From Gammaproteobacteria bacterium (GTDB lineage: Bacteria; Pseudomonadota; Gammaproteobacteria; GCA-002705445; GCA-002716945): a DNA stretch of 64,000 bases. Positions 1 through 64,000 of this stretch are shown piece after piece. Within the stretch, counting starts at the first letter, position 1; each line of letters opens with the position of its first letter. The stretch spans positions 30,932 to 94,931 of the forward strand of contig CBFIBF010000001.1 in assembly GCA_965660795.1 (NCBI GenBank), in the 5' to 3' direction. The position numbers were made by a program, and so were the translations under genes. The notes under the pieces were generated by a model. The model was given only the letters and a program-made list of their open reading frames with translations. It ran no database searches and had not been told where the DNA came from.

Positions 1-519
1 TCTGCTCTCTTTAAGACATCTATAAAAGCATGTTTTAATTGTTCTATCTTAATGTCTGGTGTCTCAATTATTATTGCTTTTTGATAATCAATTGCATTTG
101 TAACAACATAGAAATCTCGATAATTTCTTGGAATCTCCTCAAGTCTCTCCGAGGCATTTTTATATTTTTGATATTCTAATAACCTTTTAATTAGATTAGC
201 TCGTGGATCTTCTTCTTCATCTTCATCTGACTCAACTGGTAGTAAAAGCTTTGATTTAATTTCAGCTAATGTTGATGCCATAACTAAATAATCAGCTGCT
301 AACTCAAAATGCATATTTTCCATTATTGAAATATATCTCATATACTGTTCAGTAATTGGAAATATTGGAAGATCTGTTATATCTATATCTTGTTTTTTTA
401 TGAGATAAAGCAATAAATCTAATGGACCATCAAATTCTTCAAGAATAATCCTAAGGTATTCAGGCGGTATAAATAAATCCTCAGGTATATGAGAAATTTT
501 CTTACCATTGTAAACAGCG
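1..519 (-). CDS. scpA: Segregation and condensation protein A (ScpA), 3'-partial; gene continues off the window start. Putative TTG start at 519.
   Basis: Own translation of the minus strand gives ...EEFDGPLDLLLYLIKKQDIDITDLPIFPITEQYMRYISIMENMHFELAADYLVMASTLAEIKSKLL..., the ScpA/kleisin N-terminal signature. It is not in the ORF track because it runs off the edge. Only TTG is in frame upstream of the motif. Confidence 0.6.
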
Positions 520-525
520 GTTATA

Positions 526-1530
526 TTATTCAATATTTAACCCCATCAAATTATCAACATCAGATATCGTCTTAGTAGCAATTTCACGAGCCTTATCTGA
601 ACCAAGTTTAAGTGTATTGATAAGTAAATTTTTATCGTTTTTAATATCTTGAATACGAGAAGATATCGGTTCAATTAAATTAATAACAACATCTTTTAAT
701 TCTGATTTAAAATATGAAATTTCCTTTCCTGAAAATTGATCTATGACCTCGCTTTTATCCTGATTTGATACAGCGGTGTAGATATTTAAAAGATTATTAA
801 TTTCAGGGCGATTGCTAACCCCTTCAATATCTGATGGCATGTTGTGAGAGTCAGATTTTGCTTTACTAATTTTAGTAGCAATATCATCATTTGAATCAGT
901 CAATAATATTCTAGAATATTTAGATACATCAGACTTACTCATTTTGTTGCTTGCGTCTCTTAAACTCATTATCCTAGGAGCTTTTTCGTCAATAATTGGG
1001 TCGGGTAGCTTGAAGTAATCTGATTTGTAATCAGTATTAAACTTATGAGCGATATCTCTTGTAAGTTCAAGGTGTTGTTTTTGATCATCACCGACTGGTA
1101 CTTTATCAGCATGATATAATAATATATCTGCTGCCATAAGTACCGGATATGCATATAAGCCTAGTGATGCATTATCTCTATTTTTACCAGCTTTATCTTT
1201 AAATTGAGTCATGCGATTTAACCAGCCAACCCTTGCAGTGCAACTGAGATACCATGATAAGACACTGTGTTCTCTTACTGAGGATTGATTAAAAATAATA
1301 CATTTATTGGGATCTAAACCACATGCAAGAAATATAGAAAGAACACTGAATACATTCTCTCTTAATTCAGAAGGATCTTGAAATACCGTTATGGCATGCT
1401 GATCAACTATGCAAAATATTGAGTCTGCATTCTCCTGAAAAGTGAGGAACTGTTTAATGGCTCCGAGATAGTTGCCTAAGTGAATTTCACCAGTAGGTTG
1501 AACACCAGAGAAGACAATATTTTTAGACAT
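526..1530 (-). CDS. trpS: Tryptophan--tRNA ligase
   Basis: 334 aa with the class I aaRS HIGH-like motif (GEIHLGNYLG) and KMSKS; its length is typical for TrpS. Confidence 0.93.
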   Translation of the reverse strand: MSKNIVFSGVQPTGEIHLGNYLGAIKQFLTFQENADSIFCIVDQHAITVFQDPSELRENVFSVLSIFLACGLDPNKCIIFNQSSVREHSVLSWYLSCTARVGWLNRMTQFKDKAGKNRDNASLGLYAYPVLMAADILLYHADKVPVGDDQKQHLELTRDIAHKFNTDYKSDYFKLPDPIIDEKAPRIMSLRDASNKMSKSDVSKYSRILLTDSNDDIATKISKAKSDSHNMPSDIEGVSNRPEINNLLNIYTAVSNQDKSEVIDQFSGKEISYFKSELKDVVINLIEPISSRIQDIKNDKNLLINTLKLGSDKAREIATKTISDVDNLMGLNIE

Positions 1531-1618
1531 ACTTTTTATAAGTCATTTAGTAAATATTATCATAATACTGGATTTTATATAATCTATAATTTTTTATAGA
1601 TTTGAATATAATATTCAC

Positions 1619-1885
1619 ATGTCTGAAAAGCGTATGAAAATGATTAAACATGGTTTGACTGAACTTGAACCAATAGATATTAAGATTGAGGATGAGGGCC
1701 ATTTACATGTTGGACATGCCGGTGCTAAATCGGGAGGCCATTTTAAATTATATATTGTGTCAGAACATTTTAATAATTTGAGCTCTCTTAATAGGCATAA
1801 ACTAATTTATAAAACGTTAGATAAGCTTATGAAAACAGAAATACATGCTCTATCTATCACTGCTAAATCACCAGCAGAACTATAA
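1619..1885 (+). CDS. BolA family protein (YrbA/IbaG-like)
   Basis: 88 aa with the HAGAKSGGHFKLYIVSEHF...RHKLIY...IHALSI pattern of the BolA family. Confidence 0.7.
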   Translation: MSEKRMKMIKHGLTELEPIDIKIEDEGHLHVGHAGAKSGGHFKLYIVSEHFNNLSSLNRHKLIYKTLDKLMKTEIHALSITAKSPAEL

Positions 1886-2341
1886 CTTCAGTCTAAGAAC
1901 AAATGCGTCTTCTCTACCATTTTCCGAATCATAATAACCTTTTCTAACTCCAATTTTCTCGAATCCTAATTTACTATAGAGGGATTGTGCGATAAGATTT
2001 CTCGATCTAACTTCAAGTATAATATCTTGAGAGTTTCTTATTCGAGCATCATTAATAGTAAGCTCTATCAATGCTTGTCCAATTCCATTATTTCTAAAAT
2101 TTATATCGACAGTTAAATTCAATATATGAGTTTCGGGTAATGATATTTTAGAAATTATATATCCAACAAGCGTATCATCAATAAAAACAGAGTAAGAGTC
2201 ATATTTATATAAGATACAATCTCTCAGTATTTCTTTTGTCCACGGAAAACGATATGAATCAAGCTCTAACTTGTATATATATTCTAAATCATCAATATGC
2301 ATTGGATGATATTTAAAAAGTTCTGATTTTTTAACTGACAT
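1880..2341 (-). CDS. rimI: GNAT N-acetyltransferase, ribosomal-protein-alanine acetyltransferase-like
   Basis: 153 aa with a GNAT motif A (RNNGIGQALI). It is adjacent to a UDG, as in many genomes. Confidence 0.7.
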   Translation of the reverse strand: MSVKKSELFKYHPMHIDDLEYIYKLELDSYRFPWTKEILRDCILYKYDSYSVFIDDTLVGYIISKISLPETHILNLTVDINFRNNGIGQALIELTINDARIRNSQDIILEVRSRNLIAQSLYSKLGFEKIGVRKGYYDSENGREDAFVLRLKL

Positions 2342-2969
2342 TGATATGCTTTTTCATAAATAAAATATCTTCCCATACTTTACTTTTTTCACCAGGACTA
2401 CGTAGAAGATATGCAGGGTGATAAAATACAAGCATTGGTATATCAGTGTCCTTATAATAATGCAACTTACCACGCAGTGATGACATTGGTTCCGGAGTGT
2501 TCATTAATCGCTCAGCAGCTACTTTCCCTAATAAAATAATTACGGTTGGGGAGATTAGAGTAATTTGTTGGTCTAAATAGCTAGAACAGCAACTTATCTC
2601 ATTACTATTAGGATTTCTATTTTCTGGTGGCCTACATTTAACCGTATTAGTTATGTAAACATTTTCACGAGTAAGATTCATCGAAAAAAGTATTTCGGTT
2701 AATAGCCTTCCTGCTCTTCCAACAAATGGCTCGCCAGATAAATCTTCATCTTTACCGGGCGCTTCTCCAATAATCATGATTCTTGCATTAGTTGAACCCT
2801 CACCAAATACTACCTTGTTTCTAGTTTTTGACAGTTCACATTTATGACAATTTACTGCCATTAACTTCAATTCATCAATGTTAATTTGATTATAATTTGA
2901 TATGAGCTCATCACGCATCCAAGAAACGTCTATATTCATTAGACTTAATAATTCTTTTCTTCGAGACAT
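2331..2969 (-). CDS. Uracil-DNA glycosylase, family 4 (4Fe-4S type)
   Basis: The GEAPG motif (IIGEAPGKDEDLSGEPFVGRAGRLL), an N-terminal Cys cluster (CHKCELS) and the HPAYLLR C-terminal motif. Confidence 0.85.
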   Translation of the reverse strand: MSRRKELLSLMNIDVSWMRDELISNYNQINIDELKLMAVNCHKCELSKTRNKVVFGEGSTNARIMIIGEAPGKDEDLSGEPFVGRAGRLLTEILFSMNLTRENVYITNTVKCRPPENRNPNSNEISCCSSYLDQQITLISPTVIILLGKVAAERLMNTPEPMSSLRGKLHYYKDTDIPMLVFYHPAYLLRSPGEKSKVWEDILFMKKHINVS

Positions 2970-4513
2970 TAGATACCTGGTAACTTTTTAGTCTTAAGAT
3001 CTGGGTTTTGAAAAATCTTATTAATTGCATTTAGATATGCTAAAACTGAAGCTTTAACTATATCGGTGTCAGCACCATGTCCATTAACTATGAGGTCATC
3101 TTTTACAACTCGAACAGTTACTTCGCCTTGTGCATCTGTTCCTGAAGTAATATTGTTAACCGAATACAATTTAAGATCTACATCAATATCTATTAGTTTC
3201 TTGACAGCATTATAAGCTGCATCTACAGCTCCATCTCCATCAGCAGTAGCTTTTTTAATCTCGCCCTTAATGTTTAATGTTATATCAGCATGTGGCTTAG
3301 AATCGGAATTACAAATTACAGACATGTGATCTAACTGTATATCATCACCGGTTAATACAATATTATTAGATAGTCTTATAATATCCTCATCATAAATTTC
3401 ATGTTTTTTATCAGCAAGTTCTTTAAATCTATCAAACAAGTCATTTAATGATTCATCTGATTTACATTCAATATCTAATTCTTCTAGTTTCTGTTTAAAT
3501 GCATTTCGACCTGAATGTTTTCCGAGGACCAATGAATTACTTACCAAACCAATATCTTCTGCTTTCATAATCTCATAAGTTTCTCTAGATTTAATAATAC
3601 CGTCTTGATGAATTCCTGATTCATGTGCAAATGCATTTTTACCTACGATTGCTTTATTTGGCTGTACCGGAAAACCGGTAATGCTGGATACAAGTTTTGA
3701 ACAATTCATTATTTTTTTGGTATTGATTTGAGTATCACATGAAAAGATATCTGAGCGAGTTTTAACTGTCATGACTATTTCTTCTAAAGCTGCGTTTCCA
3801 GCTCTTTCTCCCAAACCATTAATTGTACATTCAACTTGTCTTGCTCCATTTAGCACTGAGGAAAGAGAATTTGAAACTGCTAGCCCTAAATCATTATGAC
3901 AATGAACAGAGAATATAGCTTTATCTGAGTTAGGAACGGTTTTTATGATATCGGATATGAGAGATCCAAATTGATGGGGTAAATTATAACCAACAGTATC
4001 AGGAATATTAATTGTAGATGCACCTGCATCGATCACTTTTTCAATAATTTTACACAGAAAACTAAAATCAGATCTCCCCGCATCTTCAGGCGAGAACTCA
4101 ACGTCTTGAACATGATTCTTTGCTAATTTTACAGCATGGACAGCATTATCAATAACCTGATCAGGGGTCATTTTTAATTTCATCTCCATATGTATTGGTG
4201 ATGTTGCAATAAATGTGTGAATTCTTGATAGCTTTGCATTCTTAAGAGCATCCGCCGCTCTTAATATATCCTTGTCTAATGCTCTTGCAAGTGCGCAAAC
4301 TGTTGATGTTTTAATAGTATCAGAAATTTCTTTTACAGCAGCAAAATCACCATTACTAGCAATAGGGAAACCTGCTTCAATAACATCAACATTTAAATCA
4401 TTTAGAGCTAAAGCAATTTGAATCTTTTCATCAATGTCCATAGAGGCTCCTGGACTTTGCTCTCCGTCTCTAAGGGTGGTGTCGAAAATAATTAAGTGAT
4501 CGTTATTTTTCAT
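2969..4513 (-). CDS. leuA: 2-isopropylmalate synthase
   Basis: 514 aa. IFDTTLRDGEQSPG at the N-terminus, HCHNDLGLAV, and a LeuA dimerisation/regulatory C-terminal domain. Confidence 0.93.
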   Translation of the reverse strand: MKNNDHLIIFDTTLRDGEQSPGASMDIDEKIQIALALNDLNVDVIEAGFPIASNGDFAAVKEISDTIKTSTVCALARALDKDILRAADALKNAKLSRIHTFIATSPIHMEMKLKMTPDQVIDNAVHAVKLAKNHVQDVEFSPEDAGRSDFSFLCKIIEKVIDAGASTINIPDTVGYNLPHQFGSLISDIIKTVPNSDKAIFSVHCHNDLGLAVSNSLSSVLNGARQVECTINGLGERAGNAALEEIVMTVKTRSDIFSCDTQINTKKIMNCSKLVSSITGFPVQPNKAIVGKNAFAHESGIHQDGIIKSRETYEIMKAEDIGLVSNSLVLGKHSGRNAFKQKLEELDIECKSDESLNDLFDRFKELADKKHEIYDEDIIRLSNNIVLTGDDIQLDHMSVICNSDSKPHADITLNIKGEIKKATADGDGAVDAAYNAVKKLIDIDVDLKLYSVNNITSGTDAQGEVTVRVVKDDLIVNGHGADTDIVKASVLAYLNAINKIFQNPDLKTKKLPGI

Positions 4514-4600
4514 AAAAATAGTTTATTCATATCTAGAGGCATTATACCTCAAGAGATTTAATGATGAAGAAGTAATATTCTAGTTAGCGATAAAAATTGT

Positions 4601-5374
4601 TTAACTTTGATTCTTAGATGACAATTTTGAGTCATAAATATTCTTTCTTCTTAGCCTTCTAAAAAGAAATAACATGGGGCCAGAAAAGCCATAAATCATA
4701 AAAAACATGAACAATACTTTAGGAGGGTCGAATGATATAAACGATATGCCCAGCGCTACAGCGAAAAGCATGACATGAGGTACTTTTTGTTTGAAATTAA
4801 AATCTTTAAAGCTCATATATGCAATATTACTAACCATTAAAACAGAAAGAGTTAAAATTAATAATATGGTTAATGTTAAATAGGAGGCTACATCTGCATT
4901 AATATCATTCAAGAACCATACATAGCAAATTAAAATAGCGGCAGAGGCTGGACTAGCTAGTCCAATAAAATATTTTTTATCTGCAGTTTGATTTCGAGAA
5001 TTAAAGCGAGCTAGCCTTATGGCAGTAGATGCAACATATATAAAGCATACTAGATATGAAATTTTAACTAAATAGCCTGAGGTATAAATAGATAGACTAG
5101 AAAGATAAATCAAAAGTGCGGGTGCTACGCCAAAACATAACAAGTCAGACAGGCTGTCGAAATATTCTCCAAAAGATGTTTGGGTATTAGTTAATCGTGC
5201 AACACGTCCATCAAGGCCATCCAAAATCATTGAAAATAAAATAAACACTGCAGCTTGGGTGAATAGCTCATTGATAGCTAAAATAATAGAATAGAAGCCA
5301 CAAAACATAGCTCCCAATGTGACAAGATTTGGAAGTAGATATACTGCAGAAATTTTATTAGATTTCTTATCCAA
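4601..5374 (-). CDS. pssA: CDP-diacylglycerol--serine O-phosphatidyltransferase (CDP-alcohol phosphatidyltransferase family)
   Basis: 257 aa, multi-transmembrane, with the DGLDGRVAR motif of CDP-alcohol phosphatidyltransferases. Confidence 0.8.
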   Translation of the reverse strand: MDKKSNKISAVYLLPNLVTLGAMFCGFYSIILAINELFTQAAVFILFSMILDGLDGRVARLTNTQTSFGEYFDSLSDLLCFGVAPALLIYLSSLSIYTSGYLVKISYLVCFIYVASTAIRLARFNSRNQTADKKYFIGLASPASAAILICYVWFLNDINADVASYLTLTILLILTLSVLMVSNIAYMSFKDFNFKQKVPHVMLFAVALGISFISFDPPKVLFMFFMIYGFSGPMLFLFRRLRRKNIYDSKLSSKNQS

Positions 5375-6901
<1,527 letters not shown>

Positions 6902-6905
<4 letters not shown>

Positions 6906-8632
6906 GCCAGTTCGGTCTCTTCATTAACAGAAGGGGCTAGATGCATCTCATGATGACCTTTGCCACTTACAATCATCGGATATACGTTTTCTGTTTGATC
7001 TGTAATTACATCAACAAATACTAATCTATTTTTGTAATCTAGAGCAGTTTTTAAATCTTTTTCAAGATTCTGTGGTTTGTCAATCACCATGCCTATGTGG
7101 CCAAAACTTTCTGCTAACTTAGCAAAATCAGGAATAGCATCCATATATGACATGGCATAACGACCTTCATAAAAGAATTCTTGCCATTGTCTGACCATAC
7201 CCATGTATCTGTTATTTAAGTTAATTATTTTAATAGGTAAACCATATTGTAAGCATGTTGACAATTCTTGAATACACATCAAAATACTTGCCTCGCCTGT
7301 AACGCAGATAACTTGCTCTTTTGGATATGCTAGCTGTGCGCCTATCGCCGCAGGAAGTCCAAATCCCATTGTTCCCAAACCGCCAGAATTAATCCAACGA
7401 TTAGGCTTATCAAACTTATAATATTGCGCTACCCACATTTGATGTTGTCCTACATCTGATGTTACAAAGGACTTTCCTTTTGAGATTTCATGAAGTGTTT
7501 CAATAACTGATTGAGGTTTGATAACTTTATTTGACTTTTTATATGATAAACACTTTTTATTCTGCCAAGATTTAATCTTTTCCCACCATTTCTCTAAAGC
7601 AATTTTATCTATATTTTTTTTATACTTTGTAGTGAACTCAATTATTTTTTTGAGAATATTTTTTGTATCACCGATTAGTGAGTGGTCAACTTCAATAATT
7701 TTGGATATTGAAGATGGGTCAATATCGATATGTATGATCTTTGCTTTTGGGCAAAATTGTTTAGTGTCTCCAGTTACTCTATCATCAAATCTCGCGCCAA
7801 CTGCTAACAATACATCACACTCATGCATTGCCATATTTGCTTCATAAGTTCCGTGCATTCCTAGCATTCCAAGAAACTGTTTATCAGACGATGGATATGC
7901 GCCTAATCCCATGAGCGTATTAGTAACAGGATAGTTAAGAAGTCTTACAAGTTTTGTTAATTCATTGCTTGCTTTGCTGAGGATAACGCCTCCACCAGTA
8001 TATATCATTGGTTTTTTTGCCTGACACAATAGCTTTGAAGCAATTTCAATTTTGTCTTGATTTTCTGTTTTTTTAACACTGTAAGAGCGTATTTTGATAT
8101 TTTTTTTATATTCAAAATTAATTTTTATTTTTGGATCAGTTAAGTCTTTTGGTATGTCAATAATTACAGGCCCTGGTCTACCTGTAGTTGCTATGATGAA
8201 TGCCTTTCTGAATGTTTCAGCAATAGACTCTCGATCATTAATTAAAAAGTTATGTTTACAAATGGGTCTTGTAATACCAGTTGCGTCAGCTTCTTGAAAC
8301 GCATCGCTTCCGACGTATTGTCTTGAAACTTGTCCAGAAATAACAATCATAGGTATCGAATCCATGTGTGCTGTAGCTATCCCGGTAACACAATTAGTAA
8401 TTCCAGGACCTGATGTTACTAAAACAACACCTGGTTTATTGCAGGCTCTTGCATAACCATCAGCAGCATGAGTTGCGCCTTGCTCATGTCTCACTAAGAC
8501 ATGTTTTATGTCTTTAGCAGCAAATAGTGCGTCATAGATGTGTAATACTGCGCCACCCGGGTATCCGAAAATAAACTCTACACCCTCTTTTTTGAGAGAT
8601 TCAATAATTATTTCTGAACCGCTTAACTTCAT
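6902..8632 (-). CDS. ilvI: Acetolactate synthase large subunit (ThDP-dependent)
   Basis: 576 aa with the ThDP-binding GDG...N motif region (SGGLGTMGFGLPAAIGA). It overlaps ilvH by 4 nt. Confidence 0.93.
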
Positions 8633-8634
8633 TG

Positions 8635-8865
8635 CTAGCTTTTTTTGATCAGAAAATAAAATTTATTGTCTCGAGTTTCTGAAGACAAAAGTTCATTACC
8701 TGTCTGTCCAGCAAACGATTCGAAGTCCATCACTGCACCTGGATCTGTAGAAATAACATGTAAGACTTGTCCTGATTCCATGGTATTTATTTCTTTCTTA
8801 GCTTTAATAATTGGCAATGGACAATTTAGTCCGCTTGTATCAAGTTCTTTATCAAAATCACTCAT
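8635..8865 (-). CDS. TusA-like sulfurtransferase (SirA/YedF/YeeD family)
   Basis: 76 aa with the CPxP motif (LNCPLPIIKAKK) characteristic of TusA. Confidence 0.8.
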   Translation of the reverse strand: MSDFDKELDTSGLNCPLPIIKAKKEINTMESGQVLHVISTDPGAVMDFESFAGQTGNELLSSETRDNKFYFLIKKS

Positions 8866-8993
8866 TTTTGCATTACCTCTTGAGTTATAATAATTACAAA
8901 GGTTTCTCTACAAATTAAACCTTTTACATAGGAATCTATATTAGTACATTTAGATTATTTAATATAGAGAAAGATACTATTGTGAGTGAATAA

Positions 8994-10415
8994 ATGTACA
9001 AGCTGCTTCTAACCTTAATTCTTGTAAGTTTTGTTATGAATGGACATGGGCATGAATCCGAAACATCACCTATGCTTGGAGATTCGTTGAATCGGACTAT
9101 CACTATTTCTGAAGAAGAAAGAATTGGTCGAAATATTTATAAAGTTTTGCAAAAAAATAACAACATCGTAAATGATGTTTTCGTATCAGATTACATAACA
9201 TATCTTGGAAACAAATTAAGCCGTAATACTCCATACAATAGGAATTATGTTTTTTTTGTAACTAGATCAAAATCAGTAAATGCTTTTGCTTTACCAGGCG
9301 GATATGTTGGATTTAATTCTGGTTTAATAACACTTACTCAAAATGAAGCACAACTAGCGGGTGTTGTTGCACATGAACTTGCTCACGTAGTATTAAGACA
9401 CAGTGCTGAAATGATAGCCCGTTCAAATGTAAACTCAATTCCAATGTGGATAGGAATATTTGCTGGCCTGTTAGCTGGCCAATCTGAAGCTAGTATAGCA
9501 TCCATTAAGTCAGGTATTGGCTTGTCGGTGCAGCAGAACATTAATCTTGTAAGAGAAAACGAAATAGAAGCAGACATATTTGCTGCACGGTTAATGCAAA
9601 ACAGTAATTATGCCCTTACAGAAATGGCCAAGTTTTTTAGACTTATGCAGGGTGATGCAAATAGTCAATCAAATTTTAATGAATACTTCATGACGCATCC
9701 ATTGTATTCGAATCGTATAAGTACAATTGCAAATAAGGGAAGACAGCAATCAGAGCCTATCGTTAATAGCACGGACGATTATGAGTACATAAAAAATATT
9801 TTGATATCTAGCGGAAAAAATCCGCAAGCTCTTAATAAAAAAGAAAATAGTTTGCCAGTCATAAATCATCGGCTTGCATTAAATTACTTCAAAGCTGGTG
9901 ACTATGATAAAGCAAAACAAACGATTCAAGAAAATTATAATTCAAATAATTATAATATATATATTTCGTCATTGATGGCAGACATACATTGGGCTATGGG
10001 TGAAAAAATTGAATCTAGAAAGATCATAAAAAAATTATTAGAAATTTATCCTAATAACAATGCAATAAATTTTCAGTTATTGAAACAAAATATTAAAGAC
10101 TCCTTCGACTTAGATAAAAGTGTTATGAAATTAAAAGATTTTACCAAAAAGAATAATAACAATCCGATGATTTACAATCTATTAGCAGAAGGCTCTGAAA
10201 AAATTGGAGATAAATACGGTACGAAGCTGGCGCTAATAAACTACTATAATTCGAAAGGTAATTTACCTATGGCGTATAGAGTAATTGATGATAGTATTAA
10301 TTCGAATTATTTAACTGATACACAGAAGAAAAATCTACTGAATATTAAAAATAGTATTCTTTGTAATTCAAATCCACCGTTGGAACCAGTTTTTGGGCCA
10401 AAAACCTGTAATTAA
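8994..10415 (+). CDS. Periplasmic M48 metalloprotease with TPR domain (BepA/YfgC-like)
   Basis: 473 aa with a signal peptide, HELAHVVLRH (HExxH), a downstream NEIEADIF Glu, and a TPR-like C-terminal half. Confidence 0.8.
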   Translation: MYKLLLTLILVSFVMNGHGHESETSPMLGDSLNRTITISEEERIGRNIYKVLQKNNNIVNDVFVSDYITYLGNKLSRNTPYNRNYVFFVTRSKSVNAFALPGGYVGFNSGLITLTQNEAQLAGVVAHELAHVVLRHSAEMIARSNVNSIPMWIGIFAGLLAGQSEASIASIKSGIGLSVQQNINLVRENEIEADIFAARLMQNSNYALTEMAKFFRLMQGDANSQSNFNEYFMTHPLYSNRISTIANKGRQQSEPIVNSTDDYEYIKNILISSGKNPQALNKKENSLPVINHRLALNYFKAGDYDKAKQTIQENYNSNNYNIYISSLMADIHWAMGEKIESRKIIKKLLEIYPNNNAINFQLLKQNIKDSFDLDKSVMKLKDFTKKNNNNPMIYNLLAEGSEKIGDKYGTKLALINYYNSKGNLPMAYRVIDDSINSNYLTDTQKKNLLNIKNSILCNSNPPLEPVFGPKTCN

Positions 10416-10456
10416 AAAATGTTTTAATAAACATCATTCATCTATATAATAAAGCC

Positions 10457-10792
10457 ATGAGAAAGCTAATATTGTTCATGTTTTTAGTGTTTATAGCTGC
10501 ACCTTCGATTTCTTATTCTGATGATATTGCAGAGGGCAAAAAGCTTACTTTTGATCGAAAGAAAGGTAACTGCTTGGCGTGTCACATGATTGATGATGGT
10601 GAATTAGCAGGAAACAATGGACCTCCCTTGCTAGCTATGAAAGCAAGATTCCCTGACAGAGAACTTCTTTTTCAACAAATTTGGGATCCTACTCAAACTA
10701 ACCCTTATTCTTTTATGCCTCCATTTGGTAAACATGGAGCGCTGACAAAAAATGAGATTAATAAGATAATTGATTATTTATACACACTTTAG
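10457..10792 (+). CDS. soxX: Sulfur oxidation monoheme cytochrome c SoxX
   Basis: 111 aa with a signal peptide and a single CLACH heme motif, first gene of a soxXYZA run. Confidence 0.75.
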   Translation: MRKLILFMFLVFIAAPSISYSDDIAEGKKLTFDRKKGNCLACHMIDDGELAGNNGPPLLAMKARFPDRELLFQQIWDPTQTNPYSFMPPFGKHGALTKNEINKIIDYLYTL

Positions 10793-10800
10793 GAAAACAT

Positions 10801-11262
10801 ATGAATAGAAGAAAATTTATAAAAAATAGCATACTGTTTGCTGGTACATTAGCGACTGTACCAACTTTAATTACTGCTAATAAAGCATACGCTTCTTGGC
10901 CGAAAAAGTCTTTTGATATCAAAGACCTTAATGACTCTGTAAGTAGTGTTTATGGTCACAATAACTTACAAGAATCATCTAAGGTAAAACTCAAGGCGCC
11001 GGAAATTGCAGAAAACGGAGCTATAGTGCCTATCAACGTATCAACAACTCTTGATAATGTTGAATCAATAATGATATTTGTTGAAAATAATCCACAACCA
11101 TTATCAAGTGGTTATCAGCTAACATCTCTAGCTGAGCCTGCAATAGGTACACGTTTGAAAATGGGAAAGACATCAAATGTAATGGCTGCTGTAAAGAGCG
11201 GTGACAAAGTGTATACATCTACACAAGAAGTCAAAGTAACCATTGGAGGCTGCGGAGGTTAA
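10801..11262 (+). CDS. soxY: Sulfur carrier protein SoxY
   Basis: Tat signal (RRKFIKNSILFAGTLA) and the C-terminal GGCGG swinging-arm motif. Confidence 0.92.
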   Translation: MNRRKFIKNSILFAGTLATVPTLITANKAYASWPKKSFDIKDLNDSVSSVYGHNNLQESSKVKLKAPEIAENGAIVPINVSTTLDNVESIMIFVENNPQPLSSGYQLTSLAEPAIGTRLKMGKTSNVMAAVKSGDKVYTSTQEVKVTIGGCGG

Positions 11263-11264
11263 TT

Positions 11265-11573
11265 ATGAGCACAATAAAAATGAGACCCAAAGAATCAAAT
11301 GGTGTTGTAACAGTCAAAGCTCTTATTAAACACCCCATGGAAACTGGGCAAAGAAAAGATAAAAAAACAGGCAATCTGATTCCAGCTCATTTCATTCAAG
11401 AGGTGCATGGTAAAGCTAATGGCAAGGAAGTAATAAAAATATACTGGGGTCCAGCTGTATCAAAAAATCCTTATCTAACATTTAAGTACAAAGGCAGCAA
11501 AGGTGATGAAATAGAATTGTCTTGGGTTGATAATCAAGGTAATCGTGACTCAGCCGTAGGAAAAGTTAAGTAA
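11265..11573 (+). CDS. soxZ: SoxZ
   Basis: 102 aa immediately after soxY; a SoxZ-like beta-sandwich sequence (IKALIKHPMETG). Confidence 0.85.
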   Translation: MSTIKMRPKESNGVVTVKALIKHPMETGQRKDKKTGNLIPAHFIQEVHGKANGKEVIKIYWGPAVSKNPYLTFKYKGSKGDEIELSWVDNQGNRDSAVGKVK

Positions 11574-12401
11574 ATGTTTAAAAAGCTTTTACTCCTTATC
11601 TTACTAACTCCATCATTATCAACTATGGCTAGTCCTGAAAGTGATTATGATGAATTTGTAAGTTACTTTGAAAATCGTTTTCCTGAAACACCATTCGAAG
11701 ATTATAAAAATGGTGTCTATTCAATAGATAAATCTGCAAGAGAACAATGGGAATCTATGGAAGAATTTCCTCCATACGAACTTAATATAGACAGAGGGGA
11801 AGAGCTTTTTAATATACCTTTTAAAAATGGTAATACATATGCATCATGTTTCGACAATGAGGGTAAAGGAATTAGACAAAATTATCCTTACTTCAACACA
11901 GATAAGAATAAAGTTGTCACACTCGAAGGCGCTATCAATGAATGCAGAGTAAAAAATGGTGAAAAACCACTCAGTTATTATAAAGGAAAGGAATTAGCTC
12001 ATGTTTCAGCCTATATGGCTTACACTTCTCGTGGTAACAAATTTAATGTTGAAGTGCCTAATACTGCAGAGGCATTAGAAGCATATGAAGATGGAAAGAG
12101 ATTGTATTTTACTAAAAAAGGACAGCTTAATTTTTCATGTGCAGATTGTCATGTCTATCAAACAGGTACAAAACTAAGAGCTGATATTCCAAGTCCAGCG
12201 ATAGGTCATCCTACACACTTTCCAGTTTACAGATCTGGAATGGGAAGACTGGTTACATTGCATGAGAGGTTTGCAGGATGCCTAAACCGTATTAGAGCTA
12301 AAAGTTTTAAAGCTGGTAGTGATGAACTAAATAATCTTGAGTATTTTACTACGTTTATGAGTAACGGCCTTGAAGTTAATGGACCAGGCTCTAGAAAATA
12401 A
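11574..12401 (+). CDS. soxA: Sox cytochrome c SoxA (monoheme type)
   Basis: 275 aa with a signal peptide and one CADCH heme motif. Follows soxZ directly (the soxZ TAA stop abuts the ATG at 11574). Confidence 0.8.
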   Translation: MFKKLLLLILLTPSLSTMASPESDYDEFVSYFENRFPETPFEDYKNGVYSIDKSAREQWESMEEFPPYELNIDRGEELFNIPFKNGNTYASCFDNEGKGIRQNYPYFNTDKNKVVTLEGAINECRVKNGEKPLSYYKGKELAHVSAYMAYTSRGNKFNVEVPNTAEALEAYEDGKRLYFTKKGQLNFSCADCHVYQTGTKLRADIPSPAIGHPTHFPVYRSGMGRLVTLHERFAGCLNRIRAKSFKAGSDELNNLEYFTTFMSNGLEVNGPGSRK

Positions 12402-12426
12402 TACATTTTAAAGATATACTTAAATT

Positions 12427-12927
12427 ATGCAGTCCGGGCATTTATCTAAATTTCTATCTATATCAATAATTACATTATTTTTGTCATCATGTGCAAACAT
12501 GCAAGCCATGCTTGATAGTCAAGCTGAAGAACAAAGAGAAGTATCTGTAGAACAAAAGCTTCAAGTATCAATTCCTCTGCCTGAAAACTCAAAGTATCTA
12601 GTGAGTAAAACTGTGATATTTGGTGAAGGTAATAAGTTCTCAGGAATTCTATACTTGCAACATGAAGGAGGCGCAGATGATATCGTTAGCTTCTATAGAA
12701 AGAATATGATTGCTGATGGATGGTCTGAAATTGGAATTGTAAGATCAAGATTTGTTCTTATCAACTATGAAAAAGAGAATAGATTCGCAACAATCAAAGT
12801 GCTAAGAGGAATGTTTGATAAATCAGAATCTGAGATAACTATTGGTCCTAAATCATCTTCCCAACTAGAGAAGAGCTTAGATGTTGATTCATCTGAATCT
12901 TCAGACGATCCTTTCCTCGTCCAATAA
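12427..12927 (+). CDS. Hypothetical lipoprotein
   Basis: 166 aa with a signal peptide and lipobox (LSSC), and an acidic, Ser-rich C-terminus. No family recognised. Confidence 0.5.
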   Translation: MQSGHLSKFLSISIITLFLSSCANMQAMLDSQAEEQREVSVEQKLQVSIPLPENSKYLVSKTVIFGEGNKFSGILYLQHEGGADDIVSFYRKNMIADGWSEIGIVRSRFVLINYEKENRFATIKVLRGMFDKSESEITIGPKSSSQLEKSLDVDSSESSDDPFLVQ

Positions 12928-12931
12928 ATTG

Positions 12932-13809
12932 TTAGTCAAAAATTATATCTATAACATCATCTAGATATATATCTCTAAAAAAATGATCTGCCCCATCAAT
13001 AAGAATATGAGAAATATTTGATTGATTGATTTGGTTTAGTTTTTTATAAGAATCTAGAAGAATTTCATCATCAGTTCCTGAGAAAATAGTTACCGATGAA
13101 TTAGTATCTTTTAATAAGTCAATGATACTAAATGTAAACGGATACAATGTCTGGTTTTTGGATAAATCTAAATAAGATCTAAATGTTGATGAAGATACTT
13201 TAGCGTTTTCACAAAATAAAAAATTAATGGAAGGATACTTATCAGAAATAATAAATTCATCTTTATTATTTATCAATGTTTCATAAGGAAGTTTGTGTTC
13301 TTGGTTATAGTAGTTTTTTGTTCCTAAATAAGTATCTATAACTGGAGCTAATAGATACGCTTTGATGTTATTGTTATTTATAAGAGCCATTGCTTGAACT
13401 ACATTAAATGCTCCTCTGGAGTGTCCTATAAAATATATATTTTTATAGTTTTGATTTTCTAGATATTTATACCAGGATACTATTTCATTGATAGATCTAT
13501 GTTCGTTATGAGTATGTACCCTATCACATGAAAGAAATTCACTAGTTCTATTGTCTATATCATAGCTCAAGTTAATGCTTAGAGAACTGTGACCGCGATC
13601 CAATATTCTCTGACTTAATGATTTTATAATCTCCATGTCCTTATAGCCTCGTGTTCCATGAACAAGAATGAATATAGTATCGCTTTGTGGGCCACTGGTT
13701 AAGGTAGCATTTAAGGTTAGACCATTATCACTTTTAATATTAATTATCTGATCATCTGATACAGTGATATTTGGGAAGAAGCTAAGGAAGAATAAAGCAT
13801 AAAAGAATA
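12932..13809 (-). CDS. Secreted alpha/beta hydrolase (esterase/lipase-like); the start codon is uncertain.
   Basis: It has the HG oxyanion motif (ILVHGTRGY), a GHSRG nucleophile elbow and a C-terminal DGADHFF. The track ORF 12932..13906 reads through the tRNA. There is no ATG, GTG or TTG in frame between the tRNA and the HG motif (the first ATG is at 13636), so the start is non-canonical (ATA at 13809 or 13806) or the gene is 5'-truncated. Confidence 0.55.
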
Positions 13810-13811
13810 TT

Positions 13812-13884
13812 ATAGGGCGTACAGGATTCGAACCTGTGACAAATGGCTTAAAAGGCCACTGCTCTACCAACTGAGCTAACGCCC
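13812..13884 (-). tRNA. tRNA-Lys (anticodon UUU)
   Basis: Reverse complement of 13812..13884 is GGGGCGUUAGCUCAGUUGGUAGAGCAGUGGCCUUUUAAGCCAUUUGUCACAGGUUCGAAUCCUGUACGCCCUA. It folds as a cloverleaf with D and T arms (T loop UUCGAAU) and anticodon loop CUUUUAA, and closely matches E. coli tRNA-Lys. No CCA is encoded. Confidence 0.9.
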
Positions 13885-13892
13885 CGAATATA

Positions 13893-15092
13893 CTAAATTT
13901 TATCAAGTGTCCTAATTTTTTCTGGAAGCACTTTTAAATCTATCAACGAATTTTTAAGAAGTTCAGAAAAACTGCTGTCTTCGTATACAGCTTTATAATA
14001 CTCGATTTTCATCATTAATGAAGCGCCAAATATTATTGAGATGAGCGTGATGATAGATCCTATGGCTAGTGTTGATACACCTGTCACTCCTTGGCCAATT
14101 GTACAACCAAGAGAGAGTACTCCTCCGATACCGATTAAAATGCCCCCTATTAAATGTCTTATAAAGTCATGTTTATTAGCAAACCACTCAAGTCTAAGGT
14201 TTTTACTGATAAGTGAATAAACAAATGAACCAAAGATAGTAGACAATAATGCTGTTACACCAAATGTTAGAAAGAATGAATTTAATCCACTGGTGGTATA
14301 CAACAAAGTTTCACCCATCGGATTAATAAATGTAAAGGATTGAACGCCAACTGCTGGGTAAGGTGTATCAAGAAAATCATTGTTTTCAATCCACGCTTGT
14401 CCAAGCTGGCCGCCTGTAAGTAACCAGGCAAAAACTACAACTAAGCCAACAACTATGCCAGATGTAATATTATCAGAGCTTAATTTCTTATTCGATGAGA
14501 ATATAAACTTGAATAGGAAAAATATTATTATTAATGGGATAAAGAGTGTTGAAAAGATATTTCCAGGGTCCAATCTAAAAATCGATGAAATTATAGTCTG
14601 AATTGATTGATCATTTATACCGAGCTTTGCAAGATCAGGACTTAATGGGCTCATCCAGCTATGGAACAGGAGTCCATAGAAATCAGTTCGAGTCATAAGA
14701 AGTGCCATTAGACCTGCGACAAGAAGAACAAATATTGACTTTAAATTACCTCCGCCTATTCTTATAAGTATCTTGTTACCACATCCGCTTGATAGGGTCA
14801 TCCCGATACCAAACATAATTCCACCAACTATATATCTTGGCCAGAATAAAACAGAGTTTCTGTATGGAATTCTTGAATCATTGACACTTATAGCTCCTAC
14901 AAATTCTAAAATGGTTACGCCCAATATCGCAATTGCGATTGCTAAAAACCATGCTTTTAATCTAGATGTATCCCCGATATTAACCAAATCAGACACTGCA
15001 CCCATAGTGCAGAAATTAGTTTTGTTAACAACGAAACCAAGAATAAACCCTAATATTGAAGTATAAATTAATATTGTTGTTGCTGATTCCAT
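13893..15092 (-). CDS. YeeE/YedE family transporter (thiosulfate or sulfur-compound uptake)
   Basis: 399 aa polytopic membrane protein with the conserved Cys motif FCTMGA and an internal duplication (GCTIGQG), typical of YeeE/TsuA. Confidence 0.8.
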   Translation of the reverse strand: MESATTILIYTSILGFILGFVVNKTNFCTMGAVSDLVNIGDTSRLKAWFLAIAIAILGVTILEFVGAISVNDSRIPYRNSVLFWPRYIVGGIMFGIGMTLSSGCGNKILIRIGGGNLKSIFVLLVAGLMALLMTRTDFYGLLFHSWMSPLSPDLAKLGINDQSIQTIISSIFRLDPGNIFSTLFIPLIIIFFLFKFIFSSNKKLSSDNITSGIVVGLVVVFAWLLTGGQLGQAWIENNDFLDTPYPAVGVQSFTFINPMGETLLYTTSGLNSFFLTFGVTALLSTIFGSFVYSLISKNLRLEWFANKHDFIRHLIGGILIGIGGVLSLGCTIGQGVTGVSTLAIGSIITLISIIFGASLMMKIEYYKAVYEDSSFSELLKNSLIDLKVLPEKIRTLDKI

Positions 15093-15129
15093 AGTACAAA
15101 ATCACAGTTTATATATTTTTAATAATTTT

Positions 15130-15804
15130 TCAATTTTTATATCTTGTAGGATCTTCAATCCCCGCCAATCTAAATCCTTCTTTTCTAAAATTGCAAGCAT
15201 CACATTTACCACATGCTCTTCCTTCATTATCCAGTTGGTAACAAGAAACTGTTTTAGAATAGTCAATACCTAGATTATAACCATATTTAATGATTTCTTT
15301 TTTTGACATATCAATTAAAGGCGTGTTGATACGTATATCAGAACCATTTACTCCTGACTTAGTTCCTAGATTGATTGAACCCTGTATACTCTTGATAAAT
15401 TCCGGCCTGCAATCAGGATAGCCAGAATAATCAATCTGATTAACACCGATAAAAATATCATAAATCTTGTATTTTTCAGCATAAGCTGAGGCGATAGATA
15501 AAAAAATTGTGTTTCTTGCAGGAACATAAGTAATTGGTATTTCATCATCAGTAGCGATAGGAACATCAATCTTTTCATCTGTTAATGCAGAACCGCCTAT
15601 TTGCGTGAGATCTATCTTAAAAATTAGTCCATCAATATCATAATGATTTAAATAATTCTGACTAGATTGAATTTCATAATTATGTCTTTGGTTATAATCA
15701 ATGGTTAAAGCAAGACATTTATAACCCTCTGAAATTGCATGATGTAGAACTGTAGTAGAATCTAAGCCGCCCGAAAATAGAACTATAGCTTTTTTATCGA
15801 CCAT
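15130..15804 (-). CDS. queC: 7-cyano-7-deazaguanine synthase
   Basis: 224 aa with PP-loop SGGLDS and the C-terminal CGKCDAC zinc site. Confidence 0.92.
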   Translation of the reverse strand: MVDKKAIVLFSGGLDSTTVLHHAISEGYKCLALTIDYNQRHNYEIQSSQNYLNHYDIDGLIFKIDLTQIGGSALTDEKIDVPIATDDEIPITYVPARNTIFLSIASAYAEKYKIYDIFIGVNQIDYSGYPDCRPEFIKSIQGSINLGTKSGVNGSDIRINTPLIDMSKKEIIKYGYNLGIDYSKTVSCYQLDNEGRACGKCDACNFRKEGFRLAGIEDPTRYKN

Positions 15805-16444
15805 TTATGTTACCCCAAATGACTTTATGAAGTTGAGTTTGCAATCTTACATTCAAAGAATGTTCAATAATAAGTTCTGCAAGTTCAGCAATGGGCATTT
15901 CATCATAGGATGGTGAGAATAAAACAGGACAATAATTATCTAAATTGAATTTAGAGATATATTCTTTTGCCCATATGAAATCATCTTTGTTACATATAAC
16001 AAACTTTATCTCATCTTTAGTTTTAAGATATCTGTAGTTTTCTGTTTTATTGTTATCAGATTCATTAGATGCAGGTGTCTTGATGTCGAGAATTATTGAA
16101 ACTCTGGAATCTATGGTTGAGATATCAAGGCAATTACTTGTTTCGATTGAAACTGAGTAATTTAAATTACATACTTTCTCTAAAAATAAAAATACATTTT
16201 TCTGAGCAAGAGGTTCGCCTCCGGTAACTGTGAGATATTTTGAATTATATTTTTTAAGTATTTTAATAATCTCATCGAATGACATTTTGGAGCCATCAGT
16301 AAAAGCATATTCTGTATCACAATATGAGCATCTCAATGGACATCCAGTTAGTCTAATAAATGTGGTTGGTAAACCCGTACGAGATGTTTCACCTTGTATG
16401 GAATGAAAAATTTCATTAATAATTAATGTATTTACCTTACTCAT
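15794..16444 (-). CDS. queE: 7-carboxy-7-deazaguanine synthase (radical SAM)
   Basis: 216 aa with GCPLRCSYCDT (CxxxCxxC); overlaps queC. Confidence 0.9.
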   Translation of the reverse strand: MSKVNTLIINEIFHSIQGETSRTGLPTTFIRLTGCPLRCSYCDTEYAFTDGSKMSFDEIIKILKKYNSKYLTVTGGEPLAQKNVFLFLEKVCNLNYSVSIETSNCLDISTIDSRVSIILDIKTPASNESDNNKTENYRYLKTKDEIKFVICNKDDFIWAKEYISKFNLDNYCPVLFSPSYDEMPIAELAELIIEHSLNVRLQTQLHKVIWGNINGR

Positions 16445-16944
16445 ATAGAATTAACTAGTTCAGGATAATTAATTTTTGTGTAACCATGACATAAGGCAAC
16501 TCCTAATGCATCAGACGCGTCCTCCTCAAGCTTTCTTCTTAGCCTAAGTTTGCGTTTAACATATTTTTGTACCTCATCTTTATCTGAAGCGCCATTACCA
16601 GTTATAATCATTTTAACTTTCCTAGGGCTATACTCAAAAACATCTCTTAATTCTCCACTGCAGGCTGATAGTGCAGCACCCCTTGCTTGGCCTAGCTTGA
16701 TAGCTGTACCGGCATTAACACTAAAAAAAACAGACTCAAGAGCAATCTCATCAGGTTGATAGATTTCAATCAATCTTTTTGTATTTTCATGAATAAGAGA
16801 TAATTTAATAGTGTATTTATTTTTAAGACCAGTTTTTAGCACTTCATGATGTATATATTCTGATTTGTTTTTATCATAGTGTATTATTCCGTATCCTGTT
16901 TTATTAGTTCCTGGGTCAATACCTAATATAATAGTCATGGTCAA
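16441..16944 (-). CDS. ruvC: Holliday junction resolvase RuvC
   Basis: 167 aa with ILGIDPGTNKTGYGII at the N-terminus (catalytic Asp). Confidence 0.92.
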   Translation of the reverse strand: MTMTIILGIDPGTNKTGYGIIHYDKNKSEYIHHEVLKTGLKNKYTIKLSLIHENTKRLIEIYQPDEIALESVFFSVNAGTAIKLGQARGAALSACSGELRDVFEYSPRKVKMIITGNGASDKDEVQKYVKRKLRLRRKLEEDASDALGVALCHGYTKINYPELVNSI

Positions 16945-17658
16945 CTATACTATATTAACGTTTGTGTAAATATTCTGAACATCATCTAATTCCTCGAGGT
17001 TATCGGTGAATAATTGAACTTGTTCAATATCACTATCAGATATATCACACATTGTAATTGGCTCTAAAATAAGCTCCTCGTCTTTTGTTTGTACAGATTT
17101 AGAATCGAAAAATGATTTAACAGCAAATAGTTGAGAGGGATTGGTATTGATAATGCAATTGTTTTCTGTTTCTTCATAATCTAATATTTCAATGTCATCA
17201 ATATGATTAATAAGATCATCCTCTGAAAAATCTACTAGTGTGAGTATTCCAATCTTTCTAAATAAATGAGCTACAGAACCTTTTGTTCCAAGGCTTCCAT
17301 TATATTTTGTAAGCGCATGTCTCACCTCAGATACCGTCCTGTTTTTGTTGTCTGTTAAACATTCAATAATTACAGCAATTCCTTTTGGGCCATAACCTTC
17401 ATAAGTGATTTCCTCAAATGAACTGTCACTTTGTCCAGAACCTTTTTTTATAGCTCTCTCAATAGTATCCTTTGGCACACTATTTTTATTAGCCTTTGTC
17501 ATTGCTAATCGTAATCTTGAGTTGCTCGAAATATCAGGACCACCCAACCTTACAGCAACAGTAATTTCCCTAATTATCTTTGTAAATACTTTGCCACGTT
17601 TATTATCTTGGGCTTTTTTTCTATGTTGTATGTTAGCCCATTTACTATGTCCTGCCAT
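16945..17658 (-). CDS. YebC/PmpR family DNA-binding regulatory protein
   Basis: 237 aa beginning MAGHSKWANIQHRK, in the conserved position upstream of ruvC. Confidence 0.92.
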   Translation of the reverse strand: MAGHSKWANIQHRKKAQDNKRGKVFTKIIREITVAVRLGGPDISSNSRLRLAMTKANKNSVPKDTIERAIKKGSGQSDSSFEEITYEGYGPKGIAVIIECLTDNKNRTVSEVRHALTKYNGSLGTKGSVAHLFRKIGILTLVDFSEDDLINHIDDIEILDYEETENNCIINTNPSQLFAVKSFFDSKSVQTKDEELILEPITMCDISDSDIEQVQLFTDNLEELDDVQNIYTNVNIV

Positions 17659-18650
17659 TATGATGCCCTCTGATTTTTGCTAAAAAATTTATCTTCAAAG
17701 TCTATCATTCTATTTATAGATTTCTTTGCTGCAATAATAGTTTCGCTGTCTAATGTTATTTCATTTTGAGTACTGAATATATTTTTAATTTTATCAAGGG
17801 TATTAAGATTCATCCATGGGCACCTCCCACAACTTTTACATGTAGCACCTTCACCTTCCGTAGGAGCCTCATAGAAATTTTTCTCAGGGGATAGTTTTTT
17901 CATTTGATAAAAGATTCCCTTTTCAGTTGCAACAATTATGTTTTTAGATTTACTAGATTTTGATGCATTAATTAATTTTGTTGTTGATCCAACTACATCC
18001 GCAAGTTGAATTATGCTTCGGGGGGATTCAGGATGGACAAGAACTTCACAATCATCAAGTTTATTAATCAGCTTTTTAAGCTCAATAGTTTTATATTCTT
18101 CATGAACAACACAAGATCCATCCCAAATTTTCATATCTATACCAGTTTGATCTTGGATGTATGAACCTAAATATTTGTCGGGTGCCCAGATTATTTTTTT
18201 ACCCGATTTTACTAGAGACTCTATAACAGGTATTGCAATACTTGAAGTAACAACCCAATCAGCAATTGCTTTAACTTTAGCACTAGTATTAGCATATACG
18301 ACAACTTCTCTATCAGGATATTTACCACAATATTCTTTAAATGATTTATAACTACAGCTTTCGTCAAGAGAGCATGTTGCGTCCTTATCAAGGACAAAGA
18401 TATTTTTTTCCGGGTTGAGTATTTTAGCGGTTTCACCCATGAACTTTACACCTGCAATAATTAGGTTTTGTTCTTTTTGTTGAGTACCAAATTTAGCCAT
18501 TTGCAAGGAATCTGCAACACATCCCCCCGTGTCTTCCGTTATCTTTTGTATTTGTGAGTCAACATAATAATGTGATATCAACTTGGCATTATTTTCTGAT
18601 AAGAATTTCTTTATCGAGTTCAATTGATTTGTGTAATTATCAGAATCCAT
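17658..18650 (-). CDS. nadA: Quinolinate synthase A
   Basis: 330 aa with three-repeat NadA architecture and a Cys cluster (CKSCGRCPWM). Confidence 0.88.
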   Translation of the reverse strand: MDSDNYTNQLNSIKKFLSENNAKLISHYYVDSQIQKITEDTGGCVADSLQMAKFGTQQKEQNLIIAGVKFMGETAKILNPEKNIFVLDKDATCSLDESCSYKSFKEYCGKYPDREVVVYANTSAKVKAIADWVVTSSIAIPVIESLVKSGKKIIWAPDKYLGSYIQDQTGIDMKIWDGSCVVHEEYKTIELKKLINKLDDCEVLVHPESPRSIIQLADVVGSTTKLINASKSSKSKNIIVATEKGIFYQMKKLSPEKNFYEAPTEGEGATCKSCGRCPWMNLNTLDKIKNIFSTQNEITLDSETIIAAKKSINRMIDFEDKFFSKNQRAS

Positions 18651-18652
18651 AT

Positions 18653-20410
18653 TTATGAGGGTTTACTTTTTTTAATATTTAGTTCTCTTAATTGCTCAGA
18701 ATTAATTTCAGTCGGTGCATCTGTCAACAAGCATGCTGACGATTGGGTCTTTGGAAAAGCTATAGTATCTCTTATCGAGGATAAATTTCTTAGCAGCATA
18801 ACAATCCTGTCTAAACCAAATGCAATACCCGCATGAGGGGGACATCCAAAACCAAGAGATTCAATAAAAAAGCCAAATTTACTCTGTATCTCCTCATCAG
18901 ATAAGTTAAGAGCTTTAAACACATTTAATTGAGTTGACTTATCATGAATACGAACTGATCCTCCACCTATTTCATTACCATTCAGCGTAAGGTCATATGC
19001 TCTTGATAATGTAGTGTCATCATATTCAGTGCATGTGCCTGATGGTGATGTAAATGGGTGATGAAGTGAGGTCAATTTTTTAGTTCCTTTTTCATACTCA
19101 AACATCGGATAGTCAACAATCCATGCAAATTTGTATCCATTCGATATTAATTCGAGGTCATTACCAATTCTAGTTATTAAGGCAGACATAGAATTATTAA
19201 CAACATCACTTTTATCTGCAGAAAAAAAGATTAAATCTCCATCAGATGCATCTACAGATTTTAGGATATTGGCTATCTCATCATTGGTTAAGAATTTTTT
19301 AATTGGAGAATTAATGCCAGTATCTATATCCTCGATATTTTCAATTTTTAGATATGCAAGACCTTTTGCTCCAAATGTTTTTACTAAATCAGTATATTCA
19401 TCAATATTTTTACGAGTTAATTTTAAGCCTCCCGGCACTTTGAGAGCAGCTATTCTACTATTAGGTCTATCAACACAATCTTTAAAAACTTTAAACTCAG
19501 TACTTTGTAAATAATTAGCTATATCTACTAAAAAAAGTGGGTTTCTAAGGTCGGGTTTATCACAACCAAATTTTAGAATAGCTTCTTTAAAGGTAATTCG
19601 CGGGAAAGTTAGTGATATCTTATCGTCAATAAGAGATTCAAATATTTTTTTCATTAAAGATTCAGATAATTCCATAATTTGATCTTCATTAAAAAATGCG
19701 CATTCAATATCAAGTTGAGTGAATTCAGGTTGGCGATCTGCTCTTAAATCCTCATCACGAAAACATTTTGCAATTTGATAATATTTATCAAAACCAGACA
19801 TCATTAACATCTGTTTGAACAACTGAGGAGATTGCGGTAAAGCAAAAAAACTTCCTTTATGTACTCTACTTGGAACTATATAATCTCTAGCTCCTTCTGG
19901 TGTAGGCTTAGTAAGTATAGGCGTTTCTATTTCATTAAAATCTATTTCTGATAAATGATTACGTATGACACTGTATAGCTTGGATCTAAATCTTAAATTA
20001 TTTTGCATCTCCGTACTTCTCAGATCAACATATCTGTACTGCAACCTTAAATCTTCGTTAATGCTATTGTCATTTACTTTGAATGGAGTAGTTTTTGATG
20101 TGTTAAGTATATCAACCTTATCAACTATTAATTCTATATCCCCTGTTGGCATATCAGGGTTATTGGTACCCTCTTTTCTTTTTGCAATAACTCCTGTTAA
20201 CTCGAGAACATACTCGGATCTAATAGATTGTGCTGTTTCAAAAATATCTTTAGCATCAGGATTGAAAACAGCTTGGACAAGGCCAGTATGATCCCTGAGG
20301 TCTATAAATATCACTCCGCCATGATCTCTGCGAGTATTCACCCATCCATTTAGGGTTACAGTCTCATTTAGATATTCAGAATCAATGAGACCACAGTAGT
20401 GTCTTTTCAT
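18653..20410 (-). CDS. aspS: Aspartate--tRNA ligase
   Basis: 585 aa with an N-terminal OB anticodon-binding domain and class II motifs (FRDEDLRADRQPEFTQLD, GGGSVRIH, GLDR). Confidence 0.95.
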   Translation of the reverse strand: MKRHYCGLIDSEYLNETVTLNGWVNTRRDHGGVIFIDLRDHTGLVQAVFNPDAKDIFETAQSIRSEYVLELTGVIAKRKEGTNNPDMPTGDIELIVDKVDILNTSKTTPFKVNDNSINEDLRLQYRYVDLRSTEMQNNLRFRSKLYSVIRNHLSEIDFNEIETPILTKPTPEGARDYIVPSRVHKGSFFALPQSPQLFKQMLMMSGFDKYYQIAKCFRDEDLRADRQPEFTQLDIECAFFNEDQIMELSESLMKKIFESLIDDKISLTFPRITFKEAILKFGCDKPDLRNPLFLVDIANYLQSTEFKVFKDCVDRPNSRIAALKVPGGLKLTRKNIDEYTDLVKTFGAKGLAYLKIENIEDIDTGINSPIKKFLTNDEIANILKSVDASDGDLIFFSADKSDVVNNSMSALITRIGNDLELISNGYKFAWIVDYPMFEYEKGTKKLTSLHHPFTSPSGTCTEYDDTTLSRAYDLTLNGNEIGGGSVRIHDKSTQLNVFKALNLSDEEIQSKFGFFIESLGFGCPPHAGIAFGLDRIVMLLRNLSSIRDTIAFPKTQSSACLLTDAPTEINSEQLRELNIKKSKPS

Positions 20411-20412
20411 AC

Positions 20413-20622
20413 TTATGTATCCGTTTTTTTCTCTGATTTCTTTGTCTTGAAGTCAGTTTCATACCATCCAGAACCTTTCAGTCTAAAACCAGAAGATGAT
20501 ACCATGCGCTCAACAGCACCGTTTTTACCACACTTACAATTAGTAAGTTTTTTATCTGATATTTTCTGCATAGCCTCGAATACCTTGTCACAGACTTTAC
20601 ATTTATATTCATATATAGGCAT
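20413..20622 (-). CDS. FmdB-family zinc-ribbon protein
   Basis: 69 aa beginning MPIYEYKCKVC, with a second CxC pair. Confidence 0.8.
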   Translation of the reverse strand: MPIYEYKCKVCDKVFEAMQKISDKKLTNCKCGKNGAVERMVSSSGFRLKGSGWYETDFKTKKSEKKTDT

Positions 20623-20720
20623 AGTTTTTGAGTGTGTTATTTATTGATTTTAATCGACATTATACAAAAAAAATCTTATTTTATCTCTTATAAATTTAGT
20701 GCTATAATGCCACAAATTTT

Positions 20721-21026
20721 ATGAAAGCTATATTTAAAAGCATAATCTTATTTTCCTTAACACTTTCCATATCGAACGCTGATGAGTATACAGGTAAAGA
20801 GAAATCTGAAACTTGTCTGGGCTGTCATGCTATTGAGGGGTACAACAATACATACCCCACATACAAAGTACCTAAATTAGGTGGGCAACATTCAGATTAT
20901 ATTGTTTCTGCATTGAAGTCCTATCAAAAAAGAGACAGAAACCATGAGACTATGCATGCAAATGCTTCAGGTCTATCTGATCAAGATATTATTGATATAG
21001 CTAAATATTTCGAGTCAATTCAATGA
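20721..21026 (+). CDS. Monoheme cytochrome c (cytochrome c4 half-domain-like)
   Basis: Signal peptide, CLGCHA, and a distal Met ligand region (RNHETMHANASGLSDQDI). Confidence 0.75.
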   Translation: MKAIFKSIILFSLTLSISNADEYTGKEKSETCLGCHAIEGYNNTYPTYKVPKLGGQHSDYIVSALKSYQKRDRNHETMHANASGLSDQDIIDIAKYFESIQ

Positions 21027-21349
21027 TCAGGATAAATTTCATATTAGTATTGCTTTTATTTGTTACTCATCCTTCTTTTGCTGATTCAAGCTTTGACCGT
21101 GGAAAAGAAAAGTCCGTCACATGTGCTGCATGCCATGGAGCAGATGGTAATAGCAACAACAAGATGTATCCAAGATTAGCAGGTCAATACAAAAATTATC
21201 TAATACATTCGTTGAAAGCATATAAATCGGGCGATAGAAAAAATGCAATTATGAGTGGTTTTGCAGCAGGCTTATCAGAGCAAGACATCATCGACTTATC
21301 GACATATTATTCTAAACAAAAAGGTCTTAAGATTATTCCAAAGAATTAG
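21023..21349 (+). CDS. Monoheme cytochrome c (cytochrome c4 half-domain-like)
   Basis: Own signal peptide, CAACHG, and PRLAGQ...RKNAIMSGFAAGLSEQDI. Its start overlaps the previous stop (ATGA). Confidence 0.75.
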   Translation: MIRINFILVLLLFVTHPSFADSSFDRGKEKSVTCAACHGADGNSNNKMYPRLAGQYKNYLIHSLKAYKSGDRKNAIMSGFAAGLSEQDIIDLSTYYSKQKGLKIIPKN

Positions 21350-24300
21350 TCATCCTTTTCTATTAAAATATATAAGGCAGGAATTAGATAGAGGGTGATA
21401 AAAGAGGCTAGTCCTATTCCGCCAAATACTACAATTGCCATTGCAAATCGACTTTCAGCACCAGCGCCACTACTCAAGATGAGAGGGATAGCACCCAGTA
21501 ATGTCGATAAAGTTGTCATAACAACTGGTCTAAATCTTAATAACGATGACTCTACAATTGCTTCTGCTTTTTTCATACCTTCTAGTTTTAATTGATTTGC
21601 AAATTCTACAACTAAAATACCATTTTTTGCGATAAGCCCAATTAACATTAAAAAACCAATTTGACTATAAACATTTAACGAAGTGCCTGTAACAAAAAGT
21701 GAATATATACCAGCTGTCAACGTAATAGGTATTGTTAAAATTATTATTAATGGATTTCTAAAACTTTCAAATTGTGCAGAAAGAACCAAATAAACAACTA
21801 AGACAGCAAGTATAATTGTTAGTTCAAGTTTGTAACCAGTTTCATAATATTCTTTTGAAGCACCTGCAAATGATAATTTTGCATTAGGAGGAAGAACATC
21901 TTTTGATTTGTTTACCAAATTATCGAGAGTATCACCAAGTGATGACCCTGGAGATATAGAAGAAGATAGAGTCACCGAGGGTAATCTGTTTACTCTTTTC
22001 AAACTATTACTGGTCCCCTCTTTGAAATTAGTAACTAAATTACTTAGAGGTATTAATTTATTAGTTGTACTTGATTTAATAAAAATATTATCCAAATTTC
22101 TTTCGTTAATAAGAAAATTATCATCTGCTTTTATGATTACGTTGTATGTAAGTCCATTGTATGAATAGTTAGTAACTTGTCTTGATCCATACAGCGACTC
22201 AAGTGTAGTAGCAATATCGTCGGCAGACACTCCAAGATTTGATGCTGCATCGCGGTTAATTTTCAAATTTAATCTTGGTTTATCAATCTTATAATCAATC
22301 CTAGCATTTCTTAAACAAATGTCTTGTGATATATCTTTTACTAAATTTCCCCAATCGCCCACTTCTTTATAATCATTTCCACTAATAACAACTCTCACGG
22401 GTGATTTGAACGGACTTTGACCTAAACTAGGTGGGTTAATGGTAAATATCATGGCTCCAGGCATTGATATTAGTTGCGGAAATATCTCTCGAACGATATC
22501 TTTTTGATGTCTAGATCTATCTTCCCATGGAACTAGTGATGCAAATATGAAGGCAGAGTTAACACTGCCAGGTTGTCCAGAAAAACCAGGTGCCACAATA
22601 GCAAAAACATTTTTGATTTCACCTTTTTTTACATATTCCATTAGAATATCTTCTACTTTTGTGACCATTTTATTTGTATATTCCAAGGAAGAACCTTCTG
22701 GAGCATTTACGGATACTATAAATAAGCCTCGATCTTCAGAAGGTGCTATTTCTTTTGATATGAATTGAAATAATAGTATAGATATTAGGATAAAAAAGAT
22801 GGTAACACTGTATACGATTTTCTTTCTAGATTGAGAAGCTATCAATGATTTACGATAAAAATCTTTGAATTTTAAAAACAATTGTCTCTGTGTATTATTT
22901 TTATCATTTTCAAGTAGTTTTGAGCACATCATTGGAGTTAATGTAAGTGCAATGAAACTTGAAATAATAACTGCGAAAGATAAAACTACCCCAAATTCTA
23001 TGAAAAGCCTTCCTGTTTTACCTCCCATAAAAGATAGAGGAAGAAAGACGCTTACCAGAACTAGTGTGGTAGCTATTACAACAAAAGTTATTTGTTTTGC
23101 ACCATTTATTGAAGCTGTGTAGTTGTCCTCTCCATTTTCTATCCTTCTTTTTATATTCTCCATTACAACAATGGAGTCATCTACTATCAAACCTATGGCT
23201 AATACAAGCGCTAAGAATGTAAGTACATTTAAAGAATAGCCAAATATATAAATAATGAAGAAAGTGCCTATCAGTGAAATAGGTATAGTAACAGCTGGTA
23301 TTATTGTAGCTGTCTTAGATGATAAAAAATAATAGATAATTAAGATAACGAGTATCATGGATACTGTCAGAGCAAATCGAATTTCGCTTATCGATTCATT
23401 TACAAATTTAGATTGATCATAACCAATTGACATGTCTATACTTTCAGGTAATGAGGGCTTTATGAGTGCGAGTTCTGATTTAATGTTATTTGCGACATCT
23501 AGAACGTTCGACTTGGTTTGTCTTACGATACCTAGTCCGATTGCACTTTTTTTATTTGCTCTTAAAAATCCTCTATCTGATTCAGGTCCGATTTCAACTC
23601 TTGCTACATCGGATAAATATATTTTAGAATCACCATAGTGTTTGATAACAACTTTATTATATTCTTCTAATGTCTTAAGCTTAGAGTCAAGTTTTAAACC
23701 GATCTCCCTCTCCTCGGATTCAAATCGACCTGCACCTCTTTCAATGTTTTCCTCTTTAATTGCTTTGATGACGTCTATTACAGTTAGCTGTCGAGATGAA
23801 ATTAATTCAGGATCCATCCAAACTCTTACAGAATACTTTCGCTCACCCCCTATAGTAATAGAAGCAACACCGGGTTGAATAGATAACCTATCAACAACAT
23901 TTCTCTCTAGGTAATCATTTAATTGAATTGAGGTTAATATATCGCTTGAGAAACCAATCCACATCATCGCTCGAGCATCAGAATCTGATTTAGCAATTCT
24001 AGGGCTATCTGCTTGATCAGGTAACAAGGCAGCTACTCTTGAAACTTTATCCCTAACATCATTTGCAGCTGAGTCTATTTTAGTTTGAAGAGTAAATTCT
24101 ACTCGAATTTTTGAAACCTCGTCTTTACTCTCAGATGTTATTTTTCTAATACCTGATATACCAGCTAATGAGTCTTCGATAATTTGAGTCACATCTCGTT
24201 CAAGTATCTTTGATGATGCACCCTTGTATACAGTGGTGACTGTAACAACTGGACGGTCAATATCTGGATATTCTCTTATTGTAAGTTTGTCATAGGAGGC

Positions 24301-24378
24301 TATGCCTATAAGCACTACGAATAAGCTCAGAACGGCAGCCAATACAGGTCTTTTTACTGTAGTTTCAGATATATGCAT
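21346..24378 (-). CDS. RND efflux transporter, inner-membrane permease (AcrB/HAE1-like)
   Basis: 1010 aa with a 12-transmembrane, two-large-periplasmic-loop architecture. Confidence 0.9.
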   Translation of the reverse strand: MHISETTVKRPVLAAVLSLFVVLIGIASYDKLTIREYPDIDRPVVTVTTVYKGASSKILERDVTQIIEDSLAGISGIRKITSESKDEVSKIRVEFTLQTKIDSAANDVRDKVSRVAALLPDQADSPRIAKSDSDARAMMWIGFSSDILTSIQLNDYLERNVVDRLSIQPGVASITIGGERKYSVRVWMDPELISSRQLTVIDVIKAIKEENIERGAGRFESEEREIGLKLDSKLKTLEEYNKVVIKHYGDSKIYLSDVARVEIGPESDRGFLRANKKSAIGLGIVRQTKSNVLDVANNIKSELALIKPSLPESIDMSIGYDQSKFVNESISEIRFALTVSMILVILIIYYFLSSKTATIIPAVTIPISLIGTFFIIYIFGYSLNVLTFLALVLAIGLIVDDSIVVMENIKRRIENGEDNYTASINGAKQITFVVIATTLVLVSVFLPLSFMGGKTGRLFIEFGVVLSFAVIISSFIALTLTPMMCSKLLENDKNNTQRQLFLKFKDFYRKSLIASQSRKKIVYSVTIFFILISILLFQFISKEIAPSEDRGLFIVSVNAPEGSSLEYTNKMVTKVEDILMEYVKKGEIKNVFAIVAPGFSGQPGSVNSAFIFASLVPWEDRSRHQKDIVREIFPQLISMPGAMIFTINPPSLGQSPFKSPVRVVISGNDYKEVGDWGNLVKDISQDICLRNARIDYKIDKPRLNLKINRDAASNLGVSADDIATTLESLYGSRQVTNYSYNGLTYNVIIKADDNFLINERNLDNIFIKSSTTNKLIPLSNLVTNFKEGTSNSLKRVNRLPSVTLSSSISPGSSLGDTLDNLVNKSKDVLPPNAKLSFAGASKEYYETGYKLELTIILAVLVVYLVLSAQFESFRNPLIIILTIPITLTAGIYSLFVTGTSLNVYSQIGFLMLIGLIAKNGILVVEFANQLKLEGMKKAEAIVESSLLRFRPVVMTTLSTLLGAIPLILSSGAGAESRFAMAIVVFGGIGLASFITLYLIPALYILIEKDD

Positions 24379-25286
24379 TATTCGCTAATTAATTTAATTT
24401 TTGAACCATCTTTAAGTTTTTCTTGACCTAGTGTTACAACAAGATCACCTTCATTTATGCCAGAAAGAATTTGTGTCATACCTTTATTGTTAATACCGGA
24501 TGTAATTTTTTTAAGTTTCGAAATACCTTCTTCAGCTACAAAAACATAACTATAATCCTTAGCAGTTAGAATTGACTCTTCAGGAACAAGAATAGCATCA
24601 GGAATTTCCTCAAGAATAATATCTATATTAAGCAAGAGACCTGGCCTTAATGTTCCATTTTTATTATCAATCAAAGCATATGATTTGATCGTTCTTGTTT
24701 GAGTATCGACTCTTTGATTAATATTAGTAATAACTCCAGTATATTTTTCTTCAGGAAATAACTTAGAATACGCAGTGTATTTGATAGGTTTCCTTAATTG
24801 AGGTAGGATTTTTTCTGGTAAATACAAAAATGCTTTCATGGTCACCATATCGTCAAGCGTTAATAATACGTCACCATTTTTTAATTCATCGCCAATTTTA
24901 AAATCAGTAATGCCCACAAACCCATCAAAGGGGGCAGATATAATTATTTCTCCGATGGATGAAGTTGATAGAATTGAAAAAAGCTTATCCCCTTGTTTCA
25001 CAAAAGATGATTCGTTAAAGAAAATATCATTTAAAATGCCACTTGTTTTTGATGTGACATCAAATGATCTATTAGCTTCTATCACTGATGTTGCAGGATA
25101 TATCTTATTTATAGGTTTAACTTCAGCTTCTCTCGCTATAACCGATATTACACGCGTCTTGTTAGCAAATGACTTATAGAATTGAATTTTGCTATATAGG
25201 GTGTAGCCTCCATAAACAAGACCTGAAATAATTAATAATCCTATTAACGGAAAAATTTTTATGTTTTTAATTTTATCTTGAAGCAT
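24378..25286 (-). CDS. RND efflux membrane fusion protein (periplasmic adaptor)
   Basis: 302 aa with an N-terminal anchor and biotinyl/lipoyl-like and beta-barrel regions. It is immediately upstream of the RND permease, with overlapping stop and start. Confidence 0.8.
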   Translation of the reverse strand: MLQDKIKNIKIFPLIGLLIISGLVYGGYTLYSKIQFYKSFANKTRVISVIAREAEVKPINKIYPATSVIEANRSFDVTSKTSGILNDIFFNESSFVKQGDKLFSILSTSSIGEIIISAPFDGFVGITDFKIGDELKNGDVLLTLDDMVTMKAFLYLPEKILPQLRKPIKYTAYSKLFPEEKYTGVITNINQRVDTQTRTIKSYALIDNKNGTLRPGLLLNIDIILEEIPDAILVPEESILTAKDYSYVFVAEEGISKLKKITSGINNKGMTQILSGINEGDLVVTLGQEKLKDGSKIKLISE

Positions 25287-25998
25287 TCTTAAACCAAATT
25301 AGTGAAATAAATCTTCCAGTAATACCGTCCTTTCTATAAGAGTAAAAACCCTCATCAAAAGTACATGACTTTGATATTGTAACATCAGTGATACCAATTT
25401 CAGATAATATATCATATGCAATATATCTTAGATTCATTTTATATTTACCAGTTTTTGTTTTTTTAAATCTTTTAGAATATTTTGGAAAGTGATTTAAAAC
25501 ATCCGCATCAACCTCATATTTATTTTGGGAAATACATGGTCCTAGCAATACTATGATATCTTCTCTTTGTGTATTTGAAAGTTTATTAAAAAAATTTTCA
25601 ATGATATTATCTCTAAGACCTTTCCAGCCAGCATGAATACAACCTATAATTGAACCCGCTTTATTAGTAATTAAGATAGGTATACAGTCTGCAGTCAAAA
25701 CTGCACAAGAAATTCGTCTATCATTTGAAAAAATAGCATCACTATCAACATAATTGCTATTAATTGATACATTATTGGCGAGGTTTGAATGAATCTGATT
25801 CATAAATACAATATGATTTATATTAAGTTGATTTTTTAGACAATTAATATTGGATTGAACATTTGTTTGATTATCTCCAACATTAAATGAGAAATTTGCA
25901 TGTTTGAATTTTTCTTTACTAAAACCAGAGTGATTGGTTGAAATAAAGAATTCTATGTTATTAGGAACTTTCCAGTCGATTTTATATTTAGTAATCAT
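25273..25998 (-). CDS. pgeF: PgeF/YfiH family purine nucleoside phosphorylase (laccase-domain protein)
   Basis: 241 aa with CAVLTADCIPIL and IHAGWKG motifs, downstream of rluD as in E. coli. Confidence 0.85.
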   Translation of the reverse strand: MITKYKIDWKVPNNIEFFISTNHSGFSKEKFKHANFSFNVGDNQTNVQSNINCLKNQLNINHIVFMNQIHSNLANNVSINSNYVDSDAIFSNDRRISCAVLTADCIPILITNKAGSIIGCIHAGWKGLRDNIIENFFNKLSNTQREDIIVLLGPCISQNKYEVDADVLNHFPKYSKRFKKTKTGKYKMNLRYIAYDILSEIGITDVTISKSCTFDEGFYSYRKDGITGRFISLIWFKNASR

Positions 25999-26939
25999 GA
26001 TATATATTCATGCATCTTATAAAGTAAAGAATTATATTTATCTGGATAGCTTGCATTGAATGATTTCATTCTTCCAGAAATATTATCTCTAAATGATAAA
26101 GAGTAAGCATGTAAGTATTGGCCAAAAGTTGGGTCAATATGATTTAGGAGATCTGGATATTTGTTAAAAATGTTTTTTCTATACCCATACAGCTTATCTC
26201 CAATAATAGGATGGTTGAGGAAGGACATATGTACTCTAATCTGATGAGTACGACCAGTTATAATTTTAATTTCAACATGAGATGAATTAACTAAATTAGT
26301 CAGTGGCTTTACAATAGATTTTGCATACTTGCCATTATTTGTGACAGCCATTTTTTTTCTATTTATTGAGTGTCTACCTATATTTTCTTCTATTGTAGTA
26401 GATTTATCTAATACTCTAGAAATAATAGCATGGTAAGTTTTTTCAAATTTATGCTCTTGTAATTGAGCGCTTAAGTAGTTGTGTGCAATCAGGTTTCTTG
26501 CGATTACAAGTACTCCAGATGTATCCTTATCAAGTCGATGGATAATTCCTGTTCGCGGGACATTAGCTAAATCTGGATATCTATAGTATATGGCATTCTG
26601 CAGAGTGCCAGTAAGATGACCTGGTGCAATATGCGTTACCATGCCAGATGGTTTGTTAACAACAATATATTCACTACATTCATATATCACATCAAGACGA
26701 ATATCTTCGGCAATTAAATTGACTTCAGGTACAGAAGTAATAACAATGGAAACATCACAACTTGATTTAATTACATCTTTTTGGGTACATGTTTTTCCGT
26801 CTATTTTAACGTTGTCGTTTTTTATCCATTTTTGGATAGTTGCTCTTGAGTACTCTGGGAAATGATTTTTAAGATGCTTATCAAGTCTATCCTCTTTATC
26901 TATCTCCAACGTAAAGTTGTAAACATTGTTTCCTTCCAT
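25995..26939 (-). CDS. rluD: 23S rRNA pseudouridine synthase RluD
   Basis: An S4 domain followed by the RluA-family catalytic motif HRLDKDTSGVLVIAR. Confidence 0.88.
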   Translation of the reverse strand: MEGNNVYNFTLEIDKEDRLDKHLKNHFPEYSRATIQKWIKNDNVKIDGKTCTQKDVIKSSCDVSIVITSVPEVNLIAEDIRLDVIYECSEYIVVNKPSGMVTHIAPGHLTGTLQNAIYYRYPDLANVPRTGIIHRLDKDTSGVLVIARNLIAHNYLSAQLQEHKFEKTYHAIISRVLDKSTTIEENIGRHSINRKKMAVTNNGKYAKSIVKPLTNLVNSSHVEIKIITGRTHQIRVHMSFLNHPIIGDKLYGYRKNIFNKYPDLLNHIDPTFGQYLHAYSLSFRDNISGRMKSFNASYPDKYNSLLYKMHEYIS

Positions 26940-26956
26940 GATATAATGATATACCC

Positions 26957-27799
26957 ATGAAAAAATTTAATCTTTCATTAATTGTATTTTTATTTTCTTT
27001 AAGTAGTTGTGCGGTTTTAGACAAAGCTAAAGTTGATCCTTATGAAGGAATGTCAGAAGTTGAATTATACAATGAAGGTTCAGGATTTCTAGCTAATGCA
27101 GACATTCCACAGGCAGTCACAGTATTTGAAATACTTGAAGCAAGATTTCCGTTTTCTACATATTCACAACAGTCAATACTTGATCTTGCATTTGCATACT
27201 ATGACTTTGGTCAAAAAGACGACACGATTGCAGAATGCGATAAGTTCATAGATTTATATCCAAATCATCCGAAGGTTGACTATGCTTATTACATGAGAGC
27301 TTTATCTAATCTCGAAAAAGAACAACCCTTTTTTCAAGAAATACTTGGTCAAGATATCTCGAAATATGACGTAACACGTCTAAAGAGAGCCTACAATGAC
27401 TTTCTCGAAATTGCTAATAGATTCAAAGGCAGTAAGTATGCTGATGATGCTGAAAATAGATTGATCTTTTTAAGAGATGCTATGGCGAAACATGAGGTTT
27501 ACATTGCAAATTACTATCTCAAACGTCGAGCATTTGTCGCATCAAGTGAGAGAGCAAAATATATGCTTGAGACTTATCCGGGGGCTCCTGTATCCAAAGA
27601 TGCACTTCTCATTTTGATAGATAGCTTTAATAATCTTGGATCATATAATTTAGCATTAGATAATGCAAAAGTACTTGTAACAAACTATCCAAATTATTCT
27701 TATAAAGTTAATCAAAATGGTAAAGTCCTAATTCATGATAAAAATATCAAAAAAGAAGAAAAGATAGAAAGCTCTTTCTTTGATTTAGATTTATTTTAG
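26957..27799 (+). CDS. bamD: Outer membrane protein assembly factor BamD
   Basis: 280 aa lipoprotein (LSSC) with TPR repeats, divergent from rluD as with yfiO in E. coli. Confidence 0.85.
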   Translation: MKKFNLSLIVFLFSLSSCAVLDKAKVDPYEGMSEVELYNEGSGFLANADIPQAVTVFEILEARFPFSTYSQQSILDLAFAYYDFGQKDDTIAECDKFIDLYPNHPKVDYAYYMRALSNLEKEQPFFQEILGQDISKYDVTRLKRAYNDFLEIANRFKGSKYADDAENRLIFLRDAMAKHEVYIANYYLKRRAFVASSERAKYMLETYPGAPVSKDALLILIDSFNNLGSYNLALDNAKVLVTNYPNYSYKVNQNGKVLIHDKNIKKEEKIESSFFDLDLF

Positions 27800-28545
27800 G
27801 ATCTAGGTATTTTGCACACTGGAATTGGCAACATTTTGTGTAGGTTGTTTTTACGAATAGAATCATATTTTTGTCTATTACCTGATTCTGCATTAATCAT
27901 TGCATCTTCTAATTCATCATATGACAATCCGAGCTGAGTCTCATCAGTTCGATCATCATCCCAAAGTCCATCGCGAGGGGGTGCTTCGATAATTCTCTGA
28001 TCAATCCCAAGACTTTGTGACAAACTTTTTACTTCAGATTTCATGAGATCAGCTATAGGAGCAATATCAACTCCTCCATCACCATATTTTGTATAAAAGC
28101 CAACGCCAAAATCTTCAATTTTATTACCAGTGCCAACTACGATTCCATTTTGAGCAGCAGCAACTTGATATAACGTAACCATTCTTAGTCTAGATTTAGA
28201 ATTGGCAAACCCTAGGTCAGATTTTTGATTTGCATCACAAATAGTTGAATTGAATATTTTATATGTAGATGTTAGATCAATATTAACAAGACTTGTATTA
28301 CTGAATTTCTCTTCTAGCCATTTACCATGCACGTGCCCTAGATTGGCAGCAACGGTATTATTATTAATGGGCATTGAAACAGCGAAAGTTTTTACTCCCG
28401 TCATACTTGCTAATGTACTTGTAAGTGAAGAGTCAATACCTCCGGATATACCAACAATCAAACTTTCTGCCGGTTTTGGCATATTACTTACGTATTGACT
28501 TATCCAATCAACTATATATCTAATTGTGTCCTGATCATTCTTCAT
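27796..28545 (-). CDS. nadE: NH3-dependent NAD+ synthetase
   Basis: 249 aa with PP-loop GISGGIDSS. Confidence 0.9.
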   Translation of the reverse strand: MKNDQDTIRYIVDWISQYVSNMPKPAESLIVGISGGIDSSLTSTLASMTGVKTFAVSMPINNNTVAANLGHVHGKWLEEKFSNTSLVNIDLTSTYKIFNSTICDANQKSDLGFANSKSRLRMVTLYQVAAAQNGIVVGTGNKIEDFGVGFYTKYGDGGVDIAPIADLMKSEVKSLSQSLGIDQRIIEAPPRDGLWDDDRTDETQLGLSYDELEDAMINAESGNRQKYDSIRKNNLHKMLPIPVCKIPRS

Positions 28546-28560
28546 TGATTCATTTAATAG

Positions 28561-28785
28561 TTGAAATTATTATGTAAAAATTCCATTATAAAAAATATGA
28601 AAATTATCCTATTACTGTTAGCTATAATTGTCGCTTATTTCTTACTCAAAAGGAACAAGCAATCTAGAGAAATAATTAAGGATACAAATGATATGGTTAT
28701 GTGTAGCCGGTGTGGTTTTCATGTACTCGAAAAAAATATATGTCGTACTGAAAGTCAAACCAATCAATGTCCAAATATAAAATGA
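28561..28785 (+). CDS. Small membrane protein with C-terminal Cys cluster (zinc-ribbon-like)
   Basis: 74 aa with one transmembrane helix, then CSRC...C...C. It is translationally coupled (ATGA) to a downstream 26-codon ORF. Confidence 0.45.
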   Translation: MKLLCKNSIIKNMKIILLLLAIIVAYFLLKRNKQSREIIKDTNDMVMCSRCGFHVLEKNICRTESQTNQCPNIK

Positions 28786-28862
28786 CTAGAAGACAACCAT
28801 TATTGCTGACTCTAATTATTATATTGATAATTGGGATAACATTAACCCTCATCCTTAGATAA
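28782..28862 (+). CDS. Putative 26-aa hydrophobic micro-protein (not in the ORF track)
   Basis: ATG at 28782 overlaps the upstream stop (ATGA). It encodes MTRRQPLLLTLIIILIIGITLTLILR, and its TAA overlaps the coaE ATG (TAATG). Called only on this coupling geometry. Confidence 0.3.
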   Translation: MTRRQPLLLTLIIILIIGITLTLILR

Positions 28863-29413
28863 TGAATTACCTTGTTACAGGACTTGTATGTTCTGGTAAA
28901 AGCACACTTCTAGATTTAGCAAAGAATTATAACTTCCAAACCTATAAATCAGATGAAATTGTCTCAAGTCTTTATCAAGATGAATATATAGCTAATAAAT
29001 TAAAAAATAATATAGGAATAAAAAAAACAAGGAAGAATTTTAAAGATGACATTAGAGATTATTTTTTTAAATCAAGAAAAAATAAAGAGGAAATTGAAAA
29101 TATTATTCATCCTATTGTTCATGAAATGGTCTCAGATATATTCAGTAAAAGTGATAATTCCATGATTGAAATTCCGCCTATAATAAATAATAAATTTCTT
29201 TTTAAGAAATATAAAACTATATATGTAGATGCGCCCGAGGAGATCAGGCGTAAAAGATATAATAAAAAGAATGATATAGATATCTTTAATCAACTTAATA
29301 GTATTCAAAATGACTATGAAATTATAAAAAAATACTGCAATATTATTCTTAGAAATATAGACAGTCCATGCTCACTAAATCAATATTTTAATGAAGGAAT
29401 TATCAAAGTATGA
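28862..29413 (+). CDS. coaE: Dephospho-CoA kinase
   Basis: 183 aa with P-loop GLVCSGKST, upstream of zapD as in the E. coli coaE-zapD-yacG-mutT locus. Confidence 0.7.
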   Translation: MNYLVTGLVCSGKSTLLDLAKNYNFQTYKSDEIVSSLYQDEYIANKLKNNIGIKKTRKNFKDDIRDYFFKSRKNKEEIENIIHPIVHEMVSDIFSKSDNSMIEIPPIINNKFLFKKYKTIYVDAPEEIRRKRYNKKNDIDIFNQLNSIQNDYEIIKKYCNIILRNIDSPCSLNQYFNEGIIKV

Positions 29414-30171
29414 ATAATTTTTCTGACATACACGCTTCAATTTATGAACAGCCTATTGATGAAAGAATCAGAAAGTTTCTTAGATTAGAAAATACTTATA
29501 TAAAGATAAATCATCATATGGATATTGATTCAAAGCATGATGCATATTCAACATTATTAAATATTTCCGATCTATTTATTAATTTAACTAGAAGTGAAAT
29601 AAAGCGGGATCTTATATCTGAGATTGAAGCTCAAAAAATACGATATCAAGAATATATCAAATTAGCTAGAGCGGATAAAATTAAATTAAGTTCAATAATG
29701 GAAAAACAACAAGCTATTCTTAAAACTCTACATGACTTAGAGGCAAATTATTTAAATGTCTTAAAAAATGATGAATTGTTTCAAACAATTATCAAACATA
29801 TTAATACTTCATGTGCTGATCTAGATTACTGGCTTTCTAGAGATCATGACTTTAGAAAAAACCAAATTAATCTGTGGTTAGAATTAGTTAAACCTATTGA
29901 AAACTCAATTTTCTTTTGCCTAGATCTACTCAGGAGAAGCTCTGAAACTGTAGAAATAACTGCTAAGGACGGAATGTATCTATTCAGAATGGATATAGAA
30001 AAAAAAATTAGGTTATTGAGGGTAACAATGAAAACAGATAATTATTTTTTCCCCAGGATAAGTGTAGGTCCTCAAAGAGCAACTGTTGCTTTTATGACAA
30101 TCGATGACAACAATAAAATAATAAGATTGAATAAAGATATAAATTTCGTGTTGGATTTCTGCTATATATAA
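29410..30171 (+). CDS. zapD: Cell division protein ZapD
   Basis: 253 aa beginning ...IYEQPIDERIRKFLRLE; ZapD (YacF) family. Confidence 0.85.
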   Translation: MNNFSDIHASIYEQPIDERIRKFLRLENTYIKINHHMDIDSKHDAYSTLLNISDLFINLTRSEIKRDLISEIEAQKIRYQEYIKLARADKIKLSSIMEKQQAILKTLHDLEANYLNVLKNDELFQTIIKHINTSCADLDYWLSRDHDFRKNQINLWLELVKPIENSIFFCLDLLRRSSETVEITAKDGMYLFRMDIEKKIRLLRVTMKTDNYFFPRISVGPQRATVAFMTIDDNNKIIRLNKDINFVLDFCYI

Positions 30172-31068
30172 TTAGAAGAATCTTATGCCTGATAAGCCAA
30201 AACCATGATTATTGCTACACGCAATTAGATCTTCATTTCGAGAGCTTGTTCCGCCGAGAGCGAGAGTTGGCTTGTTAGACAATTTTGATAAATTAGAAAA
30301 TCTCTGCCAACCCAGAGGCGAACTATCATCATGTGATTCAAGTACCGGTGATAACAATATAAAATTGAATGGTCGTTCGTTACACAATTTAATATCTTTA
30401 ATGTTGTGGCATGACGCAGAATATAATAGTGATTCTTCCTTCTGATAATTAACATTTCTTATGAAACAACTTTTGTAATGAATTCCGAAATATTTATCTA
30501 CCCAGTCAATGTTATGAGGATAATCAATGATTAAATTACCAGTAAAGTTAAATTCTAACAGTTTATCCTTGATATATTTTTTATAAAAACTATATGATAT
30601 ATCCCTTAGTCTTATGTGAGAGAATAAATTAAGATTTTCATAAGAGATTTGATTTAATGCTCCTTTAGATATAATTTTCAAAAGTTTTGGTATCTTTAGT
30701 AGGTTCAATATATAAAAATGTGTTGGCAGTACTTTATGTGACTCAAAATGCTTAAAATATATTATGTCCCTTCCCTCTTTGGATTTGATAGTTCCTGAAT
30801 ATTTATGAATTTTATAAACACTTATAATAATCAATCTGTTTATATAATTATGTTTAATCGATGTAATCAATTTAAATTTTTTTATATCAATATCTAATTC
30901 TTCTTTAAGCTCTCGAATAAGGCATTGGTTGGATGTTTCATTTGATTTCTTTTTTCCTCCAGGAAATTCAATATGACCTCTGTAAGGTTCCTGATTACGT
31001 TTTAGACATACATATGACGAATTAATTTGAATTAAAGCAATTGATATTTCAATTATTTCAGGATTCAT
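30172..31068 (-). CDS. mutT: NUDIX hydrolase (MutT-like) fused to a thiamine-phosphate-synthase-like (ThiE/TenI) domain
   Basis: N-terminal Nudix box GHIEFPGGKKKSNETSNQCLIRELKEELDI. The C-terminal half carries TenI/ThiE-like LLSPVLESHDD...ALGG...GFGLSGIRFF. It occupies the mutT position downstream of secA-argJ. Confidence 0.75.
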   Translation of the reverse strand: MNPEIIEISIALIQINSSYVCLKRNQEPYRGHIEFPGGKKKSNETSNQCLIRELKEELDIDIKKFKLITSIKHNYINRLIIISVYKIHKYSGTIKSKEGRDIIYFKHFESHKVLPTHFYILNLLKIPKLLKIISKGALNQISYENLNLFSHIRLRDISYSFYKKYIKDKLLEFNFTGNLIIDYPHNIDWVDKYFGIHYKSCFIRNVNYQKEESLLYSASCHNIKDIKLCNERPFNFILLSPVLESHDDSSPLGWQRFSNLSKLSNKPTLALGGTSSRNEDLIACSNNHGFGLSGIRFF

Positions 31069-32246
31069 TATGTAGTATATTCAGAATTTATACTGACATA
31101 TTCATGAGATAAATCAGAAAAATATATACTTTGTTGGCTCTTACCGTTATGTAAATCTAATGTAATTTCAATATTTTTCTTCTTCATAGATTTAGTAAGC
31201 TTTTTAGAACCAGCATCTACAGGTACGCCATCCCTGAAGCATAAAATATTATTAATCAATAATTTATTTTTGTTTGGATTAATAAATTGAGAGTCTATGG
31301 ATCCTAAACTTGCTATAATTCTTCCCCAATTTGGATCTGCACCATACATAGCAGTCTTTACTAGAAGAGAGTTAGAAATTTTTCTACCTATATTGAGTGC
31401 AAGAAGTTGATTTTTAGCGTTTATGATATTTAATTTTATAATTTTTGTCGCACCTTCACCATCTTTTACTATCATATTAGAAAGATGTACAAAAAAATCA
31501 GATGCACAAGATATAAATTTATTTTCAATTAATTTATTTTTAAAATTTAATTCAATATTCCCGCACGATGAGAAAACAACTGTGTCATTTGTTGACATAT
31601 CTCCATCAACAGAAATTGAATTAAAAGATAAATCTGCACATTTTTTAAGATACTTCTTAAGAAGCGATTTAGATAAATGTACATCTGTCTCAATGAATGA
31701 AAGCATTGTAGCCATGTTTGGCTCAATCATTCCTGCCCCTTTACATATTCCTCTAAAAGTAACGCGTTTATTATTGATGATATAAGCTTTTGTTAAATAT
31801 TTTGGAAATTTATCCGTAGTCATGATTGCTTTTGAAGCATTTTTAATACTTACATATTTATTGAAATCACTATTCTGTATAGATTTAATTATATTCCTCA
31901 TAGGAAGCTGTCTACCAATGATTCCAGTTGACATAACTAGAATATCTTCTTTATTACACGCAAGTTTCTCAGATAAAAGAAGAAGGATTTTATTACAGTT
32001 TTCCAGGCCTTTTTTTCCAGTACAGGCATTTGCATTACCAGAGTTTATGAATATATATAAAGTGCGACCAGTTTTTATGTGTTTTCTTGAGAGCATTACA
32101 GGGGCTGCAGCAAATTTATTTTTTGTTGATATCATGGCGGTAGTAGAGTTAGAAGGAAGCTGAATTAATAACCCATCAACACTATTGTTTTTTATACCTA
32201 ATTTTAATGTTATAAATTTTGAAGTCATGATAATTTCCCACAACAT
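31068..32246 (-). CDS. argJ: Bifunctional glutamate N-acetyltransferase / ornithine acetyltransferase ArgJ
   Basis: 392 aa with the autoproteolysis site ATMLSF (Thr nucleophile). Confidence 0.9.
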   Translation of the reverse strand: MLWEIIMTSKFITLKLGIKNNSVDGLLIQLPSNSTTAMISTKNKFAAAPVMLSRKHIKTGRTLYIFINSGNANACTGKKGLENCNKILLLLSEKLACNKEDILVMSTGIIGRQLPMRNIIKSIQNSDFNKYVSIKNASKAIMTTDKFPKYLTKAYIINNKRVTFRGICKGAGMIEPNMATMLSFIETDVHLSKSLLKKYLKKCADLSFNSISVDGDMSTNDTVVFSSCGNIELNFKNKLIENKFISCASDFFVHLSNMIVKDGEGATKIIKLNIINAKNQLLALNIGRKISNSLLVKTAMYGADPNWGRIIASLGSIDSQFINPNKNKLLINNILCFRDGVPVDAGSKKLTKSMKKKNIEITLDLHNGKSQQSIYFSDLSHEYVSINSEYTT

Positions 32247-34807
32247 TGTTTAAATTTTAAATTTGTTACAGGACATCTTTTATTTCTAGGAATCTCACCT
32301 TGATTGTTATTTAAAAGACAGGCTGGATCATTTGATTTTTTTTCTAGCAATGCTGAACTTTCATTGACTTCTTGCTTATTGATATAGGTATCAATTTTTA
32401 TCCTACAACAAATCTTTAATATTTCTTTGGTAATATCTGTTAGCATTAAATTAAACATTTCAAATGACTCTTTTTTATATTCATTTTTTGGATTTTTTTG
32501 AGCATATCCTCTTAAACCTATTGACTGTCGTAAATAATCCATTGAGCTTAAATGATTCCTATATTCCTCATCTAAAACAGCTAGAGAGATATTTCTTATG
32601 AGATCATCACTCTCATGACTTTTTAAATTAGCAAGCAATCCTTTTACTTTATTCTCGAGGAGGTTGTTTAACTCACTATACAGTGATTCTTTATCTAGTT
32701 GATTATTAACAATCATATTATCTAAATTAATATCAATTAGAAAATCAGATTTAAGAGTTTCGCTAAGATTTGATAGTTTTTTATCATGTGACATGAAAAT
32801 GTCTAAATTAAAATCTATAAAATCTTGAGAATAGTTTGAACAGATACTGGATATCAATGTTGTGCTATTGTTATCAAGTATAAAATCTCTTTGTTGATAA
32901 ATTAATTTTCTCTGTTCATTAGAAATATCATCATATTCAAGTAATGTTTTACGAATATCAAAATTATGAGCTTCAACTCTTTTCTGAGCATTCTCAATAG
33001 ATTTTGATACCCATTTATGCTCTATCGCCTCACCTTGCTCCATTCCTAATTTCTTCATGATTTCTGATACTTTATCAGACGCGAATATTCTCATTAAATT
33101 ATCTTCTAGCGATAAAAAAAATCTTGATATTCCTGGATCTCCTTGTCTGCCGGATCTTCCACGAAGTTGGTTATCTATTCTTCTAGACTCATGTCTTTCT
33201 GTGCCAATGACATATAAACCTCCGAGACTTTTTACCTTTTGATTATTTTTTTCCCACTCAACTAAATCCTTATCATTTTTCTTACCGCCCAAGACGATAT
33301 CAGTTCCTCTTCCTGCCATGTTTGTAGCTATTGTAATAGAATTAAGTGCACCTGCATTTTCGATAATCTCAGCCTCTTTTTGATGATATTTAGCATTTAA
33401 TACAGAATGATTAATTCTTTTACTCTTCAATATTTTTGATATTGCCTCAGATGACTCAACAGATGTAGTGCCTACTAATATAGGCTGTTGAGTTTTATTA
33501 ATTTCTATAATCTCATTTAATATCCTTTCATATTTTTCTTTTTGGGTCAGAAAAACCAGGTCCACCATATCATTTCTTATCATTTTTTTATGTGGAGGAA
33601 TTTGTATTACTTCAAGATTATAAATTTGATGGAACTCTTCTGCTTCAGTATCTGCGGTTCCTGTCATTCCGCAAATTTTATCAAACATTCTGAAATAATT
33701 CTGAAACGTGATAGATGCATAGGTCTGATTTTCTTGTTTGATAGAGACATTTTCTTTTGCTTCAATCGATTGATGCAAACCCTCTGACCACCTTCTCCCT
33801 GGCATCTTTCTTCCAGTAAATTCATCTATAATGATTATCTCATTATTCTCTACAACATAATCTTTGTCTTTTTTATAAATAAGATGAGCTCTAAGGCTAG
33901 AATCAATGTGGCTAAATAACTGAATATTTTCTATATTATAAATATCTGATGAAGATTCAATTAATCTATTTTTAAGTAAAAGTTTCTCAACTTGTGATTG
34001 TCCCTCTTCTGTTAAAGATACAGATTTTTGTTTTTCTTCAAGTGTGTAATTATCACCATCAATTGATAAAAAGCTTTGTATTATTTTATTGATGACAGAA
34101 TAAATTTTATTTATCTTATTATTCGAACCAGAAATAATTAGTGGTGTTCTAGCTTCATCAATGAGAACAGAGTCTACTTCATCAATTATTGCATAACTTA
34201 GTCTGGGCTGACATTTATGTTTTTTATCTAAAGCCATGTTATCTCTTAAGTAATCAAAACCAAATTCATTATTGGTGCCATAAATTATATTGGATTTGTA
34301 AACTTCTTCTCTTTGGTTTGGGGGTACTGTACTGTTAATGTAACCAACAGATAGTCCTAAGAACTCATAAATTATTCCCATCCACTTAGAATCCCTCTCA
34401 GCCAAATAATCATTCACAGTTACAATATATACAGGGTCGCCACTGAGTGAATTTAGATATGCAGGTAGAGTGCTTACAAGGGTTTTTCCCTCGCCCGTCT
34501 TCATCTCACTTATATTACCTTTATGTAATGCAATTCCTCCAAGTAGCTGCTCATCAAAATGTCTCATTCCAAGAGTTCTTTTTGATGCTTCTCTTACTGC
34601 CGCAAATGCATCAACAAGAATATCATCCAAGTTTTTGTTGGTAACGTAGTTCTGCTTTAATAGAGATGTAACTAATTTTAATTCATCATCAGATTTCTTT
34701 GCATATATTTCTTCTAAAGCATTGATTTGTTTAACTGTAGATGCGTATTCCTTGAGAACTCTTGAGTTACGGCTACCAAAAACTTGTTTAATTATGTTAC
34801 TAATCAT
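32225..34807 (-). CDS. secA: Preprotein translocase ATPase SecA
   Basis: 860 aa with DEAD-like motor motifs and a C-terminal zinc-binding tail (CPVTNLKFKQCCGK). Confidence 0.97.
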   Translation of the reverse strand: MISNIIKQVFGSRNSRVLKEYASTVKQINALEEIYAKKSDDELKLVTSLLKQNYVTNKNLDDILVDAFAAVREASKRTLGMRHFDEQLLGGIALHKGNISEMKTGEGKTLVSTLPAYLNSLSGDPVYIVTVNDYLAERDSKWMGIIYEFLGLSVGYINSTVPPNQREEVYKSNIIYGTNNEFGFDYLRDNMALDKKHKCQPRLSYAIIDEVDSVLIDEARTPLIISGSNNKINKIYSVINKIIQSFLSIDGDNYTLEEKQKSVSLTEEGQSQVEKLLLKNRLIESSSDIYNIENIQLFSHIDSSLRAHLIYKKDKDYVVENNEIIIIDEFTGRKMPGRRWSEGLHQSIEAKENVSIKQENQTYASITFQNYFRMFDKICGMTGTADTEAEEFHQIYNLEVIQIPPHKKMIRNDMVDLVFLTQKEKYERILNEIIEINKTQQPILVGTTSVESSEAISKILKSKRINHSVLNAKYHQKEAEIIENAGALNSITIATNMAGRGTDIVLGGKKNDKDLVEWEKNNQKVKSLGGLYVIGTERHESRRIDNQLRGRSGRQGDPGISRFFLSLEDNLMRIFASDKVSEIMKKLGMEQGEAIEHKWVSKSIENAQKRVEAHNFDIRKTLLEYDDISNEQRKLIYQQRDFILDNNSTTLISSICSNYSQDFIDFNLDIFMSHDKKLSNLSETLKSDFLIDINLDNMIVNNQLDKESLYSELNNLLENKVKGLLANLKSHESDDLIRNISLAVLDEEYRNHLSSMDYLRQSIGLRGYAQKNPKNEYKKESFEMFNLMLTDITKEILKICCRIKIDTYINKQEVNESSALLEKKSNDPACLLNNNQGEIPRNKRCPVTNLKFKQCCGKLS

Positions 34808-34826
34808 ATTTTATAGATAAATAAAT

Positions 34827-35123
34827 ATGGTTTATCATACAATAAATGAGAACTTTATGAAAAAAATATCGGATTTCATACCAAAGAAAGTAATTGATAA
34901 AAAAGAGAATATAGAAAGTTTAAATCTAATTCTTAATGATTCAATCGAAACCAACTTAAAGAATAAAATACGTGTGATCAACTACAGCGAAACATGCATA
35001 ACAATAGAGTGTGATGATACCTCAATTGCCAGTATCATGCGATTTGAAAAGGACAAATACTTGGATATATTTAACGAGAATGATTTAAGTAATATTAAAG
35101 AACTTAAAGTAAGAGTCAGATAG
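34827..35123 (+). CDS. DUF721 / DciA-like small protein
   Basis: 98 aa with an [31 protein letters not shown] pattern resembling DUF721. It lies between lpxC and secA on the opposite strand, which is where Pseudomonas-type genomes carry a DUF721 gene. Confidence 0.45.
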
Positions 35124-36024
35124 ACTCAGTCGTATGAGCAAATAATATTGGTGATTTTACTTCATCCTCTATTATCACTTCTTCCCATGCATTTTGATTA
35201 TTCACAAGTTCTCTAAGTAAAAGATTGTTCAAGTGATGGCCTGATTTAAAAGCTGAGAAAGAACCAATAATACTATGACCAAGAAGGTATAAATCACCAA
35301 TAGCATCAAGTATTTTGTGCTTAACAAATTCGTCCTTATATCTTAAGCCATCTTCATTGACGATTTTATAATCATCTATAACAATTGCATTATTAACGCT
35401 TCCGCCTAGCGCTAGATTATTTTTTCTTAACTTTTCAATATCCTTTGCAAAACCAAAAGTTCTTGCTCTACTAACTTGGCTAAGGTAAGAAACAGAAGAG
35501 AAATCAATAGTAGATGTTTGTGTATCTTTAGGAAATAAAGGGTGATTAAAATCAATGGTAAATTCTACTTTGAACCCATCAAATGGCTCAATTTTTGCCC
35601 ATTTATCAGCTTGCTTTACCTCAATGTCTTTTATAATTTTAATGAACTTCTTCGGATGATTTTGCTCACAAATGCCAGCAGATTGACATAAGAAAACAAA
35701 AGGTCTTGAGCTTCCATCCATGATAGGAACTTCGGGTCCATCTAGTTCAACACGTGCGTTATCAATACCTAAGCCTGCAAATGCTGATAATAAATGTTCG
35801 ACAGTAGAGACAGATTCTTCACCATTTGAAATAGTTGTCGACAATCTAGTGTCATATACGTTTTTCAAAGATGCAGATATTGGTGTGTTTGATAAATCCT
35901 TTCTAATAAAAACAATACCCTCGTCGGATTTCCCAGGACATATTTTTAAGTTTATTTTTTTACCAGTGTGAAGACCAACGCCTGTTGCAGTAATAGTGCT
36001 GGATAAAGTCCTTTGTTTTAACAT
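35116..36024 (-). CDS. lpxC: UDP-3-O-acyl-N-acetylglucosamine deacetylase
   Basis: 302 aa with N-terminal [17 protein letters not shown] and the HTTE C-terminal motif. Confidence 0.95.
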
Positions 36025-36088
36025 AAGATGATTCTACCAAAGTGTTATAATTGTTACAAATATATTAATATTAGACAATAAACAGGAA

Positions 36089-37333
36089 TCAAAGTTCCTT
36101 TTGAAAATAATCAGAGATTTTCTTTGCGTATTTATCAAGTATAGAGCCAAATTTTGACATATTTTTAGAGGAAGTTTTGTTTAATGTAAGCTCTTTATAT
36201 CTGTGCAATAGGAGTCCTACAGCGGTCGCATATCTTGTTTTACCTCTTAAGTCTTCGAGTCCTTTAATATGTCTAGGTGATCCAATTCTTGATGGTTTTT
36301 GGAAAAATGATTCAGCGAAAACATCTAACCCCTCAAGTTTAGATCCTCCACCTGTGAAAACTAACCCTGCTCTTATACTATTTGAATAACCGCTATTATT
36401 AATCTCTCTTTGTATCGCATCTAGGATTTCATTAGCCCTAGCAGTTATTATTTGAGATAGTATTGTTTTTGTAGTTTCAGTATCAGGTTTATCTGAGACT
36501 GATGGAACCGGTATTTTTATGTCTGTATCAACATTAGGGGCAACAGAACCAAACTGAATTTTCATCTCTTCAGCAGCCTCTAAAGATGTACTAAGAATAA
36601 TTCTAATATCTTTTGTTATCATCTGACCAGCAATAGGAATTACAGCAGAATGTTTTATGGTTCCATCAGTAAAAATTGCAATATCAGTTGTCCCACATCC
36701 AATATCAACAAGGCAAACACCTAAGTCACGCTCTTCATCAGACAATACTGCTTCAGATGAAGCCACAGGCTGAAGAACATAATCATTAATTTCTAAAAGA
36801 CTATTGTTAATACATTTAGTCAAATTTTTTTTAGCAGTAGATGATGTTGTTATTATGTGGACATTCGCCTCAAGTCTTGATCCAGCCATCCCTAATGGCT
36901 CTCTGATACCTGGTTGTCCATCAATTGTGAAGTGCTGTTCAATTGCATGCAGAATTTCTTGATCATTTGGTATTTGAATATTTTGCGCATTTATTAGAAC
37001 TTTTTGTTTGTCCTCTTGAGTTACCTCATCATTAAGTATGTTAACAGCGCCATTTCCATTGTAACTTTGAATATGGTTACCAGCAATTCCAGTGGTAACA
37101 GACTGAATATTACAATTAGACATTAAACTGGCTTTATCTTTAGCTCTTCTGATACTTGATACAGTAGTGTCAATATCTGAAATTATGCCTTTGTTTAAGC
37201 CTGAGCATGGTTCGCTACCTATACCTACTATCCTTAGCTCTCCTTTTTCATCTATATCAGCTACTAAACATAAAACTTTAGAGGTTCCAATGTCCAATGA
37301 AACAAGAGTATCAGTGCTTTTAACGTTTGCCAT
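36089..37333 (-). CDS. ftsA: Cell division protein FtsA
   Basis: 414 aa actin-like ATPase (LVSLDIGTSKV) with a C-terminal amphipathic membrane-targeting helix. Confidence 0.95.
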   Translation of the reverse strand: MANVKSTDTLVSLDIGTSKVLCLVADIDEKGELRIVGIGSEPCSGLNKGIISDIDTTVSSIRRAKDKASLMSNCNIQSVTTGIAGNHIQSYNGNGAVNILNDEVTQEDKQKVLINAQNIQIPNDQEILHAIEQHFTIDGQPGIREPLGMAGSRLEANVHIITTSSTAKKNLTKCINNSLLEINDYVLQPVASSEAVLSDEERDLGVCLVDIGCGTTDIAIFTDGTIKHSAVIPIAGQMITKDIRIILSTSLEAAEEMKIQFGSVAPNVDTDIKIPVPSVSDKPDTETTKTILSQIITARANEILDAIQREINNSGYSNSIRAGLVFTGGGSKLEGLDVFAESFFQKPSRIGSPRHIKGLEDLRGKTRYATAVGLLLHRYKELTLNKTSSKNMSKFGSILDKYAKKISDYFQKEL

Positions 37334-37361
37334 GTAACAATATTATATCTCATTTAAGTAA

Positions 37362-38012
37362 TTATTTGATAGCAAAACCATTAGAATATCTCATATCAAT
37401 TGACTTAATTTCTTGCTTAAAAACAAGCTTAAGTTTATCGAATGAAATTATCAATCTGTCTAAGTTTCGATTCAGATTTTCTCTATCTGATATTATAAGT
37501 AATGAATCTGTATAGATTTTTATCAAAGAGTTATGTATTTCAATTTTTGTTAAGCTAAGTTTAATTTTATCTAAATATGATTTACATGAGTCAAAAATAG
37601 CTCTAGATAGATAACTATCGTTAGTGCTGTCTGTGATAATTGGAAGTTCTATATTAGATAAATTATCTTCAATAACAGTCCCATCAAGTGTCAAAATTTT
37701 AGAGTTGTATACTGCCAGAGGTTTATGCTGTGTAATAGTGATTAATAGTTTCGATGGAAATGATTTTTTGATTTCAACATCTTTAATCCAAGCATCAGAT
37801 ATAATGGACTTTCTTAATTCATTAATATCTACAGATAATAAATTTTCACCTTGAAGAGTTGAAATAATAGCATTAATCTTTTCATAATCATAATTCGATT
37901 CTTGCGCTATTACATCGATTTCATCAATTGGATATATGAAATTATTTTTACCATAAAAAAATAAGATAGGTATTGATATTAATATTAATAAAGTAAATAA
38001 AAGCTTAGGCAT
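37362..38012 (-). CDS. ftsQ: Cell division protein FtsQ
   Basis: 216 aa with an N-terminal transmembrane helix and a POTRA-like domain, sitting between ddl and ftsA. Confidence 0.8.
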   Translation of the reverse strand: MPKLLFTLLILISIPILFFYGKNNFIYPIDEIDVIAQESNYDYEKINAIISTLQGENLLSVDINELRKSIISDAWIKDVEIKKSFPSKLLITITQHKPLAVYNSKILTLDGTVIEDNLSNIELPIITDSTNDSYLSRAIFDSCKSYLDKIKLSLTKIEIHNSLIKIYTDSLLIISDRENLNRNLDRLIISFDKLKLVFKQEIKSIDMRYSNGFAIK

Positions 38013-38910
38013 TGATACCTAATATTTCTATAATTAACTGATAATAGCTTAAGCCGCTCTCTTTGGCAGCCTTAGGTACAAGACTGTGATCAGTCATTCC
38101 AGGAATAGTATTAATTTCAAGTAGAACAGGTTTGTTATTGTCAACGAAAAAGTCTACTCGGGCCCAAGTATGGCAACCTAAACAATTAAATGCTTTCAAA
38201 ACAGAATCATGTATATCTCTAATTACATTTTTATTAAGATTAGGAAATGAAAATCTAGTTTTATCTGATTTATATTTTGCATCAAAGTCATAAAAGTTAT
38301 TAGATGGTTCAATTTCAATTATTGGTAAAACTTTATTATTAATAATTGCAGCTGTGTATTCTTGAGCATGGATTTTTTTCTCTATCATGAACTGTCTATT
38401 ACTACTATTACTTGAAAATTTATTAAAATCTTCAATATTTTGAATTAAAAAAATATTATTACTCGATCCTGAACAAGTATCTTTTATAAAAAAGGATGGA
38501 CCAAACTTTTCAATTAAATATTCATAACTCTGTTTGTCATAGATTAAAAAATCAGGTGTTAGCAGATTATTTTTAAGCCAGATGCTTTTTGTAAGATATT
38601 TATTGAATGATATTGCTGAAGATTTAGAGTCAGAGCCACAATACTTTATGTTTAATTTATCAAGATAACTTTGAACTTTTCCATCCTCACCGCCTTCGCC
38701 ATGCATGAGGTTAAATACAATATCAATAGATTGATTTTTTAAAAACATTTTTAAATCATCAAAACTGTCATTTACCATGTCATAGAGGATAACATTATGA
38801 TTATTGGTCTTTAGGGATTGGAATACATCATTGGAACTTTTAAGTGATATTTCTCTCTCATTAGACCAGCCTCCACCAAGAATACATATCTTAGAATCAA
38901 GGTTTATCAT
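38005..38910 (-). CDS. ddl: D-alanine--D-alanine ligase
   Basis: 301 aa ATP-grasp enzyme with Ddl motifs (LEINTIPGMT). Confidence 0.9.
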   Translation of the reverse strand: MINLDSKICILGGGWSNEREISLKSSNDVFQSLKTNNHNVILYDMVNDSFDDLKMFLKNQSIDIVFNLMHGEGGEDGKVQSYLDKLNIKYCGSDSKSSAISFNKYLTKSIWLKNNLLTPDFLIYDKQSYEYLIEKFGPSFFIKDTCSGSSNNIFLIQNIEDFNKFSSNSSNRQFMIEKKIHAQEYTAAIINNKVLPIIEIEPSNNFYDFDAKYKSDKTRFSFPNLNKNVIRDIHDSVLKAFNCLGCHTWARVDFFVDNNKPVLLEINTIPGMTDHSLVPKAAKESGLSYYQLIIEILGINA

Positions 38911-39743
38911 TTTATTAAAATCACCTCTTCTTTTAAATTAACATTATGTGTTAAGGAAACTATGTGTTTTACATAATCAAGAAGGTTTAGAAAATCCCAA
39001 TGAGTGCCTGTGCCGTCATTGATAAAATAATTTGAATGTTTCTTTGAGACATATATTCCACCTATCCTTTTACCTTTCAAGTTGGCAGATTCAATCAGTT
39101 CAGATGCGAAATCATGAGTAGGATTTTTAAAAATACATCCACATGATAATTGATTTACAGGCTGAGTAGCTTTTCTTTTGTAATCAAGATTATTAATCAT
39201 AGAGCTATCGAATTTAATTTTGGGATTATGTAACTTGATAGAAATAATAACCGCTTTGGGATCAATGCCTGAGTTCCTGTATGTATATTGAATATCTTTT
39301 TTAAATAGTGTTTGCAATCTTCCGTCTTTATCTAATAAATCAATACTATGAATATTATTTAATATTTCTTTTTCAAAAGCACCTGCATTCATAAAAACTG
39401 CTCCTCCTAAGGTTCCGGGAATACCATAGAGAAATTCATAACCTGATATTTGATGATTATATAAATATCTCGCTAGTTTAGTACAAGATATATTACTAGA
39501 ACATGAAATATACTCTTCATCATGAGAAAGATACTTGCTCATTTTTTTTAAACTCAAAATGATACCGTCATAATAATCTGTCACAAAACATACATTAGAC
39601 CCATTACCAATGCTTAGAACACTGTTATTATGAAGTATATTAGTCAGCTCTTCAGTATTCTCAGGACAACAGAATTCACGACAAGTACCCCCAAGACCTA
39701 TGGTGCTTATCTTTTTTAAAGGATAATTTTTATATGTCTGCAT
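38907..39743 (-). CDS. murB: UDP-N-acetylenolpyruvoylglucosamine reductase
   Basis: 278 aa with an FAD-binding domain and MurB C-terminal motifs (SCGCIFKNP). Confidence 0.88.
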   Translation of the reverse strand: MQTYKNYPLKKISTIGLGGTCREFCCPENTEELTNILHNNSVLSIGNGSNVCFVTDYYDGIILSLKKMSKYLSHDEEYISCSSNISCTKLARYLYNHQISGYEFLYGIPGTLGGAVFMNAGAFEKEILNNIHSIDLLDKDGRLQTLFKKDIQYTYRNSGIDPKAVIISIKLHNPKIKFDSSMINNLDYKRKATQPVNQLSCGCIFKNPTHDFASELIESANLKGKRIGGIYVSKKHSNYFINDGTGTHWDFLNLLDYVKHIVSLTHNVNLKEEVILIK

Positions 39744-41121
39744 TTGCTTTTATTAAATAAAGAATTTCTCTTATATCACCTGCTCCCTGAAGTACAACAA
39801 CACAATTTTCAAGATTTAATTTTTTTAACTCAGGAATTATGTTTTTTATAGATTTAACATAAACCTTATTTCTATTTCTGATTTTCTTAAACAAATATTC
39901 TGAATCATATGAGTTATTCTTTTCTCCTGCTGAATACGTTGGTAACAATAGCACTACATCTAATGATGACAATATTTCTGAGAATAACTTCCAGTGAAGT
40001 TTTGTTCTAGAGTATCTATGAGGTTGAAACACCATAACTATTTTTCTTTTAGGATATATTTCCTTAATTGTTTTAATTGTTGACTGAATTTCAGTTGGAT
40101 GATGTCCATAATCATCTATTATCGTAGGTTTAGAGTTTTTAATATTTAAATTATCATAAATATCGAATCTTCTGCTAGCTCCATAAAATGTCTTGAGGGA
40201 TTTCAGAGCTTTACGTGTATCTATACCTAGATGTATAGCTACTGAAACTGCAGCAAGAATATTATAAATGTTGTGCTTACCAAAAAGATTGGTTTGAACT
40301 GGGTAAACATGATTATCATAATGAACATCAAACATCATATATGTATTTGTGTACATAATTGACTTAGCTCTCAAGTCATTATTTTTAGTAAATCCATAAC
40401 TAAATATCTCTCTGTTTATATGTTTGAATAATTTGTTTGAGTTTTTATCATCACCATTCAAGAATACTTTTCCATAAAAAGGAATAGAGTTTATGTGTTT
40501 TAGAACAGATCTCTCCAGGTTTGTATAATTATTGTTATAGTTTTCTAAATGTTCTTTATCTAAATTAGTTAGCACAACAAGATGAGGTTGTAGTAATGAA
40601 AAAGTTGGATCACTTTCATCGGTCTCTGTCACTAGATAATGACTTTTCCCCAGATTAACATGAGGGTCATCTGTTTTAAGTTTACCTCCAATTAGATATG
40701 TTGGATCAAGATTATTTGAATACATAATATGACTTAACAAGCTTGTTGTAGTTGTTTTGCCATGAGAGCCAGTAATGGATATTCCATACTTTAATCTCAT
40801 TAGTTCAGCAAGTATCTCCATTCTAGCTAGAACAGTCAGGCCGGACTTAATAGAGTACTTTAGCTCGACATTGTTCTTACTAATTGCATTCGAATGTACA
40901 ACAATGTCATTAGTTTTAATATTTTTTGGATCATGCCCGATAAATATTTTGATTTTTCTCTCACGTAATCTAGTAATTGCAGTATTGATTTTAATATCGG
41001 AGCCTCTGACAGAAAAACCCATATTATGAAGTAACTCAGCAATACCCATCATACCTGCGCCTCCAATACCAATCAGAAAAAATGATTTATTTTTAAGATG
41101 TTGCGTTATTGAGTTTTTCAT
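39730..41121 (-). CDS. murC: UDP-N-acetylmuramate--L-alanine ligase
   Basis: 463 aa Mur ligase with an N-terminal GIGGAGMMGIAELL and the Mur ligase middle and C-terminal domains. Confidence 0.92.
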   Translation of the reverse strand: MKNSITQHLKNKSFFLIGIGGAGMMGIAELLHNMGFSVRGSDIKINTAITRLRERKIKIFIGHDPKNIKTNDIVVHSNAISKNNVELKYSIKSGLTVLARMEILAELMRLKYGISITGSHGKTTTTSLLSHIMYSNNLDPTYLIGGKLKTDDPHVNLGKSHYLVTETDESDPTFSLLQPHLVVLTNLDKEHLENYNNNYTNLERSVLKHINSIPFYGKVFLNGDDKNSNKLFKHINREIFSYGFTKNNDLRAKSIMYTNTYMMFDVHYDNHVYPVQTNLFGKHNIYNILAAVSVAIHLGIDTRKALKSLKTFYGASRRFDIYDNLNIKNSKPTIIDDYGHHPTEIQSTIKTIKEIYPKRKIVMVFQPHRYSRTKLHWKLFSEILSSLDVVLLLPTYSAGEKNNSYDSEYLFKKIRNRNKVYVKSIKNIIPELKKLNLENCVVVLQGAGDIREILYLIKANADI

Positions 41122-42184
41122 CTAGTTCAGGAATATTTTTTATGATTATATCACCTGAATCATTAGGAAAAAGATTTTTGGCATTTATTGCGATTTTTAA
41201 TAGATTCTTCTGGTTAGAGTATAGATGCTTTAGTGAGGATTTAAGGTTTTTCGAAAAATTTTTATTTTCTTCAATAAGGATAGCTGCACTCTTCTCAACT
41301 AAGTATTTGGCATTATGATATTGATGGTTATCTGTTGCATACAAAAAAGGGACAAGAATAGATGCTCTTCCAGAGTGTGATATCTCAGTTACAGTCATTG
41401 ATCCAGACCTAGATATCACAATATCTGCCCAATTGTACATCTCATCCATCTGATTTGAAAACTCAATAACCTCCGCCGATAGATTATTTTTTTTGTATCT
41501 ATTCTTAACTATTTCCAAGTTATTAGCACCTGATATATGCTTTACAGAAAACAAATCTTTATCATCAGATAAGCAGAATGGAATTACTTCATTAAAAAAT
41601 TTAGATCCTTGACTGCCACCAAAAATGAGTATATTAATCTTATTTTTTTTCATCGCATACTTAAGCTCAGGTTTTTCGATATTATCAAAACTGCTTTTAA
41701 TAGGATTTCCTGAGAGAATTATTTTGTTACTTGATGGAAACGTTTTAGGGAAGGTTTGAAATGTATTTCTGGATATTTTGTTATTTAGTTTATTTGCGGT
41801 GCCTGCTATTGAATTTGATTCATGAACATAAACTGGTACTCTCATCACAAAACCAGCAAAAGATACTGGCACACTAATATAGCCACCAAATCCAAGAATA
41901 AAAAGAGGCTTCTCCTTGTGAAGGATGACTAGGCTTTGAAAAAATGATTGAACAAGATTAAATAAACCTCTCATAGTATCAATGATGTTTTTACCTCTTA
42001 TGCCTGATGACTTAATATGCTTTATAGTTATATCTTTTCTTTTTACTATCTTATTTTCAATTCCATTCTTAGTGCCAATCCATATAATTTGCAGCTTATG
42101 ATTCAATAATTTTTCTGATACGTTAATTGCAGGAACCACATGTCCACCTGTACCACTAGCAACAATTAATATACTTTTTTTCAT
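41093..42184 (-). CDS. murG: UDP-N-acetylglucosamine--N-acetylmuramyl-(pentapeptide) pyrophosphoryl-undecaprenol GlcNAc transferase
   Basis: 363 aa GT28 glycosyltransferase with an N-terminal GGTGGHVVPA. Confidence 0.92.
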   Translation of the reverse strand: MKKSILIVASGTGGHVVPAINVSEKLLNHKLQIIWIGTKNGIENKIVKRKDITIKHIKSSGIRGKNIIDTMRGLFNLVQSFFQSLVILHKEKPLFILGFGGYISVPVSFAGFVMRVPVYVHESNSIAGTANKLNNKISRNTFQTFPKTFPSSNKIILSGNPIKSSFDNIEKPELKYAMKKNKINILIFGGSQGSKFFNEVIPFCLSDDKDLFSVKHISGANNLEIVKNRYKKNNLSAEVIEFSNQMDEMYNWADIVISRSGSMTVTEISHSGRASILVPFLYATDNHQYHNAKYLVEKSAAILIEENKNFSKNLKSSLKHLYSNQKNLLKIAINAKNLFPNDSGDIIIKNIPELDEKLNNATS

Positions 42185-42186
42185 TT

Positions 42187-43335
42187 TTAGTTATTCTGAA
42201 CAGCTTGACTAATGTTCTGTTTATTTTCTATTTGAATTCTTATCAAGATTCCAATATATGTAAACATAAGAAGTAAATTCGTACCTCCATAACTTATAAA
42301 TGGTAACCCCATACCTTTGGTAGGAAATAATCCTATATTTACTAAAACATGAATTGTAGTTTGCATAATAATTAAAAGAAAAATAGATAAAATAATATTT
42401 GATGAAAATTGAGATATATTCAACGTTCTTTTATAGAAAGTAAATATTCTTGTAAACAAAATAACATACAAGACTAATAACATTAATAAGAAACTGAAGC
42501 CTAATTCTTCTCCAATTATAGCGAGTATAAAGTCATTATACTGCTCTGGAAGATAAAATAATTTTTGCATACTAGACCCTAGCCCCTGTCCAAAGAGTCC
42601 TCCTGAAGATAGCGCAATTTGAGAGGCAATTATTTGATAGCCACCCCCTTGAGGGTCACTCCATGGATCTATAAATGCAAGTAATCTTTGAATTCTATAA
42701 GGATATAAAAAAATTAATAAAAAAATAGGTATAGCAGTGAAAGCAAGTAATTTGAAAAGGTGGGATATTTTTAAGTTGCTGAGAAAAGCAAACACTATAA
42801 ATGACATAAATAACAATATCATACTGCCGAAATCCCTTTGGGAAACAATTACCATCATTAAAATAGTTAAAAAAATGAATATTTTAAGAGAGTTTTTATT
42901 AAAATCATTTCTAACAATGAAACCAGACAACCAAATAAAAAAGAATAGTCTTGAGATTTCTGATATCTGTAATGTAAATATTCCAAGATTTATCCATCTT
43001 GTTGCGCCATTTACTGTTAAACCGATGCCTGGTATGTGAACTAATAAAGATAGAAAGATTGATAGTAACAGAAAGAACTGTCCATAATCGTAATATAGTT
43101 TCATTTTGATTCTTGATACAAAATACAAGACTATTAAGCCCAACATTATAAAAATTAAATGTTTATTAAAAAAGAAAAGTGGATTAGAAAATTTTCTTGC
43201 TGCAAAATCTGCTGTGGATGAGGTTATCATCACCAAACCAATTAGAAGAAGACTTGTAATACATATTAAAAAGATATTGTCTAGCCCTCTACTGTCAAAG
43301 AAGTCGAAAGTATTTTTTATTTTATTGATTAGCAT
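42187..43335 (-). CDS. ftsW: Peptidoglycan glycosyltransferase FtsW (SEDS family)
   Basis: 382 aa polytopic SEDS protein in the canonical dcw position. Confidence 0.9.
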   Translation of the reverse strand: MLINKIKNTFDFFDSRGLDNIFLICITSLLLIGLVMITSSTADFAARKFSNPLFFFNKHLIFIMLGLIVLYFVSRIKMKLYYDYGQFFLLLSIFLSLLVHIPGIGLTVNGATRWINLGIFTLQISEISRLFFFIWLSGFIVRNDFNKNSLKIFIFLTILMMVIVSQRDFGSMILLFMSFIVFAFLSNLKISHLFKLLAFTAIPIFLLIFLYPYRIQRLLAFIDPWSDPQGGGYQIIASQIALSSGGLFGQGLGSSMQKLFYLPEQYNDFILAIIGEELGFSFLLMLLVLYVILFTRIFTFYKRTLNISQFSSNIILSIFLLIIMQTTIHVLVNIGLFPTKGMGLPFISYGGTNLLLMFTYIGILIRIQIENKQNISQAVQNN

Positions 43336-44599
43336 GTTTCTTAACTAATGATTTAAAATGCTCGCCTCTTTCCATGTAGTCAGAGTAATGATAAAAACTA
43401 GATGTTCCAGGTGACATGAGTACAGTATCACCTGAAACTACATCTGATAAAATATAATATATTGCATCCTCTAGATTTTCTATATAAGACTTTTTAACCT
43501 TTACATCTAAGTCATTAATTAAAGTTTTATTCTCACCAATAATCACAAGAGATTTTACTTTTTCATTAATGATATCTATTAAACTCTCATATGATATTTT
43601 CTTATCATCCCCACCCATAATTAAAATAATATTTTCTTTCACTGAATTAAGAGCATTCAATGTAGAATCTGCGTTTGTAGATTTTGAATCATTGATGAAT
43701 TTTACTCCTTTATATGTACAAATTTCTTCAACTCTATGTTGTAAAAAATTACGCCTTGAAAAGGATTCGATAATTTTAGTTATAGAAAAATTTAGCTTTT
43801 TTAATATTGGTATACACGCACATAAATTTAATGCTTCATGCCTGCCAGTAATAGCATATTTTTCATCTTCAAAAACTATCATATTATCTTCATTGATAAA
43901 TAGATTATCTAATGCAGTATTATCTATTAAAAATTTATTTTTTTTAATTTCAAATGTCTGGCAATGATAATATTTTTTTAGCTTGCTATTTATAATCTGA
44001 AATTTTGAATTATTAAAAATTCTCAATTTCAAATTTATATAATTAGTTAAAGATTTATGCCTATCAATATGATCCATTGATATGTTTAGAACTATAGAAA
44101 TAAATGATTTTAATTTATTTATATACTCTAGCTGGTAACTTGATATCTCAAGAATGACATATTCATATGATTTTTCTAGAGAGTCAAACACTGATACCCC
44201 ATTATTGCCACATGCTATAGCGCTTATATCATTGTCATTCAAAATATCAGCTAACAAGTTTACAGTAGAGGTTTTACCATTAGTTCCAGTAACACATATA
44301 AATTTCGATGATGATAGTTTTTGAAGAATCTCTATGTCAGTAATTATTTTTGACTTTATAGTAAATAGACGTCTAACAATCGGATTTGAAGAGGAAATTC
44401 CTGGACTTATTACAATATAGTCAATATTTTTTAAATTAATTTCACCATGCTTTAAAATAATAATATTTTCTTTTATTTCTAAAATATCCTCTGTTACTAA
44501 TGAGGAATAAGTTACATCATTTTTTTTAAAAAATTCACTGCAATGTCTAAATGTTGTTCCTTTTCCTAATATTAAAAAAGAGGATTGAAAAATATTCAT
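43322..44599 (-). CDS. murD: UDP-N-acetylmuramoylalanine--D-glutamate ligase
   Basis: 425 aa Mur ligase with VTGTNGKTST. Confidence 0.9.
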   Translation of the reverse strand: MNIFQSSFLILGKGTTFRHCSEFFKKNDVTYSSLVTEDILEIKENIIILKHGEINLKNIDYIVISPGISSSNPIVRRLFTIKSKIITDIEILQKLSSSKFICVTGTNGKTSTVNLLADILNDNDISAIACGNNGVSVFDSLEKSYEYVILEISSYQLEYINKLKSFISIVLNISMDHIDRHKSLTNYINLKLRIFNNSKFQIINSKLKKYYHCQTFEIKKNKFLIDNTALDNLFINEDNMIVFEDEKYAITGRHEALNLCACIPILKKLNFSITKIIESFSRRNFLQHRVEEICTYKGVKFINDSKSTNADSTLNALNSVKENIILIMGGDDKKISYESLIDIINEKVKSLVIIGENKTLINDLDVKVKKSYIENLEDAIYYILSDVVSGDTVLMSPGTSSFYHYSDYMERGEHFKSLVKKHANQ

Positions 44600-45681
44600 C
44601 TAATCTTCAAAGTAGATAATGCGATGAGAACGAGAACGAATGTAATTATCCAAAATCTCATAATGATTTTAGGCTCTGACAAGCCTGAGAGCTCATAATG
44701 ATGATGAAGAGGAGCCATCTTAAAGATTCTTTTTCCATTTCGTAATTTATATGATGATACTTGAAGGATTACCGACAAAACTTCTGCAATAAAAATTCCG
44801 CTCATGATCGCAAATGCAAGTTCCTGTTTTAAGATAATAGCTAATAAGCCTAGAGAGCTGCCAAGTGATAAAGACCCACAATCGCCCATAAATATCTCGG
44901 CAGGATATGAATTAAACCAAAGGAAACCGAGACCAGCTCCGACTAATGAAGCTGAAAATATTGCTAATTCTCCAGAACCCTGAATATAAGGTATCAATAA
45001 ATATTCAGATATATTTACATTTCCATGAACATAAGAAAAAATAACAAACGCAGATGCGATTAGTATACAGGGTAAAATAGCAAGTCCGTCTAGGCCATCT
45101 GTCAGATTGACAGCATTTGATGAACCTACCAAAATAAATATAGACCAAGGTATAAATAAAATACCAAGTTGAAAGCTATTATCTTTTAAAAAAGGCATCA
45201 CAGAACTAATTTGACCAGTATCCATGTATATGAATAAGTAAATAGTAATCAGTGATGCAGAAATTATTTGAAATAAAAGTTTAAATCTTCCTTTAATGCC
45301 ATCGCTGTTTTTTTTTATTAGTTTCTTATAATCATCATAGAAGCCTATTAGTCCAAAACTTAAAATCCCAAATAGAAGTATAAGAACATATTGATTCCCT
45401 AAATCAGACCAAAGTATAGTCGAGATAACAACGCTAAATATTATTATAATACCTCCCATAGTAGGAGTTGTATTCTTATCACTGAGGTGACTTTGTGGGC
45501 CATCCTCTCTTATAGACTGATAAAATTGTTTACTTCTTAAAAAAGAAATAATATACGGACCAAGGATTAATGAGATGAGAAGTGATGTCAATGCACCCAT
45601 TACAATTCTGAGTGTCAGATATTGAAATACATTAAAACCTGAATTGAATTGAGATAGATATTCGAAAAAATTTAGAAGCAT
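44596..45681 (-). CDS. mraY: Phospho-N-acetylmuramoyl-pentapeptide transferase
   Basis: 361 aa polytopic protein with MraY motifs (NAVNLTDGLDGLA). Confidence 0.95.
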   Translation of the reverse strand: MLLNFFEYLSQFNSGFNVFQYLTLRIVMGALTSLLISLILGPYIISFLRSKQFYQSIREDGPQSHLSDKNTTPTMGGIIIIFSVVISTILWSDLGNQYVLILLFGILSFGLIGFYDDYKKLIKKNSDGIKGRFKLLFQIISASLITIYLFIYMDTGQISSVMPFLKDNSFQLGILFIPWSIFILVGSSNAVNLTDGLDGLAILPCILIASAFVIFSYVHGNVNISEYLLIPYIQGSGELAIFSASLVGAGLGFLWFNSYPAEIFMGDCGSLSLGSSLGLLAIILKQELAFAIMSGIFIAEVLSVILQVSSYKLRNGKRIFKMAPLHHHYELSGLSEPKIIMRFWIITFVLVLIALSTLKIR

Positions 45682-45684
45682 TGT

Positions 45685-47019
45685 CTATTTCAAACCTTCA
45701 GCTATTAAATCAAAACTCATAAATCTTGATGCTTTAATCAAAATTACACTATCACTATTAGATAACTGTTTTGCATGATTTATTAAATCACTCATATCAC
45801 TATAAGTATAACAGCGTTTTCCAAATATTGACTTAGCTTCAGATTTATAATTGCCCATGTATAGTAAATATTTTATACCTGAATCCTTTGCAAAACGAAA
45901 AATTTCTATATGATGCTCAAGAGCTGCATCACCTAGTTCTCCCATATCTCCCATAATAAATATTTTATCTTTATTAAAAATCTCAAGTTGCTTAATAGAC
46001 GATTTCATCGACATAGGATTCGCATTATAAGAATCATCAATTACAGTGGATTTATTTTTTGATATAAATTTGTAAAACCTACCTTTTACTCCTTTAAATG
46101 ATTGCAAGCCATTTTGAACATCCTTGATATTTGCTCCAGCTTCCATTGCTAATGAAACGCTAAACAACATATTGATAGGGAGATGGCCAGTAGTATATTT
46201 TTTATCAATACTGAAATCTCCTTTAACTGTAGTGAAATAAAAATCCGTCTCATTATTATATTTGATCATATAGTCCGCATTCTCTTTAGCTGAAATTGTG
46301 GTAATTTTTTTATCATTATTGAGTCTAGCCCACTTAGAATAATATAAGTCATCTTTATTTAAGATTACTTGATTGGTTCTTGGATGAGAAAAAATTTCCT
46401 CTTTTGTAGAAATAAGATTTTCTATATTTCCAAAAGATTGCATATGAGCTTCAGAAACATTTAATAATGTCGTCATATCAGGCTCGCATATATTAACTAG
46501 TTGAGAAATATCATTTTTTTTACTTGCTCCTAACTCATAAACACATTTATCAGTTTCGTTATTAAATGCCTTAAAAATTGATAATGGCAATCCAATATCA
46601 TTATTAAAATTTCCAATGGTAGTGCTAACATTGAATGATTGTTTTAATATTTCGGCAGTAAGCTTTGTTACTGATGTTTTTCCATTTGTGCCAGTAACTC
46701 CAATTGTAAATGGTTGCCCCATAGTTTTTTTTAGGTTGCATGCAATTACACCCAATGCGTCAATAGTATCATCACAAATAATATGAGGTATGTTGCGGCA
46801 CTCTTTTATTGCTGATTTATTGCAAACAATTGCTGATGCGCCATTTTTTATTGATTCATCTATAAAATCATGCCCGTCAAAATTATCTCCCTTAATAGCA
46901 ATGAATAGATCACCTTTTTTAACATCTCTGCTATCAATACTAATGTTATTAATAAAAGCATCTTCTCCATATAAACTTGAAGATAGAAATTTTGATATAT
47001 TTGTCAATTTAACTTCCAT
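45685..47019 (-). CDS. murF: UDP-N-acetylmuramoyl-tripeptide--D-alanyl-D-alanine ligase
   Basis: 444 aa Mur ligase (GVTGTNGKTSVT). Confidence 0.9.
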   Translation of the reverse strand: MEVKLTNISKFLSSSLYGEDAFINNISIDSRDVKKGDLFIAIKGDNFDGHDFIDESIKNGASAIVCNKSAIKECRNIPHIICDDTIDALGVIACNLKKTMGQPFTIGVTGTNGKTSVTKLTAEILKQSFNVSTTIGNFNNDIGLPLSIFKAFNNETDKCVYELGASKKNDISQLVNICEPDMTTLLNVSEAHMQSFGNIENLISTKEEIFSHPRTNQVILNKDDLYYSKWARLNNDKKITTISAKENADYMIKYNNETDFYFTTVKGDFSIDKKYTTGHLPINMLFSVSLAMEAGANIKDVQNGLQSFKGVKGRFYKFISKNKSTVIDDSYNANPMSMKSSIKQLEIFNKDKIFIMGDMGELGDAALEHHIEIFRFAKDSGIKYLLYMGNYKSEAKSIFGKRCYTYSDMSDLINHAKQLSNSDSVILIKASRFMSFDLIAEGLK

Positions 47020-48430
47020 TCTTACTTATTAGACCCTCTAAATAATCAATATCATTATGCTTTATTTTTCTGTTATTTTTTAGAATAAAGTTTTCATTAC
47101 CTTTACCTAGTATGAAATTTAATTCATTTTTGGTTGAGGTTTCAAAAAGATATTTTATTGCTTTTTTCCTGTTTTCAATAACCCTGACTTTATTTTTATG
47201 TACGATGCCAGAAATAATATCTTTTTTGATAACAGAAAATTTTTCGGTTCTAGAGTTATCTTCTGTCATTATTATTTCTGATGAGAATTTATCAACAATC
47301 TTTGCAGTTAACTTTCTTTTAGAAGTATCTCTGTCACCGCCACATCCAAATAAAGTACGAACTTTTTTATTTTTACAAAAATCATAAAATATATTTTTAT
47401 AAGCTTGTTCAGTATGTGCATAATCTATTAAAAATATACCATTATGTTTTGTAGATATAATATGTCTTCTACCTTTTAATGGTTTCAATCTGGATATAGA
47501 TTCTAATATTTCATCAATATTGAATTTCTCTAGCTTCATTAACGCGATTATTAATTTTATCGAATACTTATTGAAAGGATTCATTTTTGTTTTATGAAAT
47601 GATCCTAAGATATCTGTGTCTATAAAATTTTTTTTGTTTATTTTATTTTTTGAGATGTAATACTTTTGTTTACATTTATATTGGGAATTATCAATTTTTT
47701 TTAAATTTATACAATCATGATTCAATACTACTTTTATGCTCTGATTAATTATATTTAACTTTGAATGAATGTAATTCCTAAGAGTTTTATGATAATCAAT
47801 ATGGTCTTTTTCAATATTTGTTATTACTGAATAATCAAAATTTATACCATCTAACCTCCCTTGATGTAATCCTTGTGATGAACACTCAATGATAATGTAA
47901 TCGCATTTCTTCAGTGAAAAATTAATTATATTTTTATAAATTATATCAATTGGTGGTGTTGTATAATTATTTTGTAAAGTATTAGGGTATATGCCGATAC
48001 CCTCACTTGAAATTAATCCTACTTTTTTATTCTGTATTGTTAGTGAATCTGCAAGTAGTAATGACGTAGAAGTCTTTCCATTAGTTCCAGTAACTCCAAT
48101 AAGGCAAGGTAATTGCTTAATCTTCAATAAATCATATTTAAATAACTTACTATATGTACTGAAGATATCTTTTGATACCAAATAAGGAACCGATTTATTA
48201 AGAGTTTTGCGTGAGTAAATAAATGGAGTAATAAATCCGCTTGCGCCTTTTTCTATAGCATCTTTTATATTAGAAAAATTTTTTTTGGTGTTTTTCTCAA
48301 GTGATATAAATACTTGATTCTCTCTTAAATACTTAGAATTAATACAAAATCTATTTGATAAATACTTGTCATACCTTGTATTGCATAAGATAAATTTTTT
48401 ATATTGTTTTAATTTATCTTGAGCCTGCAT
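47009..48430 (-). CDS. murE: UDP-N-acetylmuramoyl-L-alanyl-D-glutamate--2,6-diaminopimelate ligase
   Basis: 473 aa Mur ligase (GVTGTNGKTST, GCGGDRD). Confidence 0.9.
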   Translation of the reverse strand: MQAQDKLKQYKKFILCNTRYDKYLSNRFCINSKYLRENQVFISLEKNTKKNFSNIKDAIEKGASGFITPFIYSRKTLNKSVPYLVSKDIFSTYSKLFKYDLLKIKQLPCLIGVTGTNGKTSTSLLLADSLTIQNKKVGLISSEGIGIYPNTLQNNYTTPPIDIIYKNIINFSLKKCDYIIIECSSQGLHQGRLDGINFDYSVITNIEKDHIDYHKTLRNYIHSKLNIINQSIKVVLNHDCINLKKIDNSQYKCKQKYYISKNKINKKNFIDTDILGSFHKTKMNPFNKYSIKLIIALMKLEKFNIDEILESISRLKPLKGRRHIISTKHNGIFLIDYAHTEQAYKNIFYDFCKNKKVRTLFGCGGDRDTSKRKLTAKIVDKFSSEIIMTEDNSRTEKFSVIKKDIISGIVHKNKVRVIENRKKAIKYLFETSTKNELNFILGKGNENFILKNNRKIKHNDIDYLEGLISKNGS

Positions 48431-50135
48431 ATTCTATATTGCTATCAATTCTCATGATATGTTGCATGAATTCACCAAAAACTGGCGCAGCATGATAACC
48501 GCCTGAGCCTTGTCTATCTTTTGGTTCTCTTATAATTACAGCTGCAACATATTTAGGTATAGGATCTCCGACGATGCCAACAAATAATGCATTGTGATTA
48601 TTGGTATTATATTTTCCATTTTTTAGTAGTCTTACTGTACCTGTTTTACCATATGTCGTATATCCATTAACTTTAGCTTTTTTTCCTGTTCCATCATCTG
48701 AGTGAACTACTTGCTTCATCATATTAAGAACGATTGATGTTTTCTTGCTATCTAACAACTGATGATCCTTCTCAAAGTGTAATTCGTTACTATTGATATA
48801 CTTTAATTGAGTATAATGCCCCTCATTAGCCAATATTGTATACGCGTTCACTAAATGCATTAATGATACAGATATACCATACCCATAACCAATACTGTGA
48901 TGTTCTGATTCGGATATTTCATTAGTTGTTGGTAACTTTCCATTTCTAGATCCTGGAAGGTCTATATATAGTGAATGTCCAAATCCAAATTTCTCAAGAT
49001 TACTGATTAGTTGTTTCTTTGATAGCATTGTTGATACTCTAGCCGCACCAATGTTGCTCGAGTACTTAATGATATCACCTGATGAAACTTTCCCTAAAAA
49101 TTTCCAATCCTTAATTTCTTTATCATCAAGCTTTATGATTCCTGGGGCAGTATCAATGATCGTATCATGATTAATCAGACTATGATGAAGTCCAGCATAA
49201 ATTATAAAGGGTTTTATGGTTGATCCTGGCTCTATCAAATCATGAATAATTCTGTTCTTGATTTTTTCACCTGAATAACTTGTTCTTGTTTCTGGATCAA
49301 AAGAAGGATAATTTGCCATTGACAAAATATTACCAGTAGCTGTCTCAACAAGAACAATAGATGCGCTGTCTGCCTCAAACTTCTTTACATATTTCTTCAA
49401 AACATCATATGCAATAATTTGTATTTGCTTATCAAGCGTAAGTGTTACGTCTAATCCAGCCTTAGATTTCTTTATGATTTCTAGCGTTTCAATTGCTCGA
49501 CCGATATTATCTTTTTTTATTTTTTTAATTCCATCTGAAGGTTTTAAGACTTTGTTTTTGGCAAGCTCAATTCCTTCTTGTCCTACATCATCAACATTAG
49601 TAAATCCTAAAACATTAGAAAATGCTTCACCTCCTAAATAAGACCTTTTACTCTCATTGATGAAATAAATATAAGAATTTTTATATTTTTCAATCTTTGT
49701 AAACTCTAATTTTGAAATATGTCTTTTTAAATAATATTCCTTTTTATCTTTATTTCTATATATTGCTTTGCTGATTTTCTGGTAAGGAATATCAATAATT
49801 TCTGAAATTTTTTTTAAATCATCTTTATATTCTGATGTATAAAGCTTGCTTGGATTAATACATAAAGTTTTTGAGGGCAATGACATTGCTAATATATTTT
49901 TATTTCTATCAAATATAATTCCGCGCTGCTCTTTAGTTATTATATTTTGTATCTGTCTTTTTTTCCCCTCATTGATTATATTTTGCTTGCAGGTACTTTC
50001 ATTGAAATAAAAGCAATCCGTGCCTTTGATTTGGATGAAATATAATCTAATAATAATTATTAGAAGTGTAATGGAGGCTATTATTACGAATAATAATAGT
50101 CTCCATTTTTCATTTTTTACTTTACTATCAATCAG
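48414..50135 (-). CDS. ftsI: Peptidoglycan D,D-transpeptidase FtsI (PBP3). The true start is unresolved: the track ORF starts at the first ATG (49886), but the transmembrane N-terminus lies upstream.
   Basis: The 490-aa track ORF has PBP dimerisation and transpeptidase motifs (STIKP, SSN, KTGT). The same frame stays open upstream to 50144 and encodes ...KWRLLLFVIIASITLLIIIIRLYFIQIKGTD...QRGIIFDRNKNILAMSLP. That is the canonical FtsI cytoplasmic, transmembrane and pre-PBP segment, but it has no in-frame ATG, GTG or TTG. Candidate starts are CTG at 50135 or ATT at 50132. Alternatively ATG at 50113 is one base out of frame at an A-run. Confidence 0.75.
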   Translation of the reverse strand: MIDSKVKNEKWRLLLFVIIASITLLIIIIRLYFIQIKGTDCFYFNESTCKQNIINEGKKRQIQNIITKEQRGIIFDRNKNILAMSLPSKTLCINPSKLYTSEYKDDLKKISEIIDIPYQKISKAIYRNKDKKEYYLKRHISKLEFTKIEKYKNSYIYFINESKRSYLGGEAFSNVLGFTNVDDVGQEGIELAKNKVLKPSDGIKKIKKDNIGRAIETLEIIKKSKAGLDVTLTLDKQIQIIAYDVLKKYVKKFEADSASIVLVETATGNILSMANYPSFDPETRTSYSGEKIKNRIIHDLIEPGSTIKPFIIYAGLHHSLINHDTIIDTAPGIIKLDDKEIKDWKFLGKVSSGDIIKYSSNIGAARVSTMLSKKQLISNLEKFGFGHSLYIDLPGSRNGKLPTTNEISESEHHSIGYGYGISVSLMHLVNAYTILANEGHYTQLKYINSNELHFEKDHQLLDSKKTSIVLNMMKQVVHSDDGTGKKAKVNGYTTYGKTGTVRLLKNGKYNTNNHNALFVGIVGDPIPKYVAAVIIREPKDRQGSGGYHAAPVFGEFMQHIMRIDSNIEYAGSR

Positions 50136-51261
50136 CTTGTTGTCTTAGAAATGCTGGTATGTCTATTGAAGTTTGATCTTCTTGTCCAGATAGATCTACA
50201 TGCTCAATATTATTATTGGAGTTTTGAAAGCTTTTAACACTGTTCATGTTTTCTTTAGGTTGTTCTTCTAAAGAAGGTTCAGTAGTTACAACATCTGCTA
50301 CATTGTTTTGTACAAAACCTGTTGCAATTATAGTAACTCTCAAGTCTCCTATATTATCATCTTCTTTAATACAGCCGGTGATAATCTTTGCGTCTTCATG
50401 TGCAATTTCTCTGATTTTATTTCCAATAACTTCAAATTCATCTGTAGTCAAATCTGAACCAGATGTAATGTTAACAAGAACGCCGCTTGCGCCTTTAAGG
50501 CTTATATTATCAAGTAAAGGGCTGCTAAGTGCTGTAGTAACAGCTTCCTCAGCTCTATTTTCACCAGATGAAACACCAGAGCCCATCATTGCCTTGCCCA
50601 TTCCTGACATTACGGTTTTAACATCTGCAAAATCAACATTCATAAAACCTCTAATAGTTATAATTTCTGTTATCCCTTTGACAGCACCTCTTAGCACGTC
50701 ATTAGCGTTTTCAAATGATGAAAATATGGATTCTCCTCCGCCATATACCTCTTTAAGTTTTGAATTTGGTATTACAATGAGTGAATCCACCCATTGTTCT
50801 AGATTATCTATGCCTTCTTGTGCATTTGCCATTCTCTCTGGACCCTCAAAATCGAATGGTTTTGTCACTACAGCAACTGTCAGTATACCTAAATCCCTAG
50901 CAATCTGGGCAATAACTGGTGCTGCGCCTGTGCCTGTTCCACCACCCATACCAGCGGCTATGAAAAGCATATCTGCTCCTTCAATTGACTCTTTTAGAGT
51001 TTCGCTTGCTTCAAGTGCTGCTTGTCTGCCTTTTTCAGGATCTGCGCCAGCTCCTAATCCTTTAGTTATTTCAGAGCCTATCTGAACCGTGACTGCGCCG
51101 TCTATATCCCTTAGGGCTTGTACATCAGTATTTGCAATTAAAAAATCTGCCCCATGAATTTGAGACTTAAGCATCGACATAATAGCGTTACCACCGCCAC
51201 CGCCTACACCAATAACTTTGATAACCGCATTTTGATTATAATTATTTACTATTTCAAACAT
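50128..51261 (-). CDS. ftsZ: Cell division GTPase FtsZ
   Basis: 377 aa with the GGGTGTG tubulin signature and the conserved C-terminal peptide DIPAFLRQQAD. Confidence 0.97.
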   Translation of the reverse strand: MFEIVNNYNQNAVIKVIGVGGGGGNAIMSMLKSQIHGADFLIANTDVQALRDIDGAVTVQIGSEITKGLGAGADPEKGRQAALEASETLKESIEGADMLFIAAGMGGGTGTGAAPVIAQIARDLGILTVAVVTKPFDFEGPERMANAQEGIDNLEQWVDSLIVIPNSKLKEVYGGGESIFSSFENANDVLRGAVKGITEIITIRGFMNVDFADVKTVMSGMGKAMMGSGVSSGENRAEEAVTTALSSPLLDNISLKGASGVLVNITSGSDLTTDEFEVIGNKIREIAHEDAKIITGCIKEDDNIGDLRVTIIATGFVQNNVADVVTTEPSLEEQPKENMNSVKSFQNSNNNIEHVDLSGQEDQTSIDIPAFLRQQAD

Positions 51262-51270
51262 GGTGTCCTC

Positions 51271-51540
51271 CTATTGATCCATATTCATGATTAAAATTCT
51301 TTCTTTATTTGGCAGCTGCATATTAAGAGCCTTACCTAGACTATTTTTCTGTAAAACTTTATCTGTAATGTCAGCTTTATCTTTTAGCAACTGTCGATAT
51401 GATTCAGATAAATAATAATGTTTCTTTTCGTTTTCAGATATTTCAATGTTCAAGATTCTATTTTGATATTTTATAAAAATCACTCCAAAAGCTGAAATGG
51501 TTATAAGTAAAATTAAAACAAAAGAAGCTGTCAAATTCAT
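51271..51540 (-). CDS. ftsL: Cell division protein FtsL
   Basis: 89 aa with a single transmembrane helix plus coiled coil, sited between rsmH and the downstream division genes. Confidence 0.75.
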   Translation of the reverse strand: MNLTASFVLILLITISAFGVIFIKYQNRILNIEISENEKKHYYLSESYRQLLKDKADITDKVLQKNSLGKALNMQLPNKERILIMNMDQ

Positions 51541-52469
51541 ATTGATTTCTCCAATACATTTATTTTTGCTGATCTTGATCTTATATTTTCTATGACTTCA
51601 CTTTGAGATGGTTTAATTTTTTTTATTAAGTTAAATAACTTTTTAAGAAATTCATTTTTTATAGGTATTTTTCTAGGTGTAGATAAATTATGATCGGTCA
51701 ATATCATAAAATCTTTTATAACTCGTTCTTCTAGTGAATGATAAGTTATAAGAACTAATCTACCTTTAGGAGCTAGTATGCTGTATGATTTTTCTAAGAT
51801 ACTTTTGAGAACATCTAGTTCCTTATTGACAAAGATTCTCAAAGCTTGAAAAGATCTGGTTGCATTATGTTTATTCTTATCATTAACTAAAACAGATTTG
51901 TTGATTATATTCACTAGCTCGAGAGTACTATTAATTGGGCTCAATGCTCTATGTTTGATTATGTTTTTAGCAATTCTTTTTGAGAATTTTTCCTGCCCAT
52001 ATACTCTTAAGATGCTCTCAATATCTTTTTCTGGTAACTCATTTATATATTCTGAGGCTTTTTTGCCATAATTTTGATTGAATCTCATATCTAAAGGCGC
52101 ATCTTTATTGAAACTAAACCCTCTGTCTGCATCATCTAAGTGGACAGAAGAAACACCAAGATCGAACAAAATACCGTTAACTGATCCATATACATTCCAT
52201 GTCCTAGCATATTCATCAAGAGAAGAGAAACATCCATGTTTTAGGGTAAACCTATTCTCTTGCGCAAATTGTTTTTTATTATAATCAATAGCATCCTTGT
52301 CTTTATCAACCGCAAAAATCTTTGCGTCCTGATTAGTATTCTCTAATATTGAAATTGAGTGGCCGCCATATCCAAGAGTAGCATCTATATATACTCCACT
52401 CTTATCGGTTATCAGATGCTTAATTGCTTCATTCTTCATTACTGGTATATGGAACTGAGTATTATTCAT
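51537..52469 (-). CDS. rsmH: 16S rRNA (cytosine1402-N4)-methyltransferase RsmH (MraW)
   Basis: 310 aa with a SAM motif (YIDATLGYGGHS) and conserved RsmH regions. Confidence 0.93.
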   Translation of the reverse strand: MNNTQFHIPVMKNEAIKHLITDKSGVYIDATLGYGGHSISILENTNQDAKIFAVDKDKDAIDYNKKQFAQENRFTLKHGCFSSLDEYARTWNVYGSVNGILFDLGVSSVHLDDADRGFSFNKDAPLDMRFNQNYGKKASEYINELPEKDIESILRVYGQEKFSKRIAKNIIKHRALSPINSTLELVNIINKSVLVNDKNKHNATRSFQALRIFVNKELDVLKSILEKSYSILAPKGRLVLITYHSLEERVIKDFMILTDHNLSTPRKIPIKNEFLKKLFNLIKKIKPSQSEVIENIRSRSAKINVLEKSI

Positions 52470-52656
52470 TTTCTTTAAAGCTTCTTATATGTTCATATGC
52501 AGATTTGATTCTTATAAATATTTTGATAGATTGGGAATCGTTCTTATTTTTGTCTGGATGATATTTTGACGCTAGTCTTCTGTAAGCTGCTTTTATTACA
52601 GACATGTCATCACTAGCATTTACTCCCAATATTCTATAGTCGTTATTAGTTATCAT
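52462..52656 (-). CDS. Stand-alone J-domain protein (DnaJ-like, 64 aa)
   Basis: DYRILGVNASDDMSVIKAAYRRLASKYHPDKNKND...IKSAYEHI is a complete J domain with the HPD motif. Its start overlaps the mraZ stop (ATGA) and its stop overlaps the rsmH start by 8 nt. Confidence 0.65.
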   Translation of the reverse strand: MITNNDYRILGVNASDDMSVIKAAYRRLASKYHPDKNKNDSQSIKIFIRIKSAYEHIRSFKENE

Positions 52657-53144
52657 ATACTTATGTCATTTAAAGCTTCTACATCATCCGTAGAGGTTGC
52701 CTCTTCACGCCATTTCTCAACATTGCGATCCCAAGAATTCTGATCCCAAATTTCAAATTTTTCACCTTGACCAATCAATATGACTTTTTTTGATAATGAT
52801 GCGTATTGTCTTAGTGGTTTTGAGATTAGAATTCTACCACTTGAATCAACATCAACGTCTTCTGCATGGCCAATTAAGAGTCTTTGAATTCTTCTAGCAT
52901 TTCTATTAAAGCTCGGTAAGTTACTGATTTTATCCTGAATCTTAGACCAAATTGTTGTTGGATATAAAAGTAGACATTTATCCTCAGTATCAATAGTTAT
53001 CACCATTGAGCCTTTTAAAAGGTTTGTAATATGTTCTCGATAGGAAATAGGAATACCTAGCCTGCCTTTTGAATCAAGGCTAAGATTGTGAATACCTTTG
53101 AATAGATTCTCCATTTTTCTCCACAAAATAACAAATAATGCCAT
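52653..53144 (-). CDS. mraZ: Transcriptional regulator MraZ
   Basis: 163 aa with duplicated MraZ/SpoVT-AbrB-like halves (GIHNLSLDSKGRLGIP / HAEDVDVDSSGRILI). First gene of the dcw cluster. Confidence 0.93.
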   Translation of the reverse strand: MALFVILWRKMENLFKGIHNLSLDSKGRLGIPISYREHITNLLKGSMVITIDTEDKCLLLYPTTIWSKIQDKISNLPSFNRNARRIQRLLIGHAEDVDVDSSGRILISKPLRQYASLSKKVILIGQGEKFEIWDQNSWDRNVEKWREEATSTDDVEALNDISI

Positions 53145-53287
53145 TTATCAACACTATATGACTTATTTTTAACATATGCAAGTAGTAATAGAGATAAACT
53201 AATGAAAATGTAGATAAATGAAGATTAAAATAACTAAAATATTAATTTTTATATATATTTCAGTTACTTATCGTATAATATTAATTA

Positions 53288-53616
53288 GAGAGAGTTAATC
53301 TATAAGCCGGGTTCTGTCGTGTACAGCTATTTATCTTGAATTATTGTCACCAATAATCTCATTAGCAGCAACCATGTGATTATATTGGGATGAATCACAA
53401 ATTTGCCTTGCTCCAAGTGGGGTTTACTTATGCCTACTTTGTTACCTCAGTAGCGGTAGGCTCTTACCCTACCTTTTCACCCTTACCTTTAAACAGGCGG
53501 TTATTTTCTGCAGCACTTTCCAAAACTCACGTTTTCCAGGTGTTACCTGGCACTTTTTCCCTGGAGCCCGGACTTTCCTCTATGTAATACATAGCAGCTG
53601 TATGATTAACTCTCGT
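53288..53616 (-). ncRNA. rnpB: RNase P RNA (bacterial type A)
   Basis: On the minus strand: GAGGAAAGUCCGGGCUCCAGGGAAAAAGUGCCAGGUAACACCUGG (P4 and the universally conserved region), and near the 3' end CGACAGAACCCGGCUUAUAG matching E. coli M1 RNA. The 5' segment 53614..53604 (GAGAGUUAAUC) pairs with the 3' segment 53300..53290 to form P1. It is locally GC-richer than its surroundings. The ends are approximate (about 10 nt). Confidence 0.88.
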
Positions 53617-53649
53617 TTGTATTATAGAATTTATAAAAGACATATCAAT

Positions 53650-54456
53650 CTATTTTCTAGCAACCAAGTATGCTATCCATGCAGGGTCAGCATCACATTT
53701 TTTCATCTTATAGAATTTCTCAGTTTCCTCATCTTTTTCCTCATCCCAGCCTTGCATATATATATCTACAGACTTAAACCCCGCCTCTTTCAGGCATTCC
53801 TGAATTTCAGGTAATGTCCATAATCTCCAATCGTAAGTAAATGCTCTTTTTTTCTTTGTTTTATCAGGGAATTCAAAATGTATATAACATTTTATTTCAT
53901 GAGTAATTGGATTGAATGATGATTGATCCCATACATAAGTGAAATTTTTATGTTTTGTTCTTTCCTCTAAAAGCTGATGAGCCTCATATCCACCAAAAGC
54001 ATCCAACAAAAAAAGACCATTTCTTTTTAGTTGAGAACGTGCGTTTTGGAAATATTTAATTAATTTAACCCTATCTTTAAAAACAAAATAACTAAAATTA
54101 GCAGCTAGTACACAGTCGACTTTATCATCTTTGTATTTAGAGGAATCTCCATAACATATTTTTATTCTAGACTGTTGATTTTGATCAAGTCTTCTCAAAG
54201 CAGTTTTTTTCGCTTGGTTTATCATTTGTTTATCATAATCCACAGCTATAGATGTATGTTTATTATTATCCATAACCCACTCAGTAGATATTAAAGCTGA
54301 AGCAGAAAAATCTTCTCGTAAGCTTACACATTTAGATTTATTATATTTTTTATATAACTTTTTAATAAAACCCACCTCAAATTCTGGACATTGAACTGAT
54401 TCTTCATAAAGTTGATTGATGTCAGCTGTGCGAGCAGTTAATTTTTTTTTCACCAT
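53650..54456 (-). CDS. Putative SAM-dependent methyltransferase-like protein
   Basis: 268 aa with a degenerate motif I-like LREDFSASALISTE and an NFSY (NPPY-like) segment, followed by an acidic/basic C-terminal tail. Weak family assignment. Overlaps the dusA 3' end by 35 nt. Confidence 0.4.
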   Translation of the reverse strand: MVKKKLTARTADINQLYEESVQCPEFEVGFIKKLYKKYNKSKCVSLREDFSASALISTEWVMDNNKHTSIAVDYDKQMINQAKKTALRRLDQNQQSRIKICYGDSSKYKDDKVDCVLAANFSYFVFKDRVKLIKYFQNARSQLKRNGLFLLDAFGGYEAHQLLEERTKHKNFTYVWDQSSFNPITHEIKCYIHFEFPDKTKKKRAFTYDWRLWTLPEIQECLKEAGFKSVDIYMQGWDEEKDEETEKFYKMKKCDADPAWIAYLVARK

Positions 54457-55393
54457 GATTTTCCTCGTTATTAAAATAATTTACGTCTGTAATTGGTTTA
54501 TCTGAATTTATTAATGTATGCAAATATTTTCTCCACTTCTTAGATAAGCTCGTGCCTTTATACAAATTTGTAAGATGCTTCAATGCATAAAGCTTATTAC
54601 CTCTTTCTTCAAAATCAAGTTGATTAATATATTTTTCAATAATAGATGGGGTCGATAAATTATTATCAAAAGAAAAAATCCTTTTTTCTAATTCAAGTAA
54701 AAACCTTGGATCATCATATATTTTTCTGCCAATCATAATTCCACCATAAATATTTAAAAGATGTGTAGCTTCATCCAAATTATCTATTCCACCATTTATA
54801 TATATTTTTAAATGTGGGAATTTATTTTTTAGCTTGAGCACGTCATCATATCTAAGAGGTGGAACTGATCTATTTTTCTTTGTGGATAAACCATTTAATA
54901 CTGCATTTCGAGCATGAATATAAAATATCTCACATCCAGCATCACTAGTGACATGAATAAATTTTTCTATATTTTCTAAATTTTGCTCATAACCTAAGCC
55001 AAGTCTTGTCTTTATTGATACGGGAAGATTAGTACATGATAGAATGGACTTGACATAACTTGCGACATCATCGGGGTTATCAATTTGGCACGCACCAAAT
55101 CCACCTTTAATAACTTTTGAGCTAGGACAACCAATATTTAGATTAATCTCATCAAATCCCATCTTTGCTAAGATATCAGAAGCTTGCATAAATTTATTTT
55201 TATCATTACCTGCAACTTGAGCCACTATTGGATGCTGATTTGAAGGTATGGCATAATTTCTAAAATTTCCTCTTAAAAGAGAATCAACTGTAATCATTTC
55301 AGTAAACAGTGTTATGTTAGGTGACATCAACCTAATCAGTTTTCTGAAGTACTTGTCCGTCCTTCCCACCATAGGTGCTAAGAATAATTTCAT
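54422..55393 (-). CDS. dusA: tRNA-dihydrouridine synthase (DusA-like)
   Basis: 323 aa with a LAPMVGRTDKYFR N-terminus and a TIM-barrel Dus catalytic Cys (NIGCPS). Confidence 0.85.
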   Translation of the reverse strand: MKLFLAPMVGRTDKYFRKLIRLMSPNITLFTEMITVDSLLRGNFRNYAIPSNQHPIVAQVAGNDKNKFMQASDILAKMGFDEINLNIGCPSSKVIKGGFGACQIDNPDDVASYVKSILSCTNLPVSIKTRLGLGYEQNLENIEKFIHVTSDAGCEIFYIHARNAVLNGLSTKKNRSVPPLRYDDVLKLKNKFPHLKIYINGGIDNLDEATHLLNIYGGIMIGRKIYDDPRFLLELEKRIFSFDNNLSTPSIIEKYINQLDFEERGNKLYALKHLTNLYKGTSLSKKWRKYLHTLINSDKPITDVNYFNNEENHGEKKINCSHS

Positions 55394-55443
55394 AATATGC
55401 CTTATAGTTTATCTATTTTGATTTATCAGCTTATAATATTGTA

Positions 55444-56052
55444 ATGTCGACTAAATTACAAAAAGATGATATTTCTATTGCCATTTTAGCTGGCGGAAAA
55501 TCATCAAGAATGGGTGGTAATAATAAAGGTCTCATGAAGCTAAATAATAAGCTTGTTTTGTCAAGGCTAATATCTATTGCATGTAATTACTCATCTGATG
55601 TTTTTGTTATTGCAAATGATCTACTAGATGAATATAGAAAAATTCATCAAAACGTTTATTCAGATATTCTTGAAGATTATCAAGGGCCATTATCTGGTAT
55701 ATACTCTGCGCTTTCGTATTGTAAAAATCAATATTTAATCACCTTGCCATGTGATGGACCATTCCTCTCTAAAGAATATTTTGAAACTTTGACTGAATTT
55801 AATAATGAAAAAAAGATCTTTGTAACAAAGACAGGTGATAGGCTTCAGCCTGTGCATGCAAGAATTGATACATCGCTAAAAAATAATTTAAAACTCTTCT
55901 TACAATCTGGAGAGAGAAAAATAGATAAGTGGTATACTTCATGCGGATATGAAGTGGTTTTATTTGATGAAAGTGATGAAATGTTTATAAATCTAAATAC
56001 AAAAATAGATATTGAAGAAAATATTGAATTAATTAAAAAACTATATGGATAA
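55444..56052 (+). CDS. MobA-like nucleotidyltransferase (molybdenum cofactor guanylyltransferase family)
   Basis: 202 aa with AILAGGKSSRMGGNNKGL and PCDGPFL, matching MobA motifs. First gene of the C1-cofactor cluster. Confidence 0.7.
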   Translation: MSTKLQKDDISIAILAGGKSSRMGGNNKGLMKLNNKLVLSRLISIACNYSSDVFVIANDLLDEYRKIHQNVYSDILEDYQGPLSGIYSALSYCKNQYLITLPCDGPFLSKEYFETLTEFNNEKKIFVTKTGDRLQPVHARIDTSLKNNLKLFLQSGERKIDKWYTSCGYEVVLFDESDEMFINLNTKIDIEENIELIKKLYG

Positions 56053-56575
56053 ACATAGAATAGCATGGTGTATTACTGGTTCGGGTCATTACCTAAAAGA
56101 ATCAATTGATCTTATGCTTACATTAAATCATGTAGATTTATATTTGAGTAAAGCAGGTGAAGAGGTACTCAAATGGTATGACTATGATCTTGATATTTTC
56201 AAGAAAAAGAAGATTAAAATATTCAAAGATATAACTGCCAGCTCGGCACCAGTTAGTTTATTATATGAGTCTGTTTATAAACTAGTTGTTATCTCGCCTG
56301 CTACCTCAAATACAATAGCTTTCATGGCACAGGGTATGTCTAATAACCTTGTGACAAATATGTTTGCACAAGCTGGTAAATGTGGAATTAAAACACTAGT
56401 TTTTGCATGCGATACTGAACCAGTTGTAATTACACAGGCACCTAAAAAATTAGTTACTTTATACCCAAGAGAAATAGATTTAAAAAATTTTAGAGCTTTG
56501 AAAAAATTTAAAAATGTATCCGTTGTTGATAACGTAGCATCTTTGAAAAAAGCTTTAAGTAAATTAATTAAATGA
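56045..56575 (+). CDS. Flavoprotein-family protein (CoaC/EpiD/AfpA fold); candidate dihydromethanopterin reductase (DmrX/AfpA-like)
   Basis: 176 aa with AWCITGSG and ISPATSNTIA, the two signature motifs of the FMN-binding flavoprotein family. Overlaps its neighbours (8-nt and 4-nt overlaps). Confidence 0.55.
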   Translation: MDKHRIAWCITGSGHYLKESIDLMLTLNHVDLYLSKAGEEVLKWYDYDLDIFKKKKIKIFKDITASSAPVSLLYESVYKLVVISPATSNTIAFMAQGMSNNLVTNMFAQAGKCGIKTLVFACDTEPVVITQAPKKLVTLYPREIDLKNFRALKKFKNVSVVDNVASLKKALSKLIK

Positions 56576-57954
56576 AAAATATTTTATTCATTACAGGTAA
56601 GTTGGCTGAAAAAGGCCTTAAGACAGTCCTTGATGGTATTGAAGAAAAAAAATTTAATTACAAAATAAAAAATCTTAATGTGAATGTAGCGGCTCTTTTA
56701 ACAACAGACATGATTGAGAGACGTATTGGTGATGTTAGTCAGTTTGATGAGATTATAATTCCTGGAAGAGTGCGTGGGGATATAGAACGTCTTGAAAAGA
56801 TTGTTAAAAAGAAGGTAACCAGAGGTCCTGATGAATTAAAAGACTTACCAATAATGTTCGGAGCAAAAGCTGTCAAATATGATCTTTCAAAATTTGAAAC
56901 AGCAATATTTGGGGAAATTACAGATGCATTAAATATGACTATTGAAGCTGTAATAGAAAGAGCAGAATATTTTAGATCAGAAGGAGCTGACGTAATAGAC
57001 ATTGGTTGTTTGCCAAATAAAGAATTCCCTCATCTTGAAGAATTAGTCCAGGAACTGAAAAATAGAAATTTCTATGTCAGTATTGATTCTCATAATACAG
57101 ATGAATTGATTCGTGGTTCTAAAGCTGGTGCAGATTATCTCTTAAGTATTAAAAGTGAGACATATCACATACTTGAAAACCTTGACTCATATCCTGTTCT
57201 TATCCCATCAGATAATAATTTACCTGAATTTTATAACCTAATTGATAGAGCTATAAAGGATAATTTAACTTTTATAGCGGATCCAATTCTGGACCCTGTT
57301 TCATATGGGTTTACTAAAAGTTTAATGAGGTATGTAAATTTGAGAGAAAAATATCCTGACATTCACATAATGATTGGTATAGGAAATATCACTGAACTTA
57401 CTCATGCTGATACTACGGGAATAAATATGATAATGCTAGGTATCGTAGAAGAACTCAAATTAAACCACATATTAACAACCCAGGTCAGTAGACATTGTTC
57501 GACGGTCATAAGAGAAACTGACCTTGCAAGGAGAATAATTCATGCGGCTTCTGAAAATAATATTACACCAAAGCATATAAATGATGGATTAATGGCAAAT
57601 CATGATCATAAAGATTATCCTTTATGCTCAGATGAACTAAGTGAAATGCAAACAAAAATCAAAGACAAGAACTATCGTATTTATGTCAATGATGATGGGA
57701 TACATTTATTTAATAAAAATATATACAAAGTTTTTAGTGACCCTTTTAAGTTTTATGAGTATCTTGATTTGAATGATGATACAGGGCATGCATTTTATCT
57801 TGGTGTTGAATTAGCAAGGGCACAAATCGCATTTCAATTAAAGAAGAATTATCATCAAGATGAGGAACTTACTTGGGGGTGTTTAGTTGATAAAGAAATT
57901 GATGATATGATAAGTGAAAAGAAATTAGGTCCGACATTCAAAAAAATAAAATGA
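56572..57954 (+). CDS. Dihydropteroate-synthase-like pterin-binding protein (H4MPT-pathway type) with a C-terminal extension
   Basis: 460 aa carrying Pterin_bind-like motifs (GADVIDIGCLPN, SIDSHNTDELIRGSKAGADYL, MIGIGNITELTHADTTGIN), followed by about 170 residues of unassigned sequence. Confidence 0.6.
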   Translation: MKNILFITGKLAEKGLKTVLDGIEEKKFNYKIKNLNVNVAALLTTDMIERRIGDVSQFDEIIIPGRVRGDIERLEKIVKKKVTRGPDELKDLPIMFGAKAVKYDLSKFETAIFGEITDALNMTIEAVIERAEYFRSEGADVIDIGCLPNKEFPHLEELVQELKNRNFYVSIDSHNTDELIRGSKAGADYLLSIKSETYHILENLDSYPVLIPSDNNLPEFYNLIDRAIKDNLTFIADPILDPVSYGFTKSLMRYVNLREKYPDIHIMIGIGNITELTHADTTGINMIMLGIVEELKLNHILTTQVSRHCSTVIRETDLARRIIHAASENNITPKHINDGLMANHDHKDYPLCSDELSEMQTKIKDKNYRIYVNDDGIHLFNKNIYKVFSDPFKFYEYLDLNDDTGHAFYLGVELARAQIAFQLKKNYHQDEELTWGCLVDKEIDDMISEKKLGPTFKKIK

Positions 57955-58523
57955 TTCATGAAGTAATTGTAACTACCTTTAATAAAAAGAAAGAGGTTCA
58001 CATAGCGCCAATGGGTGTAAAGTTTGTTGATTTTGATAACAAGCAATGTGTTCAAATTTCTCCATTCAAACCGTCTCATACATTAAATAATCTTATTGAT
58101 ACAAAAGTGGCTACAATTAATTATGTTGATAACGTGAAAGTGTTTGCTGGCATTGTCACAGAGGAAAAAAAGTCATGGGATTTAGATCAGGTTTCAGATA
58201 GTTGTGTGCCGCATTTGGATATTACAAATACATATATGAACGTTAGTGTTTGTCAGGAAAATGATGATGATGTAAGGCCAAATATTATATGTAATATAGA
58301 AAATACTAAAATACTAAGGCCTTTTATGGGCTTTAATAGAGCTCAGTTTTCTGTGATTGAACTAGCAGTGCTTTCTACACGATTAGGAAGAATAGAGGAT
58401 GATAAAGTAAAAAGAGAGTATGAGTATCTAAAAATAGGGATAGATAAGACTGCAGGTGAAGACGAAAGAGCAGCATGGAAATGGATAGAAAACAAAATTA
58501 TGAAATATTTTAATAATGATTAA
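57951..58523 (+). CDS. DUF447-like (flavin-reductase-like split-barrel) H4MPT-pathway-associated protein
   Basis: 190 aa with N-terminal EVIVTT...HIAPMGV, typical of the FMN-binding split-barrel / DUF447 family found in H4MPT gene clusters. Confidence 0.45.
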   Translation: MIHEVIVTTFNKKKEVHIAPMGVKFVDFDNKQCVQISPFKPSHTLNNLIDTKVATINYVDNVKVFAGIVTEEKKSWDLDQVSDSCVPHLDITNTYMNVSVCQENDDDVRPNIICNIENTKILRPFMGFNRAQFSVIELAVLSTRLGRIEDDKVKREYEYLKIGIDKTAGEDERAAWKWIENKIMKYFNND

Positions 58524-59220
58524 GATTCTTGGTAGTATCAAAGATGTTAGCGAGGCGAAGGTTATCTCGAAATACGATTTTGATATTATTGATATAAAAA
58601 ATGTCATGGATGGTGCACTTGGATATGTGGGAGATGACGTTGTAAGCAACATCTCTAAAATGTTTAAAAATAAAACTTTAAGTGTTACTGCAGGAAATGA
58701 TTTACATCCAAACTCACAAAAGCAGATATCCAGATTGATGTTGATGAATAAGCTTGGGGTTAAATATATTAAAATAGGAGTTTATGGTGTGGATAACATC
58801 AATGAACATAAAGAATTTTTAAAATCAGTTTCAGGATTATCAATCAAAGTTGTGGGTGTTATGTTTGCGGAGTATATTACAAATGAAAGTCAGATAGATT
58901 CATTTTGTGAATTAAATTATCACGGACTGATGATTGATACTGAGAACAAAAATGCTGGGTCTTCCATAGATATTCTTCCAGATCATCTTATTGAGTATTT
59001 CACTGAAAAATGTAGGCAACATAATAAGCTGTGTGGAATTTCAGGTTCCTTGTCATCAAAAAATTTAGAAAAGGTTTTTTCTTTTAGTCCTAATTTTATT
59101 GGATTAAGAGGTGCTATTTGTTCTCAATCTAAAAGAGAAACAATAGATTCTCTAAACTGTGAGAAAGTTTTAGAATATATTAAGAGAGTTAATCAGAAAA
59201 TGCATCTAAAAGTGGTTTAA
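58516..59220 (+). CDS. MfnB-like (5-formylfuran-3-yl)methyl phosphate synthase (DUF556 family)
   Basis: 234 aa with N-terminus MIKILGSIKDVSEAKVISKYDFDIIDIKNVMDGALGYV, similar to MfnB (MxLLVSP..EA..A...GADIIDVKNP.EGSLGA). Confidence 0.55.
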   Translation: MIKILGSIKDVSEAKVISKYDFDIIDIKNVMDGALGYVGDDVVSNISKMFKNKTLSVTAGNDLHPNSQKQISRLMLMNKLGVKYIKIGVYGVDNINEHKEFLKSVSGLSIKVVGVMFAEYITNESQIDSFCELNYHGLMIDTENKNAGSSIDILPDHLIEYFTEKCRQHNKLCGISGSLSSKNLEKVFSFSPNFIGLRGAICSQSKRETIDSLNCEKVLEYIKRVNQKMHLKVV

Positions 59221-60547
59221 CTTTAGAAATTGTCTCATTATACTCACTGCGAATGTCAGAATCATAGACAATTCCTCCTCCGCCCCAGAAATATAAATTA
59301 TTATCAATAGATAACATAGATCTGATTGATATATTTAAATCAGTTTTTTCATCAAAACTAATATAACCTATAGATCCACAGTATATCGATCTTTCATCAG
59401 GCTCAAGTTCCTCAATAATTTCCATCGCACGAAGTTTCGGAGCACCTGTAATTGAACCTCCTGGGAAAGCATCTCTTATCAGATTATAAATATTTGAACT
59501 TTCATCAATTTCTCCACTTATTGTACTCACAAGATGATGGACGTTAGCAAATGTTTCAATTTCAAATAATTTATCAACTTTTACACTACCCTTTTTACAG
59601 TTAATGCTCAAATCATTCCTAAGTAAATCCACAATCATCAAGTTTTCAGCCATATCTTTTTCAGATGATTTAAGATCATCGATGTTATTTTTGTTAATGA
59701 TTGGATTATCAGATATTGGTCTTGTTCCTTTAATGGGTTTAGTCTCAATGATATTATTTTTTATTGATAAAAATCTCTCTGGAGAGAATGATAAAATTTT
59801 CCCGTTATGCGAGTTAAAATAAACTGAATAGGGGGATGAAAAGGTTTTATTAAGCTGTTGATAAAGATTATATTCATCTCCCTCATATGCGAGTGAAAAT
59901 CTTTGAGCTAAATTAACCTGATAACAATCCCCTGCTTTAATATATTCTAGTATTTTCATGAGCTTCATCTCATATAAAGCATAATTCATATTTGATTCAC
60001 AGCTTGAAGTTATTTTAAAGGAATCTTTACTGTTTAATTTTTTATTTTCTGGAGAGTAATTGCTTATGCTTTTAATTAATGTATTAATTTCATAATAAAC
60101 GATAAAAGCTTTTTTTTTATGATAATCATAAATTACTGCCCAATCATAAATCCCGAAAGCAAAAGTAGGAAAGTTCAAGCTTTTATGTAAGCTTTTAATT
60201 TGATGTAGTTTTTTTCCATAATCATATGCAATATGTCCAATAGCACCTCCACAAAATGGAATATCATCAGCAGACTCACATTTATAATTACTCATTATCT
60301 CTCTAAGTAAATCAAATGGACATGTATCAATCTCCTTTGTAAAATTTTCATCCTCTATTAATAAAACAGAATCGTCTTTGAAAATAATTTTTTTTATGGG
60401 ATTCGATGTAATTATATCAAATCTTTGATCAGGATATTTTTCATAATTACTGTTCAAGAAAACAGCCCAGTCATTCTCTTTTATAAACTCAAAAATTTTA
60501 TGAGATGGTATATTAAAATCAAGTTCAATAAATTTATAATTCATCAC
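59189..60547 (-). CDS. Chorismate-utilising enzyme, aminodeoxychorismate synthase component I-like (PabB-like)
   Basis: 452 aa with C-terminal chorismate-binding motifs (FPGGSITGAPKLRAMEIIEELE, RSIYCGSIGY, GGGGIVYDSDIRSEYNET). Confidence 0.7.
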   Translation of the reverse strand: MMNYKFIELDFNIPSHKIFEFIKENDWAVFLNSNYEKYPDQRFDIITSNPIKKIIFKDDSVLLIEDENFTKEIDTCPFDLLREIMSNYKCESADDIPFCGGAIGHIAYDYGKKLHQIKSLHKSLNFPTFAFGIYDWAVIYDYHKKKAFIVYYEINTLIKSISNYSPENKKLNSKDSFKITSSCESNMNYALYEMKLMKILEYIKAGDCYQVNLAQRFSLAYEGDEYNLYQQLNKTFSSPYSVYFNSHNGKILSFSPERFLSIKNNIIETKPIKGTRPISDNPIINKNNIDDLKSSEKDMAENLMIVDLLRNDLSINCKKGSVKVDKLFEIETFANVHHLVSTISGEIDESSNIYNLIRDAFPGGSITGAPKLRAMEIIEELEPDERSIYCGSIGYISFDEKTDLNISIRSMLSIDNNLYFWGGGGIVYDSDIRSEYNETISKVKPLLDAFSD

Positions 60548-61583
60548 TTATCCTATTCAAAACAAAAGCAGGAAAAAGGTGTGACAGTGATTCTCCGCCA
60601 TTAATAGAAGTCTTTAGAATATGGTTAATATTCTTAAATTTATATCCGTTAGCAGTGCAGATATCTGAAATAATATTTACTCCTAATCCCAAACCAATTA
60701 CCTTAAAACTAGAATCTAAAAAATATTTATCAACTAAATATGATAAGTTTTTATTAATATTCTGCATTTGTCTGTAATGTAATTTATTGCACAAATAGTT
60801 CAAAAGTTTCTTTTTACTTTTATCATAGTCAAAACCAAATGATCTTGATACTCTTTTATATGAATTTATTACAGAATAATTTAAGCCATCTGCAGATTTA
60901 GAATAAATATCCTTATGGCATAATTTTTTTAATATAATATTTACGTCCGCCATTGTTGAAAAATTTTCTGGAATTATACTATACTCTCTATTTTTATAAT
61001 TAATATTATTCATGAGAGAGAATAATGGAGTCCTTGAACATCCAGTATATAAGAGTTCTCTATTTTGAATGCCACTGAGATCAGATGATCTTTGATTTAA
61101 AATCTTTCCATCCTTCAATAGGATAAAGTCACATGTAGTAGACCCTAAATCTATAGCAATTGCATTATCATAATAGTTAGATAAATAAAGGGCCGATGCA
61201 AACCAGTTATAAGATCCTATATAATCAGTATTAAATAGATTAGATTTTTTAATATCTATGAATCCATCTTTTGTGAACACGCTAGAGGTAATTTTTGTTT
61301 TTTTGATTTTATCTATTATATATTTAACACCCTTTTTTCTACTTTCAAAACAATCGCACATCTCAGCAGACATAGTAAAATAATTTTTGATTTGAGAATT
61401 TTTATTACTAAATTGATTTGTAACTCTGGTTATGATTTCATCTAGAGCATCATGTTCGCTCCAAAAGTCAAAATCAATAATGTCATACCAAATAATATTA
61501 TTTGATTCTGGTTCAGCACAGTATTTAATATGTGCGCCGCCAATATCCCATCCTATTTTTGTTATATAAGGTTTAATTGACAT
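60534..61583 (-). CDS. Hydantoinase/oxoprolinase-like H4MPT-linked C1-pathway protein (MfnF-type)
   Basis: 349 aa with an N-terminal GWDIGGAHIK actin-like-fold ATPase motif (the hydantoinase_A N-terminus) and a second ASKHG-like motif (AIDLGSTTCD). Confidence 0.5.
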   Translation of the reverse strand: MSIKPYITKIGWDIGGAHIKYCAEPESNNIIWYDIIDFDFWSEHDALDEIITRVTNQFSNKNSQIKNYFTMSAEMCDCFESRKKGVKYIIDKIKKTKITSSVFTKDGFIDIKKSNLFNTDYIGSYNWFASALYLSNYYDNAIAIDLGSTTCDFILLKDGKILNQRSSDLSGIQNRELLYTGCSRTPLFSLMNNINYKNREYSIIPENFSTMADVNIILKKLCHKDIYSKSADGLNYSVINSYKRVSRSFGFDYDKSKKKLLNYLCNKLHYRQMQNINKNLSYLVDKYFLDSSFKVIGLGLGVNIISDICTANGYKFKNINHILKTSINGGESLSHLFPAFVLNRISDEL

Positions 61584-62476
61584 GTTCTACCTGCTATATC
61601 ACATATGGTATCTTCAATATAATCAAGACAACTAGTATTCTTACACTTCTGTAACATTGACATGGATGTTGTATATCTTGGATTTACTTCGATAAGAAAA
61701 AACTCTCCCTTGTATTCAATAAAGTCTATACCCACAAAACCTCTAAGATTAGGAAGGATTGATATGACGTCATCAATAAATTTAAATATTAAATTTTTAT
61801 CAGTTGGATATAAATTGACTAGTATGGATTTAACTTGAATTCTATCCTTAGACACAGTCATATTATGTTTATTAATTGATAAAACTCTATAATTATTCTC
61901 AGATACATGAAGATTTACACTATGTGAATTTCCTGGAATATACTTTTCAGTAATTTTATTTAAATCTTCATATTTACCTTTTTTTACAAAATAAGTATCA
62001 GAACAACCACATCCGAATCTATCTTTTGTAATTAATAAAGTATTCTTTACATCTGAGTCATAAGTATCAGGATTAAGTATATTATTTTCAGTACAAATTT
62101 TCTTTAGCCTGATCTTATCAGTAGCAATTAATATCGTTCTTAAATCTGATAAATACAAGTTTTCTATATTGGGCGATAGCTTTTTTATATAATTATATGA
62201 TATGAAATCATTCTCAGGACATATGGGTATAAAATAATCATATTGGTTTATGAATTCTGCGTCATATATGAGTTGCAAATTATTTTGATTAACAATAATA
62301 GCTTCTTTTCTGTTGGCATATTTATGTCGGTAATCACAAAAGAAGCTTATTTGATATTTAGTTGTGTCAATAAGAGACCTTAGAATTATATTTGCTTCTG
62401 TGAGAAGATGATGGTCAAGTTTATTTTCAATCAACCCGCCGCCTGTAATATACTCAAATATAAGAATTCTTTTCAT
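61562..62476 (-). CDS. ATP-grasp ligase (MptN/MfnD-type)
   Basis: 304 aa with an ATP-grasp C-terminal motif (FFLIEVNPRYTTSM) and the small size typical of RimK-like cofactor ligases. Confidence 0.55.
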   Translation of the reverse strand: MKRILIFEYITGGGLIENKLDHHLLTEANIILRSLIDTTKYQISFFCDYRHKYANRKEAIIVNQNNLQLIYDAEFINQYDYFIPICPENDFISYNYIKKLSPNIENLYLSDLRTILIATDKIRLKKICTENNILNPDTYDSDVKNTLLITKDRFGCGCSDTYFVKKGKYEDLNKITEKYIPGNSHSVNLHVSENNYRVLSINKHNMTVSKDRIQVKSILVNLYPTDKNLIFKFIDDVISILPNLRGFVGIDFIEYKGEFFLIEVNPRYTTSMSMLQKCKNTSCLDYIEDTICDIAGRTCQLNLI

Positions 62477-62477
62477 T

Positions 62478-63155
62478 ATGAATATTATACCTGCAATTGA
62501 TATAAAAGGCGGAATGGTTGTAAGAGCTATGGGAGGGAATCGAAAATATTATCAACCGGTTCACATCAGCTTAAATCAATCATCAGACCCTATTGTTTTT
62601 ACAAGAAAGATTATTCAATTGTATCATCCGTCAGTAATATATCTTGCTGATCTAGATTCGCTAAATAATGATGGAGATAATACAAATATCATTATTGAAC
62701 TATGTAATTTATTCAAAAATATAATATTTTGGGTAGATGTAGGAAACAGGAAAATAAGTTCATTAGAAAAAAATAATATAATTCATATAATGTGCAGCGA
62801 ATGCTTAAAAAAAATAAAAAATTTTAATTATATTTATAAAAATCATATTTACTCATATGACTATAAGGACGGTATAATTGGCTTTAAATATTTTCAAAAG
62901 CTTGATTCTAAATATAAAAATAAAATTATATTAATGAATATGTCAGATATAGGTACCAGCAAAGGTCCAGATTACAAGCACATAAAAAGAACCCGTAGAA
63001 GCTCAAAAAAAGAATATTATGTTGCTGGAGGAATTAGCTCGGTTTTTGATATTATCAGGCTGCGCAATATGAAAGTTAATGGAGTGATTGTTTCATCTAT
63101 TCTATTTAATACAAAAACCAATAAATACTTAATAAAGAAAAGAGCCAGTAGTTAA
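62478..63155 (+). CDS. HisA/HisF-family (beta/alpha)8 barrel protein (HisA-like, H4MPT-cluster type)
   Basis: 225 aa with N-terminus MNIIPAIDIKGGMVVR (HisA-like phosphate-binding start) and a C-terminal AGGISS glycine-rich phosphate-binding motif. Confidence 0.55.
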   Translation: MNIIPAIDIKGGMVVRAMGGNRKYYQPVHISLNQSSDPIVFTRKIIQLYHPSVIYLADLDSLNNDGDNTNIIIELCNLFKNIIFWVDVGNRKISSLEKNNIIHIMCSECLKKIKNFNYIYKNHIYSYDYKDGIIGFKYFQKLDSKYKNKIILMNMSDIGTSKGPDYKHIKRTRRSSKKEYYVAGGISSVFDIIRLRNMKVNGVIVSSILFNTKTNKYLIKKRASS

Positions 63156-63185
63156 CTGGCTCTAATATCATCATATCAAAAATGA

Positions 63186-63698
63186 TTATTTTTCGAACGG
63201 ATGCTCTGTAGCTTTCTTAGCAACTACGTCTTGAGCTTTTGGCTCACCGCTAACAGCATTTTTAATAGCCATTTTTGTTGCTTCAAAATTATAATCATAG
63301 ATACGTTTGTTATCATCAGCGTCCCAATGAATAAACACACCTACACAGATGAAAATATCATCAGCCTCATCAGCTGGAATTGTTCCATCTTCTACACATT
63401 CAGTAACAGCTCTTGCAACTGCTGCTTGCGCTGGACCAAACATTTGAACTGCTTGCTTAGCGCCTTTGATTGTAACTTTGTTGAACATAGCTGTGCTAGG
63501 TTTACATGGTAAGTTAGGTGAAACTACAGCTAATAAAGATGTAAAACCATCTTTGTTATTACATAATGTGTTACAAAATGCATCTTCAACTGCAGAACCA
63601 CGTGGTCCCATTAATAAGTCGATATGTGAAATTTCGTTATCCCCACCTTCGGTTACAACAAGTGCTTCACCAACTAATACTTTGTCGACTACTGCCAT
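63186..63698 (-). CDS. fae: Formaldehyde-activating enzyme (5,6,7,8-tetrahydromethanopterin hydro-lyase)
   Basis: 170 aa that aligns along its whole length with methylotroph Fae from memory: VGEALV...[11 protein letters not shown]...AFCN...[23 protein letters not shown]....[14 protein letters not shown]...[10 protein letters not shown]....VGVFIHW.A.D...I..YN.EATK..I..AV.GEPKA. Confidence 0.88.
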
Positions 63699-63723
63699 TT
63701 TTATCTCCTATTTTTTTTGTTTA

Positions 63724-64000
63724 TTAATAAACGGACACTTCACTACTGGACTCTATACCAATGAAATAATCATATATCATCATCGATACAACCAATAGAT
63801 CAGCTGTTGTCCCTGGATTCACCCGAGCCATTTTAAAATGTTTATCAAGAGATATTAGATTTTTACCCCATGACTCATATCGAGTATCCCCGTCTAGTAT
63901 TTTTATCAAATCAGACGCCTCATTACTAGTCTTTTTTGCTATTTTATTGCCATATTTTCGTCTTAAATGAGAATCTGTGTACTTTTCTAGAGTTTTAAGG
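63724..64000 (-). CDS. CitG/MdcB-like triphosphoribosyl-dephospho-CoA synthase family protein, C-terminal part only. The gene starts beyond the window end; the TTG at 63909 used by the track is probably internal.
   Basis: The frame is open from the window edge: ...DTRYESWGKNLISLDKHFKMARVNPGTTADLLVVSMMI, matching the CitG C-terminal NLSPGGSADLLA region. Confidence 0.5.
   Translation of the reverse strand, partial: LKTLEKYTDSHLRRKYGNKIAKKTSNEASDLIKILDGDTRYESWGKNLISLDKHFKMARVNPGTTADLLVVSMMIYDYFIGIESSSEVSVY

What the first reader, a model, noticed from the sequence alone, without database searches (positions are those of the whole stretch)
48414..51540. dcw cluster rearrangement: ftsZ sits between ftsL and ftsI, and ftsA abuts lpxC
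The observed minus-strand order is mraZ, J-domain gene, rsmH, ftsL, ftsZ, ftsI, murE, murF, mraY, murD, ftsW, murG, murC, murB, ddl, ftsQ, ftsA, lpxC. In essentially all proteobacteria ftsZ follows ftsA and precedes lpxC, and ftsA-ftsZ co-transcription and their ratio matter for division. Here ftsZ has the GGGTGTG signature and the C-terminal FtsA-binding peptide, so it is unambiguous, yet it lies ~14 kb upstream of ftsA with its 3' end overlapping the ftsI 5' region. That is an unusual break of one of the most conserved gene orders in bacteria.
Basis: seen in the sequence. Interest (0 to 1): 0.55.

Follow-up and report, generated by a model that had tools for sequence, protein, structure and literature searches.

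The report
ftsZ relocated next to ftsI
In a whole order of uncultured, small-genome marine bacteria the key cell-division gene ftsZ has moved from its almost universal place after ftsA to the front of the division gene cluster, where it sits against an ftsI gene that has a conserved RNA hairpin and no normal start codon.

Summary
On the minus strand the order is mraZ, J-domain gene, rsmH, ftsL, ftsZ (50128-51261), ftsI, murE ... ftsQ, ftsA, lpxC, with only 64 nt between ftsA and lpxC.

It is not a misassembly. The same ftsL-ftsZ-ftsI order occurs in all 14 related genome loci and all 12 metagenome places examined (FtsZ 66-99% identical). ftsA directly abuts lpxC in all 57 related metagenome loci that hold both genes. 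All 56 unrelated loci with dcw neighbours have ftsZ at the distal end.

The lineage appears to be GTDB order GCA-002705445, sister to SAR86, not SUP05/Thioglobus. The trait is therefore lineage-typical, and I found no paper describing it.

Two further features emerged:
- ftsZ carries an invariant strong ribosome-binding site and ATG.
- ftsI has no ATG/GTG/TTG ahead of its membrane anchor in 19 of 21 lineages, yet those codons are under purifying selection. A stem-loop with compensatory changes sits in its first codons.

My inference, not shown, is that FtsI is made at low level by re-initiation at AUU/CUG at the ftsZ stop, with the hairpin attenuating or stabilising the transcript. This is a new variant of a known cluster, of moderate interest.

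The parts
52653..53144 (-). mraZ, first gene of the cluster. The true start is probably the ATG at 53114. rnpB (RNase P RNA) lies just upstream at 53287-53613.
   Evidence: Pfam MraZ, 1e-33. Rfam RNaseP_bact_a, 264.7 bits. Relatives' callers give 150-163 aa.
52462..52656 (-). 64-aa stand-alone J-domain gene (HPD motif) between mraZ and rsmH.
   Evidence: NCBIfam DnaJ-type hits covering the J-domain only. PF00226 gene of 65 aa at the same place in every relative.
51537..52469 (-). rsmH (mraW)
   Evidence: Pfam Methyltransf_5, 1.9e-97.
51271..51540 (-). ftsL
   Evidence: Pfam FtsL, 1.9e-08, above the cut-off.
51267..51272 (-). AGGAGG Shine-Dalgarno sequence of ftsZ. It overlaps the ftsL stop codon and lies 5 nt before the ATG.
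   Evidence: Sequence. AGGAGG or GGAGG plus ATG is invariant in the window and 18 relatives.
50128..51261 (-). ftsZ, 377 aa, the only copy in the window, in a non-canonical position.
   Evidence: Pfam Tubulin 4.5e-47 and FtsZ_C 6.4e-30. 64% identical to E. coli-type FtsZ over the core. Single tblastn hit in the window.
50130..50135 (-). CTG (50133-50135) and ATT (50130-50132) in the FtsI frame, overlapping the ftsZ stop TGA (50128-50130). Besides a weaker AAG at 50136-50138, these are the only near-cognate start codons upstream of the FtsI membrane anchor in this genome. They are the inferred ftsI start.
   Evidence: Codon table. No ATG, GTG or TTG between the upstream in-frame stop and the anchor.
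48414..50132 (-). ftsI (PBP3), full-length reading frame of 572 aa if started at ATT 50132. The first canonical ATG is at 49886, and starting there would delete the membrane anchor and the conserved RGxIxDRN motif.
   Evidence: PDB FtsI chains align from residue ~51. The 72 codons before the first ATG have pN/pS of 0.04-0.30.
50049..50105 (-). Codons for W-R followed by the 17-residue hydrophobic membrane anchor of FtsI (WRLLLFVIIASITLLIIII). From my own knowledge of the E. coli protein this resembles SWRFALLCGCILLALAFLLGR.
   Evidence: Translation. Conserved in 20 sequences.
50071..50106 (-). Conserved RNA stem-loop: 16-bp stem with one A.C mismatch and a UUCG loop, lying inside the first ftsI codions immediately after ftsZ.
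   Evidence: RNAalifold recovers the core, with 8 of 11 pairs compensatory. 82% of cells are paired against 68% in shuffles, 0 of 500 shuffles reaching this, and 12 of 16 pairs have double changes. MFE is -16.4 kcal/mol, z = -7. On the + strand it scores as terminator-like.
37362..48430 (-). murE, murF, mraY, murD, ftsW, murG, murC, murB, ddl, ftsQ in canonical order.
   Evidence: NCBIfam equivalogs or subfamilies. POTRA_1 for ftsQ.
36089..37333 (-). ftsA, now the last division gene before lpxC.
   Evidence: Pfam FtsA and SHS2_FTSA.
36025..36088 (-). 64-nt ftsA-lpxC spacer, the ancestral ftsZ slot. It is too short to hold a remnant.
   Evidence: Sequence. No FtsZ tblastn hit there. The spacer is 64-131 nt (one of 209) in all 57 related loci that hold both genes.
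35116..36024 (-). lpxC
   Evidence: Pfam LpxC, 9.1e-109.

Best explanation
[quoted passage not shown] In an uncultured marine gammaproteobacterial clade with small, AT-rich genomes, the ordinary single-copy ftsZ left its ancestral slot between ftsA and lpxC. It now lies promoter-proximal, between ftsL and ftsI. I assign the clade to GTDB order GCA-002705445 on the classification of one member. Those statements are shown.

The likely consequence for expression is inferred. ftsZ is translated efficiently from an invariant AGGAGG/GGAGG site plus AUG. The next gene, ftsI, has neither a Shine-Dalgarno sequence nor, in most lineages, a canonical start codon. It is probably translated at a few per cent of the ftsZ rate by ribosomes that finish ftsZ and re-initiate at the near-cognate AUU or CUG overlapping or adjoining the ftsZ stop.

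A conserved stem-loop lies in the first ftsI codons, U-rich on its 3' side in about half the lineages. It probably acts as a partial terminator or 3'-end stabiliser for the mraZ-to-ftsZ part of the transcript, and also masks the ftsI initiation region. Together these would fix a high FtsZ to low FtsI (and downstream) ratio without the internal ftsQ/ftsA promoters used in E. coli.
For: Shown:
- Gene identities and order in the window.
- The same mraZ-J-rsmH-ftsL-ftsZ-ftsI-murE order in L001-L013 and L078, from independent MAGs and SAGs, and in metagenome contigs.
- ftsA runs directly into lpxC in all 57 related metagenome loci that hold both genes.
- ftsZ is distal in all 56 unrelated loci of the same scan that had dcw neighbours, and in L149, L150 and L159.
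- The downstream flank lpxC-secA-argJ matches canonical L159.
- FtsZ is an ordinary gammaproteobacterial type, 64% identical to the E. coli core.
- ftsZ has an invariant SD and ATG.
- 19 of 21 junctions have no ATG/GTG/TTG between the upstream in-frame stop and the conserved (W)R plus anchor.
- That region is nevertheless coding. It is gap-free over 72 codons with pN/pS of 0.04-0.30, has 0 stops in 21 of 21 sequences against 2 of 21 and 12 of 21 in the other frames, and aligns to solved FtsI structures from about 30 residues before the first ATG.
- The hairpin is found by RNAalifold, shows compensatory changes in 12 of 16 pairs with 0 of 500 shuffles as good, and has an MFE of -13 to -23 kcal/mol with z of -4 to -10 in all 20 sequences.
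- The synonymous rate is lower in the hairpin part than in the rest in 12 of the 14 pairs compared.

From established knowledge, not tested here: FtsZ is needed in far higher copy number than FtsI, and near-cognate starts initiate at roughly 1% of AUG.
Against: - No transcript or protein data exist, so the start codon of ftsI is not identified.
- CTG and ATT at the ftsZ stop are by-products of the conserved FtsZ C-terminal Ala-Asp-stop codons. Every lineage has at least one, but this is not significantly more than chance.
- Two lineages do have canonical starts: TTG in L010 and ATG directly before W-R in L157/L158. A weak start is therefore not obligatory.
- The U-tract after the hairpin is weak in the window itself (3 of 8 T), and T-rich codons are expected in a membrane-anchor segment anyway.
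- The window and the deep subclade are assigned to this order by synteny and similarity to one classified member, not by direct classification.
- Whether the sister orders (SAR86, PIVX01) share the order could not be determined.
Confidence: 0.7

Rival explanations
1. Assembly or binning artefact: ftsZ was joined into the 5' part of the cluster by a chimeric contig.
For: None found. The window on its own cannot exclude it.
Against: The same junctions occur in at least 20 distinct sequences from independent projects. These include SAGs (AG-894-P10, AG-461-I20, AG-390-N19), short-read MAGs, a pilon-polished 937-kb contig, and Tara and JGI metagenome contigs. The complementary ftsA-lpxC junction occurs in all 57 loci that hold both genes.
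Confidence: 0.01
2. Xenologous replacement rather than translocation: a foreign ftsZ was inserted between ftsL and ftsI and the native copy after ftsA was then lost.
For: Sequence alone cannot separate a move from an insertion followed by a loss. Hairpins directly after ftsZ are common in canonical gammaproteobacteria, so a 'ftsZ plus hairpin' cassette could have been imported.
Against: FtsZ is a typical gammaproteobacterial orthologue: 64% identical to the E. coli core, 50-58% to other gammaproteobacterial representatives, with the DIPAFLRQQAD tail. No lineage with two copies or an intermediate state was seen among about 100 loci.
Confidence: 0.1
3. The hairpin is a full terminator, so mraZ-J-rsmH-ftsL-ftsZ is an operon of its own. 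ftsI and the downstream genes would be expressed from a separate promoter inside ftsZ, with ftsI initiated independently of ftsZ translation.
For: Terminator-like hairpin plus U-tract in L004, L006, L008, L009, L151 and L155. Mycoplasmas keep a short mraZ-mraW-ftsA-ftsZ operon.
Against: A terminator sitting inside the ftsI coding sequence would abort every ftsI transcript, whatever its promoter, so it can only be partial. The U-tract is weak in the window, L001, L007 and L011. ftsI has no SD and, in most lineages, no start codon for independent initiation. The promoter scan found fewer sites than in shuffles (26 against 34).
Confidence: 0.15
4. ftsI is decaying or N-terminally truncated, starting at the first ATG (49886) and lacking a membrane anchor.
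For: This is what ORF finders and gene callers report: 490 aa here, and 487-549 aa with varying starts in relatives.
Against: The 72 codons upstream are gap-free, free of stops and under purifying selection in 20 sequences. They encode the W-R plus anchor and the RGxIxDRNxxxLA motif that aligns to solved FtsI structures. A PBP3 without an anchor could not reach the periplasm (established knowledge).
Confidence: 0.03
5. FtsZ and FtsI are joined in a fraction of products by frameshifting at the ftsZ stop, giving a membrane-anchored FtsZ-FtsI fusion. The topology would allow this.
For: The FtsI frame is open across the ftsZ stop in 20 of 21 junctions, and a stable hairpin follows about 25-31 nt downstream.
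Against: - The frame relation is not conserved. L155 is in the other frame, with a TGA closing it 4 nt before the end of ftsZ.
- There is no conserved slippery sequence.
- ftsZ is followed by two or three in-frame stops in many lineages, for example TGA TAG TAA in the window.
- tRNA-Asp cannot re-pair after a +1 shift on GAU-U or GAC-U.
Confidence: 0.02

Closest known systems
Canonical proteobacterial dcw cluster (E. coli mraZ-rsmH-ftsL-ftsI-murE-murF-mraY-murD-ftsW-murG-murC-ddlB-ftsQ-ftsA-ftsZ-lpxC)
   Same: Same gene set, same strand, tight packing, and the same order for 16 of the genes. rnpB lies upstream of mraZ and lpxC-secA downstream. FtsZ, FtsA and FtsI are orthodox proteins.
   Different: ftsZ lies between ftsL and ftsI instead of between ftsA and lpxC. 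ftsA-ftsZ adjacency and ftsL-ftsI adjacency are both broken. There is an extra J-domain gene after mraZ. ftsI has no canonical start, whereas E. coli ftsI starts with ATG 16 nt after ftsL.
Mycoplasma dcw operon (mraZ-mraW-ftsA-ftsZ; PMC12957436)
   Same: ftsZ lies only a few genes downstream of mraZ and its promoter in a reduced genome. ftsZ is therefore presumably under direct control of the mraZ promoter.
   Different: In Mycoplasma this came about by deletion of the cell-wall genes, and ftsA still precedes ftsZ. Here all mur and fts genes are kept and ftsZ was moved ahead of them.
Intra-operon stem-loops and partial terminators that set differential expression (for example the internal terminator of E. 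coli rpsU-dnaG-rpoD, or 3' stabilising hairpins such as REP in malEFG). Recalled from own knowledge.
   Same: A stable hairpin immediately after a highly expressed cistron and before weakly expressed ones. It is conserved through compensatory changes, and a U-rich tail is present in many lineages.
   Different: The hairpin lies inside the coding sequence of the next gene (its membrane-anchor codons), not in an intergenic spacer. Its function was not tested.
Translational coupling by termination and re-initiation at overlapping stop/start (ATGA or TAATG types), and non-AUG starts such as AUU of E. coli infC and pcnB. Recalled from own knowledge.
   Same: The downstream frame overlaps or abuts the upstream stop (AUUGA, AUUAA, CUGACUAA). 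There is no SD for the downstream gene.
   Different: The candidate start is only near-cognate, is dictated by the FtsZ C-terminal codons, and differs between lineages. Use of these codons has not been demonstrated.

Membership tests
dcw cluster, canonical proteobacterial order | Division and murein genes contiguous on one strand, beginning with mraZ-rsmH-ftsL | tested here: met
   An extra J-domain gene sits between mraZ and rsmH.
dcw cluster, canonical proteobacterial order | ftsQ-ftsA-ftsZ(-lpxC) at the distal end | tested here: not met
   ftsA is followed by lpxC after 64 nt. The same holds in all 57 relatives that hold both genes. Controls are canonical.
dcw cluster, canonical proteobacterial order | ftsL immediately followed by ftsI | tested here: not met
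   ftsZ is interposed.
FtsZ | Tubulin/FtsZ GTPase domain with the GGGTGTG signature, plus the FtsZ C-terminal domain | tested here: met
   PF00091 at 4.5e-47 and PF12327 at 6.4e-30. GGGTGTG is visible in the translation.
FtsZ | Conserved C-terminal peptide that binds FtsA/ZipA | tested here: met
   DIPAFLRQQAD at the C-terminus. It matches the tails of gammaproteobacterial homologues. Binding itself was not tested.
FtsI / PBP3 (class B PBP) | PBP dimerisation (pedestal) domain and transpeptidase domain | tested here: met
   PF03717 and PF00905. Best PDB matches are FtsI/PBP3, at 1e-74 to 1e-78.
FtsI / PBP3 (class B PBP) | N-terminal membrane anchor preceded by a short cytoplasmic tail | tested here: met
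   Present only in the extended frame: W-R plus 17 hydrophobic residues plus R. Under purifying selection.
FtsI / PBP3 (class B PBP) | Ordinary gene start (ATG/GTG/TTG with an SD) upstream of the anchor | tested here: not met
   Absent in 19 of 21 junctions.
Rho-independent terminator | Stable G+C-containing stem-loop | tested here: met
   -13 to -23 kcal/mol in all 20 sequences. Covariation.
Rho-independent terminator | U-tract directly after the stem on the transcribed strand | tested here: inconclusive
   At least 6 of 8 T in 8 of 20 sequences, but 3 of 8 in the window. The region encodes a hydrophobic helix, so T-richness is expected anyway.
Translationally coupled gene pair (termination and re-initiation) | Start codon of the downstream gene overlapping or within a few nt of the upstream stop | tested here: inconclusive
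   Only the near-cognate CTG or ATT are at that place. Their use is not testable with these tools.

The most novel reading that the evidence does not exclude
In this order of abundant marine bacteria, synthesis of the septal transpeptidase FtsI depends on translation of ftsZ. ftsI would have no initiation signals of its own and would be made only when a ribosome finishing ftsZ re-initiates on a near-cognate AUU or CUG at the stop codon. A conserved hairpin inside the first ftsI codons would gate both transcript read-through and initiation. That would be a fixed-ratio FtsZ:FtsI device, a kind of divisome regulation not described for any model organism.
Probability: 0.3. Interest if true: 0.6.

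Novelty: new variant of a known kind. Interest (0 to 1): 0.45.

Why it matters
The ftsA-ftsZ pair at the distal end of the dcw cluster is among the most conserved gene orders in bacteria. Models of division-gene regulation, including the internal ftsQAZ promoters and the FtsZ:FtsA ratio, are built on it. Here an entire order of free-living marine bacteria with small genomes has fixed a different design, with ftsZ placed four genes after the mraZ promoter and ahead of all the murein genes. This shows the canonical order is not obligatory.

It also provides a natural experiment on how FtsZ, FtsA and FtsI levels can be set with very few regulatory elements. The start-codon-less ftsI has a practical consequence as well. 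Gene callers truncate FtsI by about 20-85 residues in these genomes, which removes or cuts into the membrane anchor, so annotations of this essential gene in the clade are wrong.

Tried and rejected
1. Homopolymer error at the ftsI start. An A5 run at 50106-50110 read as A6 would give ATG AAA AAA TGG (MKKWR...). Rejected because the independent 99%-related genome L001 has the same A5, and all other lineages also lack a start, with unrelated sequences.

2. Start at the out-of-frame ATG/GTG/TTG formed by N+TGG at the foot of the hairpin, followed by a +1 shift. Rejected because the GGCTGC-type lineages have no such codon and a stop in that frame.

3. The hairpin as a dispersed repeat or mobile-element scar. 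Rejected because its arm matches only itself in the window.

4. Finding the order in SAR86, the sister order. This was not achieved.
- The two seeds taken from the representative search were a Methylococcales-type FtsZ (P0125) and a rare low-GC lineage with canonical order (P0258/P0390).
- P0415 turned out to be a 45% GC organism with canonical order.
- The SAR86 isolate paper and its supplement do not mention ftsZ.

5. Taxon guesses of SAR86 or Thioglobus were replaced by the GTDB label found in a supplement. The 'Ectothiorhodospiraceae' names on two records look like placeholder mappings.

6. Promoter scan. There were fewer sigma-70-like sites than in shuffles, so no internal ftsZ promoter can be claimed.

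7. Rfam. No known RNA family matches at the junction.


Full report
**1. What is in the window**

- dus, a methyltransferase and rnpB (Rfam RNaseP_bact_a) lie upstream.
- The cluster then runs mraZ (52653-53144), a 64-aa J-domain gene (52462-52656), rsmH (51537-52469), ftsL (51271-51540), ftsZ (50128-51261) and ftsI.
- It continues with murE, murF, mraY, murD, ftsW, murG, murC, murB, ddl, ftsQ, ftsA (36089-37333) and lpxC (35116-36024).

ftsZ has the Tubulin and FtsZ_C domains, the GGGTGTG signature and the DIPAFLRQQAD tail. It is the only FtsZ-like sequence in the 64 kb. The ftsA-lpxC spacer is 64 nt, too short for any remnant.

**2. It is not an artefact, and it is not peculiar to this genome**

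A scan of one genome per GTDB species with this FtsZ returned 80 loci.
- Fourteen of them (L001-L013 and L078) have FtsZ 66-99% identical and 27-32% GC. They come from independent MAG and single-cell projects.
- All fourteen show ftsZ directly followed by ftsI. The thirteen that extend upstream show dus, MT, mraZ, J, rsmH, ftsL and ftsZ before it. In L010 ftsL was too divergent for tblastn.
- The 56 other loci that have dcw neighbours all place ftsZ at the distal end, after ftsA or, where ftsA is absent or undetected, after the last murein or ftsQ gene. They include Thorsellia, Salinisphaera, Woeseiaceae and Neisseria. One Saccharibacteria locus (L042) has ftsZ before ftsA.
- Metagenome contigs carrying further FtsZ variants of the clade show the same order.
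- A scan of 241 million metagenome records with FtsA gave 64 related loci. Every one of the 57 that contain both ftsA and lpxC has ftsA followed directly by lpxC. The gap is 64-131 nt, with one of 209 nt, and never contains ftsZ.

Both new junctions are thus fixed across a deep clade.

**3. Which clade**

One member, L006 (BS301-5m-G69), is classified in the supplement of the Black Sea MAG study as GTDB o__GCA-002705445; f__GCA-002716945. Its estimated genome size is 1.27 Mb and its GC content 31%. The order is described as a basal, uncultured gammaproteobacterial order with dissimilatory methylotrophy (PMC8371827). It is reported to share ancestry with SAR86 and PIVX01 (bioRxiv 10.1101/2024.03.17.584874).

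Genes of the tetrahydromethanopterin and methanofuran type flank the cluster in the window (56-61 kb) and in the distant subclade, which fits that assignment. Assigning the window and the deep subclade to this order rests on synteny and similarity, not on direct classification.

**4. Origin of the arrangement**

- The FtsZ is an ordinary gammaproteobacterial orthologue. It is 64% identical to an E. coli-type FtsZ over the core and 50-58% identical to other gammaproteobacterial representatives.
- The flanks of the vacated slot are intact. The window has ftsQ-ftsA-lpxC-secA-argJ. A canonical marine gammaproteobacterium (L159) has ftsQ-ftsA-ftsZ-lpxC-...-secA-argJ.
- A rare low-GC lineage whose FtsZ shares the EGPxRM motif has the canonical order (L149 and L150).
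- No intermediate, such as two copies, was seen.

The simplest reading is a single translocation in the ancestor of the clade. Replacement by an imported gammaproteobacterial copy cannot be excluded without a phylogeny. I could not determine the order in SAR86 or PIVX01.

**5. The ftsL-ftsZ junction**

The ftsL stop overlaps an AGGAGG sequence lying 5 nt before the ftsZ ATG. AGGAGG or GGAGG plus ATG is invariant in the window and 18 relatives. ftsZ is therefore equipped for efficient, independent translation.

**6. The ftsZ-ftsI junction**

The ORF finder starts ftsI at 49886 (490 aa), and gene callers in relatives give 487-549 aa with varying starts. The FtsI frame is in fact open from 50144, inside the 3' end of ftsZ. 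It encodes W-R, a 17-residue hydrophobic anchor, R, and a conserved stretch (GTDCFxFN...CK.N...RGxIxDRNxxxLA) before the first ATG.

Several results show that this region is translated:
- It is gap-free over 72 codons in 20 sequences.
- Its pN/pS is 0.04-0.30.
- The short tail before it has no stop in 21 of 21 sequences, against 2 of 21 and 12 of 21 for the other frames.
- Solved FtsI structures align from about 30 residues upstream of the first ATG.

Yet 19 of 21 distinct junctions contain no ATG, GTG or TTG between the upstream in-frame stop and the anchor.
- In the window the only near-cognate codons are AAG, CTG (50133-50135) and ATT (50130-50132). The ATT shares its last base with the ftsZ stop TGA.
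- Every lineage has CTG and/or ATT at that place. In L155, where ftsI is in the other frame, ATT lies 2 nt after the stop.
- These codons follow from the conserved Ala-Asp-stop of FtsZ, so their presence is not by itself significant.
- The exceptions are a TTG in L010 and an ATG directly before W-R in L157/L158.
- A sequencing error is excluded, because L001 is an independent strain and has the same sequence.
- All other dcw genes in the window start with ATG next to the preceding gene.

**7. A conserved stem-loop**

A hairpin lies directly after ftsZ, inside the W-R and anchor codons (window 50071-50106; 16 bp with one mismatch and a UUCG loop).
- RNAalifold recovers its core, with 8 of 11 pairs showing compensatory changes.
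- On 20 sequences, 82% of cells pair against 68% in shuffles (0 of 500 reach this) and 33-57% when the partner columns are slid. Twelve of 16 pairs have double changes.
- The arms differ between subclades (ATGGAGAC..., GGCTGCTG..., ATGGCGACG...) but stay complementary.
- Every sequence folds to -13 to -23 kcal/mol, with z of -4 to -10.
- Synonymous divergence is lower in the hairpin part than in the following 54 codons in 12 of the 14 pairs compared, for example 0.07 against 0.37 and 0.13 against 0.58.
- In 8 of the 20 sequences the stem is followed by at least 6 of 8 T (for example GGCC-TTTTTTGTTTTTTT in L006 and L008), which is terminator-like. In the window the tail is weak.
- The arm is not a dispersed repeat, and no Rfam family matches.
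- Strong hairpins directly after ftsZ also occur in canonical gammaproteobacteria. The E. coli ftsI 5' region as a whole is not unusually structured (z = -1.4).

**8. How it probably works (inference)**

ftsZ is needed in large amounts, and FtsI and the Mur enzymes in small amounts (established knowledge). Placing ftsZ promoter-proximal with a strong SD, followed by a hairpin and a gene without initiation signals, would give that ratio from one transcript.
- The hairpin would act as a partial terminator and/or a 3' protective structure for the mraZ-ftsZ segment, and would occlude the ftsI start region.
- ftsI would be initiated rarely, by ribosomes terminating on ftsZ and re-initiating on AUU or CUG.

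This would replace the internal ftsQ/ftsA promoters that feed ftsZ in E. coli. It would also put ftsZ under the mraZ promoter, where a run of four (G/A/T)TG(T/G) boxes at 10-nt spacing lies just before mraZ. None of this is shown. The rival explanations are listed separately.

**9. Comparison and novelty**

The cluster is a dcw cluster in content, but it fails two defining adjacencies, ftsA-ftsZ and ftsL-ftsI. The nearest known case of ftsZ lying close to mraZ is the Mycoplasma four-gene operon. That arose by deletion and keeps ftsA before ftsZ (PMC12957436). Searches for SAR86+ftsZ, dcw gene order, vesicomyid symbionts, GCA-002705445 and dcw rearrangements found no description of this order. 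The survey of dcw evolution by Megrian et al. 2022 is not in the library and could not be checked.

I rate this a new variant of a known kind. It is of moderate interest to specialists in division-gene evolution. Interest would be higher if the ftsZ-ftsI coupling proves real.

Noticed in passing
window 52462-52656 (-): A 64-aa stand-alone J-domain protein (HPD motif) is encoded between mraZ and rsmH, overlapping both. A 65-aa PF00226 gene sits at the same place in every relative examined. As far as I know, a J-domain gene is not a usual dcw member.
   Followed up: partly
L010, L013, L081-L084 and most of L093-L146 (for example L081 19171-21116): In the large, abundant subclade (FtsZ about 68% identical) murG is followed directly by murB. 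murC is missing from the cluster and is kept there only in a few lineages (L118, L119, L138, L140, L147) and in the window's subclade.
   Followed up: partly
window 53287-53613 (-) and 53117-53155 (-): RNase P RNA (rnpB) lies immediately upstream of mraZ. Between the first ATG of the listed mraZ ORF and the likelier start at 53114 there are four (G/A/T)TG(T/G) boxes spaced 10 nt apart, resembling MraZ operator repeats.
   Followed up: no
window 55444-61583: Genes of the tetrahydromethanopterin/methanofuran type (DUF6513 with pterin-binding domain, hydantoinase_A-like, chorismate-binding) flank the dcw cluster. In relatives the same block also holds 4HFCP synthase and DUF447. The block is syntenic across the clade and fits the reported methylotrophy of order GCA-002705445.
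   Followed up: partly
window 50070-50107 (+): Read on the antisense strand, the junction hairpin is followed by TTTCATTTTT and scores as an intrinsic terminator. The A-rich Lys/Asn codons of the FtsI tail supply the U-tract. In L006 the A-tract and U-tract pair and extend the stem, as in bidirectional terminators.
   Followed up: partly
L157 3083-3200 and L158 1334-1450: One lineage (FtsZ 72% identical) has an ATG immediately before the W-R codons, at the foot of the hairpin. This gives an FtsI with almost no cytoplasmic tail, so the tail seen elsewhere may be dispensable.
   Followed up: partly
L156 (E. coli K-12 NC_000913.3 91413-91545): E. coli ftsI has a small 7-bp hairpin (GCCAACU-UUAUC-AGUUGGC) ending at its own W-R codons, the same position as the clade's hairpin. 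This may be coincidence, or a much older feature of ftsI mRNAs.
   Followed up: no
window 50246-51085 (+): A 279-aa ORF antisense to ftsZ, rich in Ser and Pro. It is a shadow ORF of the Gly/Ala-rich ftsZ coding strand and not a gene.
   Followed up: no
L149 and L150: A rare 33.5% GC gammaproteobacterial lineage whose FtsZ shares the NTDVQ.L.DI.G and EGPxRM motifs with the clade keeps the canonical ftsQ-ftsA-ftsZ order. In L149 ftsZ is followed by a convergent purH-like gene instead of lpxC.
   Followed up: partly

What the first reader, a model, noticed from the sequence alone, without database searches (positions are those of the whole stretch)
52462..52656. Translationally coupled stand-alone J-domain micro-gene inserted between mraZ and rsmH
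A 64-codon ORF encodes a complete J domain with the HPD motif and nothing else. Its ATG overlaps the mraZ stop (ATGA) and its stop overlaps the rsmH ATG by 8 nt, so it is embedded in the first operon of the division/cell-wall cluster. mraZ-rsmH adjacency is almost invariant in bacteria. A DnaK co-chaperone module co-expressed with the divisome genes would be a new link between Hsp70 and cell division or rRNA methylation.
Basis: seen in the sequence. Interest (0 to 1): 0.5.

Follow-up and report, generated by a model that had tools for sequence, protein, structure and literature searches.

The report
Minimal J-domain gene inside division operon
A real, strongly conserved 64-codon gene for a bare Hsp70-activating J domain sits between mraZ and rsmH in the cell-division operon of a widespread group of uncultured marine Gammaproteobacteria, which suggests but does not prove a hard-wired link between the DnaK chaperone and division genes.

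Summary
Window 52462..52656 (minus strand) is a 64-codon ORF that matches Pfam DnaJ (E=1.4e-15) and has HPD at residues 33-35. It overlaps the mraZ stop by 4 nt (ATGA) and the rsmH start by 8 nt.

It is a gene, not a remnant. Every related locus with enough upstream sequence (23 looked up or scanned plus 77 of 77 metagenome loci) has a 62-66 codon J ORF in the same slot with 1-8 nt overlaps. This holds down to 30% J identity and 53% RsmH identity. Synonymous sites are saturated while dN is about 0.2.

The protein equals E. coli DnaJ residues 1-64: helices I-III plus HPD, no helix IV and no client-binding part. "Complete J domain" is therefore slightly overstated.

It is the second cistron of a conserved operon, mraZ-J-rsmH-ftsL-ftsZ, with an MraZ-box operator. 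ftsZ has moved here from its usual place after ftsA.

Most likely it is a J-domain-only DnaK co-chaperone made by translational coupling. A division-specific client is plausible but unproven.

By-products: ftsI usually lacks a canonical start codon, and a covarying RNA hairpin follows ftsZ.

The parts
52462..52656 (-). J micro-gene: 64-aa J-domain-only protein (helices I-III plus HPD at residues 33-35)
   Evidence: ORF. Pfam DnaJ E=1.4e-15. Three-helix AlphaFold model, pLDDT 84.5. Superposes on the DnaK-bound DnaJ J domain 5nro_B at rmsd 1.1 A. Conserved in all relatives. dN about 0.2 with dS saturated.
52653..52656 (-). ATGA overlap of the mraZ stop with the J start (translational coupling signal)
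   Evidence: Across relatives the overlap is 4 nt (55 loci) or 1 nt (35 loci) and is never a gap. There is no GGAG/GAGG/AGGA upstream of the J start in 61 of 75 distinct sequences.
52462..52469 (-). ATGAATAA overlap of the J stop with the rsmH start
   Evidence: Across relatives the overlap is 8, 4 or 1 nt in nearly all loci.
52653..53114 (-). mraZ, with probable start at ATG 53114 (MENLF..., 153 aa). The ORF extends to an upstream ATG at 53144 that lies inside the operator.
   Evidence: Pfam MraZ E=1e-33. Relatives are called at 153 aa. An SD-like GGAG lies 6 nt upstream of 53114.
53121..53181 (-). Conserved promoter-like region and MraZ-type operator. TTGCAT (53181..53176), 17-nt spacer, TATAGT (53158..53153). 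Four (G/A/T)TG(G/T) boxes 6 nt apart (53154..53121).
   Evidence: Conserved across 17 divergent relatives, coordinates. [quoted passage not shown] Binding was not tested.
51537..52469 (-). rsmH (mraW), 16S rRNA m4C1402 methyltransferase family
   Evidence: Pfam Methyltransf_5 E=1.9e-97
51271..51540 (-). ftsL (4-nt overlap with rsmH)
   Evidence: Pfam FtsL E=1.9e-08; coordinates
50128..51261 (-). ftsZ, relocated to directly follow ftsL (9-nt gap). There is no ftsZ between ftsA and lpxC.
   Evidence: Pfam Tubulin and FtsZ_C. ftsA is at 36089..37333 and is followed by lpxC at 35116..36024. The order ftsL-ftsZ(-ftsI) holds in all 74 related loci with enough sequence.
50073..50104 (-). Covarying RNA hairpin 26-57 nt after the ftsZ stop, inside the 5' coding part of ftsI. 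It is a candidate 3' boundary or attenuator of the mraZ-J-rsmH-ftsL-ftsZ unit.
   Evidence: Palindrome. A hairpin is predicted in 54 of 54 distinct junctions. 11 pairs, 9 with compensatory changes. 93.4% of cells paired against 38-64% in slid controls.

Best explanation
The ORF is a functional gene for a minimal, J-domain-only Hsp70 (DnaK) co-chaperone. The protein corresponds to DnaJ residues 1-64. It has helix I, the basic helix II, the HPD loop and helix III. It has no helix IV, no G/F region, no zinc finger and no client-binding extension.

It is the second cistron of a tightly packed operon, mraZ-J-rsmH-ftsL-ftsZ, that carries an MraZ-box operator. J has no Shine-Dalgarno motif of its own, and its ATG overlaps the mraZ stop. 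It is therefore probably translated by ribosomes that terminate on mraZ and re-initiate. The rsmH start in turn overlaps the J stop.

The protein would dock through helix II, HPD and helix III on ATP-bound DnaK and trigger ATP hydrolysis, locking DnaK onto whatever client occupies its substrate site. Because J carries no client-binding part, any specificity would have to come from being made on the same mRNA, at the same time and in fixed proportion with the operon's products (MraZ, RsmH, FtsL, FtsZ).

Shown here: gene reality, purifying selection, J fold, conservation of the DnaK-contact residues, fixed operon position and coupling signals.
Inferred: DnaK binding and ATPase stimulation (about 0.75), translation by coupling, and a division- or ribosome-related client (about 0.25).
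For: - Pfam DnaJ E=1.4e-15. The best solved-structure match by sequence is the E. coli DnaJ J domain, residues 1-62, colinear without gaps.
- AlphaFold model with pLDDT 84.5 and three helices. Its top Foldseek hit is 5nro_B, the J domain bound to DnaK: rmsd 1.1 A, 48% identity, and a target chain of 63 residues, the same span as this protein.
- Among 66 distinct family sequences, H33, P34, D35, L10, I21, F47, A53, Y54 and I57 are invariant. K22, K31, Y32 and K36 are at least 95% conserved, and position 27 is always K or R.
- Family pairwise identity goes down to 30% and length stays at 62-66 aa.
- dN is 0.18-0.23 against relatives and dS is saturated (above 1.9 or not computable). Omega is about 0.1 or less, similar to RsmH and FtsL.
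- The gene is present in the same slot in all loci with upstream sequence: L001-L013 and L016-L023, 77 of 77 metagenome loci, and L104/L105, whose FtsZ is only 68-69% identical.
- The overlaps with mraZ (4 or 1 nt) and rsmH (8, 4 or 1 nt) are conserved. No SD-like motif precedes J in 61 of 75 sequences, while mraZ has GGAG.
- The promoter-like motif and four MraZ-type boxes upstream of mraZ are conserved (box pattern as in PMC12957436).
- Precedent: the short J protein AtcJ works with partners encoded in its own operon (PMC6715715).
Against: - There are no expression data (no transcript, ribosome footprint or peptide) and no biochemical test of DnaK binding.
- Helix IV is missing, and its absence might weaken folding or function.
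- No residues are conserved beyond the generic J-domain and DnaK-contact set, and the C-terminal tail (residues 58-64) is variable. There is therefore no visible partner-binding surface, which weakens the idea of a specific client.
- Constant operon position could be inertia in a compact genome rather than functional linkage.
- From my own recollection of the literature (not checked here), isolated J domains stimulate DnaK only weakly unless a client is already bound.
- The rest of the genome could not be examined, so I do not know whether these organisms also carry dnaJ, cbpA or djlA.
Confidence: 0.55

Rival explanations
1. The protein is a general housekeeping J domain with no division-specific role. 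It is a free DnaK activator, possibly compensating for a reduced set of J proteins in a streamlined genome. It sits in the dcw operon only because that gives constitutive, growth-coupled expression without needing its own promoter or ribosome-binding site.
For: No conserved surface or extension exists beyond the DnaK-contact residues. The genome is compact and low in GC, with overlapping genes throughout this region. J-domain-only proteins are very common: about 100,000 of about 280,000 J proteins surveyed (PMC10410713).
Against: The slot between mraZ and rsmH, with overlaps on both sides, is kept across relatives whose synonymous sites are saturated, and down to 30% J identity within the family. 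The same lineage did rearrange the cluster by moving ftsZ. Tight coupling on both sides usually goes with proteins needed in fixed ratio.
Confidence: 0.3
2. The protein regulates or antagonises DnaK. A bare J domain would compete with full-length DnaJ for the same site on DnaK. This would tune DnaK availability, for example for sigma-32 control, as a function of dcw operon expression.
For: All DnaK-contact elements are retained and there is no client-delivery module. The phage J protein Rki appears to compete with DnaJ and stabilises sigma-32 (PMC3486835).
Against: Rki needs its large C-terminal domain for its effect, and this protein has none. There is no evidence on expression level. A competitor would have to be abundant, but a gene with no SD that depends on re-initiation is probably made at modest levels.
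Confidence: 0.1
3. The ORF is a non-functional leftover, either a fragment of a dnaJ or djlA-like gene or a chance ORF.
For: It is colinear with the first 64 codons of dnaJ, so it probably arose from a 5' fragment of a dnaJ- or cbpA-type gene.
Against: Length is fixed at 62-66 codons in 66 distinct sequences with no internal stops. dN/dS is about 0.1 or less with saturated dS. HPD is invariant. The truncated copies that were seen (P0017; the L015 locus) lie in long-read contigs where every neighbouring gene is also frameshifted.
Confidence: 0.02

Closest known systems
J domain of E. coli DnaJ (class A), as seen bound to DnaK in PDB 5NRO
   Same: Colinear with residues 1-64. Family members are 28-45% identical to E. 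coli DnaJ, and the model is 48% identical to 5nro_B over the aligned columns. Same helix I-II-HPD-III geometry at rmsd 1.1 A. The basic helix II residues, HPD, F47 and the AYE motif are conserved.
   Different: It stops where helix IV begins. It has no G/F region, zinc finger or C-terminal client-binding domains. The NCBIfam DnaJ models score 47-51 bits against cut-offs of 338-377. It is encoded in the dcw operon, not next to dnaK.
AtcJ of Shewanella oneidensis (short J protein, cold adaptation; PMC6715715)
   Same: It is a very short bacterial J protein encoded in an operon with the proteins it works with, and it has a functional HPD J domain.
   Different: AtcJ has a complete J domain plus a 21-residue C-terminal extension. 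That extension is essential and binds AtcC. The protein here has no extension and lacks helix IV. The operon is different (atcJABC against mraZ-J-rsmH-ftsL-ftsZ). The NCBIfam ActJ/AtcJ model scores 39.6 bits against a cut-off of 150.
J-domain-only J proteins ('JD-only JDPs', Malinverni et al. 2023, PMC10410713)
   Same: The architecture consists only of a J domain. This is a large, mostly uncharacterised category of about 100,000 sequences.
   Different: This family is at the extreme short end, smaller than a canonical J domain of about 70 aa. It also has a fixed, unusual genomic address inside the dcw operon.
ZipN/Ftn2 of cyanobacteria and ARC6 of chloroplasts (from my own knowledge, not tested here)
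   Same: They are the known precedent for a J or J-like domain associated with FtsZ-based division.
   Different: Those are large membrane-anchored FtsZ-binding proteins with an N-terminal J-like domain. This one is a 64-aa soluble J domain in Gammaproteobacteria. No homology beyond the J fold is implied.
Rki, the J protein of phage RB43 (PMC3486835)
   Same: It is an accessory J protein that engages host DnaK outside the standard DnaJ/CbpA/DjlA set.
   Different: Rki is 237 aa and has a C-terminal domain required for its effect. A phage database search with the J protein gave only generic J-domain similarity below 50% identity.

Membership tests
J domain (Pfam PF00226, DnaJ) | Profile HMM score above the curated gathering threshold | tested here: met
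   57.5 bits against a cut-off of 27.8, E=1.4e-15
J domain (Pfam PF00226, DnaJ) | His-Pro-Asp tripeptide in the loop between helices II and III | tested here: met
   H33-P34-D35 is invariant in 66 distinct family sequences. It lies in the loop between model helices 18-31 and 41-63.
J domain (Pfam PF00226, DnaJ) | Basic helix II face and helix III residues that contact Hsp70 | tested here: met
   K22 98%, K/R27 100%, K31 95%, K36 98%, F47 100%, A53 and Y54 100%. Superposes on the DnaK-bound J domain 5nro_B at rmsd 1.1 A.
J domain (Pfam PF00226, DnaJ) | Four-helix topology including helix IV (about 70 residues) | tested here: not met
   The Pfam match ends at profile position 53 of 63. The model has three helices only. 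The protein ends at DnaJ residue 64.
J domain (Pfam PF00226, DnaJ) | Stimulates the ATPase of its Hsp70 partner | not testable with these tools
   Needs purified protein and DnaK
Class A/B DnaJ or CbpA co-chaperones | G/F-rich region, (zinc finger) and C-terminal client-binding domains after the J domain | tested here: not met
   The protein is 64 aa in total. NCBIfam DnaJ scores 51.3 against 338 and 47.1 against 377, and CbpA scores 42.2 against 403.
DjlA | N-terminal membrane anchor with a C-terminal J domain, full-length model match | tested here: not met
   NCBIfam PRK09430 scores 36.3 bits against a cut-off of 162. Only residues 5-36 match. No flanking remnants exist, since the neighbours are intact mraZ and rsmH.
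AtcJ/ActJ short cold-adaptation J protein | J domain plus a C-terminal extension of about 21 aa that binds AtcC, in an atcJABC operon | tested here: not met
   NF050028 scores 39.6 bits against a cut-off of 150. There is no extension. The operon is different. Feature definition from PMC6715715.
J-domain-only J proteins (class C subset) | No annotated domain other than the J domain | tested here: met
   A single Pfam hit covers residues 7-57 of 64. Category as defined in PMC10410713.
dcw 5' operon under MraZ control | Repeated GTG(G/T)-type boxes spaced by 6 nt upstream of mraZ | tested here: met
   GTGT-6-ATGG-6-TTGT-6-GTGG at 53154..53121, conserved in 17 relatives. Pattern from PMC12957436. 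MraZ binding itself was not tested.

The most novel reading that the evidence does not exclude
The 64-aa J protein is a dedicated divisome or dcw chaperone adaptor. It is made in fixed ratio with MraZ, RsmH, FtsL and the relocated FtsZ, and it directs DnaK to one of these. The most attractive candidates are FtsZ assembly or turnover, or RsmH and late 30S maturation. If so, Hsp70 action would be an obligatory, operon-encoded step of cell division in a widespread marine bacterial lineage. The J insertion, the move of ftsZ next to ftsL, the start-codon-less ftsI and the post-ftsZ hairpin would then be parts of one re-engineered control module.
Probability: 0.2. Interest if true: 0.75.

Novelty: new variant of a known kind. 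Interest (0 to 1): 0.5.

Why it matters
J proteins decide what Hsp70 works on. A natural J protein reduced to the bare DnaK-triggering element, smaller than a canonical J domain, tests how little is needed for function.

Its fixed place between mraZ and rsmH is unusual, since these two genes are normally neighbours at the head of the dcw cluster. That makes this one of the few cases where a chaperone component is encoded inside the division operon.

If a client among the operon products is found, it would give a genetic handle on the old observation that dnaK mutants have division defects (my recollection, not checked here). The gene is found in many Tara Oceans and other marine metagenome assemblies, so the family is widespread.

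If it proves to be only a generic J domain, the finding is a tidy annotation upgrade for a protein family now labelled 'DnaJ domain-containing protein'.

Tried and rejected
- **Naming the lineage.** Record titles say only 'uncultured gamma proteobacterium' or 'Gammaproteobacteria bacterium'. A search for the SAG name found nothing. Searches pairing SAR86 or Thioglobus with tetrahydromethanopterin were uninformative. Window gene content (soxYZA, a sulfur transporter, H4MPT and methanofuran-type genes, about 31% GC) hints at a sulfur-oxidising streamlined group such as SUP05/Arctic96BD-19. I could not verify this.
- **Finding a sister lineage without the J gene.** The metagenome scan with an RsmH alignment kept the 80 best loci, and all of them belong to J-bearing genomes. 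FtsZ homologues at 68-69% identity still have it.
- **Prior literature.** Searches for mraZ with J-domain, for J-domain/FtsZ/DnaK, and for dcw gene-order insertions found no description of this gene. The search for 'ActJ' found nothing. AtcJ was found later through.
- **Phage origin.** Only generic J-domain hits below 50% identity were found, so this was rejected.
- **DjlA or DnaJ remnant.** Rejected on the conservation data and the NCBIfam scores.
- **Exhaustive profile search of 1.84 billion representative proteins.** The family collapses to a handful of 64-66 aa representatives, followed by generic J domains (118,263 hits at E<=0.001). This gave no context and no new lead.
- **Literature support for a DnaK-FtsZ link.** The search gave only tangential papers. 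That link is cited from my own knowledge only.

Full report
**Observation**

The finding's coordinates hold an ORF on the minus strand, 52462..52656, of 64 codons. It matches Pfam DnaJ (PF00226) at E=1.4e-15, with 57.5 bits against a gathering cut-off of 27.8, and it has HPD at residues 33-35.

The upstream ORF, 52653..53144, is MraZ (E=1e-33). The downstream ORF, 51537..52469, is RsmH/MraW (E=1.9e-97). J's ATG shares ATGA with the mraZ stop, and J's last codons share ATGAATAA with the rsmH start.

One point needs correcting. The domain is not quite complete:
- The Pfam alignment stops at profile position 53 of 63.
- The family aligns without gaps to E. coli DnaJ residues 1-64.
- An AlphaFold model (pLDDT 84.5) has three helices, at 4-10, 18-31 and 41-63, and no helix IV.

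**Is it a gene?**

A first protein search found 19 relatives, and a profile search found more than 100 clusters. Almost all are 62-66 aa and come from marine metagenomes, including Tara Oceans.

Every genomic context I inspected has the same order, mraZ-J-rsmH-ftsL-ftsZ-ftsI. This covers:
- loci L001-L013 and L016-L023;
- four species-representative genomes titled only 'uncultured gamma proteobacterium' or 'Gammaproteobacteria bacterium';
- two loci reached through FtsZ proteins that are only 68-69% identical to the window's.

A metagenome scan seeded with an RsmH alignment returned 80 loci with RsmH identity from 98% down to 53%. Of these, 77 carry the J ORF directly upstream of rsmH. In the other three, rsmH sits at the contig edge.

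Across the loci with a complete ORF:
- J is 64 (50 loci), 65 (26), 66 (11), 63 (5) or 62 (1) codons long;
- it overlaps the mraZ stop by 4 or 1 nt in all loci;
- it overlaps the rsmH start by 8, 4 or 1 nt in nearly all loci.

Against relatives, synonymous sites are saturated (dS above 1.9 or not computable) while dN is 0.18-0.23. Omega is therefore about 0.1 or less, in the same range as RsmH and FtsL.

The only truncated copies lie in long-read contigs where all neighbouring genes are also frameshifted, so these are sequencing errors. The ORF is a gene under purifying selection, not a remnant.

**What the protein is**

Sixty-six distinct family sequences have pairwise identity down to 30%. 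Their conservation is as follows:
- invariant: L10, I21, H33, P34, D35, F47, A53, Y54, I57;
- nearly invariant: G11, D17, K22, K31, Y32, K36;
- always basic: positions 27 and 61.

The conserved residues are those of a generic J domain. They cover the hydrophobic core, the basic helix II face, the HPD loop and the helix III AYE motif. The last seven residues are variable.

The best sequence match among solved structures is the E. coli DnaJ J domain. The best fold match is chain B of 5NRO, the J domain bound to full-length DnaK. It gives rmsd 1.1 A over 50 columns at 48% identity, and the resolved chain of 63 residues is about the size of this whole protein. The protein therefore keeps the elements that contact DnaK and nothing else.

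The NCBIfam models for DnaJ, CbpA, DjlA and the short cold-adaptation protein ActJ/AtcJ all score far below their cut-offs. No second J domain is encoded in the window.

**Operon context**

Upstream of mraZ, and conserved in 17 divergent relatives, lie the following:
- a TTGCAT motif (53181..53176), a 17-nt spacer and TATAGT (53158..53153);
- four (G/A/T)TG(G/T) boxes spaced by 6 nt (53154..53121);
- a GGAG motif, then the probable mraZ ATG at 53114.

The box pattern is the published MraZ operator pattern (PMC12957436).

The genes that follow are packed tightly:
- mraZ and J overlap by 4 nt;
- J and rsmH overlap by 8 nt;
- rsmH and ftsL overlap by 4 nt;
- ftsL and ftsZ are separated by 9 nt.

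J has no GGAG/GAGG/AGGA motif upstream in 61 of 75 distinct sequences. That fits translation by re-initiation after mraZ termination, which is an inference.

In this lineage ftsZ is not in its usual place. ftsA (36089..37333) is followed directly by lpxC, and ftsZ sits between ftsL and ftsI. This order holds in all 74 related loci long enough to tell.

**Mechanism and rivals**

My best reading is a J-domain-only DnaK co-chaperone. It is produced in fixed proportion with the operon's other products and triggers DnaK's ATP hydrolysis.

Whether it serves a particular client is open. In favour: the slot has been kept, with both overlaps, across deep divergence in a lineage that did rearrange this cluster. 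The precedent of AtcJ also counts in favour. AtcJ is a short J protein that works with proteins of its own operon (PMC6715715). Against: AtcJ does this through a 21-residue tail, and this protein has no tail and no conserved extra surface.

The rivals are:
- **A generic housekeeping J domain that merely borrows the operon's expression signals.** J-domain-only proteins are very common (PMC10410713).
- **A DnaK competitor or regulator in the manner of phage Rki.** Rki, however, needs its large C-terminal domain (PMC3486835).
- **A dead remnant.** This is excluded by the conservation data.

**Comparison and novelty**

The fold and motif are those of a canonical J domain, so this is not a new kind of protein. 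Public pipelines already call it 'DnaJ domain-containing protein' or 'molecular chaperone DnaJ'.

The new features are the extreme reduction, with no helix IV and no extension, and the fixed address inside the dcw 5' operon. I found no description of this in the literature searched. I rate it a new variant of a known kind, of moderate interest.

**By-products**

1. The ftsI reading frame is open from 17 nt before the ftsZ stop and encodes the conserved membrane anchor. In 41 of 57 distinct junctions, including the window, there is no in-frame ATG, GTG or TTG at or before the anchor. All 55 distinct junctions examined have CTG and/or ATT overlapping the last ftsZ codons. In the window these are CTG 50135..50133 and ATT 50132..50130. 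This suggests a non-canonical start coupled to ftsZ termination.

2. An RNA hairpin lies 26-57 nt after the ftsZ stop, at 50073..50104. It is predicted in 54 of 54 distinct junctions and is supported by covariation. Nine of 11 pairs show compensatory changes. 93.4% of cells are paired against 38-64% in slid controls, and no shuffle out of 500 reaches the observed values. A U-rich tail follows it in only 24 of 55 junctions, so a terminator role is uncertain. No Rfam family matches there.

These features may set the FtsZ-to-FtsI expression ratio, and they mark the end of the unit that contains the J gene.

**Limits**

- I could not name the lineage.
- I could not reach a relative that lacks the gene.
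- I could not check whether these genomes also carry dnaJ, cbpA or djlA.
- I could not test expression or DnaK binding.

Noticed in passing
window 50128..51261 (ftsZ) and 35116..37333 (ftsA, lpxC): ftsZ has moved from its usual place after ftsA to between ftsL and ftsI. ftsA is followed directly by lpxC. The order ftsL-ftsZ-ftsI holds in all 74 related loci long enough to tell.
   Followed up: partly
window 49887..50135 (-), the 5' end of ftsI: The longest canonical ftsI ORF (48414..49886) lacks the membrane anchor. The same frame stays open up to 17 nt inside ftsZ and encodes the conserved anchor with no in-frame ATG, GTG or TTG. This is true of 41 of 57 distinct junctions. All 55 junctions examined have CTG (window 50135..50133) and/or ATT (50132..50130) overlapping the ftsZ stop. 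This suggests a non-canonical start coupled to ftsZ termination. A frameshift producing an FtsZ-FtsI fusion seems much less likely.
   Followed up: partly
window 50073..50104 (-): A conserved RNA hairpin lies just after ftsZ, inside the anchor-coding part of ftsI. There are 11 pairs, 9 with compensatory changes, and 93.4% of cells are paired against 38-64% in slid controls. Its 5' arm starts with an SD-like GGAG. A U-rich tail follows in 24 of 55 junctions. No Rfam family matches there. It is a possible attenuator or mRNA-end stabiliser.
   Followed up: partly
window 53121..53181 (-): A conserved promoter-like TTGCAT-17-TATAGT is followed by four (G/A/T)TG(G/T) boxes 6 nt apart, immediately upstream of mraZ. 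This matches the published MraZ operator pattern. The upstream ATG at 53144 lies inside the boxes, so mraZ probably starts at 53114.
   Followed up: partly
window 53287..53613 (-): An RNase P RNA gene (bacterial class A, 264.7 bits) lies directly upstream of the mraZ promoter on the same strand. The neighbourhood dusA - methyltransferase - rnpB region - mraZ is conserved in relatives.
   Followed up: no
window 10801..12401 (+), 13893..15092 (-), 56045..57954 (+): The window encodes SoxY, SoxZ and a SoxA-type cytochrome, a sulfur transporter, and flavoprotein and dihydropteroate-synthase-like genes of the H4MPT/methanofuran type. GC is about 31%. This hints at a streamlined sulfur-oxidising marine gammaproteobacterium. 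The lineage could not be named.
   Followed up: partly
L104 and L105, positions about 19171..21155: In the more distant J-bearing relatives murG is followed directly by murB and ddl, with no murC between them. In the window murC (39730..41121) sits between murG and murB.
   Followed up: no
L010 and L015: Two long-read ('pilon') contigs show frameshifts in many genes of this region, including J, rsmH, ftsZ and ftsI. These are assembly errors rather than pseudogenes, and they explain the 48-aa and 85-aa J variants in the protein database.
   Followed up: yes

What the first reader, a model, noticed from the sequence alone, without database searches (positions are those of the whole stretch)
55444..64000. 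Archaeal-type C1-cofactor (tetrahydromethanopterin plus methanofuran) biosynthesis cluster with fae in a sulfur-oxidiser core-genome context
Eleven contiguous genes on both strands have overlapping or near-zero intergenic spacing. They are a MobA-like NTP transferase, an AfpA/DmrX-type flavoprotein, a DHPS-like pterin-binding enzyme, a DUF447-like protein, an MfnB-like enzyme, a PabB-like enzyme, a hydantoinase-like MfnF-type protein, an ATP-grasp ligase, a HisA-like protein, Fae and a CitG-like protein. This is the family set that established work on methylotrophs and methanogens associates with H4MPT and methanofuran biosynthesis and H4MPT-dependent formaldehyde activation. The other ~55 kb of the window is a thiosulfate-oxidiser housekeeping backbone (soxXYZA, YeeE, TusA) with Pseudomonas-like synteny and very low GC. 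A full H4MPT/MFR cofactor module in such an organism suggests methylotrophy or formaldehyde detoxification coupled to lithotrophy. The module combines H4MPT and MFR genes, its own pabB, and a MobA-type gene at its head, in an arrangement I do not recognise from the canonical Methylobacterium cluster. The cluster runs off the window edge.
Basis: partly seen in the sequence, partly recalled or inferred. Interest (0 to 1): 0.75.

Follow-up and report, generated by a model that had tools for sequence, protein, structure and literature searches.

The report
Known bacterial formaldehyde-oxidation cofactor gene island
This is the ordinary bacterial gene island for making the cofactors tetrahydromethanopterin and methylofuran and using them to oxidise formaldehyde; it sits in a tiny-genome marine sulfur-oxidising bacterium, next to a methanethiol oxidase gene just outside the window, and this combination has already been published for the likely lineage.

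Summary
Contigs of the same species (97-99.7% nt identity) continue past 64000 with orf5/myfB, mch, orfY/myfA, mtdB, mptG and fhcBADC.

The arrangement is not unusual. The same gene order, including pabB, occurs in Thiodiazotropha, Thiobacillus, Methylococcaceae and other Proteobacteria. Tight spacing is window-wide (median gap 0 bp), and GC and codon usage match the flanks, so the island is native. MobA is an ordinary MobA at the island's edge, and only this lineage has it there.

New context: directly after fhcC lie tlpA, sco1/mauG and mtoX (methanethiol oxidase, 713 bits against a cutoff of 650). Methanethiol yields formaldehyde plus sulfide, which would explain H4MPT and Sox in one cell.

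The organism is most probably GTDB order GCA-002705445 (about 1.1-1.2 Mb, low GC). Francis et al. 2021 and Priest et al. 2022 already reported the complete H4MPT pathway, methanethiol oxidase and sulfur oxidation in that order.

Verdict: real, correctly read, already known. Interest is low.

The parts
55444..56052 (+). mobA, molybdenum cofactor guanylyltransferase. It is a boundary gene and probably not part of the C1 pathway.
   Evidence: TIGR02665 scores 155.9 bits against a cutoff of 151.85. It overlaps the next gene by 8 bp. Adjacency to the island is seen only in the organism's own lineage, L001-L010, together with dus and a methyltransferase.
56045..56575 (+). afpA/dmrB-type flavoprotein, a probable dihydromethanopterin reductase (last step of H4MPT synthesis)
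   Evidence: Pfam Flavoprotein, 70 bits. The only PDB match is 3WIS/4MWG, 'putative dihydromethanopterin reductase (AfpA)', E = 8e-48, 165.5 bits.
56572..57954 (+). DUF6513 plus dihydropteroate-synthase-like pterin-binding protein (orf19 type), assigned to H4MPT biosynthesis
   Evidence: DUF6513 scores 88 bits (cutoff 23.9). TIGR00284 scores 167.7 bits, below its cutoff of 256.65. Its position next to DUF447 and afp is conserved in other Proteobacteria.
57951..58523 (+). DUF447 protein (orf20 type), H4MPT-linked, biochemical role unknown
   Evidence: DUF447_N 64.8 bits and DUF447_C 48.4 bits. The only PDB match is 3B5M, an uncharacterised protein.
58516..59220 (+). mfnB (orf22 type), 4-HFC-P synthase, which makes the furan ring of methylofuran
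   Evidence: Pfam 4HFCP_synth, 137 bits. The alignment to MJ1099 (4RC1) keeps the DIIDxKN, YIKxG and DTxxK motifs.
59189..60547 (-). pabB, aminodeoxychorismate synthase component I; supplies p-aminobenzoate, the substrate of beta-RFAP synthase
   Evidence: TIGR00553 scores 344.8 bits against a cutoff of 328.4. A pabB homologue lies within 10 kb of fae in 39 of 86 loci.
60534..61583 (-). orf9/MfnF-like hydantoinase-fold protein, assigned to methylofuran biosynthesis
   Evidence: TIGR03123 ('H4MPT-linked C1 transfer pathway protein') scores 204.9 bits, cutoff 244.1. MfnF model NF040623 scores 153.8 bits, cutoff 520. The role follows PMC8141765.
61562..62476 (-). orf1/MfnD-like ATP-grasp ligase (tyramine or tyrosine to glutamate)
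   Evidence: ATP-grasp_3 scores 85 bits. Its best NCBIfam hit is MfnD model NF040722 at 68 bits, far below the cutoff of 400.
62478..63155 (+). orf17, HisA/HisF-related protein; required for methylofuran synthesis in M. extorquens, step unknown
   Evidence: TIGR00734 scores 100.4 bits and His_biosynth 76 bits. The role comes from PMC8141765.
63186..63698 (-). fae, formaldehyde-activating enzyme
   Evidence: TIGR03126 scores 235.6 bits against a cutoff of 118. PDB 1Y5Y (M. extorquens Fae) matches at 227 bits. The exact protein is listed in 1932 blocks of the assembly collection. An AGGAG motif lies 7 nt before the ATG.
63141..63163 (-). terminator-like hairpin 23 nt after the fae stop codon, overlapping the 3' end of orf17
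   Evidence: A 9-bp stem with 5 G-C pairs followed by a T-run. This is a consensus match only.
63730..64000 (-). C-terminal 89 codons of the orf21/CitG-like gene (MfnE role proposed in the literature); cut by the window edge
   Evidence: The translation contains NPGTTADL. The full 296-aa gene with Pfam CitG is present in L003.
10457..12401 (+). soxX-soxY-soxZ-soxA; context only. The proposed sink for the sulfide released by methanethiol oxidase.
   Evidence: Pfam SoxY, SoxZ, SoxA/TsdA and cytochrome c. The functional link is inferred, not shown.

Best explanation
The region is one half of a native island of about 18 kb and 20 genes (mobA excluded). The island encodes the bacterial formaldehyde-oxidation pathway that depends on tetrahydromethanopterin and methylofuran, together with the synthesis of both cofactors.

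Genes inside the window:
- Pterin branch: pabB, the DHPS-like gene, DUF447 and dmrB/afpA.
- Furan branch: mfnB, orf9/mfnF-like, orf1/mfnD-like, orf17 and orf21/citG-like.
- fae.

Genes just outside, in the same species: orf5/myfB, mch, orfY/myfA, mtdB and mptG, then the divergently transcribed fhcBADC.

Proposed mechanism. Fae condenses formaldehyde with H4MPT. MtdB and Mch oxidise the product to formyl-H4MPT. The Fhc complex passes the formyl group to its bound methylofuran and releases formate. These steps are inferred from family membership and established biochemistry; nothing was measured here.

Immediately after fhcC lie tlpA, sco1/mauG and mtoX. The likeliest formaldehyde source is therefore periplasmic methanethiol oxidase (CH3SH + O2 + H2O -> HCHO + H2S + H2O2). 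The formaldehyde would go to the H4MPT pathway and the sulfide to Sox or other sulfur-oxidation enzymes. That use would be dissimilatory, for energy.

The host is an uncultured marine gammaproteobacterium with about 31% GC and a genome of about 1.2 Mb. It is most probably GTDB order GCA-002705445.
For: - Family assignments for the window genes.
- Beyond the window in the same species: L003 is 97% and L123 98.3% nt-identical to the window tail. Mch scores 408 bits (cutoff 229), FhcD 431 (293), FhcA 706 (393). MtdB has Pfam Mpt_N. MptG's best hits are the beta-RFAP synthase models.
- Gene order is conserved with Thiodiazotropha, Thiobacillus, Methylotetracoccus and beta- and alphaproteobacterial MAGs.
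- The island is native. GC is 0.298 against 0.317, GC3 is 0.214 against 0.225, and RSCU correlates at r = 0.975. The full synteny is kept in relatives whose proteins are only 34-89% identical (L009, L010).
- mtoX scores 713-716 bits on NF052453 (cutoff 650), with sco1/mauG and tlpA in the same order as in Methylophaga thiooxydans.
- tlpA and sco1/mauG follow fhcC in about 25 metagenome loci; mtoX lies next to them in the five long enough to reach it.
- Literature for the probable lineage: genomes of 1.1 Mb with complete H4MPT pathways, and SBP56 detected in metaproteomes; MTO plus H4MPT plus dsrAB/soeABC in genus GCA-2705445; a low-GC order recovered from the same Great Barrier Reef hybrid assemblies that hold the exact Fae.
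Against: - No expression, enzyme or cofactor data were produced here.
- Several assignments are below the curated cutoffs: FhcB 161/328, MptG 99.6/113.5, TIGR00284 168/257, TIGR03123 205/244. They rest on best hit plus synteny.
- mtoX lies outside the window, and its coupling to the island is inferred from adjacency.
- Placement in order GCA-002705445 is circumstantial. No marker phylogeny was run.
Confidence: 0.85

Rival explanations
1. The island serves general formaldehyde detoxification, or oxidation of formaldehyde from other C1 sources such as methanol via XoxF, methylated amines or demethylations. On this view methanethiol oxidase is an unrelated neighbour.
For: The H4MPT pathway is source-agnostic. 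Francis et al. list the order among dissimilatory methylotrophs without fixing a substrate. Gene adjacency is tight everywhere in this genome, so neighbourhood alone is weak evidence.
Against: tlpA and sco1/mauG follow fhcC in about 25 loci from genera whose synonymous sites are saturated, with mtoX alongside wherever the contig extends far enough. MtoX produces formaldehyde directly. SBP56 from this order is detected in metaproteomes.
Confidence: 0.3
2. The cluster is a recently acquired genomic island, transferred horizontally from a methylotroph or an archaeon.
For: The pathway is patchily distributed among Proteobacteria (PMC5020050). Fae is 100% identical between genera that differ by about 25% in DNA.
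Against: GC, GC3 and codon usage match the flanks. The whole island plus its flanks (mobA, dus, methyltransferase) is syntenic in relatives as distant as 34-89% protein identity. Synonymous sites are saturated for nearly all island genes. Archaeal equivalog models all score far below their cutoffs.
Confidence: 0.04
3. The MobA-type gene at the head belongs to the pathway. It would either support a real molybdopterin-dependent formylmethanofuran dehydrogenase (FhcB as FwdB) or nucleotidylate a cofactor intermediate.
For: There is an 8-bp overlap with dmrB/afpA, and the adjacency is kept in L009 and L010. FhcB here keeps the N-terminal CPFCxLxCDD cysteine motif that M. extorquens FhcB has lost.
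Against: FwdB's catalytic Cys118-His119 aligns to Lys-Phe here and is absent from all 38 proteobacterial FhcB homologues compared. The cysteine motif is common to beta/gamma FhcB proteins, so it is not special. MobA passes the MobA equivalog cutoff. Outside this lineage no island has a mobA neighbour. The unrelated dus and methyltransferase genes are equally conserved as neighbours. soeABC, reported in the probable genus, belongs to the molybdopterin oxidoreductase family (my knowledge) and would need MobA anyway.
Confidence: 0.04

Closest known systems
Proteobacterial 'archaeal-like' H4MPT/methylofuran gene island (Methylorubrum extorquens, Methylobacillus flagellatus, Burkholderia; work of Chistoserdova, Kalyuzhnaya, Vorholt and Hemmann)
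   Same: The gene set is the same: fae, mtdB, mch, fhcABCD, mptG, afpA/dmrB, the DHPS-like orf19, DUF447 orf20, orf21, orf22/mfnB, orf9, orf1, orf17, orfY/myfA and orf5/myfB. The order matches beta/gamma-proteobacterial islands (roles).
   Different: The island is extremely compact, with overlapping genes and no spacers. It uses an AfpA/DmrB-type reductase rather than the DmrA of Methylobacterium, and it has an MfnD-like orf1, which Methylobacterium lacks. FhcB keeps the N-terminal cysteine motif that M. extorquens FhcB lost. The host is a 1.2-Mb oligotroph, not a classical methylotroph.
GTDB order GCA-002705445 (SILVA 'Thiotrichaceae') pelagic Gammaproteobacteria, as described by Francis et al. 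2021 and Priest et al. 2022
   Same: Genome size is about 1.1-1.2 Mb and GC is low. The group is marine and planktonic. It has a complete H4MPT pathway, SBP56/methanethiol oxidase and sulfur-oxidation genes. The exact Fae occurs in the Great Barrier Reef hybrid assemblies from which this order was recovered.
   Different: Membership of the window's organism was not proven by marker phylogeny. Those papers report gene presence; in the text read, they do not describe the physical layout of the island or its direct linkage to mtoX-sco1/mauG-tlpA.
mto clusters of Methylophaga thiooxydans and Hyphomicrobium sp. VS (methanethiol oxidase MtoX with SCO1/MauG and TlpA-like maturation genes)
   Same: The order is mtoX, then the sco1/mauG fusion, then tlpA-like. 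MtoX is above the NCBIfam equivalog cutoff, and both MtoX and Sco1/MauG begin with hydrophobic, signal-peptide-like N-termini, seen by eye in the translations.
   Different: Here the cluster abuts fhcC of the H4MPT island. It lacks the pdo, sqrB and sulP genes that follow in Methylophaga. It lies outside the window.
Archaeal methanofuran and H4MPT biosynthesis with Fwd/Fmd formylmethanofuran dehydrogenase (methanogens)
   Same: The families are homologous: MfnB, MfnD, MfnF, MptN-like, AfpA, MptG, and the FwdA/B/C and Ftr homologues.
   Different: All archaeal equivalog models score far below their cutoffs. FhcB lacks the catalytic Cys-His of FwdB. MyfA- and MyfB-like ligases, which add glutamates to methylofuran in methylotrophs, indicate polyglutamylated methylofuran. 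The pathway direction is oxidative.

Membership tests
Bacterial H4MPT/methylofuran-dependent formaldehyde oxidation island | A true formaldehyde-activating enzyme (Fae) | tested here: met
   TIGR03126 scores 235.6 bits against a cutoff of 118. Pfam Fae scores 217.7 bits. PDB 1Y5Y matches at 227 bits.
Bacterial H4MPT/methylofuran-dependent formaldehyde oxidation island | C1-transfer enzymes MtdB, Mch and FhcABCD present in the same genome | tested here: met
   Tested in same-species contigs L003 and L123. Mch scores 408.3 bits (cutoff 228.8), FhcD 431.5 (292.6) and FhcA 706.2 (392.75). MtdB has Pfam Mpt_N and FhcC has GXGXG. FhcB scores 160.8, below its cutoff of 327.8, but is in the syntenic position.
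Bacterial H4MPT/methylofuran-dependent formaldehyde oxidation island | H4MPT biosynthesis genes: beta-RFAP synthase MptG, DHPS-like protein, DUF447 and a dihydromethanopterin reductase | tested here: met
   The reductase matches PDB 3WIS at E = 8e-48. DUF447 and DUF6513 are above their Pfam cutoffs. MptG's best hits are the beta-RFAP synthase models, but it scores 99.6 against a subfamily cutoff of 113.5. TIGR00284 scores 167.7, below 256.65. MptG and the DHPS-like gene are therefore met by best hit plus synteny, not by curated cutoff.
Bacterial H4MPT/methylofuran-dependent formaldehyde oxidation island | Methylofuran biosynthesis genes: mfnB/orf22, orf21, orf9, orf1, orf17, myfA and myfB | tested here: met
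   MfnB scores 137 bits on its Pfam model and keeps the conserved motifs. orf9 best matches TIGR03123. orf17 best matches TIGR00734. The RimK/MptN-like 287-aa and ATP-grasp 358-aa genes sit in the canonical positions. Roles are taken from PMC8141765.
Bacterial H4MPT/methylofuran-dependent formaldehyde oxidation island | Gene order shared with other proteobacterial islands | tested here: met
   The order fhcCDAB | mptG-mtdB-orfY-mch-orf5-orf21-fae | orf17 | orf1-orf9-pabB | mfnB-DUF447-DHPSl-afp recurs, wholly or in large part, in L015, L030, L034, L035, L051 and L063.
Bacterial H4MPT/methylofuran-dependent formaldehyde oxidation island | The cofactors dephospho-H4MPT and methylofuran are actually made, and formaldehyde is oxidised to formate | not testable with these tools
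   This needs LC-MS of cofactors and enzyme assays or labelling in cells or enrichments.
Archaeal methanofuran/H4MPT biosynthesis enzymes (equivalogs) | Scores at or above the curated cutoffs of the archaeal equivalog models | tested here: not met
   MfnB NF002575 scores 85.3 (cutoff 304). MfnF NF040623 scores 153.8 (520). MfnD NF040722 scores 68.2 (400). MptN NF040720 scores 182.5 (350). AfpA TIGR02699 scores 91.7 (192.45).
Formylmethanofuran dehydrogenase (Fwd/Fmd, a molybdo/tungstopterin enzyme) | Catalytic Cys118-His119 of FwdB and a pterin-capping FwdD domain | tested here: not met
   Cys-His aligns to Lys-Phe. The pair is absent from all 38 proteobacterial homologues aligned. No fwdD-like gene is called in the locus. 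The N-terminal Cys motif is retained.
MobA, molybdenum cofactor guanylyltransferase | Score at or above the TIGR02665 equivalog cutoff | tested here: met
   155.9 bits against a cutoff of 151.85, a narrow pass.
Methanethiol oxidase (MtoX) cluster; outside the window | An SBP56 protein at or above the MtoX equivalog cutoff, with SCO1/MauG and TlpA-like maturation genes | tested here: met
   NF052453 scores 713.0 bits (L123) and 716.1 bits (L091) against a cutoff of 650. A SCO1-SenC plus CCP_MauG fusion and a TlpA/ResA-like gene lie adjacent. The order matches Methylophaga.
GTDB order GCA-002705445 | Placement by genome-wide marker phylogeny or ANI | not tested
   The evidence is only circumstantial: genome size, low GC, source assemblies and gene repertoire. 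NCBI labels are 'Gammaproteobacteria bacterium' and once 'Ectothiorhodospiraceae bacterium'.

The most novel reading that the evidence does not exclude
The physically linked block mtoX-sco1/mauG-tlpA | fhcBADC | H4MPT and methylofuran genes, about 23 kb or roughly 2% of a 1.2-Mb genome, is conserved across an abundant pelagic order. Together with Sox, it would mark these cells as specialised methanethiol oxidisers that draw energy from both the methyl carbon and the sulfur of one substrate. They would then be a major, so far unquantified, sink for methanethiol derived from DMSP in the surface ocean. The unusually low synonymous divergence of fae and mtoX would reflect very high expression of exactly these two entry enzymes.
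Probability: 0.35. Interest if true: 0.5.

Novelty: already known. Interest (0 to 1): 0.2.

Why it matters
The pathway itself is textbook methylotroph biochemistry, and its presence in this probable lineage is published. The finding therefore adds no new kind of system. Its modest value is ecological. A lineage with one of the smallest free-living gammaproteobacterial genomes spends about 2% of its DNA on this pathway and keeps it fused to a methanethiol oxidase cluster. By contrast, streamlined OM43 methylotrophs lost the H4MPT genes. This supports the published idea that these cells oxidise methanethiol for energy, which bears on marine DMSP and sulfur-gas budgets.

Tried and rejected
1. Naming the organism. 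A SecA homologue search returned only unnamed marine relatives at 74-100% identity. Cluster-member names gave only class-level labels. Rfam found no rRNA in the window. The SUP05/Thioglobus idea found no support in the papers read. It was dropped in favour of order GCA-002705445, on literature and source-sample evidence only.
2. MobA plus FhcB as a true formylmethanofuran dehydrogenase. Rejected because the catalytic Cys-His is absent and the retained Cys motif is common to beta/gamma FhcB proteins.
3. Horizontal transfer of the island. Rejected on composition, codon usage and deep synteny.
4. Tight spacing as evidence of an operon. Rejected because the tightness is window-wide.
5. Promoter scan. 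Uninformative in this AT-rich DNA, with 46 sites found against 58.8 expected.
This was solved through a homologue search.
7. Kalyuzhnaya et al. 2005 could not be read, so the orf nomenclature follows and my own recollection.
8. The DHPS-like protein has no sequence relative in the PDB.

Full report
**Observation.** The last is an 89-codon C-terminal fragment on the minus strand at 63730-64000 with the CitG-type NPGTTADL motif. Pfam and NCBIfam scans give these hits:
- MobA: TIGR02665, 155.9 bits, cutoff 151.85.
- A Flavoprotein/AfpA-like protein.
- A DUF6513 plus dihydropteroate-synthase-like protein: TIGR00284, 167.7 bits.
- DUF447.
- 4-HFC-P synthase (MfnB): 137 bits.
- PabB: TIGR00553, 344.8 bits, cutoff 328.4.
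- A hydantoinase-fold 'H4MPT-linked C1 transfer' protein: TIGR03123, 204.9 bits.
- An ATP-grasp_3 ligase whose best hit is MfnD.
- A HisA/F-related protein: TIGR00734.
- Fae: TIGR03126, 235.6 bits, cutoff 118.

Comparison with solved structures agrees with these assignments. Fae matches M. extorquens Fae (1Y5Y, 227 bits). The flavoprotein matches only 3WIS/4MWG, 'putative dihydromethanopterin reductase (AfpA)' (E = 8e-48). MfnB aligns with MJ1099 and keeps the DIIDxKN, YIKxG and DTxxK motifs. The rest of the window is housekeeping plus soxXYZA, a YeeE/TsuA-like transporter and small cytochromes c.

**Is the cluster special within the window?** No.
- Gaps in the cluster are -32 to +30 bp. Outside it the median gap is 0 bp and 24 of 53 junctions overlap, and about 94% of the window is coding.
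- GC is 0.298 in the cluster and 0.317 outside. GC3 is 0.214 against 0.225. Codon usage correlates at r = 0.975.
- The island is therefore compositionally native.

**Beyond the window edge.** The exact Fae protein is listed in 1932 blocks of the assembly collection, including a 1,206,103-bp NCBI contig and Great Barrier Reef hybrid assemblies. L003, L006 and L002 are about 97% nt-identical to the window's last 11 kb. L123 is 99.7% identical to L003 and 98.3% identical to the window tail.

In these contigs the island continues as follows:
- the full orf21/CitG-like gene;
- a RimK/MptN-like ligase (MyfB/orf5 type);
- mch (408 bits, cutoff 229);
- a 358-aa ATP-grasp ligase (MyfA/orfY type);
- mtdB (Pfam Mpt_N);
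- mptG (best hits are the beta-RFAP synthase models, 99.6-117.9 bits, below cutoffs);
- then, divergently, fhcB (160.8 bits, below cutoff), fhcA (706 bits), fhcD (431 bits) and fhcC.

**Comparison with other genomes.** I searched 86 loci around Fae homologues from species-representative genomes with all island proteins. The order fhcCDAB | mptG-mtdB-orfY-mch-orf5-orf21-fae | orf17 | orf1-orf9-pabB | mfnB-DUF447-DHPS-like-afp recurs, wholly or in large part, in several groups. These are Candidatus Thiodiazotropha, Thiobacillus, Methylotetracoccus and beta- and alphaproteobacterial MAGs. A pabB homologue lies within 10 kb of fae in 39 of 86 loci.

The arrangement is therefore the ordinary beta/gamma-proteobacterial one, only compacted. 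Sulfur oxidisers carrying it are not rare.

MobA, dus and a 268-aa methyltransferase are neighbours only in the organism's own lineage (L001-L010). That includes distant members with 41-59% identity in those three proteins. MobA thus marks the island's boundary.

**Gene roles.** These follow the literature: orf22 = MfnB, orf21 = MfnE role, orf9 = MfnF role, orf1 = MfnD-like, orfY = MyfA and orf5 = MyfB. Orf17 is needed for methylofuran synthesis at an unknown step. Afp-type reductases are present in most Proteobacteria. All archaeal equivalog models score far below their cutoffs. This is the bacterial counterpart system, and the MyfA/MyfB homologues point to methylofuran rather than methanofuran.

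**Does MobA signal a real formylmethanofuran dehydrogenase?** In M. extorquens, FhcB has lost the Fe-S domain, and Cys118 of FwdB is replaced by Ser. Here FhcB (415 aa) keeps the N-terminal CPFCSLHCDD motif plus a fourth Cys, but Cys118-His119 aligns to Lys-Phe.

Across 38 proteobacterial FhcB homologues the Cys motif is common and the Cys-His pair is always missing. FhcB is therefore typical of beta/gamma Proteobacteria, and MobA is not explained by Fhc. Priest et al. report soeABC in the probable genus. SoeA belongs to the molybdopterin oxidoreductase family (my knowledge), so a MobA is needed anyway.

**The main new context.** A metagenome scan with FhcD showed what follows fhcC, in convergent orientation, in a sister genus (L091):
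- a TlpA/ResA-like thiol:disulfide oxidoreductase;
- a SCO1/SenC-MauG fusion;
- an SBP56 protein that scores 716.1 bits on NCBIfam NF052453 'methanethiol oxidase' (cutoff 650).

The tlpA and sco1/mauG genes follow fhcC in about 25 loci. mtoX is seen next to them in the five contigs that extend far enough. L123 shows the same three genes in the window's own species, with MtoX at 713 bits. The order mtoX, sco1/mauG, tlpA is that of the Methylophaga thiooxydans mto clusters.

Methanethiol oxidase produces formaldehyde and hydrogen sulfide, and hydrogen peroxide as well. Adjacency therefore offers a simple rationale for H4MPT and Sox in one small genome. That coupling is inferred, not shown.

**Organism and prior knowledge.** NCBI labels are only 'Gammaproteobacteria bacterium', and once 'Ectothiorhodospiraceae bacterium'. 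A SecA search found only unnamed marine relatives. The literature closes the gap:
- Francis et al. 2021 describe two species of the 'basal order GCA-002705445'. They have 1.1-Mb genomes and complete H4MPT pathways, no clear assimilation route, and SBP56 in metaproteomes.
- Priest et al. 2022 describe genus GCA-2705445 (SILVA Thiotrichaceae) with MTO, the complete H4MPT pathway, dsrAB and soeABC. [quoted passage not shown]
- The GBR-MGD preprint reports this order as low-GC. It was recovered only by Nanopore hybrid assembly, with 34 circular genomes. Those are the same assemblies that hold the exact Fae.

The window's 31% GC and the roughly 1.2-Mb contig fit this order. I rate the assignment at about 85%, but it was not tested by phylogeny.

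**Side observations.**
- Between the two genera, synonymous sites are saturated for nearly all island genes (pS about 0.6-0.8). The exceptions are fae (pS 0.385, 100% aa identity) and mtoX (pS 0.244, 97% aa identity). sco1/mauG, next to mtoX, is saturated. High expression with codon selection is the simplest reading. Localised recombination is not excluded.
- fae has an AGGAG motif 7 nt upstream of its start codon and a terminator-like hairpin 23 nt downstream of its stop.
- ftsZ sits between ftsL and ftsI rather than after ftsA, and this is conserved in relatives.

**Verdict.** The island is canonical and native, and for the probable lineage it is already published. The only addition here is the physical layout and the direct linkage to the mtoX cluster.

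Noticed in passing
L123:10778-14744 (same species, about 11 kb beyond window position 64000); also L091:7112-11258: The cluster tlpA-like, sco1/mauG fusion and mtoX (methanethiol oxidase; NF052453 scores 713-716 bits, cutoff 650) lies convergent with fhcC, directly abutting the H4MPT island. tlpA and sco1/mauG follow fhcC in about 25 metagenome loci; mtoX is seen in the five long enough to reach it.
   Followed up: yes
window 63186-63698 (fae); L123:13413-14744 (mtoX): Between two genera whose other genes have saturated synonymous sites (pS about 0.6-0.8), fae has pS 0.385 with 100% aa identity and mtoX has pS 0.244 with 97% aa identity. The neighbouring sco1/mauG is saturated. Either codon selection on very highly expressed genes or localised recombination could explain this; it is unresolved.
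   Followed up: partly
window 50128-51261 (-), with ftsL-like 51271-51540, ftsI 48414-49886, ftsA 36089-37333 and lpxC 35116-36024: ftsZ lies between ftsL and ftsI at the 5' end of the dcw cluster, instead of between ftsA and lpxC. The same order is seen in relatives L126 and L127, so it is a lineage trait and not a misassembly.
   Followed up: partly
window 49887-50127: A 242-bp stretch between ftsZ and ftsI has no ORF on the gene strand. The window's ftsI ORF is 490 aa, against 546 aa starting 74 bp after ftsZ in relative L126. The cause may be a frameshift, a sequence error or a different start; it was not resolved.
   Followed up: no
L003:3056-4303 (fhcB) and homologues in 38 loci: Beta/gamma-proteobacterial FhcB proteins generally keep the N-terminal CPFCxLxCDD cysteine motif of archaeal FwdB, while lacking its catalytic Cys-His. 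The structurally characterised M. extorquens FhcB has lost the whole Fe-S domain. Whether these FhcB proteins still bind an Fe-S cluster is unknown.
   Followed up: partly
L091:11304-15217: Upstream of mtoX in the sister genus lie four genes: a 502-aa protein with a hydrophobic, signal-peptide-like N-terminus (weak beta-barrel BamG-like hit), a 90-aa membrane-like ORF, a BenC/MmoC-like Fer2-FAD-NAD reductase (366 aa) and a GST/SspA-like protein (216 aa). They may be a further organosulfur or oxygenase module.
   Followed up: no
L001, L002, L004, L005, L006 (Great Barrier Reef '_pilon' contigs): Several island genes are split into fragments in these Nanopore-hybrid contigs, including the DHPS-like gene, orf9, pabB and fhcD. 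They are intact in the NCBI contigs L003 and L123 and in the window. These are most likely residual long-read indel errors, not pseudogenes.
   Followed up: partly
window 53287-53613 (-) and 13813-13885 (-): RNase P RNA (class A, 264.7 bits) lies between mraZ and the 268-aa methyltransferase. tRNA-Lys(UUU) overlaps the 5' end of the mechanically called ORF 12932-13906, so that ORF's real start must be further downstream.
   Followed up: no
window 20721-21349 (+): Two tandem small mono-haem cytochrome c genes (101 and 108 aa) have weak similarity to the periplasmic dihaem shuttle PdsA and to cytochrome c6. They could be electron acceptors for Sox or MtoX-linked chemistry.
   Followed up: no
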